A DNA stretch of 32,000 nucleotides from Candidatus Saccharimonadota bacterium. GTDB taxonomy: Bacteria; Bacteroidota; Bacteroidia; Cytophagales; Amoebophilaceae. The notes beneath the pieces are model-generated. The model worked only from the letters and a program-made list of their open reading frames with translations. It did no database searches and had not been told where the DNA came from. The first letter of the stretch is position 1, and each line of letters starts with the position of its first letter. Both the position numbers and the translations under genes were made by a program. This document shows positions 1 to 32,000 of this stretch, one piece after another. The stretch spans positions 360,001 through 392,000 of the forward strand of contig NZ_CP022339.1 of the NCBI RefSeq assembly GCF_003351905.1, read 5' to 3'.

Positions 1-708
1 AGCTTTTCTCGCAAGCGCCTGCACAATTAAAAAGACCATCACCCGGGTTAAGCTGCCTCCACGCCGGTTTAAAAAAACAGTATCTAAACAGCCTGACTTT
101 ATGCCCATATGGCTACGTACTTCCCGCACATACCATTTAATATGCTTTAAAGCCATAGCCCCAATCGGTATCAAACGCTCTTTATTGCCTTTGCCGATGA
201 CACGTACAAAGTTTTCTTCGAAATAGATATGGCTTAACTTCAAAGTGATAAGCTCAGAAACACGCACGCCTGTACCATAAAGGGTCTCCACAATGGCTCT
301 ATTCCGAGTGCCAAGTGGAGTAGAATGGTCTATCGCACCTATCATCGCCTCGACTTCTGACACAGACAAAACAGATGGCAAATGTTGCCCTAAATGAGGA
401 CTTGCTACCAGCCTAGTAGGATCCTTAGCAATATACTGACCCAACCATAAAAATTTGTAAAAAATACGCAACCCAGAAAGTATCCTTGCTTGACTCGTAG
501 CCTTCATGCCTAACGCATGCAATTCCGATAAAAACGATTGAATATGAACAGAATCGACTGTAACCGGTGGAACCCCCTTGCCCCACAAAAACTGGGCAAA
601 TTTTGTCACATCAGCAATATAGGCTAGAATAGAATGTTCCGCAAGCAAACGCTCTAAACGAAGATAGGTCTCAAACTGCTGTAGTAAAGACTTCCATTCG
701 TGTTCCAT
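1..708 (-). CDS. xerD: tyrosine site-specific recombinase, XerD/XerC-like (N-terminal 236 codons; 3' end lies beyond the window start)
   Basis: Absent from the ORF track because no stop lies inside the window. Reverse-strand translation from ATG (708-706) reads MEHEWKSLLQQFETYLRLERLLAEHSILAYIADVTKFAQFLWGKG...TRNRAIVETLYGTGVRVSELITLKLSHIYFEENFVRVIGKGNKERLIPIG. This is the Xer-type N-terminal domain followed by the first catalytic Arg box (TGxRxSEL). Confidence 0.8.
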   Translation of the reverse strand, partial: MEHEWKSLLQQFETYLRLERLLAEHSILAYIADVTKFAQFLWGKGVPPVTVDSVHIQSFLSELHALGMKATSQARILSGLRIFYKFLWLGQYIAKDPTRLVASPHLGQHLPSVLSVSEVEAMIGAIDHSTPLGTRNRAIVETLYGTGVRVSELITLKLSHIYFEENFVRVIGKGNKERLIPIGAMALKHIKWYVREVRSHMGIKSGCLDTVFLNRRGGSLTRVMVFLIVQALARKA

Positions 709-752
709 GATACGCACTGACAACCAGTTACAATTGAAGAGATCAACTATAG

Positions 753-826
753 CTCCCCCTGCTGGACTCGAACCAGCGACCCTTTGATTAACAGTCAAAT
801 GCTCTAACCAACTGAGCTAAGGAGGA
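753..826 (-). tRNA. tRNA-Asn (anticodon GTT)
   Basis: Reverse strand reads TCCTCCTTAGCTCAGTTGGTTAGAGCATTTGACTGTTAATCAAAGGGTCGCTGGTTCGAGTCCAGCAGGGGGAG. It has a 7-bp acceptor stem (one G-T pair), D arm GCTC/GAGC, anticodon stem TTTGA/TCAAA with loop CTGTTAA, and T arm GCTGG-TTCGAGT-CCAGC. Length 74 nt, CCA not encoded. Confidence 0.9.
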
Positions 827-985
827 TTGTAACCATTACAATTTTACCATTTTTTTATTGCATAAACAATAGCCTATTATAGATGGATAAGAAAATCATT
901 GCATTAGGAGCCAATCCTTGCATGATATATGCACCTATCTGCCCTAGGTTCACTTTTTTATATTAAATTGGGCCTAGTAGGATGA

Positions 986-1618
986 ATGGTCAACCTAAAT
1001 AAAGCGTACAAGATGATGGATGTAGAAGGTAGCGGGGCCAAGCCAAGAAGCCGTTGGACCCAAAAGTGTGCCATGGCGCTAATCAAGTTGCTAGGTTGGA
1101 AAATTAACAATGCAGCCGACTCAACCATTGCGCAAAAAGCAGTCGTGGCATTCGCACCACATACGAGTAATTGGGACTTTATTTACGGCATGTTATTTAA
1201 ACTGAGCCATCCAGATGTGCCGCTTAGGTTTGCCATAAAAAAAGAGGTGATGTTTTTTCCACTTTCCTACTTAATGAAGATGCTGGGCGCCATTCCAATA
1301 GATAGAAACCAAATCACCAAGCGCACCAATATGGTAGCTGTGATGGCAGAGATGCTCCATCAAGCAGATGCGCTGATGCTTGTGATTGCGCCAGAGGGAA
1401 CCAGAAGCCATGTAAAACGATGGAAAACAGGGTTTTATAGATTAGCAGAAGCCGCAAATGTGCCGATTATTTTAGGGTATATCAACTATGCCAAAAAAGA
1501 ATTCGGTTTAGGACCTATCTTCCATCGCACGGGTAATATGGAGCAAGATATAGGAAGTATACAAGATTTCTACCGAAAAATACCTGGGAAATATCCAGAA
1601 AAAGAGGTAGTTGAATAG
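986..1618 (+). CDS. lysophospholipid (1-acyl-sn-glycerol-3-phosphate) acyltransferase family protein
   Basis: 210-aa ORF with the HxxxxD catalytic motif (HTSNWD) and the downstream APEGTR motif typical of PlsC/LPLAT acyltransferases. Confidence 0.75.
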   Translation: MVNLNKAYKMMDVEGSGAKPRSRWTQKCAMALIKLLGWKINNAADSTIAQKAVVAFAPHTSNWDFIYGMLFKLSHPDVPLRFAIKKEVMFFPLSYLMKMLGAIPIDRNQITKRTNMVAVMAEMLHQADALMLVIAPEGTRSHVKRWKTGFYRLAEAANVPIILGYINYAKKEFGLGPIFHRTGNMEQDIGSIQDFYRKIPGKYPEKEVVE

Positions 1619-1644
1619 GACAATTTGGCAGTATTGCCCACATT

Positions 1645-1660
1645 TGGCAAAAAAATTGCA
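1645..1660 (+). promoter_or_regulatory. candidate sigma-54 (-24/-12) type promoter element upstream of grpE
   Basis: TGGCAAAAAAATTGCA matches TGGCAC-N5-TTGCA with correct GG-N10-GC spacing. It lies 71 nt upstream of the first ATG of the grpE ORF. A partial copy ATTTGGCA lies at 1623-1630. This is a motif match only. Confidence 0.25.
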
Positions 1661-1730
1661 TATACTTTTAAAGTTACGTTTCAAAAGAGGTCTCATGAGG
1701 TCATCTCGCCATTATTTTATACCATAAGTC

Positions 1731-2453
1731 ATGAAGTTACACGATACAGACACAAACAGAAAAGGCTGCTGCAAAGAGACAGTAGACAAACATCAAACCA
1801 CTTACTGTAGTGAGGAAACAACAACCCCATGTTGCTGCAACGGTGAAGAAACAATGGATCAACCCTGCTGCTGTGGACGGCAAGAGGCAGCAGCTCAAGG
1901 AGGTTGTTGCTACGAACAAAAGGTCGAACCAGAGGGAGGGTGCTGTCAGTCAGCTGATAGGCTAAGTGATAGCCAACCACACCTATGCAGCGCTGATATA
2001 GGTTCATTGGAGCAAATGCAAACGCTACTCATGGAGGCAAATGATAAATATATGCGCCTTTATGCTGAATTTGATAACTTCAAAAAGCGTGCAGCTAAGG
2101 AGCGCATAGCCTTTACGGATAAAGCCAATGAACAAACCCTCAAAGAACTTTTACCTATTGTAGATGATTTTGAGCGATGTATAGCAGCACTGCAAGGTAC
2201 AGAAGGGGCACTGCAACATATTGAAGGAATCAAACTGATTTATGATAAAATAGGGGGGATATTAAAAAAATATGGGGTACAAGAAATCACCATAACGGAT
2301 GGCACTGCCTTTAACGCGGATCTACACGAAGCGATTATGCAACAACCAGTAGATAATCTAGAGATGCAAGGGAAGATTGTCGGCGTAGTAGAGAAGGGAT
2401 ATCTAATCCATGAGTATGTGTTGCGGTTTGCTAAAGTTATAATTGGAGTATAA
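1731..2453 (+). CDS. grpE: nucleotide exchange factor GrpE with an unusual Cys-rich N-terminal extension
   Basis: The C-terminal ~145 aa (LMEANDKYMRLYAEFDNFKKRAAKE...LPIVDDFERC...HEAIMQQP...VVEKGYLIHEYVLRFAKV) is canonical GrpE. The stop abuts the dnaJ ATG. The start is uncertain: ATG 1731, 1854 (Met42) and 2016 (Met96) are all in frame. Confidence 0.85.
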   Translation: MKLHDTDTNRKGCCKETVDKHQTTYCSEETTTPCCCNGEETMDQPCCCGRQEAAAQGGCCYEQKVEPEGGCCQSADRLSDSQPHLCSADIGSLEQMQTLLMEANDKYMRLYAEFDNFKKRAAKERIAFTDKANEQTLKELLPIVDDFERCIAALQGTEGALQHIEGIKLIYDKIGGILKKYGVQEITITDGTAFNADLHEAIMQQPVDNLEMQGKIVGVVEKGYLIHEYVLRFAKVIIGV

Positions 2454-3587
2454 ATGGAAAAAGATTATTACAATATCCTGGGTGTAGAACGTAATGCCAC
2501 TGCGGACGAAATTAAAAAAGCCTATCGAAAGATAGCCATGCAGTACCATCCTGATAAAAATCCAGGCAACAAAGCGGCAGAGGATAAGTTTAAAGCGGCC
2601 ACAGAAGCCTACGATGTGTTAAGCAGCCCAGAGAAAAAACATCAATATGATCAGTTCGGTACAAGTGGCTTCCAAGGGGGTGGGCGGTCCTATGGAGATG
2701 ACTTTTTCGAAGGTGATTTGAATGATCTATTTCAAGATTCTCCTTTTAGCAGTTTTTTTGGTGGCGGCAGGAGGACACGGCGAGCGTCTAATTATGGTGA
2801 AGACTTACGCATAAGAATCAAACTAAACCTCAAAGAGATTGCATTGGGTGCAGAAAAAAAAGTAAAGGTAAAGCGTTATACAAGTTGTGACGCATGTGGT
2901 GGTAATGGGGCGGAAAATGGACTGGCTATAGAAAAATGTGGCGCATGTAAAGGCCATGGCGTGGTGCGCAAAACAACCCAAACCATGCTGGGCAACATGC
3001 TTACAGAGTCTACGTGTAGCAACTGCGCTGGAACAGGCAGCCGTATTAAAACAGCTTGCAAAGATTGCCAGGGAGAAGGCAGAAAGTTGATAGACGACTT
3101 GATTACCTTCCAAGTCCCTAAAGGGGTGAAAAAGAATATGGAACTTACCATACGTGGCAGAGGCAACGCACCACCCCGTGGTGGTATGCCAGGCAGTTTG
3201 ATTGTGCAAATAGAAGAAGAGGAAGATGACCTTTTAAAGCGTGAAGGCAATAATATCTGCTATACCTTACACATTAGCTTTATAGATGCCACACTAGGTT
3301 GCGAAATGGAAATACCTACTATATACGGAAAAGTGCGTCTTAAAATCCCACCTGGCACATCATGCGGCGAGGTGCTTAAGCTAAAAGGAAAAGGTATTTC
3401 AGATGTGAATAGTTATAGTAAAAAGGGTGATCAGTTGGTTTTTGTGCAAATCTGGACCCCACAAGAGCTCACAAAAGAAGAAAAAGAAATTTTGCTTTCA
3501 CTGCGCGATTCGCCTAACTTTATACCGAAGCCGAATAAGAAGGAAGAGAGCTTTTTTGAACGGATTAAATCTTTTTTTCAAGGATAG
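2454..3587 (+). CDS. dnaJ: molecular chaperone DnaJ
   Basis: J domain with HPD (QYHPDKN), a G/F-rich linker, four CxxCxGxG zinc-finger repeats (CDACGGNG, CGACKGHG, CSNCAGTG, CKDCQGEG), and a C-terminal substrate-binding domain. Confidence 0.95.
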   Translation: MEKDYYNILGVERNATADEIKKAYRKIAMQYHPDKNPGNKAAEDKFKAATEAYDVLSSPEKKHQYDQFGTSGFQGGGRSYGDDFFEGDLNDLFQDSPFSSFFGGGRRTRRASNYGEDLRIRIKLNLKEIALGAEKKVKVKRYTSCDACGGNGAENGLAIEKCGACKGHGVVRKTTQTMLGNMLTESTCSNCAGTGSRIKTACKDCQGEGRKLIDDLITFQVPKGVKKNMELTIRGRGNAPPRGGMPGSLIVQIEEEEDDLLKREGNNICYTLHISFIDATLGCEMEIPTIYGKVRLKIPPGTSCGEVLKLKGKGISDVNSYSKKGDQLVFVQIWTPQELTKEEKEILLSLRDSPNFIPKPNKKEESFFERIKSFFQG

Positions 3588-3610
3588 GCCAGTAGCCATC
3601 TTTTTACCAT

Positions 3611-4987
3611 GTGATCATGAGCCAATTTGTAGTCTCTGCAAGAAAATACCGTCCTACTAGTTTTAAAGATGTCATCAGTCAGCCCCATGTTACCACCACA
3701 TTAAAGAATGCCATAGCCTCTGGGCAACTTGCACATGCTTTTCTTTTTTGTGGTCCACGTGGTGTGGGTAAAACTACTTGTGCCCGTATTTTAGCCAAAG
3801 CCATCAATTGCATACAAGTAACCGAAACAGTAGAACCCTGTAACCAGTGCACCCATTGCCTAAGCTTAAACAGCCATAGCGCTATGAATGTCTATGAGTT
3901 AGATGCAGCTTCTAACAATTCTGTGGAAGACATTCGTGAACTGGTGGGACAGGTGCGCTATGCCCCTCAAATGGGTAAATACAAGATTTACATTATAGAT
4001 GAGGTGCATATGTTGTCTAATGCGGCTTTTAATGCTTTTCTCAAAACGCTTGAAGAACCTCCTAGCTATGCCATATTTATATTGGCTACTACAGAGCGAC
4101 ATAAGGTTTTACCTACTATTTTATCTCGTTGTCAAATCTTTAACTTTAATAGAATTAAAGTAGAGGATATTGTTACACAACTCAAAGCCATTGCGGCAAA
4201 TGAGGCTATCGCTTATGAGGAATCTGCACTGCAGCTGGTTGCACAAAAGGCAGAAGGGGCGATGCGGGATGCGCTTTCCATCTTTGATCTGATCACGGCC
4301 TCTGTAGGCACAGGAGGAAAAATTACGTATGCGGCTACACGTGATCATCTCCAAATTTTGGACTACGACTATTATTTTAAATGTATAGATGCTTGCTTAG
4401 GGGGGGATATTCCTGCGGTCCTCACGCTTTATGATGCTGTTTTACGTGCAGGTTTTAATGGCCATCATTTTGTGGTAGGCCTTGGTGAACATCTACGCAA
4501 CCTATTGGTCTGCACAGACGATGCTACGCTCCCGCTTTTAGAGGTCACGGATAATATGCGTTCACGTTATGCGGAGCATGCATCTAGATGTAAGATGCCA
4601 TTTTTATTAAAAGCGTTAACACGCTTAAACCAATGTGATATAGGCTATAAGTCTAGCCAACACCAAAGATTGCATGTCGAACTGGCACTGATTGACTTAG
4701 CCACTAGTCATTTGTCTACCTCAGCAAGCACGCCATTACCAGATCAATCATTACCAAAAATAGATCATCCCCAAGCACCCATTAGTACGCAACCTAAACA
4801 AATGGATGCTGCTCCCGTTGGGTCCTCTATAACGCCACTAGCCAAGCCAAACCCCGACCATTTGCCTACCACGCCCGCCCCGGCTGCTCAGCAGCCAACA
4901 ACTATAACGATTCCTACCTTAGCAAGTTTAAAATCCACATTGACCACAAAAGAAAAAGCGCATGAGGTTGATGTAAAAAAAAAGTAG
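3611..4987 (+). CDS. dnaX: DNA polymerase III subunit gamma/tau, zero-frame product (gamma-like, 458 aa)
   Basis: Clamp-loader AAA+ motifs: SARKYRP, Walker A GPRGVGKTT, zinc module CNQCTHC, Walker B IYIIDEVHML, sensor LSRCQ. It then has a P/T/Q-rich linker and ends VKKK-stop inside an A9 run (4975-4983). The track start is GTG 3611; ATG 3617 (MSQFVVSARKYRP) is the more likely start. Confidence 0.9.
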   Translation: MIMSQFVVSARKYRPTSFKDVISQPHVTTTLKNAIASGQLAHAFLFCGPRGVGKTTCARILAKAINCIQVTETVEPCNQCTHCLSLNSHSAMNVYELDAASNNSVEDIRELVGQVRYAPQMGKYKIYIIDEVHMLSNAAFNAFLKTLEEPPSYAIFILATTERHKVLPTILSRCQIFNFNRIKVEDIVTQLKAIAANEAIAYEESALQLVAQKAEGAMRDALSIFDLITASVGTGGKITYAATRDHLQILDYDYYFKCIDACLGGDIPAVLTLYDAVLRAGFNGHHFVVGLGEHLRNLLVCTDDATLPLLEVTDNMRSRYAEHASRCKMPFLLKALTRLNQCDIGYKSSQHQRLHVELALIDLATSHLSTSASTPLPDQSLPKIDHPQAPISTQPKQMDAAPVGSSITPLAKPNPDHLPTTPAPAAQQPTTITIPTLASLKSTLTTKEKAHEVDVKKK

Positions 4988-5364
4988 ATAGGCCACGTGT
5001 TACCGAAGCACCAGTACCAGAAACAATGGTGCAATCTTGCCTGACTGCCTATAGGGAAGACCTTAAAAAAAGGGGGCATACAGCTGCTTATCACCTTATG
5101 AATCAACCTATAGAGATCCAAGATAGAATGCTTACCATTTCCTTGATCAATCCCGTTCAAGAAAACCTGTTACAGAGCCTCAAGGAGGAGCTTTTACCTA
5201 GGCTAAGCGTACTTGATCCTGATATGACCATTCAAGGTATTTTGACCGAGCAAACAACTGCTCCAAAACCCTACACAGACCAAGAAAAATTAACCTATTT
5301 GGGCAAAAAAAATGCGGCCATCACCCTACTGCAAGAACGTCTGATGTTGGAAGTAGCCTACTAA
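4972..5364 (+). CDS. dnaX: DnaX tau-type C-terminal segment, in the -1 frame relative to dnaX (track ORF 5026..5364)
   Basis: The -1 frame is open from 4972, directly after TGA 4969-4971, so it overlaps the A9 run and the dnaX stop. The encoded tail ...KPYTDQEKLTYLGKKNAAITLLQERLMLEV resembles, from memory, the conserved extreme C-terminus of full-length Bacteroidota DnaX. The ATG at 5026 could also allow independent translation. Confidence 0.6.
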   Translation, partial: CKKKVDRPRVTEAPVPETMVQSCLTAYREDLKKRGHTAAYHLMNQPIEIQDRMLTISLINPVQENLLQSLKEELLPRLSVLDPDMTIQGILTEQTTAPKPYTDQEKLTYLGKKNAAITLLQERLMLEVAY

Positions 5365-5506
5365 AGCATAGATAGGCGCGTTTTTGCTTGATCCAAAAGT
5401 ATGACCTAAATTTATAACCATTCGGCTTTATTTTTATCCTTCAGGCAATGCATGGGCTGAACAGATCGTTTACACTTGCGTTGCCATTATTAAACCATAG
5501 ATCAAT

Positions 5507-6157
5507 TTGAACTATATGCATAAAGGTGTGATTATTTTGGGCGCATGCCAGCTTACAAAGGGGGCTTTAGACATTTTTCAAAAAAACAATTTAATCGTCT
5601 ATGGCATTTTAGATGATGAAACAAAATGGCATAATACCACTATTCATAACATTCCTGTTTTAGGCGCTACGGATGATCCAACCTTTCTTGAGTTACTGAA
5701 CCAGGAATGTGCTGCTTTTATCGCCTACCGTCATATCCAAAAAAGAAAAAACTGTTTAAACTTTTTAATTGCCCAACAAAAGTCCACACCCATCTCGGCG
5801 ATTCATCCATCAGCCATTATAGCGGACGGGGTGCAAATGGGTTTAGGTAATTATATAGGTGCACAGGTTTGTTTGGCTTCAGAGGCAAGTGTAGGGAACC
5901 ACTGTATACTACACAATGGGGTGGTCATCGAAGCAGAAACCCAGATCCATGATTGGGTAGAAATAGGTGCGGGTAGCATTATTGGTGACCACGTCACCAT
6001 AGAAGAAGAGGTGTTTATTGGCATAGGCGCTAGAATTATTCCGGGTGTTACGATTCAAAAGGGAGCGAGTATTGGTGCAGGGTCGGTTGTGTTAGGGAAT
6101 GTAAAAAAGGGGGATGTGTTGCTGGGAAATCCAGCAAAGTCTATTCAACAAGGATAA
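5507..6157 (+). CDS. NeuD/PglB-family sugar O/N-acetyltransferase (left-handed beta-helix, hexapeptide repeats)
   Basis: N-terminal Rossmann-like region (VIILGACQLTKGALDIF...VYGILDD...IPVLG), followed by hexapeptide repeats (IGAGSIIGDHVTIEEEVFIGIGARIIPGVTIQKGASIGAGSVV). The track start is TTG 5507; ATG 5516 is also possible. Confidence 0.75.
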   Translation: MNYMHKGVIILGACQLTKGALDIFQKNNLIVYGILDDETKWHNTTIHNIPVLGATDDPTFLELLNQECAAFIAYRHIQKRKNCLNFLIAQQKSTPISAIHPSAIIADGVQMGLGNYIGAQVCLASEASVGNHCILHNGVVIEAETQIHDWVEIGAGSIIGDHVTIEEEVFIGIGARIIPGVTIQKGASIGAGSVVLGNVKKGDVLLGNPAKSIQQG

Positions 6158-6200
6158 AAGTATCTATGCACGACATTAGTTAATAAGGCAATTTTAATTT

Positions 6201-6497
6201 GTATCTGTTCACCCAATGGCGTCAACTTAAGGATACCCCTATTGTAAAATTTAAAACCATAATGCATTTTTATTTATATTACTTTTTTCTTGATAAAAAA
6301 GTAACAAAAAATCAAGCCCTCGGCAAAAAGTCGCTGAAAGTGGCATCATACAGATGGAAAAACAGGAAGCGCCCCCTATGGGGGCTTCAAAGGAAACTGT
6401 TTTCCCAAATCATCTCTCAGATGCCACTTGCTACACCGCAACTTTTTACAGGGGCGTTGTTCTTTTAATGTAAAAAACCAGTGACTTGAACAGATAC
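6201..6497 (+). mobile_element. palindromic repeat element, copy A (MITE-like, full length, reference orientation)
   Basis: Perfect 11-bp terminal inverted repeats: GTATCTGTTCA (6201-6211) and TGAACAGATAC (6487-6497). AT hairpin ACTTTTTTCTTGATAAAAAAGT at 6281-6302. Long imperfect hairpin arms at 6316-6455 centred on GCCCCC-TAT-GGGGGC (6371-6385). Highly similar to copies at 12484-12861 (inverted) and 26445-26699. Confidence 0.8.
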
Positions 6498-6549
6498 CTA
6501 TCATTTTAATGGGCATTTGCTTCCATGCCGTCGATTTAAAGCGTTCATG

Positions 6550-6730
6550 CCAGCCGATTAAAAAAGTTGAAGCTTCAGTAAACTTGGAATCTTTAGATGA
6601 ACGGTTGTGCAAAGGATTAGAAAAACAGTTCATTAAAAGCCCACACAGTGGGTGATTTCTGTTTTTCCCGCTACACAACTGTTCGTCTCATTCCTTTACT
6701 GCATGCCAACTTTTTATTGGCGGACAGGGG
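6550..6730 (-). repeat. degenerate copy (E) of the same palindromic element, inverted relative to copy A
   Basis: GGATTAGAAAAACAGTTCATTAAAAGCCCACACAGTGGGTGATTTCTGTTTTTCC (about 6614-6668) matches the reverse complement of the centre of copy D. The flanking arms are recognisable but decayed. A degenerate AT hairpin TCTTTTTTGATAAAAAAGTG lies at 6871-6890. Boundaries are approximate. Confidence 0.55.
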
Positions 6731-6941
6731 AAACGACGTATACGCATTAGCCATTTCTATCTCTGTGTTAGAATAGATGTCCCTTACGTTCACGACATTG
6801 TCTGAATAGCAACACTGGAAAAACAGACGTTCTTTCCTAGTTTTTTATTAGAATTTGGGACAAAACTTATTCTTTTTTGATAAAAAAGTGACATATAAAC
6901 ATGACTAAAACAGACCGAAAAGCAAATTTCTACCATTACAC

Positions 6942-6970
6942 TGAACGGAAACGATTTTTGTTTCCGTTCA
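6942..6970. terminator. perfect 11-bp stem hairpin just 3' of the ankyrin ORF; possible terminator
   Basis: TGAACGGAAAC-GATTTTT-GTTTCCGTTCA lies 27 nt beyond the stop of the minus-strand ORF ending at 6997. No clear U-tract follows on either strand, so terminator function is uncertain. Confidence 0.35.
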
Positions 6971-6996
6971 CTGCTGTGGTCTAAAATTCATCTATA

Positions 6997-7440
6997 TCAC
7001 GCTTTTGGTACGGGCGCTTTTTCTTCTAAGTACTTAACTACTTCTAAGTGTTCGTTGGCCCTTGCTAGATCCAAGGGGGTCTGACCTTTTTTGTTTTTCT
7101 TGTGTATATCATCACTATGGGATTCCTCTACTAAATACTTAACTACTTCCAAATATCCCCCCTCTGCGGCTTTATGCAAAGGAATAGTATCATCTGCAGT
7201 TTCCAGATTTGGAGTAGCACCGTATTCGCATAACATTTTTATTACTTCTAAGTGACCTTTACTCGCTGCAACATAAATAGGAGATTGACCATAACGATTT
7301 CTTTGATCTACATGAACACTAATTTCTTTATTTTCTAACAACGTTTTCATCACACTTACATCACCTCCGGATGCTACCAAATGCAAAATGATATTGCCAG
7401 TTGGACCTTTATACGCTGCATCAATCCCTCCACCCTTCAA
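6997..7440 (-). pseudogene. C-terminal ankyrin-repeat portion of a split ankyrin gene (out of frame with 7449..8477)
   Basis: 147-aa ORF with about 4 ANK repeats (GQSPIYVAASKGHLEVIKMLCEYGATPN, TIPLHKAAEGGYLEVVKYLVEE, GQTPLDLARANEHLEVVKYL). It begins only with TTG and has no own signal peptide. Removing one 23-bp repeat unit fuses it in frame to the upstream ORF. Confidence 0.7.
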
Positions 7441-7481
7441 GAGCGCTTCTACAATACCTTCAAGAGCGCTTCTATAATACC
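7436..7481. repeat. 23-bp tandem duplication at the junction of the two ankyrin ORFs
   Basis: TTCAAGAGCGCTTCTACAATACC (7436-7458) is followed directly by TTCAAGAGCGCTTCTATAATACC (7459-7481), with one mismatch. A partial third match (TCCAAGAGCGAGG) follows. Confidence 0.9.
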
Positions 7482-8477
7482 TCCAAGAGCGAGGTCTTGT
7501 GCCACCATCAGAGGTGTTTTATCACTATAATTTTTGATAGTAACATCAACACCTGCCTCTATTAAGCGCTTAGCTGCCTCTTCCTGACTGGCGTATATTG
7601 CTAGATGCAAAGCAGTATTGCCAGATTCATCTGTTTCATTTAGTTTAATTTCAATACCTTCAACGCCTAGAAGAGCGTTTATAATCTCTAAGTTCCCCTG
7701 GTGGGCTGCCCGATGCAAAGCCGTTCTTTGCTCTTTATCTACTGCATTTATATTAATCTTTTTATCATTATCATTTTTACACTTTAGGAGCGCATTGACA
7801 GCAGCTAGATTACCTCCGTAACATGCCACGATGAGAGGCGTCATCTCCAAATCACCTTTTAAATTTACATCAGCCTCTACTGATTTTAAAAGTTCAACTA
7901 CAGATGCTTTGTTATCCCGTGCTGCTACATATAAAGCCGTATTGCCATCTTTATCCTTTGCATCTACATCAACTTTATCTTTATATTTAGGATCTAAAAG
8001 TAATGTTACAACTTCTACATAACCTTTTTGAGCTGCCAAGTATAGAGGTCCTTTGCCTGACTCTGGATCTGGAGTCATAACATCTAACGTTTGACTACCA
8101 GAATAATTTAGTAAAATCGCAGCTATGTCCGGATTTCCAGATGTAAGCGCCAATATAAGTGAAGTGACGTCGCCCCCTGCGTTGTTAATATCAGTCCGCT
8201 CATACCCCAGCAACACCTGAACCGCTGAACAATCATCTTTCTTTATAGCTCGGCCTAGTGCTGTTCTTTGTTTATCTACATGTTTATCTACAACCGAATC
8301 TAAAGGGTTCTCTTGTGCATCCACTCCTTGCTGCGTGTCGAGAGGCTTATCTATAGCCGAGGGTGAAGATTTTTCTTGTGTATCCATGCCTTGCTGTGTA
8401 CGCACACAAGCAAACAAGGTATTGAGGGTTAATAGCATGCGCAATAGGCCTAGGCTATATTTTATATAGGTTTTCAT
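7449..8477 (-). CDS. ankyrin-repeat lipoprotein, N-terminal 342-aa portion terminated by the duplication-induced frameshift
   Basis: Signal peptide with lipobox (MKTYIKYSLGLLRMLLTLNTLFAC), an acidic/Q-rich linker with two imperfect ~19-aa repeats (QQGMDTQEKSS.../QQGVDAQENPL...), then about 7 ANK repeats (e.g. GNTALHLAIYASQEEAAKRLIEAGVDV). Confidence 0.8.
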   Translation of the reverse strand: MKTYIKYSLGLLRMLLTLNTLFACVRTQQGMDTQEKSSPSAIDKPLDTQQGVDAQENPLDSVVDKHVDKQRTALGRAIKKDDCSAVQVLLGYERTDINNAGGDVTSLILALTSGNPDIAAILLNYSGSQTLDVMTPDPESGKGPLYLAAQKGYVEVVTLLLDPKYKDKVDVDAKDKDGNTALYVAARDNKASVVELLKSVEADVNLKGDLEMTPLIVACYGGNLAAVNALLKCKNDNDKKININAVDKEQRTALHRAAHQGNLEIINALLGVEGIEIKLNETDESGNTALHLAIYASQEEAAKRLIEAGVDVTIKNYSDKTPLMVAQDLALGGIIEALLKVL

Positions 8478-8618
8478 AGCATTTGATGTTAAATGGTTAG
8501 GTTATAGTTATCACCAAGTAGCATTACTTCAATAAAAAATTTAGGTATAAGGACCATGGCGCCAACTTGCTAAAGGCACACGTCTACGCCATGATCCGAT
8601 TCAAAAATCTAGATAGCA

Positions 8619-9296
8619 TCAGCATGGTTTATTCACATCTATCTGCTGCTTATCTAGAAAGTCCAGCACTGCTTTCTTTTCTTTGTCCCCTGTTGTCAAT
8701 TTTGATACTCTATTCCACATATTACACCCATCTGCGTCCGTTGCATTAATATGTAGGCCTGCATCAAGCCACTTTTTTATACTTTTTGGTGACCAACCAT
8801 TATCATTAAGATCTTTCACAATCTTATCCGTTATGACATTAGCATGCTCTCCAACCAATGGTGCTAGTGTAGTAGTACTACTACCCCATTGTTCTTCACC
8901 TTTTTCTATCGCATCGGTAATGAATTTTACGGTTGTATCATCTATACTGAATGGCGTAACAGTTGTACTCCCATTAATTGGCGGAAATGGTGTCGAAGTG
9001 TTTAGACCAGTACCATTATTATGGGCCATACCGGTGTTATTGCCAAGTACATAATATAACGTCCCTCCGAAGAAACCAAGTAGTATCACCCCTCCCACCA
9101 CAGATCCCGTCAAACACAATACCGGATGGCGTCTATTTACCCTAACCATACTATCCCATATAGTTCTAGAACAGCTCTTATTATGCCTCCTATTATTGGC
9201 GCCTAGTTCCTGCCTTGTGTTGACACAAGAGGTCAAAGTATTCAAGCTCAATAGTCCAATGAATAGACTTACCCTAGCATTTCTATACGTTTTCAT
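8619..9296 (-). CDS. hypothetical lipoprotein/membrane protein with one C-terminal ankyrin-like repeat
   Basis: N-terminus MKTYRNARVSLFIGLLSLNTLTSC (lipobox LTSC) is paralogous to the start of 7449..8477. There is an internal hydrophobic helix (VLCLTGSVVGGVILLGFFGGTLYYVLG), an S/T/N-rich segment, and a C-terminal GWSPKSIKKWLDAGLHINATDADGCN ANK-like unit. Confidence 0.6.
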   Translation of the reverse strand: MKTYRNARVSLFIGLLSLNTLTSCVNTRQELGANNRRHNKSCSRTIWDSMVRVNRRHPVLCLTGSVVGGVILLGFFGGTLYYVLGNNTGMAHNNGTGLNTSTPFPPINGSTTVTPFSIDDTTVKFITDAIEKGEEQWGSSTTTLAPLVGEHANVITDKIVKDLNDNGWSPKSIKKWLDAGLHINATDADGCNMWNRVSKLTTGDKEKKAVLDFLDKQQIDVNKPC

Positions 9297-9708
9297 AGCA
9301 TTTGATGTTTAATTGTATATACATAATCACTACCAAACAGAATGGCTTTCATGTATAGCTCCCCACGATCTATCCATATGACCCTATCTGTCTATCTGCT
9401 TCAATTGAATCAGGCAAAAAGCCTTAATAAGGGAGCATGGAACTTATCTATTTCATGAATCGCCCTTAACTTATTAAGTACAAAAAAATAAATACAATCG
9501 CAAATAAAAACTATAAAAGGCAGGATGCCGAATTGGACATGGAATCATGGCTTCGCCTTGTCAAGGGTGGTAGGTTTAAGGTAACACGATAACAAAACGT
9601 AGATGATAAATGGAATAGTTAGGGCAGGCTATATGAAAAACAAATACATACTTTTATATTTGAGGTTGTCTTCCTTTATACGCAAAGGGTAAAATAAAGT
9701 TTGTTGGT

Positions 9709-12462
9709 GTGCCTAAGTCTTATTTCCTACGTATCGTTGCTTTAGTACCATTTATATTTAGTGGCGTATCTGCAAAAGCAACTGCATACTTTAATTGTAG
9801 TCCCTATTTTAGTAATGGTTATAGCACTGCGTATAGAAACTGGATACAAGCCAATAACTACTTGCATACAGTCCAACCTTATGCAGCTGATAGACAATCT
9901 AACAGACTGCTTAATTTTTATAACAGCTACCGACTGCTTCCCTTATTAGCTAGTAGCAAACAAAGCGGAGAACACGTTGCAGACATGGTACACTACCAAG
10001 CAGTAGATTCAATTATTTTCGATGCTAAAAAAGACATACTTTCTTTACACGGGGCCAGTACGCTGGCCTATGATAAGATCAAACTCGAAGCAGGTATCGT
10101 AGCCCTACACTTAAAAACCCATACGCTTTGTGCAAAAGGAACCAAGGATCTGCATAACCAAGCGATAGGGAATCCTATCTTTACCTATCAGGATGTAGCC
10201 AAAAACAAATATGGTAAAGAAGGCTCTACCCAAACACGGATCTTTTTTATGGAAAGCATCCGGTATAACATCGAAACCAAACGAGCTTTAGTAGATGGCC
10301 TATTGACCAAACAAGACGAATCTATTGTCAAAGGCAAACAGATCAAAAAAGAAGATGAAACAACATTTTATGGGGAAGATATCATTTATACTACTTGCCC
10401 ACTAGCGCATCCCCATTTTTACATACGTACCAAACGCGCTAAAATAGTACGAGATAAACAAATTACTAGCGGCCCCTTTCGCTTGTACTTTGACCAGGTG
10501 CCTACGCCATTAGGCTCTGTTTTTGGCACCTTATTTCTAGAAGGCAAACGGACATATGGTATAATTCCACCAGAAATAGGGGAAGGCGAACACGGCTTTT
10601 ATCTCCGTCACGGTGGATACTATATCAATTTCAATGATTATGCGGATATTTCTATTTTAGGTAGTATATATTCTAGTGGTATTGCAGAACTTAAAAATAC
10701 GCTACGCTATAAAAAAAGATACCAATACAGCGGCAACCTACATTATACAGGCAATAGAACAGAAAAGGAGAAAGGGTGGTCTGTAAAATGCGAACATACT
10801 ACACTAAAACATGGCCCTACCAGTCTTAATGCAAAGCTTGACCTCCATAACAAATCTTATAAAACATTTGACCATGAAGATAACAAAACCCCAAAAAGCA
10901 TGGAGCAACAATGTGCTGGGAGCTTATCCTACCAGAACAACCTAATCGGCCTCCCCTATGGATTAACTGTACGCGCAGCATTTGCACTCAACCAACTTTC
11001 GAATTTTATACATTGGACCTTACCAAAGGGCACCCTATATAGTACTGCTTGGTATCCGTTTAAAATCATTCGTTCTAAGAGCACCCACCATTGGTTCCAT
11101 ACCATACAGTTAAAACATACTATAGATTTTGAAAACCACTTTCAAAATGCAAAAAAAGACACTAACCCACTTAACATAAACAACAACGCGCAAGCCATTC
11201 TTCCAACCTATCGATGGAATCATTATACAGAACATGGTGTCAAGCATTGCATACCCCTGAGCATGCAATGTAAGTTATTTGAGTTTATTAACTTAGAGCC
11301 GCATCTCATCTATAATGCAGGGTGGTACTGGCTTAAAAAGAAGACGAAAGGACCTATCCGGAAACCAGGGTTTAACCAGGTGCATACTTGGCATTTCGGT
11401 GCAACGCTAGGGACTACGCTATACCATACCCACTATTTTGAAGCAGCAACGTCGATTCAAGGTTTTCGTATTAAAATGGAGCCTAGTATTGACTTTACCT
11501 ATACGCCTGACTTCTCCAAAAAATATTGCCAAGAAGTAGAAAATACAGCAGGGGAAAAAGAAAAAAAGTATGTCTTTGCAGGACTACGACCAGGTCTAGA
11601 TGTATCGAATCGCGCTACATCTATTCTATACTGTAAACTACATAATACAGTGGAGTTAAAGATAAAAAAATCAACCAATCCAGAAAAAAAAGAAAAAAAA
11701 GAAAAAAAAAGAACCAGCCATAAAATCTTTTTGTTAAAAAACTTAGACTTTGAAGCTAAATATGACTTTCAAGCAAAGCAAGATGAATGTCATCTAGTAG
11801 ATGGCATGCATATGCATATAGCTAGCGAGGCAAAAATAGGTGCAATGGGCAAAATTTACTTTGACTTAAAAGCAAATTTTGACCCTTATCTAACTAAAAA
11901 GACCATACTAGATGATGAGCACATCAAAGAAGAACCGATCAATCATTTTGCATGGAACTGCGGTCAGCATTTATGGAAAGTGAAAAAATCCAGCTGCAAG
12001 GTCAGCATAGATCTTGCACACTATGCCCATAAAAAGAAAAAAAAAGAGCTGCTCCAAACGCATGAACAATCGGTCAGCAACATGGCAAACCATAAGATAG
12101 ACTTTGAAGTGCCTTGGAATATTGGCTCGGAGTTGAATGTAGTCTATAACAGACTATATGCATACAAGAAAGGAACAAAAAATTATAGCATAGAAAAATA
12201 TATCTCTCTTAATGGGAGTATCACTTTGGTTAAAAAGTGGAAAATTAATCTGCGTACTACGTATAATTTTAACAAAAATGAATTTGATGCATCTGCCACA
12301 GAAATTTCCATTGAACGAGATTTGCACTGCTGGCAACTTAGCTACCAATGGCATCCACTAGGCAATTCGGCTAAATATGATTTTTCTTTAGGTGTCAAAG
12401 CAAATGTTTTAAAAGTATTGAAACTACCAAGAAAAAGAAGCTATAATAAACTGCATGAATAG
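9709..12462 (+). CDS. lptD: LPS-assembly outer-membrane protein LptD/OstA-like (large Bacteroidota type)
   Basis: 917-aa ORF with signal peptide (MPKSYFLRIVALVPFIFSGVSAKA). It has an OstA-like N-domain (IIFDAKKDILSLHGASTLAYDKIKLEAGIVALHLKTHTL) and a long aromatic-rich beta-barrel-like remainder. The track start is GTG. The assignment is from remembered family features, not a search. Confidence 0.6.
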   Translation: MPKSYFLRIVALVPFIFSGVSAKATAYFNCSPYFSNGYSTAYRNWIQANNYLHTVQPYAADRQSNRLLNFYNSYRLLPLLASSKQSGEHVADMVHYQAVDSIIFDAKKDILSLHGASTLAYDKIKLEAGIVALHLKTHTLCAKGTKDLHNQAIGNPIFTYQDVAKNKYGKEGSTQTRIFFMESIRYNIETKRALVDGLLTKQDESIVKGKQIKKEDETTFYGEDIIYTTCPLAHPHFYIRTKRAKIVRDKQITSGPFRLYFDQVPTPLGSVFGTLFLEGKRTYGIIPPEIGEGEHGFYLRHGGYYINFNDYADISILGSIYSSGIAELKNTLRYKKRYQYSGNLHYTGNRTEKEKGWSVKCEHTTLKHGPTSLNAKLDLHNKSYKTFDHEDNKTPKSMEQQCAGSLSYQNNLIGLPYGLTVRAAFALNQLSNFIHWTLPKGTLYSTAWYPFKIIRSKSTHHWFHTIQLKHTIDFENHFQNAKKDTNPLNINNNAQAILPTYRWNHYTEHGVKHCIPLSMQCKLFEFINLEPHLIYNAGWYWLKKKTKGPIRKPGFNQVHTWHFGATLGTTLYHTHYFEAATSIQGFRIKMEPSIDFTYTPDFSKKYCQEVENTAGEKEKKYVFAGLRPGLDVSNRATSILYCKLHNTVELKIKKSTNPEKKEKKEKKRTSHKIFLLKNLDFEAKYDFQAKQDECHLVDGMHMHIASEAKIGAMGKIYFDLKANFDPYLTKKTILDDEHIKEEPINHFAWNCGQHLWKVKKSSCKVSIDLAHYAHKKKKKELLQTHEQSVSNMANHKIDFEVPWNIGSELNVVYNRLYAYKKGTKNYSIEKYISLNGSITLVKKWKINLRTTYNFNKNEFDASATEISIERDLHCWQLSYQWHPLGNSAKYDFSLGVKANVLKVLKLPRKRSYNKLHE

Positions 12463-12483
12463 AAGACATATATGTCATACCTT

Positions 12484-12861
12484 GCATCTGTTCAACTCAC
12501 TGAGGTTTTGTGTGAAAAGAAGAACGACCCTGTAAAAAAGGTATGTGTTCAGCGCGATGGTTTTTTGCGTTAAAAGAACAACGCCCCTGTAAAAAGTCGC
12601 GGTGCAGCAAGTGGCATTTTACAGATGATTAGGAAAAACAGTTTCCTTTGAAGCCCCCGTAGGGGGCGCTTGCTGTTTTTCCATCTGTAAGATGACACTT
12701 TCAGCGACTTTTTACCGAGGGTTTGATTTTTTATTCCACTTTTTTATCAAGAAAAAAGTGGAATAAAATGCATTATTAACCAGTTTCGTAAATAGGCACC
12801 AATACTGTTCTATTTAACAACCTAACATTTATGCCTTAAATGGACACGATTGGTCAGATAC
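12484..12861 (-). mobile_element. palindromic repeat element, copy B (inverted orientation, with an extra duplicated terminal module)
   Basis: Terminus-like GCATCTGTTCA at 12484-12494 and a second GTATGTGTTCA at 12541-12551; the terminal module is duplicated at 12484-12540. Hairpin arms at 12583-12721 centred on GCCCCC-GTA-GGGGGC (12653-12667). AT hairpin ACTTTTTTATCAAGAAAAAAGT at 12738-12759. The far end is degenerate (TGGTCAGATAC 12851-12861). Confidence 0.7.
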
Positions 12862-12864
12862 CCC

Positions 12865-13323
12865 CTAGGCTCCTTGTTCCTCACTTTTTATGAATGCCAT
12901 AATCTCCTGCTTAATACCCATTAATTCATTATCATTAGCCAATACAATTAACATTTTTAAAAGCCTATTGTAATCCTCCATCAGCTTTAAATATTTTTTA
13001 TTCAACAGCTGAAGCTGAACAAAATATGGATCCCTGGCACTTGTCTCATCTATATATTGACACGTATCTTCTTTAGAGGCATAACCTCTAGGATCAGTAG
13101 CCTCTTCTCTACCATTTTCTCCATATATACCTGGGAAATCATTAGAAAAATCATAATGTATGACCCTACCAATCTCTATAATAAATGCATCCTTTATATC
13201 TGCTTCCTTCAGTCTGGTGTACAGGGTATTACGCGCAATACCTAACTTCTTGGCCAATGCCTTCATTCGAAAACCACTCTTCTTAATGGCTTCTTCGACT
13301 ATTTTTCCTTTATGTTGTTCCAT
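12865..13323 (-). CDS. small helix-turn-helix protein, paralog 1 (uncharacterised family)
   Basis: 152 aa. The N-terminal HTH (KGKIVEEAIKKSGFRMKALAKKLGIARNTLYTRLKEA) and the C-terminal helical region (PYFVQLQLLNKKYLKLMEDYNRLLKMLIVLANDN) are both shared with 13691..14179. Confidence 0.6.
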   Translation of the reverse strand: MEQHKGKIVEEAIKKSGFRMKALAKKLGIARNTLYTRLKEADIKDAFIIEIGRVIHYDFSNDFPGIYGENGREEATDPRGYASKEDTCQYIDETSARDPYFVQLQLLNKKYLKLMEDYNRLLKMLIVLANDNELMGIKQEIMAFIKSEEQGA

Positions 13324-13690
13324 GACTGCAATATAAATGACTACGAATAAAACAAAAAAGAACCATGTTTACTCAAATATGTTTAGATAATTGTTAACGA
13401 TATGCTCATATGTTGTGTAAATATTGTTAAACGTACGAACATGACAAAATTGTAACTTAGTTATATTGGGTGTATTGTGCTGATAAAAATGGAAATACAC
13501 TAAAGGGATAACGCCCATAAGCCATTTAGACCATCGACATCAAAGCCAACGAGCTACTGCCATAAATAGAGCATACGACCGGTTACGGAAATCATGCATA
13601 CTGCTCCTTAGAACAAATATTCGCATGAATAATAGATACTGGATATAGAGCTTTTAGAAGTAGTGTAGACGATAGGCTATATTGCTTTTT

Positions 13691-14179
13691 TTAATATTCT
13701 TTTTCCTCATTTTCTAGGAATTCGATAATGTCTTTTTTAACGCCTACTAATGCATTACTATTGGCTAGAAGCATTAAAATTTTCAAAAGCTTATGATAAT
13801 CCTCCATAAGGCTTACATACTTCCCATTTAAGGTTTGTAATTGAAGAAAATATGGGTTTTTATATTCACTATTATAGTATGGAAGCAGATGCGATGATCT
13901 ACGACCGACAGATTTATCTAGATAAAAACGTTCAGGATGATGTTCAACTTGGGCTGCCACTCTTTTGTATACCTCCGGAAACACCTTAGAAAAATCGTAG
14001 TGTATGATGTTGCTAACATGGATAATAAAAGAATCTTCTAACTCCGCCTCCTTGAGTCTGATATAGAGGGTGTTACGCGCAATACCCAACCCCTTGGCTA
14101 CTGCTTTCATCTGGTAACCTGTTTCTTTAATGGCTTCCTCAATTATCTTGCCCTTATGTTTTTCCGTGAACTGCTCCAT
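13691..14179 (-). CDS. small helix-turn-helix protein, paralog 2 (uncharacterised family)
   Basis: 162 aa. Contains KGKIIEEAIKETGYQMKAVAKGLGIARNTLYIRLKEA ... IHYDFS ... PYFLQLQTLNGKYVSLMEDYHKLLKILMLLANSN. It is roughly half identical to paralog 1 at both ends, with a divergent middle. Confidence 0.6.
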   Translation of the reverse strand: MEQFTEKHKGKIIEEAIKETGYQMKAVAKGLGIARNTLYIRLKEAELEDSFIIHVSNIIHYDFSKVFPEVYKRVAAQVEHHPERFYLDKSVGRRSSHLLPYYNSEYKNPYFLQLQTLNGKYVSLMEDYHKLLKILMLLANSNALVGVKKDIIEFLENEEKEY

Positions 14180-14358
14180 ATATCTAATACATGTAGTTTA
14201 GAAAGATTAAAAAAGTACAATATTAAAGCAAATTTACTAAAATATTATAAATAAAATACAAAAACATACATTAATAGACGCTAATGTAGTTTTACTTCTC
14301 TATTTTAGTCAAAAAAAAGGACAAACTTATACCCCTGGTGCGTTATATATCTTTCGCT

Positions 14359-15885
14359 TCATGGTTTTTTAACCTTTACGAAAAAAGCATACCAGTTGGT
14401 TGCACATAATCCTCTACCCTGCTGAGCCTTAAGCAAAAAGAAGCCACAAAAAGGCAACAATACAAAATTAGACAACCAAACGCCCACAAAAGTGGAAACG
14501 GTACCTGCTATAGCCCAATCTCTTCCAAGTATAGTAAGAATATATTCTAGGAGGATAAAAAAGAAGCTAATACATACAGATATCCCAAATCCACCTCGTC
14601 TAATAATGCAGCCTAAGGGAGCGGCTAGTAAAAAGAAAATGACACACTGCGTAGCTACTGCCAGACGATGCGCGCGCTCATATAACGCCTCACTTAATCC
14701 TTCACTTAGTAGGGCTTTATCATTTTCTTGGGCTATTAGGGTGTCTTTTATTTTGTTTATACGTCTTAAGGCTTCCCGAACCACACGCTTTTGTAAGGTA
14801 TGGCCATAGGGCTGGGTATAAGACGTTGTATTTGTATCAAGTTTTTTTTCTATAAGTTGGTCTCTAAACAATAGAAAGTTAGTATCTTGCGTTGCTGCTG
14901 GCTGAGACGATGCCGATCCTACCGCCTGCTGGTCATCCAACTGCGTACCAGGCGCTGTGGTACAATGGTAGCGCATAGCTTGCTGGGTCACCATACTTTT
15001 GCTATACGCTTCCTGATCGACGATTGCTTGCGCTCTTTCTTCAATCATCTTTTTGAGGTGTGGACGGGTTCTTGTCCTTGGATCATGGATAAATTTAGCA
15101 TTTGTATGCCCAAGCTTAAGGGCGTCTAAACTAATCTTAATTTTTTGAGTGGCAAAATGATTTCTATAAAACGAGGGTTTTTGATCAGGCTGCGCATGGT
15201 TAGCTTTAGGAGGTAAAGGCTCTAGATAATTATGACCATTGGTAAGCTCCATAACCAAATAGGCTTCATCTGGTGTAGTGTAGAGCCTACCTTTCTCCGC
15301 AATGGTTATAACGGCCGTTCCATATTTTTTAGTATAATCATAAACAATAATCCCTTCCATACCTGCCTGATCACCTAGTTTTTTATCTACTCGAATACTA
15401 TAGCCTGGTATGTTGTTACAAAACACACCTTCCTGAATCAACAAAGCAGATTTTTTTTTGCAGATATCACCTACTAAAGCAAAGATTTTATGCTTACTAC
15501 TTGGATAAATGTAATCCTTAAAATAAAAAATAGCAACACTTAAAAAAAGAATGAAAATAAAGGGAAACCGTAGGGTACGCTGCAGCGAAAGCCCTACAGA
15601 ACGCATAGCGGTTAATTCAAAGCTTTCAGAAAAATTACCAAAAACAATAAGGGAGGTTACTAAAGTAGCAATAGGGAAAACATTAGGTAAGGTATTTAAC
15701 GATAAGTAAAATAACAACTTTGTATAAATAGCAATCCCTAAGCCTTTACCTGCCATATCACTAAATAGGGCAAAGAAACTCTGTATGACCATTACAAATA
15801 ATACGAGCGCAAGTAATAGGATAAAAGTTGTTATAAAGGTACGTAATAGTAGTTTATCAATTTTTTTGATAGTGATATGGTTCAT
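14359..15885 (-). CDS. LptF/LptG-family LPS export permease (YjgP/YjgQ)
   Basis: 508 aa. It has three N-terminal TM helices, a large periplasmic beta-jellyroll-like domain (GVFCNNIPGYSIRVDKK...GIIVYDY...) with a Q/T-rich insertion, and three C-terminal TM helices (PLGCIIRRGGFGISV...). This is typical family architecture. Confidence 0.75.
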   Translation of the reverse strand: MNHITIKKIDKLLLRTFITTFILLLALVLFVMVIQSFFALFSDMAGKGLGIAIYTKLLFYLSLNTLPNVFPIATLVTSLIVFGNFSESFELTAMRSVGLSLQRTLRFPFIFILFLSVAIFYFKDYIYPSSKHKIFALVGDICKKKSALLIQEGVFCNNIPGYSIRVDKKLGDQAGMEGIIVYDYTKKYGTAVITIAEKGRLYTTPDEAYLVMELTNGHNYLEPLPPKANHAQPDQKPSFYRNHFATQKIKISLDALKLGHTNAKFIHDPRTRTRPHLKKMIEERAQAIVDQEAYSKSMVTQQAMRYHCTTAPGTQLDDQQAVGSASSQPAATQDTNFLLFRDQLIEKKLDTNTTSYTQPYGHTLQKRVVREALRRINKIKDTLIAQENDKALLSEGLSEALYERAHRLAVATQCVIFFLLAAPLGCIIRRGGFGISVCISFFFILLEYILTILGRDWAIAGTVSTFVGVWLSNFVLLPFCGFFLLKAQQGRGLCATNWYAFFVKVKKP

Positions 15886-15970
15886 TTTTATAAATTTGTG
15901 ACTAACTTTACCCTAAATATAGGTACAATTTAGGTACTACACCTATATGGCTCTACTAAATGCAATGCAT

Positions 15971-16045
15971 GGCGAGGTAGCTCAGGCGGTTTAGAGCGTC
16001 GGATTCATAACCCGAAGGTCGGGGGTTCAACTCCCCTCCTCGCTA
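15971..16045 (+). tRNA. tRNA with anticodon CAT (Met; initiator-like anticodon arm, elongator-like D arm; Ile2/lysidine identity not excluded)
   Basis: GGCGAGGTAGCTCAGGCGGTTTAGAGCGTCGGATTCATAACCCGAAGGTCGGGGGTTCAACTCCCCTCCTCGCTA. Cloverleaf with G1-T72 wobble, anticodon loop TTCATAA, T arm GGGGG-TTCAACT-CCCCT, discriminator A, CCA not encoded. Confidence 0.85.
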
Positions 16046-16075
16046 CATCTCTTATACATAGCTAGGCTTACTTAC

Positions 16076-16756
16076 ATGCGGCTTGATATCATCACCTGTT
16101 GTCCTAAGTGGTTTGAGGGTCCACTTAAACACTTTATCTTTCAAAGGGCTATCCAGCAACAACTCCTTACGATCCATATACACAATTTGCGTGATTATAC
16201 GCCATATAAGCATGGAAAAATCGATGATCAACCCTACGGTGGCGCTGCTGGTATGCTGTTAATGGTAGAACCCATTGCGAATTGTATTAGAACCCTGCAA
16301 CAAGCAAGAAGCTATGATGAGGTGATATATATGGCACCAGACGGTGAACCGCTGCATCAGGATCTTGTCAATAAATGTTCGCTCAAAACGCATTTAATAC
16401 TATTGTGTGGCCATTATAAAGGCATAGATGAACGCATACGGGAACATTTTATTACCCTAGAAATCAGTATTGGCGACTATGTGCTTTCCGGAGGGGAGTT
16501 GCCTGCATTGATCTTAGCGGACGCTATGGCTCGGGTTATACCGGGTGTGCTATCGGATGCGGATTCTGCACTGACCGACTCTTTTCAAGATGGCTTGGTA
16601 GCACCACCTGCCTATACACGACCTTACAATTTTGAAGGCAAAAAAGTGCCAGATGTGTTATGTTCTGGCAACCACCAAGCGATTCAGGAATGGATGCACC
16701 AAGAAACAATAGCTAGAACTAAAAAAAGAAGACCGCATCTCCTAGAAAATTTGTAA
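16076..16756 (+). CDS. trmD: tRNA (guanine37-N1)-methyltransferase TrmD
   Basis: MRLDIITCCPKWFEGPL... N-terminus; SPOUT knot motifs (LLCGHYKGIDERI, ISIGDYVLSGGELPALILADAMARVIPGVL); C-terminal domain with YTRP...VPDVLCSGNH. Confidence 0.95.
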   Translation: MRLDIITCCPKWFEGPLKHFIFQRAIQQQLLTIHIHNLRDYTPYKHGKIDDQPYGGAAGMLLMVEPIANCIRTLQQARSYDEVIYMAPDGEPLHQDLVNKCSLKTHLILLCGHYKGIDERIREHFITLEISIGDYVLSGGELPALILADAMARVIPGVLSDADSALTDSFQDGLVAPPAYTRPYNFEGKKVPDVLCSGNHQAIQEWMHQETIARTKKRRPHLLENL

Positions 16757-16877
16757 AAAACCTACATCAATAGCTGCTACTAAGGCTAATAGCGCATATT
16801 TCAATGCGGTCATTTTGCTTGTTTTAGCTGCATATGGATAGAAAGTAAGGTGAGCATGGTGTGGTGACCCTGGATAG

Positions 16878-16991
16878 CTGTAAAATGCCACTTTCTACAC
16901 CGCAACTTTTTACAGGGGCGTTGTTCTTTTAACGCAAAAAACCAGTTACTTGAACAGATACCTAATAAAAACCACTGCGCTGAACAGATAC
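16878..16991 (+). repeat. palindromic repeat element, copy C tail fragment (right arm plus duplicated terminal module)
   Basis: CTGTAAAATGCCACTTTCTACACCGCAACTTTTTACAGGGGCGTTGTTCTTTTAACGCAAAAAACC matches the right arm of copies A/B/D. The terminus TGAACAGATAC occurs twice (16951-16961 and 16981-16991). The left arm is missing. Confidence 0.7.
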
Positions 16992-17036
16992 GTGCATATA
17001 GCTATTGCGCAGCAACCTTTTTTGTCTCTAACTGAC

Positions 17037-17100
17037 GATACTGTTGAATAAAGCAATTTTATTTTTACTTTTTTCTTGATAAAAAAGTGGCTAAAAAACC
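17037..17100 (+). repeat. palindromic repeat element, head fragment (variant terminus plus AT hairpin only)
   Basis: GATACTGTTGA (a variant of GTATCTGTTCA) at 17037-17047, followed by ACTTTTTTCTTGATAAAAAAGT at 17067-17088 and GGCTAAAAAACC. Similarity to the family ends after this. Confidence 0.5.
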
Positions 17101-17221
17101 AACGACTGGAATAAATACCTTTTTCTAAGGCTTGCAAGTATGCAAACGCATACACTTTTTCTTTAAATTAGGCTATAAATTAAAAGTTTTAAACACCTAA
17201 CCAAAGCTTGGCTGGATTTAC

Positions 17222-17785
17222 ATGCTGTCCATGATGCTCACCACTATTCATAAACTTGATCAAGCATTGTTGCTTATGCTAAACAAAAGGCATCATCCGG
17301 TCATAGACCATTTTTTTACACTGATAACCGATACTGTTTTTTGGATACCGCTTTATATCTTTCTTCTATTTTTTCTTAGAAATGCATTGGGCTGGCATGG
17401 TGTGGTGCTTTTTATCTTAACCATTGTCCTCTCAGATCAATCTGCTGCTACATGGCTCAAACCCTTTTTTGCACGCTATAGACCTTGCTATGCTATTCCC
17501 CAGCTCCACCTTGTAGGCACACATCAAGGCCTATATGGTTTCCCATCTGCGCATGCCAGCAATACCTATGCCTTTGCAATGCTTTTTTGGCGGATTTTTA
17601 AAACTAAGTACAAGGGCAGTGGCTTATTTTTTATCTGGGCTACTATTGTTTCGTATGGTCGAATATATGGTGGGGTGCACTATCCACTAGATATTTGTGC
17701 AGGTGCCATGGTTGGGTGCTGTATAGGCCTGTTGATGGATCAACTCTATCCAAAAAGCAACCCACTCCATAGCAATAAAAATTAA
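17222..17785 (+). CDS. PAP2-family membrane phosphatase (undecaprenyl-diphosphate/phosphatidate phosphatase-like)
   Basis: Multi-TM 187-aa protein with the three PAP2 motifs: KPFFARYRP, PSAHAS, SYGRIYGGVHYPLD. Confidence 0.8.
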   Translation: MLSMMLTTIHKLDQALLLMLNKRHHPVIDHFFTLITDTVFWIPLYIFLLFFLRNALGWHGVVLFILTIVLSDQSAATWLKPFFARYRPCYAIPQLHLVGTHQGLYGFPSAHASNTYAFAMLFWRIFKTKYKGSGLFFIWATIVSYGRIYGGVHYPLDICAGAMVGCCIGLLMDQLYPKSNPLHSNKN

Positions 17786-17798
17786 CCGGTTAACCTCA

Positions 17799-18767
17799 TC
17801 ACTTAGACAGTATATCATCTGTTGCTACACTGGTACGCATTTGGGTATCTGCTTTGATATTTTGCATACGATAATGATCCATGACACCCAACTGGCCCTT
17901 TCTTAAAGCAAAAGCCAAAGCTTGTGGGACTTCTGCCTCAGCTAAAATAACTTGAGCCCTCGCTTCCTCAGATTTAGCCTTCATTTCTTGCTCTAAGGCT
18001 ACCGCCATAGCACGCTTCTCCTCTGCTTTAGCCTCGGCTACCCGTAAGTCTGCATTGGCTTGATCAATTTGGAGCTTAGCACCAATGTTGTCACCTACAT
18101 CGACATCGGCAATATCAATAGAAAGGATCTGGAAAGCAGTGCCAGCATCCAAGCCTCTATTCAATACCAACTGTGAAATGGTATCAGGATTGGCTAACAC
18201 TTCCTTGTGACTCGTAGAAGAACCAATCGAGGTAACAATCCCCTCCCCTACACGGGCCAAAATGGTTTCTTCGCCAGCACCCCCTACCAATTGTTGAATA
18301 TTGGCCCTAACTGTAACCCTTGCTTGGGCAATAAGTTGAATGCCATCCATGGCCACAGCCGCTACCGAGGGTGTATTGATGACTTTTGGATTAACAGAAA
18401 TTTGAACGGCCTCAAAGACATCTCTACCGGCTAAATCAATAGCCGTGGCCTGCTTAAACGAAAGGCTAATATTGGCTTTGTCTGCAGAAATAAGTGCTTT
18501 AATAACAGATGGCACATGACCACCAGCTAAATAATGGGTTTCAACCTCCATAAGAGTCAACTGAAGGCCAGCCTTAGTGGCTACGATAAGCCCATCTACA
18601 ATAACAGCAGGTGGCACTTTACGAATACGCATAAAAACGAGCTCAAATAGACCAACTTGCACGCCGGAAAAACGAGCCGTAATCCAAAGACCAACTGGAA
18701 AAAAATAAAAAAATATAAAGCCCCCAGCGATAAGAAAAAGATACAAATAGAGTTGTGAAACGGCCAT
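17799..18767 (-). CDS. floA: flotillin-like SPFH protein FloA (UPF0365/YqfA family)
   Basis: From [16 protein letters not shown]... the protein is collinear with remembered B. subtilis FloA ([103 protein letters not shown]). I chose ATG 18767; the track start 18899 adds 44 non-homologous codons. Confidence 0.9.
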
Positions 18768-18920
18768 AATGCTAGAATGAAAATGCCAAATAAATACCAA
18801 CCACTTACAACTAACGTAGATGAAGCTGGGCCTACACAGATGGCATAGGCAGCTTGAATCTACTATTTTGTCATGAATGATCAAAATGTTGAACCACAAT
18901 TATGCATAGACATGCTACCT

Positions 18921-18939
18921 TACATCTATACTAGATGTA
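18921..18939. promoter_or_regulatory. 19-bp palindrome in the floA/nrdB divergent spacer (candidate operator, regulator unknown)
   Basis: TACATCTA-TAC-TAGATGTA has perfect 8-bp arms. It lies 190 nt upstream of the nrdB start and 154 nt upstream of the floA start. Confidence 0.25.
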
Positions 18940-19128
18940 GGTGCAGCATAGTACACCGGATCAGATCCCACCCATCGATGTGTAAATGACCCGCAGCAGT
19001 AGGGTTTTGAAAGCATCCTATTGAACCTTTGGCTGCATTTACCTAAGTTTGTTATACACATCAATTAATCGCCTTATGATGGCCTTGCATTACATGCCAT
19101 TTACCAAACGTGTAAAACCAAAAAGCAG

Positions 19129-20118
19129 ATGAACAACCATACCGATGAACCTCTTTTGCAAGAGAATAAAAATAGATTTGTTTTATTTCCTATTGAGCAC
19201 CACGACATCTGGAGCTTTTACAAACAAGCAGAGGCTAGTTTTTGGACCGCAGAAGAAATCGACTTAAGCCAGGATATAAAAGATTGGGAAAACTTAACGG
19301 CTGGTGAAAAGCACTTTATTACCCATGTGCTTGCTTTTTTTGCCGCTAGCGATGGGATTGTGAATGAAAATTTGGTTCAAAACTTTGCCAATGAAGTACA
19401 ATATACAGAGGCCAAGTTTTTTTATGGATTCCAGATTGCTATTGAAAACATCCATTCTGAAGCCTATTCTTTACTGATCGATACCTATGTAAAAGATCCT
19501 CAAGAACGCCATAGGTTATTTAACGCCATTGAAACCATTGAGTGGGTGGGCAAAAAAGCAGATTGGGCCCTACGCTGGATCAGCAAAGGTTCCTTTGCAG
19601 AACGCTTAATTGCTTTTGCAGCAGTAGAGGGGATTTTCTTTTCTGGTAGCTTCTGTGCGATCTTCTGGCTTAAAAAAAGAGGCTTAATGCCAGGACTCAC
19701 CTTTTCTAACGAACTCATTTCCAGAGACGAAGGGCTGCACTGTGATTTTGCCTGTTTGCTCTACAACCAACATATCAAAAACAAACTCCCAGAGGAACGG
19801 GTGACGCAAATCATAACGGATGCAGTAGCAATTGAAAGTGAATTTGTATCTGATGCATTACCGGTTAAATTGATTGGTATGAATGCAGCACTGATGACCC
19901 AATATATTCAGTTTGTGGCCGATAGGTTGCTATTAGAGCTAGGATGCAAAAAAGTCTATCAGGTTACCAATCCATTTGATTTTATGGAAATGATTGCCTT
20001 ACAAGGAAAAACTAATTTCTTTGAAAAACGAGTAGGTGAATACCAAAAATCAGGGGTGATGAGCAGCATCTCTGAGGATAAAGACAAAGCACGGTTTAAG
20101 CTGGATGAGGAGTTTTAA
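19129..20118 (+). CDS. nrdB: class Ia ribonucleotide reductase small subunit (R2, eukaryote-like type)
   Basis: Ferritin-like di-iron R2 signatures: [82 protein letters not shown]. Acidic C-terminal tail ...KLDEEF. Confidence 0.95.
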
Positions 20119-20158
20119 AAAACAAAAAATTAAACGCCACCCCGTAGGCTAAGCTAAG

Positions 20159-20749
20159 ATGCATGCAATCAAAAACTTGTCAAAAGTTCCTAAGTCAGTA
20201 GTGCTAAATGCAGACTTAATGATTAAACAATTAGATAAGTCGCATGAAGCAGCACTTTTCTCCTTAATAGATCAAAATAGATCATACTTGAAAAAATGGC
20301 TGCCTTGGTGGGTGGGTGCATGCACAAGACAAAGTGATGCGCTACATTTTATCACTAGCGCCAAGGATACCCTTGAAAAGGGTACCAAACTTATATTTGG
20401 TATATTTTACAAAGGAGAAATGTCTGGAATAATAAATTTTAATAAAATTGATGCATCCAATGACCAATTGGCAATTGGTTATTGGATAGGGGAAAGATTT
20501 CAAGGCTTAGGCCTAGTGATAGCTGCTTGTTCCAAGCTTATTGAAATTGGATTTCAGACATTAGACTTAAAGGTTATTGCTATTAGATGTGCAGTGGAAA
20601 ATATTCGGAGTCAAAAGATACCTACTCGCTTAGGTTTTAAAAAACCTGATATGGTATTAAAAAAAGAAAATGTGCACGGAACGCATATGGATATTGTTGT
20701 ATATACCATTCAGAAGGATCAATGGCTCAACCAGAAAGTTAAAGCGTAA
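20159..20749 (+). CDS. GNAT N-acetyltransferase, RimJ/RimL-like
   Basis: 196 aa with a GNAT core (IGYWIGERFQGLGLVIAACSKLIEIGF...LKVIAIRCAVENIRSQKIPTRLGFK). It sits between nrdB and nrdA. Confidence 0.75.
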   Translation: MHAIKNLSKVPKSVVLNADLMIKQLDKSHEAALFSLIDQNRSYLKKWLPWWVGACTRQSDALHFITSAKDTLEKGTKLIFGIFYKGEMSGIINFNKIDASNDQLAIGYWIGERFQGLGLVIAACSKLIEIGFQTLDLKVIAIRCAVENIRSQKIPTRLGFKKPDMVLKKENVHGTHMDIVVYTIQKDQWLNQKVKA

Positions 20750-20832
20750 GCATGGCTTCCATTTGCTCAACAGCTATCTGATTTTAGAAAGCTAGTATGA
20801 AGCATAAGGTTGGGTTAGGTATAGCAAAACCG

Positions 20833-20862
20833 TTAGCTTTGTACTGCTTAGCTTTGTACTGC
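20833..20862. repeat. 15-bp perfect tandem duplication in the GNAT-nrdA spacer
   Basis: TTAGCTTTGTACTGC occurs twice (20833-20847 and 20848-20862), followed by a partial TTTAGG. Confidence 0.85.
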
Positions 20863-20952
20863 TTTAGGTGCTAGTGAGCAGTTAAGTAGTAATAACCTTA
20901 GCATCGCATCATATATCATACCCATTAATAGTTACAAATTTATAAAAAGTAG

Positions 20953-23283
20953 ATGTTAGTTATAAAACGAGATGGACGCTTAGAATCAGTTAAATTCGAT
21001 AAAATAACCGCTAGGATAGACAAGCTCTGTTATGGGCTAAATAGAGATTATATTGATACCATAGCTATTGTTAAAAAAATTATTGAAGGCATTTATGATC
21101 AGGTCACCACTTCAGCGATAGATAACCTGGCGGCAGAAACGGTAGCAACAATGGCTGTATACCATCCAGATTATGCCATTCTAGCGGCGCGTATAGCTAT
21201 TTCTAATCTACATAAAGAAACGAGTAAATCTTTTTCTAGCACAATAAAAAGGCTCTATACCTATGTCAATCCTTCGACTGGGCAGCACGCTGCCCTTATC
21301 GCCCCTGACGTTTATAAAATTATTGCCAGCCATGCTGCAACTTTAGACAATTCCATTGTACATGAACGTGATTTTACCTATGATTTTTTTGGTTTTAAAA
21401 CATTGGAGCGTTCTTATCTGCTTAAAATAAATGGCAAAGTTGTGGAACGTCCGCAGTATATGTTGATGCGTGTAGCAGTAGGCATTCATGGTGATGACCT
21501 AGACGCTGTGCTTGAAACCTATCAACTCATGTCTGAAAAGTGGTTTACCCATGCCACACCTACGCTTTTTAATGCAGGCACACCCAACCCACAGCTTTCT
21601 TCCTGCTTTTTATTAACGATGCAAAGTGACAGCATTGAAGGTATTTACAACACCCTTACACAATGTGCCAAGATATCTCAATTTGCTGGCGGCATTGGAT
21701 TAAGCATTCATAATATACGTGCTACAGGCTCTTATATTCGAGGGACCAATGGGATTTCTAATGGGATTGTCCCCATGTTGCGAAACTTTGATATGACGGC
21801 GCGCTATGTAGATCAAGGAGGAGGCAAACGAAAAGGTAGTTTTGCCATCTATCTGGAGCCTTGGCATGCAGATATCTTTGACTTTCTAGAGTTGAAGAAA
21901 AACCACGGCAAAGAAGAAAGAAGGGCCCGGGACCTGTTCTATGGGCTATGGATTCCAGATTTATTTATGCAACGTGTAGAAGCAGATGAGAGGTGGTCTC
22001 TCTTTTGCCCCAACGAAGCACCAGGGCTCTCGGACTCCTATGGCACGGCATTCGAGCAAAAATACAAACAGTACGAAAAAGAAGGAAAGGCACGTGCCTC
22101 TATCAAAGCACAAACACTTTGGTTTGCTATTCTGGAGTCTCAAATAGAAACCGGAACTCCTTATATGCTCTATAAGGATGCAGCCAACGAAAAGTCTAAT
22201 CAAAAAAACTTGGGTACTATAAAGTCTAGTAACCTATGTACAGAGATTATGGAATATACTGCACCAGATGAAATTGCGGTTTGTAACCTTGCCTCTATTG
22301 CGCTACCGATGTATGTAGATGCCAATCGATCTTTCGATCATACCAAATTATATAGGGTTACCTACCTGGTCACCAAAAATCTTAACAAGATCATCGACCG
22401 TAACTATTATCCTTTAGCGGAAGCACGTACCTCTAACTTAAGACACAGGCCGATTGGTATTGGGGTACAGGGATTAGCAGATGTTTTCCTAAAAATGAAA
22501 CTTGTTTTTGACAGTCCAGAAGCACGGCTGCTCAACCAAGAAATTTTTGAGACCATCTATTTTGCTGCATTAACGGCTTCTAAAGATTTGGCACAAAAAG
22601 AGGGAGTATATGCAAGCTACGCTGGTTCACCCATTTCGCAAGGCATCTTACAATTTGACATGTGGGGCGTAGCGCCTGCCTCTGGCAGATGGGATTGGGA
22701 TCATTTACGTAAGGAAATAGGCGCGCATGGCATCAGGAATTCCCTATTGGTGGCACCCATGCCAACCGCCTCTACTTCTCAAATACTGGTTAATAACGAA
22801 TGTTTTGAACCCTATACCGCCAATATTTACACCCGCAGGGTGCTTTCTGGCGAGTTTATTGTGGTCAACAAATACCTATTGGAGGACCTCATCGCACTTG
22901 GCCTTTGGAATGAGCAGGTGAAAGAAGAGTTGATGATGGGCAATGGCTCCATTCAACAGATTGCCTGTATTCCGCAATACATTAAAAACCTATATAGAAC
23001 GGTTTGGGAAATTCCTCAAAAGTCTATTATCGATATGGCGGCAGATCGCGCACCTTATATTTGTCAAAGCCAAAGCCTCAATCTCTATGTGCAAGATGCA
23101 ACTATGGCTAAATTAACCTCTATGCATTTTTATGCTTGGAAAAAGGGGCTGAAAACAGGGATGTATTACTTACGTACCAAAGCAGCAGCAGATGCTATTA
23201 AATTTACCATACAAAAGAAAGAAAAAACAGCCCCCCCCTTACCGAATGAAGGGGAAAAAGAATGTTTAATGTGCAGTGGCTAA
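20953..23283 (+). CDS. nrdA: class Ia ribonucleotide reductase large subunit (R1, eukaryote-like type)
   Basis: N-terminal ATP-cone ([20 protein letters not shown]), catalytic regions ([23 protein letters not shown]), and a C-terminal redox-shuttle pair CLMCSG. Confidence 0.95.
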
Positions 23284-23337
23284 GCAACTTAATTGTATAT
23301 TAATTTTTGACTTTTTAATCAAAACGGATGCTCATTT

Positions 23338-23916
23338 ATGTTTAATATTATTCTAGTGGGCCCTCCTGGGTCTGGAAAAGGCACACAAGCTAAACGAATG
23401 ATTCAAAAATATGGCTTTATACCCATTGCTTTGGGGGCCTTGCTGCGCCAACAAATGGCAGAAAATGGGGCGAATAAAAGGCTCATTGAGCCATACATCA
23501 ATAGTGGGCAATTGGTACCAGATCACCTCTCTTTTGAATTGGTCAAACAACTGGTGCAAGCACAACCTGCCGATACATCTTTTTTATTTGATGGTTTCCC
23601 TAGAACCCTAGCACAGGTCTCCTTCTTAACGCATTTTTTAAAACCATGCAATGCGCAAATAGATGGTGTAATCTTGCTAGATGTGCCCCAAGAGGTCTTA
23701 TTAAAACGGCTTAAAAATCGCGCTACCATTGAGTCAAGAGCTGATGACCAGGATGACAACAAGATTAGAACACGTATGCAGATATACGAACAGGAGACGT
23801 TACCTATGGTCAACCATTATAAATCCGAAGGGAAGCTATATAGTGTAGATGGCACACAAGATGTAGATGCGGTAACCCAGTCTATTGAAACCATTATGGA
23901 TAGACTCAGACCTTAA
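23338..23916 (+). CDS. adk: adenylate kinase
   Basis: P-loop GPPGSGKGTQ, an NMP-binding region (GALLRQ...G.LVPD), FLFDGFPRT, and a short LID (RADDQDD). Confidence 0.95.
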   Translation: MFNIILVGPPGSGKGTQAKRMIQKYGFIPIALGALLRQQMAENGANKRLIEPYINSGQLVPDHLSFELVKQLVQAQPADTSFLFDGFPRTLAQVSFLTHFLKPCNAQIDGVILLDVPQEVLLKRLKNRATIESRADDQDDNKIRTRMQIYEQETLPMVNHYKSEGKLYSVDGTQDVDAVTQSIETIMDRLRP

Positions 23917-23921
23917 CGACC

Positions 23922-24908
23922 ATGTCATTACCCAACTTTATTGATCACGTTAAGCTTTACCTACGCGCTGGTAAAGGGGGAGCCGGATTAGTCCATTTCA
24001 TGCGTGCCAAGTTTGTGCCCAAAGGCGGGCCAGATGGAGGGGACGGTGGTAGAGGCGGCCATATCATTTTACGTGGTGCCAAACAACGTAATACGTTGCT
24101 CCAACTTAAATACCGAAAACATATCCTTGCAACCAATGGGGAACCGGGTGGTGATAGCTGCAAAACAGGTGCAAGCGGGAAAGATGTGCTCATAGATGTA
24201 CCATTGGGCACAGTAGCCAAAAGAGTAGATGATGACCAGGTACTGGTAGAGGTATTAGAGGACAAAAAAAAATATATCTTAATGCAGGGGGGAAAAGGAG
24301 GTTGGGGCAATGCCCATTTTAAAACCCCTACCCATCAAACACCCCGCATCGCTTATCCAGGTGAAACGGGCATGGAAGGCTGGATGGTATTGGAATTGAA
24401 ATTATTAGCGGACGTAGGCCTTGTAGGGCTACCAAATGCAGGCAAATCTACATTGCTTTCAGTTGTATCAGCGGCTAAACCACGCATTGATAGTTATCCG
24501 TTTACCACTTTAGTACCCAACCTTGGTGTAGTAGCCTACCGGGCAGACCATTCTTTTGTAATGGCAGATATTCCAGGGATTATAGAGGGTGCAGCGGCTG
24601 GAAAGGGCTTAGGGACACGGTTCCTACGCCATATTGAACGGAATGCCATTTTATTATTTATGGTTAGCGCAGAATCCAATGATATCCATAAAAGCTATGA
24701 AATGTTACTGAGCGAATTGGAAGCACATAATCCCTCATTGCTAGCCAAACCCAGGTTGCTGGTTGTGTCAAAAATAGACTTGCTAGACCAAACAACACGT
24801 AAAACCTTACACTTACCTCCAGACATAACCTGTTGCCCTATCTCTGCCCATACGGGAGAAGGTATTGTACGCCTTAAAGACCTTATCTGGGAAAAACTTT
24901 CTGTCTAA
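23922..24908 (+). CDS. obg: GTPase Obg/CgtA
   Basis: Obg-fold N-domain with glycine-rich repeats (GGAG, GGPDGGDGGRGG, GGKGGWGN). G domain motifs G1 GLPNAGKST, G3 DIPG, G4 SKID. Confidence 0.95.
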   Translation: MSLPNFIDHVKLYLRAGKGGAGLVHFMRAKFVPKGGPDGGDGGRGGHIILRGAKQRNTLLQLKYRKHILATNGEPGGDSCKTGASGKDVLIDVPLGTVAKRVDDDQVLVEVLEDKKKYILMQGGKGGWGNAHFKTPTHQTPRIAYPGETGMEGWMVLELKLLADVGLVGLPNAGKSTLLSVVSAAKPRIDSYPFTTLVPNLGVVAYRADHSFVMADIPGIIEGAAAGKGLGTRFLRHIERNAILLFMVSAESNDIHKSYEMLLSELEAHNPSLLAKPRLLVVSKIDLLDQTTRKTLHLPPDITCCPISAHTGEGIVRLKDLIWEKLSV

Positions 24909-26402
24909 GTGGTTACCATGCACAATACGGTTAAAACACTTGGTAAAGAAACCATTATATATAGCATCAGCAACATTATTATACGCGGATGTGGTTATTT
25001 GGCTTTGTTGCTGCAAACCAATATACTACCGCCTAGCGCCTATAGTATAGTTATAGAGTTCTATGGGAGTTACATTGCTTTGGGTCATGTGCTTTACGAC
25101 TTGGCCATGGATATGACCTATTTTAGATTCGTACATAGATTAGGCAAACAACATACTTTCAATATAATTGTAACTATATTACTGGTTTCCAGCCTTATTT
25201 TTTCAATATTACTCATCCTATACACACCACAAATCGCAAAGCTCACCAACCACCTAGCTCATATGCGTTATTTCTATTATATGGCTGGGATTCTTATGCT
25301 GGATACGTTATTGATGATTCCCTACGCGAACCTACGTGTAGAAAAAAAGACCCTTTGGTTTCTGTTGGTGAAAGCTGTACAAGCTTGTGCGGGCATTATT
25401 TTTTCTTTTATTTTATTGTATTGTCCGGTAGCCTTAAGATGTATAGCCTATGGCATGTATCATTATTTGCATCTACCTGTACATTTGAATGGGATAGATG
25501 CTGTTTTTATAGCTACTATATTGTCTAATATAACCGCTTTGGCCTTTCTACTACCCAATTTTAAAGGCTTTCATTTGGTTTGGAACAAGCGTACGATGCA
25601 AACGATAGGCGGTTATGCAGCCACTTCTTTTTGCACCATGCTATTTGTCAGACTTAATGAGACCTTACCGCTATTATTGTTTCGCAAATTGGTTCCGAAT
25701 AACTTTTATAGCGCCCATACAAAGGAAGAAATATTAGCTAATTTTGGCACTGCCTGTAAGCTAACGGTGTGTATTACACTAGGCATCCAAGCCTTTAAAC
25801 ATGCTGCAGAACCATTCTTTTTTGCCCACTTAGGGCGCAAGGAGGCACTAAAGTTATACCGCCAAACGATGCATTTATTTATACTAACGTCCTGCTTTTG
25901 CCTATTGTTGTTTAGTGTAAACATAGATTGGGTAGCAAAAATTCTGATTCCGAATCCAAGATACCGGCATACCATTGACGCCGTCCCTTATTTAGCATTT
26001 GCACATATTATCTTAGGTGTCTATTACAACCTGAGTGCTGCTTTTAAATTAAGTAATCATCCACGATATAATACTTGGATCAGTGCATTGGGCAGCCTAG
26101 TGATCGGGTGCACGGCACTGCTATTGATACCGAAACTGGGTCATTGGGGTTGTGTCTACGCCTCTATAAGTGGTGCAGCCACTATGGGGCTACTGGGGTA
26201 TTATACGGGTCAAAAGTGTTATCCAATACCTTACCATAAGGGTAGTTTTTTACTTCTTTTGGGTTGCTTTTTAGCATTGCATCCCATTGTTTTATGGCGC
26301 AATACACTCACTTTTTTAGGAGCAGGATGGAGCTATGCACTCCTACATACTATCATTTTAGTCACTTTTTATAGGATAGCCATTAGATGGAAAAAGGTGT
26401 GA
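24909..26402 (+). CDS. polysaccharide/oligosaccharide flippase-like polytopic membrane protein (Wzx/MOP superfamily)
   Basis: 497 aa and highly hydrophobic, with roughly 12-14 predicted TM segments. The family call comes from architecture and composition only. The start is GTG 24909 abutting the obg stop, or ATG 24918. Confidence 0.55.
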   Translation: MVTMHNTVKTLGKETIIYSISNIIIRGCGYLALLLQTNILPPSAYSIVIEFYGSYIALGHVLYDLAMDMTYFRFVHRLGKQHTFNIIVTILLVSSLIFSILLILYTPQIAKLTNHLAHMRYFYYMAGILMLDTLLMIPYANLRVEKKTLWFLLVKAVQACAGIIFSFILLYCPVALRCIAYGMYHYLHLPVHLNGIDAVFIATILSNITALAFLLPNFKGFHLVWNKRTMQTIGGYAATSFCTMLFVRLNETLPLLLFRKLVPNNFYSAHTKEEILANFGTACKLTVCITLGIQAFKHAAEPFFFAHLGRKEALKLYRQTMHLFILTSCFCLLLFSVNIDWVAKILIPNPRYRHTIDAVPYLAFAHIILGVYYNLSAAFKLSNHPRYNTWISALGSLVIGCTALLLIPKLGHWGCVYASISGAATMGLLGYYTGQKCYPIPYHKGSFLLLLGCFLALHPIVLWRNTLTFLGAGWSYALLHTIILVTFYRIAIRWKKV

Positions 26403-26444
26403 AGCTTCAACAGAAGTGAGACATTTTCATTTTCCATTTTAGGT

Positions 26445-26699
26445 GTATCTGTTCACATTACTGATTAATAATGAACTTTATCCCCCTTTTTTCTTGATAA
26501 AAAAGTGGACAAAAAATCAAGCCCTCGGTAAAAAGTCGCTGAAAGTGGCATCTTACAGATGGAAAAACAGAAAGCGCCCACTACGTGGGCTTTTAATGAA
26601 CTGTTTTTCCTAATCATCTCTCAGATGCCACTTTCTACACCGCTACTTTTTACAGGGGCGGTTTTTTTGAAGCAAAAAACCATCGCGCTGAATACATAC
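26445..26699 (+). mobile_element. palindromic repeat element, copy D (full length, same orientation as copy A)
   Basis: GTATCTGTTCA at 26445-26455 and TGAATACATAC at 26689-26699 (2 mismatches to the consensus terminus). AT hairpin at 26486-26505. Hairpin arms at 26521-26659 centred on GCCCAC-TAC-GTGGGC (26576-26590), followed by GGTTTTTTT. Confidence 0.8.
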
Positions 26700-26744
26700 A
26701 TTTGAAGCAATCAGCCTATTATATTTAATTCACGCGACATCAGC

Positions 26745-28562
26745 TTAATGATGCGACTTGGTCGCTCTTTTTCGTTCATTAGGGTCTAATATTGCTTTGC
26801 GTAAACGGATAGATTTTGGTGTTACCTCTACGCGTTCATCATCTTTTATATAAGTAATCGCTTCTTCTAAGGTCATCACAACAGGTGGGCTTAACCGAAT
26901 AGATTCGTCCGAACTTGATGCACGCATATTGGTAAGCTGTTTTCCTTTTAATAGGTTCACTTCTAGGTCATTATCTCTATTGTGTTCCCCTATAATCATG
27001 CCACCATATACCTTTTCACCTGCACCAATAAACATTTTACCCCGATCCGCTAAATTAAAAAGTGCATAAGCAACTGCGTCACCCATACCCATAGAAATAA
27101 GTACCCCATTGCGTCGTCCAGCAATAGTGCCCCGATAGGGGCCATAGCTATGAAAGGTCCTATTCATAATACCAGTACCCCTCGTCTCCGTAAGAAAGGT
27201 GCCATAATAACCAATTAAACCACGTGAAGGCCCAACAAAAATGATGCGTGTTTTTCCCCCGCCCATCGGACGTAGGTCCCTCATTTCTGCTTTGCGCAAA
27301 CTCATAGATTCAATGACAGCCCCTGAAAATGCATCATCTACTTCTATTTGAATCTCCTCTAGTGGCTCTAGTTTTTCACCATTATCGCCTAGTTTAATTA
27401 ATACACGGGGCCTGCTAATAGAAAGCTCAAACCCCTCTCTTCGCATCGTTTCTATTAAAACACCTAACTGTAATTCACCACGCCCAGCTACTTCAAAAGA
27501 ATCTTTATTAGGACTTTCAGTCACTTGAATAGAGACATTGGATTCCAGCTCACGCATGAGCCGATCCCGTAGGGCATTAAACGTCACTTTACTCCCTTCC
27601 GTTCCAGCTAGTGGAGCATCATTCACTGAAAAGTTAATGGCTAGTGTAGGTGGGTCTATAGGAAGGGCCGGTAAGGCTTTCATCACAATAGATGCACAAA
27701 CGGTATCGGCTACGTTGGCACGTTGCATCCCTGCAATCGCCACAATATCACCAGCATATGCAGTTTCAATCGGCACATGGTCCATGCCGCGGAAAGCCAT
27801 AATTTTGGTTACCTTACCATTTTCTACTACTACGTCGTCTTTATTAAGCGCTTTAATGGCTTGTTGTACTTTTAAACTGCCTGTAAAGATACGTCCTGTC
27901 AACATGCGACCTAGATAAGGGTCATATTCTCTTGCCGTTATAAGCATAGAAAAATCACTATTTAAATCCACAGTTGGCGCAGGTACATGGTCTAGAATCA
28001 GATCAAACAAGGGAGATAGGTCTTTGCGCTCTGCATCTAATGTTCTACTGGCCCAACCTGACCTACCAGAAGCATAGACAATAGGAAAGTTAAATTGGGC
28101 TTCCGTCGCTTCAAGTGCCATAAAAAGCTCTAAGATTTCATCTTCCACTTCCCCTACGCGTGCATCTGACCGATCAATTTTATTGACCACTACAATAGGA
28201 CGCAACCCTAACTTTAATGCTTTACTTAAAACGAACTTAGTTTGAGGCATCGTCCCTTCTGCTGCATCCACCAATAAGAGTACACCATCTACCATACTTA
28301 AGATGCGCTCTACCTCGCCACCAAAGTCAGCGTGACCCGGTGTATCTACAATGTTGATGCGGGTATCTTTCCAAACTAAAGAGGTACACTTAGCCAAAAT
28401 CGTAATGCCACGCTCCCGCTCTAAATCATTGGAGTCCATTACCCGTTCTGCTACTTCTTGATGGGCTCTAAATGTGCCGCTTTGCTTTAATAAGTTGTCT
28501 AATAAGGTTGTTTTCCCGTGGTCTACGTGTGCGATAATGGCAATATTACGTAATGGTTGCAT
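26745..28562 (-). CDS. typA: translational GTPase TypA/BipA
   Basis: 605 aa. G1 [10 protein letters not shown]3 [15 protein letters not shown]4 NKIDR, with EF-G-like domains and a BipA-specific C-terminus. Confidence 0.95.
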
Positions 28563-28668
28563 GTAATGTTTTATTTTAATAGATGTTTAGGTTACTGTTT
28601 TTTTTAAAACAAGACCAAGGTAAAAAAGAGTGGTCTATCTATATGCAACCGTGCTAGAGCGCATAGCG

Positions 28669-29376
28669 TCAAAGCATCCCTTCATCAGAAAAACTGAAGT
28701 ATTTTCTGTCTGTAAAAATAATATGGTCTAGGAGCGTTACATCAAGCAATGCCCCCGCGTTTGTAATTGATTTGGTTAATGCAATATCGGTAGCGCTTGG
28801 CGTAATATTTCCAGAAGGATGGTTGTGTGCTAATATAATGGAAACAGCCTGATGGTCTAGTACCATTCTAAATAAGTATTTCGAATCTACAACGGTTCTA
28901 CTCGTACCTCCACTACTAATTTTTATTTTCTTGATGAGGTAATTGGCTCTATTGAGTAACAAAACCCAACACTCCTCTACCGACTTATCCGTTAAATCTG
29001 GTTGCAGTAGCCTATAAGCTTTAGCAGAACTGTTCACCAGTTCTTTTTTATGAACAGGCTCATACGCCCGCCTACGGGTAAGCTCCATAGCACAGACAAC
29101 CGCAATCGCTTTTGCTTCCCCTATACCTCTAAACCGTCGCAATTCTTGGACAGAACGCTTGGCCAGCTCTTGTAGGCTATTGCCATTTTCCTTTAAAATA
29201 TGCTGCGCCAATACGACAACACTCACGTTTCGGGTACCAGAGCCTATCAACACAGCCAAAAGCTCTGCATCCGTTAAACTAGAGGCGCCTTTATGTAATA
29301 ACTTTTCTCTTGGCCGGTCTTCCGGTGCCCAGTCTTGAATTTTAAGTGGAGCAGTTGCATATATCTCCGGTGCCAT
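28669..29376 (-). CDS. radC: RadC-family JAB/MPN domain protein (UPF0758)
   Basis: N-terminal RPREKLL...LSDAELLAVLIGSGT, an HhH-like FRGIGEAKA, and a C-terminal JAMM motif ILAHNHPSG...PS..D. Confidence 0.9.
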   Translation of the reverse strand: MAPEIYATAPLKIQDWAPEDRPREKLLHKGASSLTDAELLAVLIGSGTRNVSVVVLAQHILKENGNSLQELAKRSVQELRRFRGIGEAKAIAVVCAMELTRRRAYEPVHKKELVNSSAKAYRLLQPDLTDKSVEECWVLLLNRANYLIKKIKISSGGTSRTVVDSKYLFRMVLDHQAVSIILAHNHPSGNITPSATDIALTKSITNAGALLDVTLLDHIIFTDRKYFSFSDEGML

Positions 29377-29390
29377 ATCACTTAAGCCAT

Positions 29391-29657
29391 TTAGGCTGCA
29401 GCTATAGTTAACCTATTTACATATTTAGCAAGCTTGGCTTTGCTATTGGCACTTTTGTTTTTGTGCACTATATTTTTTGCTGCCAGCTTATCTAGCATAG
29501 CAAAAACCTTAGGTAATAACTGTTCTGCAGCAGTTTTATCGGTACATTTACTAACCTTTTTCATAAAGGTTCTACATGTTTTTAACTGATAACGGTTGCG
29601 AAGGTACTTCGTACGATTCGATCTTATGCGTTTTTCAGCTGATGGATGGTTTGCCAT
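29391..29657 (-). CDS. rpsT: 30S ribosomal protein S20
   Basis: 88-aa highly basic protein. MANHPSAEKRIRSNRTKYLRNRYQLKTCRT... matches the S20 N-terminal signature (H.SA.KR.R....R...N). Confidence 0.9.
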   Translation of the reverse strand: MANHPSAEKRIRSNRTKYLRNRYQLKTCRTFMKKVSKCTDKTAAEQLLPKVFAMLDKLAAKNIVHKNKSANSKAKLAKYVNRLTIAAA

Positions 29658-29727
29658 GTAATATAATTGAATTGAGATATTAAATATAATTTAATTGTAT
29701 GCAAGATACTACTTTTTTATATATCAT

Positions 29728-31020
29728 TCAATTATTGGATGGCCATGATATGCCCAACCGAAGCGCTGGTATTTCTTGGGAACGTGCGCTGACACCCACA
29801 AAAAAACGTTCAGTAAGCATATATTGTAGCGTAGCTACAAATTTGCCCCGCTGCTTTAATAGGTTGGATATGCCCTGCTCATAGGTCGTTTGTATGGTCG
29901 GTTTTTTGGAATCAGTTAGTTCGCACCCTAGTTGGAGTTGCATCAAACAACGCCCATAACGTATCTCATAGCCCAATAAGGGTGTAATTTCCATACCTGC
30001 CGCTGGCAGCATATTGGCTACCAAAGCTTGTTTATACCAGTTGTATCCTAACTCCATGGCACATAATAAGGCATTATGGGCGTTAATAGTAAAACTTAAT
30101 AATGCAGATCCTCTTAGAATCAAATGATATTTTTGGGTTTCTGGTAGTTGCCTACTGCTGCCAGCCAGGCTACAGTCTACTCTACTATTTGTTTGTTTGC
30201 TATACCTAATCAGTTTATTAGCTTCTTCCAAAAAAGGTGTTCTCTGGGTTGTATACCTTATACCTATACTGGCTAAAGGTGCAAACTTTACGGCTACCGT
30301 ATGATGCGCATTGTCGACAGGATTAGCTGGTTGCGCATTGGCGTGCTCAGGCGTGGTGATTGGGTTTGCCTTTGGTCTATGCTGCTTATTTTTAGTCCAC
30401 CAGTTGAGCAATAGGCCGATGCTAAAATTAAGTTGCCAAGAGGGTGTCAATAACCAGTGGTAAGTGATTTCCTTTATGGCTAAAAAACTATAACTTGGTT
30501 GGTATGGTCTTTGTGCCCATATACTGCCCTTCATTGCGCCAATATTGACTCTATTACCCCATGTAGATAGCGTGGCATCAGACTGATATAGTTCTATATA
30601 AGCTAAGATACCCCATATATTCGGGAATCTAAGCTGCTGCGCTTTTCCAAGTGCATATGGCAATAAAAAAGATAGGCCAATGCTTGGATAGGATTCTAGC
30701 TGCTTGGCAAAAAAGGAGTGGATATATAATATATCGAAATCAATCGTAGTAGGTATGACTACTAGCACCTGTTCATCAGACAATGAGGTAGCTGCATCAG
30801 TGGCATCACCATGCATATGCTTATGGAACGTCACCCCAGATCGCAACTGTATAGCACGTGGGTAGGGCTGCCAAGTCATATGGATTTTAGTTGGCAATGT
30901 GGTAGTGCCAAGATTGGCTTGTTCAACCGCTTTTGCTACACAAGGAAACAACCAAGTAGTAACCAAAAAAAAGCGTAATATATACTGAGATAAATTTGCT
31001 AGGTTCAAAGTATAGACCAT
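29728..31020 (-). CDS. hypothetical secreted protein, possibly an outer-membrane beta-barrel
   Basis: 430-aa ORF with a hydrophobic N-terminal signal-like segment (ILRFFLVTTWLFPCVAKA). It has alternating aromatic/polar stretches and an inserted P/A/N/H-rich loop (HRPKANPITTPEHANAQPANPVDNAHH). I recognise no family motif. Confidence 0.4.
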   Translation of the reverse strand: MVYTLNLANLSQYILRFFLVTTWLFPCVAKAVEQANLGTTTLPTKIHMTWQPYPRAIQLRSGVTFHKHMHGDATDAATSLSDEQVLVVIPTTIDFDILYIHSFFAKQLESYPSIGLSFLLPYALGKAQQLRFPNIWGILAYIELYQSDATLSTWGNRVNIGAMKGSIWAQRPYQPSYSFLAIKEITYHWLLTPSWQLNFSIGLLLNWWTKNKQHRPKANPITTPEHANAQPANPVDNAHHTVAVKFAPLASIGIRYTTQRTPFLEEANKLIRYSKQTNSRVDCSLAGSSRQLPETQKYHLILRGSALLSFTINAHNALLCAMELGYNWYKQALVANMLPAAGMEITPLLGYEIRYGRCLMQLQLGCELTDSKKPTIQTTYEQGISNLLKQRGKFVATLQYMLTERFFVGVSARSQEIPALRLGISWPSNN

Positions 31021-31098
31021 TAAAAATTAATAGGGCAATTGTATAACACAATATACGGCTGCCATTGGGCTAGCATATTACTATTTTTTGTTCAGAAA

Positions 31099-32000
31099 AT
31101 GAAAAAACATCCTTTCGTATATATTAAACCGGTTTATTTGCTCATCTTTTGCCAGCTTCCCTTAGAAGCTTGGTCTTGGGGCTTTTTTGCACACAAACAG
31201 ATTAACCGATATGCTATTACTACCCTGCCACCAGGTATATTTGCTTTTTATAAAGCCCATCTTACCTATTTGACCGAAAAAGCTGTAAATCCAGATAGGC
31301 GTAGGTATGTGATCAAAGGTGAAGCGCCCAAACACTTTATAGATCTTGAGGTCTACTACAGTAGCCTATTGAATGGACAAAAGCTTTCGTTTCATCAAGC
31401 TGTAGAACAATATGGCGATAAAATAGTAGCGGCACATGGCCATCTCCCCTGGGCTATATTAAATGCACACAAACAATTAACAGAAGCGTTTCAACATAAA
31501 GATACAGCTAAAATTCTAAAATGTTCAGCAGATTTAGGTCATTATATTGCTGATGCACATGTTCCTTTACATACTACACAAAACTACAATGGCCAAATGA
31601 CGGGCCAAGAAGGGCTGCATGCTTTATGGGAGACAAGATTGCCTGTTTTATTTTTCGACACCTATACCCTTTTTGTAGGCCAGGCTGTTTATATCCAGGA
31701 TCTAGTAGGCCATATATGGGATATTGTGCGAGAGTCTCATGCCTTAGTAAATACCGTATTGGATTTAGAAAAGCAGCTTTCTGCACAATATCCAGAAAAA
31801 TACAGTTTTGAACAAACCGGTAATCTATTAAAAAAACAATATTCCATTGCATTTTCTACTGCTTACCATCAAGCGTTGCAAGGGCAGGTGGAAGCCCGCT
31901 TGCAAAAATCTATTATAGAAGTAGGAAGTTTTTGGTTTACCGCTTGGATCAACGCAGGTGCGCCCAGCTTAAATGATCTACATACCGCTATAGCTATGCA
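31099..32000 (+). CDS. zinc-dependent phospholipase C / S1-P1 nuclease-fold superfamily protein (5' part; runs off window end)
   Basis: Not in the track because there is no stop in the window. The hand translation is open from ATG 31099 to 32000: MKKHPFVYIKPVYLLIFCQLPLEAWSWGFFAHKQINRYAITTLP...NPDRRRY...APKHFIDLE...HGHLPWAI...LGHYIADAHVPLHTTQNYNGQ...GLHALWE. His/Asp metal-ligand spacing after a signal peptide is typical of this fold. Confidence 0.6.
   Translation, partial: MKKHPFVYIKPVYLLIFCQLPLEAWSWGFFAHKQINRYAITTLPPGIFAFYKAHLTYLTEKAVNPDRRRYVIKGEAPKHFIDLEVYYSSLLNGQKLSFHQAVEQYGDKIVAAHGHLPWAILNAHKQLTEAFQHKDTAKILKCSADLGHYIADAHVPLHTTQNYNGQMTGQEGLHALWETRLPVLFFDTYTLFVGQAVYIQDLVGHIWDIVRESHALVNTVLDLEKQLSAQYPEKYSFEQTGNLLKKQYSIAFSTAYHQALQGQVEARLQKSIIEVGSFWFTAWINAGAPSLNDLHTAIAM

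Follow-up and report, generated by a model that had tools for sequence, protein, structure and literature searches.

A probable MITE family dispersed between the genes of Cardinium endosymbionts

Background

A palindromic sequence of some 250–300 bp recurs between the genes of a 32,000-nucleotide stretch of bacterial DNA (the whole stretch is called the window here), and the question raised by this locus is what kind of element the sequence is, by which route its copies were dispersed, and whether it still moves or has been put to use by its host. The original prediction, made from the letters of the window and its open reading frames, described a dispersed noncoding repeat with 11-bp terminal inverted repeats that behaves like a MITE/REP-type element, is accompanied by no transposase in the window and could be assigned to no named family. 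Cardinium genomes are of interest for host reproductive manipulation and for the shrinkage and rearrangement of endosymbiont genomes, and their repeat content is known to confound both assembly and annotation.

Over 605 residues, the BipA protein encoded in the window shows 100% identity to AXI24125.1 from cSfur, the Cardinium symbiont of the planthopper Sogatella furcifera. Its identity to the BipA of Cardinium sp. TP, a strain living in the mite Tyrophagus putrescentiae, is 97.7%. As the GC content of the window (~40%) also fits the 39.2% published for cSfur (cSfur genome paper), the window is almost certainly a part of the cSfur chromosome. Other loci gathered from Cardinium DNA are referred to by L numbers, with L132 and L134 being the TP loci orthologous to the window.

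Results and discussion

Repeat units of the window

The window contains seven units of one noncoding repeat family, distributed over five intergenic regions. Copies A, B and D were recovered by self-comparison at the positions originally predicted for them, with mutual identities of 87–89% over 200–248 nt (BLAST E 1e-69 to 1e-86), and the 11-mer TGAACAGATAC was observed seven times in the window at ≤ 1 mismatch, while 0.55 occurrences were expected in shuffled sequence. The repeats are confirmed as real and far above chance level, and their similarity is not confined to runs of A and T. The units, together with one lone motif, are as follows (positions of the window):

5379..5467 (approximate start), plus strand: decayed short form with the AT-palindrome variant GTTTTTGCTTGATCCAAAAGTATG and the right-end-like GCTGAACAGATC at 5456-5467; the orthologous TP site keeps the unit
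6201..6497, plus strand: copy A, an 'A2' variant; its left junction is also present in TP (L134:7206)
6201-6233, within copy A: alternative 33-bp left end GTATCTGTTCACCCAATGGCGTCAACTTAAGGA, followed by an AT-rich linker
6280-6303, within copy A: AT palindrome
~6317-6454, within copy A: long imperfect hairpin with its GC-rich apex at 6371-6385, followed by a T/A-rich module
6476-6497, within copy A: right inverted repeat
6498..6813, minus strand: E unit, a complete member of a related ~316-bp 'E-type' subfamily, adjoining the right end of copy A
6869..6903, plus strand: lone AT-palindrome motif TTCTTTTTTGATAAAAAAGTG, of uncertain membership in the family
12484..12861, minus strand: copy B, an A2 variant
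16878..16991, plus strand: copy C1, 5'-truncated, comprising the 3'-terminal 84 nt of the element (16878-16961) and an extra 30-bp right end (16962-16991)
17024..17118, plus strand: copy C2, a 95-bp short form with a degenerate left end, the AT palindrome fused to the right end and no long hairpin
26445..26699, plus strand: copy D, a canonical 255-bp unit flanked by a 497-aa gene and bipA, the 3' ends of which converge on it

This inventory revises the first description in several places. The presumed decayed inverted copy at about 6550-6730 is instead the complete E-type unit at 6498-6813, which has a long hairpin of its own and the apex common to the family (GGAAAAACAG..GCCCAC..GTGGGC..CTGTTTTTCC) and is 85% identical to L005:11411-11722 over 313 nt. 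The C fragments are two units, the one at 16878-16991 being present as proposed and the second being the short form C2, the flanks of which (CCTTTTTT and CTTTTTCT) match at six of eight positions when judged by eye. What had been read as a solo terminus at 5456-5467 is indeed terminus-like, but forms the right end of the decayed short form with its palindrome variant. Copy A has the expected ends, but it is a variant with a different 33-bp left terminus.

In copy B, the 57-bp right-end module is present as a tandem duplicate (12484-12540 and 12541-12597), and the left end of the unit (12851-12861) lies 3 nt past the stop codon of ORF 12865-13323. On the 3' side of the lone palindrome motif, an unrelated hairpin with 29-nt arms was observed (6924-6988), and the sequence beyond the motif is not repeated elsewhere.

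Anatomy and size variants

Twelve full copies, taken from cSfur, TP and a plasmid of DF, were aligned to derive the layout of the element. A canonical 'A-type' unit measures ~255 bp and is bounded by terminal inverted repeats of ~22 bp (GTATCTGTTCAnnnyAnTGGTT, with the start GTATCTGTTCA), its left end GTATCTGTTCACGTTACTGGTT and right end AACCAGTGACTTGAACAGATAC agreeing at 20 of 22 positions. The 11-bp terminal repeats of the original prediction are perfect in copy A (6201-6211 and 6487-6497), but the canonical copies have the longer ones. The left end is followed by a short spacer, the AT palindrome CCACTTTTTT-CTTGAT-AAAAAAGTGG and an A-rich linker, and then by an imperfect hairpin of ~150 nt, the upper part of which consists of AGATGGAAAAACAG, a GC-rich stem-loop and CTGTTTTTCC..ATCT. 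The apex of this hairpin is made up of an A-tract, a GC stem-loop and a T-tract, and a T/A-rich module precedes the right end. Units of 59, 92, 255, ~300–380 and ~316–325 bp occur, all of which have the terminal 11–22 bp in common; the forms other than the canonical one are:

Mini form, 59 bp (L005:4246-4304): a simple hairpin of the two inverted ends alone
Short form, 92–95 bp (L005:3036-3127; window 17024-17118): the ends and the AT palindrome
A2 form (window copies A and B; L001:3545-3859; L005:3382-3606; L132:11899-12195): an extra 33-bp left terminus GTATCTGTTCACSCAATGGCGTCAACTTAAGGA before a degenerating inner left end
E-type, 316–325 bp (L005:11407-11727; window 6498-6813): a different long hairpin with the same apex

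An extra 30-bp right end (CTAATAAAAACCACTGCGCTGAAYACATAC) is recurrent in the family, nested and abutting units occur, and the junction between an A and an E unit was seen again in TP at L003, L001 and L132. The units are nearly always intergenic, mostly at ≤ ~50 nt from stop codons, and were found in both orientations relative to the adjacent genes. In the window, the genes around them are housekeeping genes as well as genes for ankyrin-repeat proteins.

Coding capacity

Copy A gives rise to an open reading frame at 6199-6468, the frame of which is broken by 3–6 stops in each of 11 other aligned copies, and a Pfam scan of this ORF returned no match; on both grounds the element is noncoding, as had been proposed, and the copies do not form part of a conserved coding gene. 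When the window was searched against Rfam 15, only two tRNAs reached the gathering threshold and nothing was returned below E = 1 over 6100-7050, so that the element matches no Rfam family. In agreement with the first description, Pfam and NCBIfam scans of 28 window ORFs (≥ 80 aa) identified no transposase; the other window ORFs, including 23338-24908 and 28669-29657, were annotated solely through the Pfam labels of their TP orthologues.

Distribution among Cardinium strains

Further copies of the family are present in other Cardinium genomes, namely in strain TP, in plasmid p_A of DF (a diverged copy with a perfect duplication) and in cOegib, where the copies are diverged or fragmented and one of them is interrupted by an ISCca2 insertion. 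In addition, the Cardinium of Tipula unca holds one 52-bp unit similar to the mini form. A scan of a genome collection, from which cSfur itself is absent, with the core pattern of the element gave matches in Cardinium sp. TP only, and BLAST against plasmids found the one diverged copy on DF plasmid p_A, with no match for an E-type query. No match was obtained when viral contigs were scanned with the core pattern (0 matches). The inverted-repeat pattern GTATCTGTTCANNNNANTGGTT hit at least 120 loci in metagenomes, and none of the matches listed contains the element according to nhmmer, so that these hits are attributed to chance and to the looseness of the pattern. The family was not encountered in 13.8 kb from a further C. 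hertigii strain, nor in the 22-kb region of the DF chromosome that is orthologous to the window, where only one end-like 20-mer was present. Extrapolation from the sampled loci of cSfur and TP (~1 locus per 6–7 kb) suggests a number of loci in the order of 100–150, which would correspond to a few percent of a 1.1-Mb genome.

Target-site duplications and the mode of dispersal

In the flank test, the 8 nt on each side of the unit were compared for 16 boundary sets from 13 different elements whose outer ends are defined, three of the elements being represented by two sets each. Perfect agreement over the eight positions was seen around the unit L004:266-523 (TGTGCATT) and around the copy on the DF plasmid (CAAACTGA), agreement at seven positions in two further sets and at six in one, i.e., 5 of the 16 sets reach at least 6/8, a level attained by 2% of mismatched flank pairs. 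The majority of copies in these 16 sets are without a recognisable duplication, for which the age of the insertions, recombination between copies, or intramolecular events of the IS6 type could be the cause. Target-site duplications of 8 bp point to insertion by a staggered-cutting enzyme and thereby to a MITE and not to REP/RAYT spread, which narrows the MITE/REP-type designation given at the outset. The units are dispersed at non-homologous sites, being all that the window and L001–L004 have in common, and at least 20 units are contained in ~85 kb of TP. We therefore consider it very probable that the copies are those of a non-autonomous transposable element and form a MITE family that is native to Cardinium (Amoebophilaceae, Bacteroidota). 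The flanking duplications indicate that the units were inserted by an enzyme making 8-bp staggered cuts, and a DDE transposase encoded at some other place presumably moved them in trans.

Two other origins of the repeats were weighed against this reading. Several features recall REP/REPIN repeats, which would have been spread by a RAYT (HUH tyrosine) transposase in place of a DDE enzyme: the units lie densely packed between genes, two inverted ends make up the simple hairpin of the 59-bp mini form, and the GTAT...ATAC tips are reminiscent of the GTAG/CTAC heads of REPs. However, HUH/RAYT transposition leaves no target duplication, in contrast to the 8-bp duplication found here, the units are far longer and more modular than REPs, and no Y1 transposase was detected among the Pfam-scanned ORFs of the window and of L001, L002 and L004, so that we regard such an origin as barely credible.

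It is also highly improbable that the units are structured noncoding RNA genes or cis-regulatory RNAs, with their ends acting as a closing helix and their copies having arisen by duplication and not by transposition. Strong folding (z = -5 for the sense and -8.1 for the antisense strand), an asymmetry between strands in 9 of 12 copies and compensatory changes at 7 of 53 pairs would be expected of an RNA, but a single diverged copy contributes almost all of these changes, and the covariation term (+1.65) is slightly unfavourable. Moreover, the units are flanked by 8-bp target duplications, insert into or against each other, include forms of 59–92 bp that are wholly devoid of the hairpin, and lie in both orientations relative to neighbouring genes, while neither an Rfam match (by gathering or E-value threshold) nor, on reading the sequence by eye, a Bacteroidota-type promoter was seen.

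Age, shared insertion sites and an inversion

Copies A, B and D as well as the decayed unit at 5379-5467 have their counterparts at the same junctions in TP (for copy B, the LptD-side junction is the common one, L134:12766), and these insertions thus pre-date the split between cSfur and TP. The comparison of insertion sites between related strains, suggested together with the original prediction as a search for presence/absence polymorphism, hence covered four sites, all occupied in both strains, and recovered no empty one; as these sites are not polymorphic, mobility is deduced from the duplications and the dispersed copies. Identity between cSfur and TP is 86.4% at four-fold degenerate sites (863 sites) and 83–86% between positional orthologues of the element, and paralogues are on average 86–87% identical (91.7% for the closest pair), which means that the copies drift at approximately the neutral rate and give no sign of recent jumping. 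The family is old, with a transposition burst around or before the cSfur/TP split. It appears by now to be transpositionally quiet in both strains and to serve mainly as a substrate for recombination.

The units are structurally unstable. At one site, an A2 and an E unit in cSfur stand against a canonical A unit followed by an unrelated hairpin in TP, and the right-end module of copy B is present twice in cSfur versus once in TP. One copy also marks an inversion breakpoint between these two sister strains. A segment of ~6.6 kb whose orientation differs between TP and cSfur is bounded in TP by two copies inverted to each other (L132:5048-5293 and 11899-12195), and both TP–cSfur alignments pass through copy D, the left flank and first ~45 nt of which track TP copy 1, while its remainder and right flank track TP copy 2. 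Copy D is a hybrid of these two TP copies, a pattern that is the signature of inversion by homologous recombination between inverted copies. Intramolecular transposition of the IS6 type also yields inverted copies that bound an inversion, but the two TP copies are only 85% alike, which makes homologous recombination a better explanation of the inversion than copy-in at a recent date. The finding bears on rearrangement in symbionts and involves no new mechanism of such elements.

Conservation of internal modules

Diversity among 11 cSfur and TP copies amounts to 0.02 in AGATGGAAAAACAG, 0.06 in the AT palindrome and 0.09 in CTGTTTTTCC..ATCT, compared with 0.15 overall, and rises to 0.28 in the right end on account of the two subtypes present there. 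A control for A/T content left a 2–3-fold reduction (0.048 and 0.092 vs. 0.156 and 0.209; block permutation p = 0.0006), and predicted paired columns are less diverse than unpaired ones (0.07 vs. 0.20), although these comparisons are partly circular, as the modules were picked after viewing the data and one alignment served both to predict the structure and to measure diversity. The GC apex varies in sequence with its pairing kept (GCCCCC/GGGGGC, GCCCAC/GTGGGC, and GCCCGC/(T)CTCGGGC in DF), and it was flagged by a scan for terminator-like signals on the minus strand of copy A and on both strands of E, the spacer on the sense strand being 11 nt. A purely selfish, dead element would not predict an AT palindrome and an upper stem that are 2–3 times more conserved than the remainder of the unit.

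Two readings fit this conservation, either a transposition constraint acting on master copies or the use of the units by the host as a bidirectional terminator-like signal. If the latter applied, the element would have arrived by transposition and would now be kept for internal modules that serve the host, with the core of A-tract, GC stem-loop and T-tract possibly working as a bidirectional intrinsic terminator or 3'-end stabiliser and the AT palindrome with its invariant CTTGAT loop as a putative protein-binding site. The low diversity of the AT palindrome and of AGATGGAAAAACAG after the base-composition control, the smaller variation of paired columns, the apex that changes and stays paired and its terminator-like appearance would all agree with such a use, as would the location of ~7 of 13 copies between convergent genes and of one between divergent genes (gene tables), and the better folding of the antisense strand in 9 of 12 copies. 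Constraint on master copies accounts for the conservation equally well, however, and the post hoc choice of modules and the derivation of the structure from the same alignment weaken the comparison. Besides, the sense-strand T-tract is 11 nt away from the GC stem, which is non-canonical for a terminator, positional orthologues have, taken as a whole, diverged at the neutral rate, and an enrichment at convergent 3' ends is usual for any tolerated insertion. On balance, domestication appears doubtful, and a terminator-like hairpin at gene 3' ends is put forward as a possible present-day role.

A broader scenario can be formulated, in which the AT palindrome and the A-tract/GC-hairpin/U-tract core would be under purifying selection across Cardinium and would have been recruited, in a genome that is shrinking, to terminate transcription in both directions or to bind proteins at the 3' ends of genes, and in which the family would have been spread by an IS6-type copy-in transposase whose intramolecular events, along with recombination between copies, would drive the inversions that scramble gene order. 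Taken jointly, these propositions are unlikely to hold.

Candidate parents of the probable MITE family

For the MITE family as such, a parent transposase was sought in ~200 kb of Cardinium DNA, in which no transposase gene bounded by the family ends was found (gene tables, Pfam and NCBIfam scans), and tblastn with the IS26 transposase gave no match in the gathered Cardinium loci. The best candidate, proposed tentatively on sequence resemblance, is an IS6-family enzyme similar to that of ISCca2. This candidacy is based on the 8-bp duplication, on cTGTt at end positions 5–9 and on the match of one end type to ISCca2, the resident IS6 element of cOegib: the E-type right end GTATCTGTCGTTTTAAT shares 12 of 17 positions with GGTTCTGTCGCGTTTAT, the inverted repeat of ISCca2, an agreement with a chance of ~3e-4 per comparison by a rough binomial, several comparisons having been made. 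The similarity to the ISCca2 ends is thus only partial, and no IS with the family ends was found.

Elements of the IS6 family produce 8-bp target repeats, have GG tips, cTGTt at positions 5–9 and a caaa motif, frequently lack duplications, and include two catalogued MITEs (PMC7986276). The present family is similar in its 8-bp duplication, in the frequent absence of a recognisable one and in CTGTT at positions 5–9, which is the register of IS26 and ISCca2, whereas its tip is GT (GTATCTG...) and not GG in all well-preserved copies, and the caaa motif is partial, with CAA or CAC at the expected place. Two further candidates were discarded, namely an IS5-like element with unrelated ends in the Cardinium of Tipula unca, and two HTH_8 ORFs adjoining copy B, which look like small regulators and not transposases. 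Duplications of 8 bp are likewise made by IS66, IS256, ISL3 and IS1595, which are further candidate parents. The inner part of the E-type end, TCAACTTAAG, may resemble an IS231 end.

Relation to known elements

MITECca01 and MITECca02 of cOegib derive from ISCca4 of the IS982 family and have the ends ACGTGAATTCGGGATT and ACCTGAGTTCGGGATT; MITECca01 is described as a recently active element confined to cOegib, and neither of the two was reported from any other Cardinium (Halter et al. 2022, PMC9769881). They are comparable to the present family in host genus, in a size of ~240 bp and in being gene-less, bounded by inverted repeats, mostly intergenic and abundant, and the two kinds of element coexist in cOegib. 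The end ACGTGAATTCGGGATT is, however, unrelated to GTATCTGTTCA, and in contrast to the cOegib-restricted and recent MITECca01, the family described here occurs in cSfur, TP, DF and cOegib and looks old. Identity with MITECca01/02 was rejected, as their published ends are absent from the window at ≤ 3 mismatches and repeated in cOegib locus L137.

Outside Cardinium, the Correia elements (CREE/NEMIS) of Neisseria, ERIC, RUP and the Rickettsia palindromic elements are also short, gene-less and hairpin-forming, and crowd intergenic DNA. They do so in host-restricted bacteria, adjoin gene ends and can bear terminator- or promoter-like signals. On the other hand, TA is the target duplication made by Correia elements, and the palindromic elements of Rickettsia are inserted in frame within genes. 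The sequences of these elements are unrelated to the present family, which has an 8-bp duplication and a long hairpin that is internal and no extension of the inverted repeats.

The family is undescribed in the papers on the cSfur genome, DF/TP, cBtQ1 and the Amoebophilus IS elements as well as in the 2025 Cardinium review, and a full-text search with its sequence strings returned no relevant paper. This MITE family is thus apparently new to the literature covered, the only described Cardinium MITE being a different one specific to cOegib. A consensus of the family would aid annotation, the development of strain-typing markers and tests of MITE-borne hairpins as terminators in reduced genomes. 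GenBank already mis-annotates such elements, for instance in two 'hypothetical proteins' that a protein search with ORF 6199-6468 found to be called over other copies.

Inversion between cSfur and Cardinium sp. TP

A segment of approximately 6.6 kb carrying bipA, radC, rpsT and their neighbours is inverted in cSfur (the Cardinium of Sogatella furcifera) with respect to Cardinium sp. TP (from the mite Tyrophagus putrescentiae), and copies of the noncoding MITE-like repeat coincide exactly with both breakpoints in this comparison.

Alignments across the inversion (cSfur window, then the orthologous TP locus L132)
26444-32000, aligned with L132:6573-12157
21398-26682, aligned with L132:1-5287

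The bipA (typA) gene lies at 26745-28562, and its nearest homologues outside Cardinium (70-75% identity) belong to Rickettsiaceae and 'Candidatus Tisiphia'. Because these closest relatives are not Bacteroidota, the sequence comparison suggests an old horizontal transfer of bipA among co-resident endosymbiont lineages.

Genes and repeats around the copies in the window

Features of the cSfur window
3611-4987, dnaX ORF, 458 aa
5026-5364, separate ORF following dnaX, 112 aa
6869-6988, lone AT-palindrome motif (a conserved inner module of the repeat), then an unrelated hairpin (29-nt arms)
6997-8477, minus strand, pair of neighbouring ankyrin-repeat ORFs of 147 and 342 aa
7434-7479, 23-bp tandem repeat
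8443-8529 and 9262-9348, 87-nt direct repeat, 70% identity
12865-13323 and 13691-14179, minus strand, tandem paralogous genes, 152 and 162 aa

In both cSfur and TP, dnaX is apparently split into the longer ORF and the separate 112-aa ORF, the latter bearing DUF8439 in TP, and Cardinium DF encodes a single 571-aa DnaX that includes this domain. In cSfur and TP the gene could be frameshifted or split; alternatively, its layout could be a programmed one of the tau/gamma kind.

The two ankyrin ORFs are separated by 8 nt, at the perfect-looking 23-bp tandem duplication, and the orthologous TP region is broken up into four small ORFs (58-126 aa); decay of the ankyrin gene may be under way in both genomes. 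Two genes, the ankyrin gene (7449-8477) and one for a 225-aa membrane protein (8619-9296), have the 87-nt repeat just upstream of their starts, and it may be a 5' or promoter region common to both. Just downstream of the ankyrin gene lie the AT-palindrome motif and the 29-nt-arm hairpin, and TP carries at the corresponding place a different hairpin, whose apex is of the GAAAAACAG type (L134:7462-7600). No second copy of either hairpin turned up in the sampled DNA.

The tandem paralogues share 71-73% DNA identity (window self-comparison, families D1 and D3), and both have a Fis-type helix-turn-helix (HTH_8) at the N-terminus followed by a coiled-coil-like tail; neither matched an NCBIfam model. 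Repeat copy B begins 3 nt past the stop codon of the first (12865-13323).

Repeat-related sequences elsewhere in Cardinium

In Cardinium DF, the end-like 20-mer GTATGCGTTCAATGTTATGG was found within L135:6700-6860, downstream of a hexapeptide transferase gene, approximately 50 nt past the stop codon and near the position matching cSfur copy A, and is followed by the apparent C-terminal ~35 codons of an HTH-containing (possibly Rpn-like) protein.

Public annotation calls hypothetical proteins across noncoding repeat copies, e.g., GenBank V3581_00520 (TP, L005:10001-10372) and a 133-aa cSfur protein (P0002). Several TP copies adjoin putative tRNA genes (L005:3140-3215, L005:11760-11840, and L004 at about 190-265), recognized by eye from their T-arm sequences.
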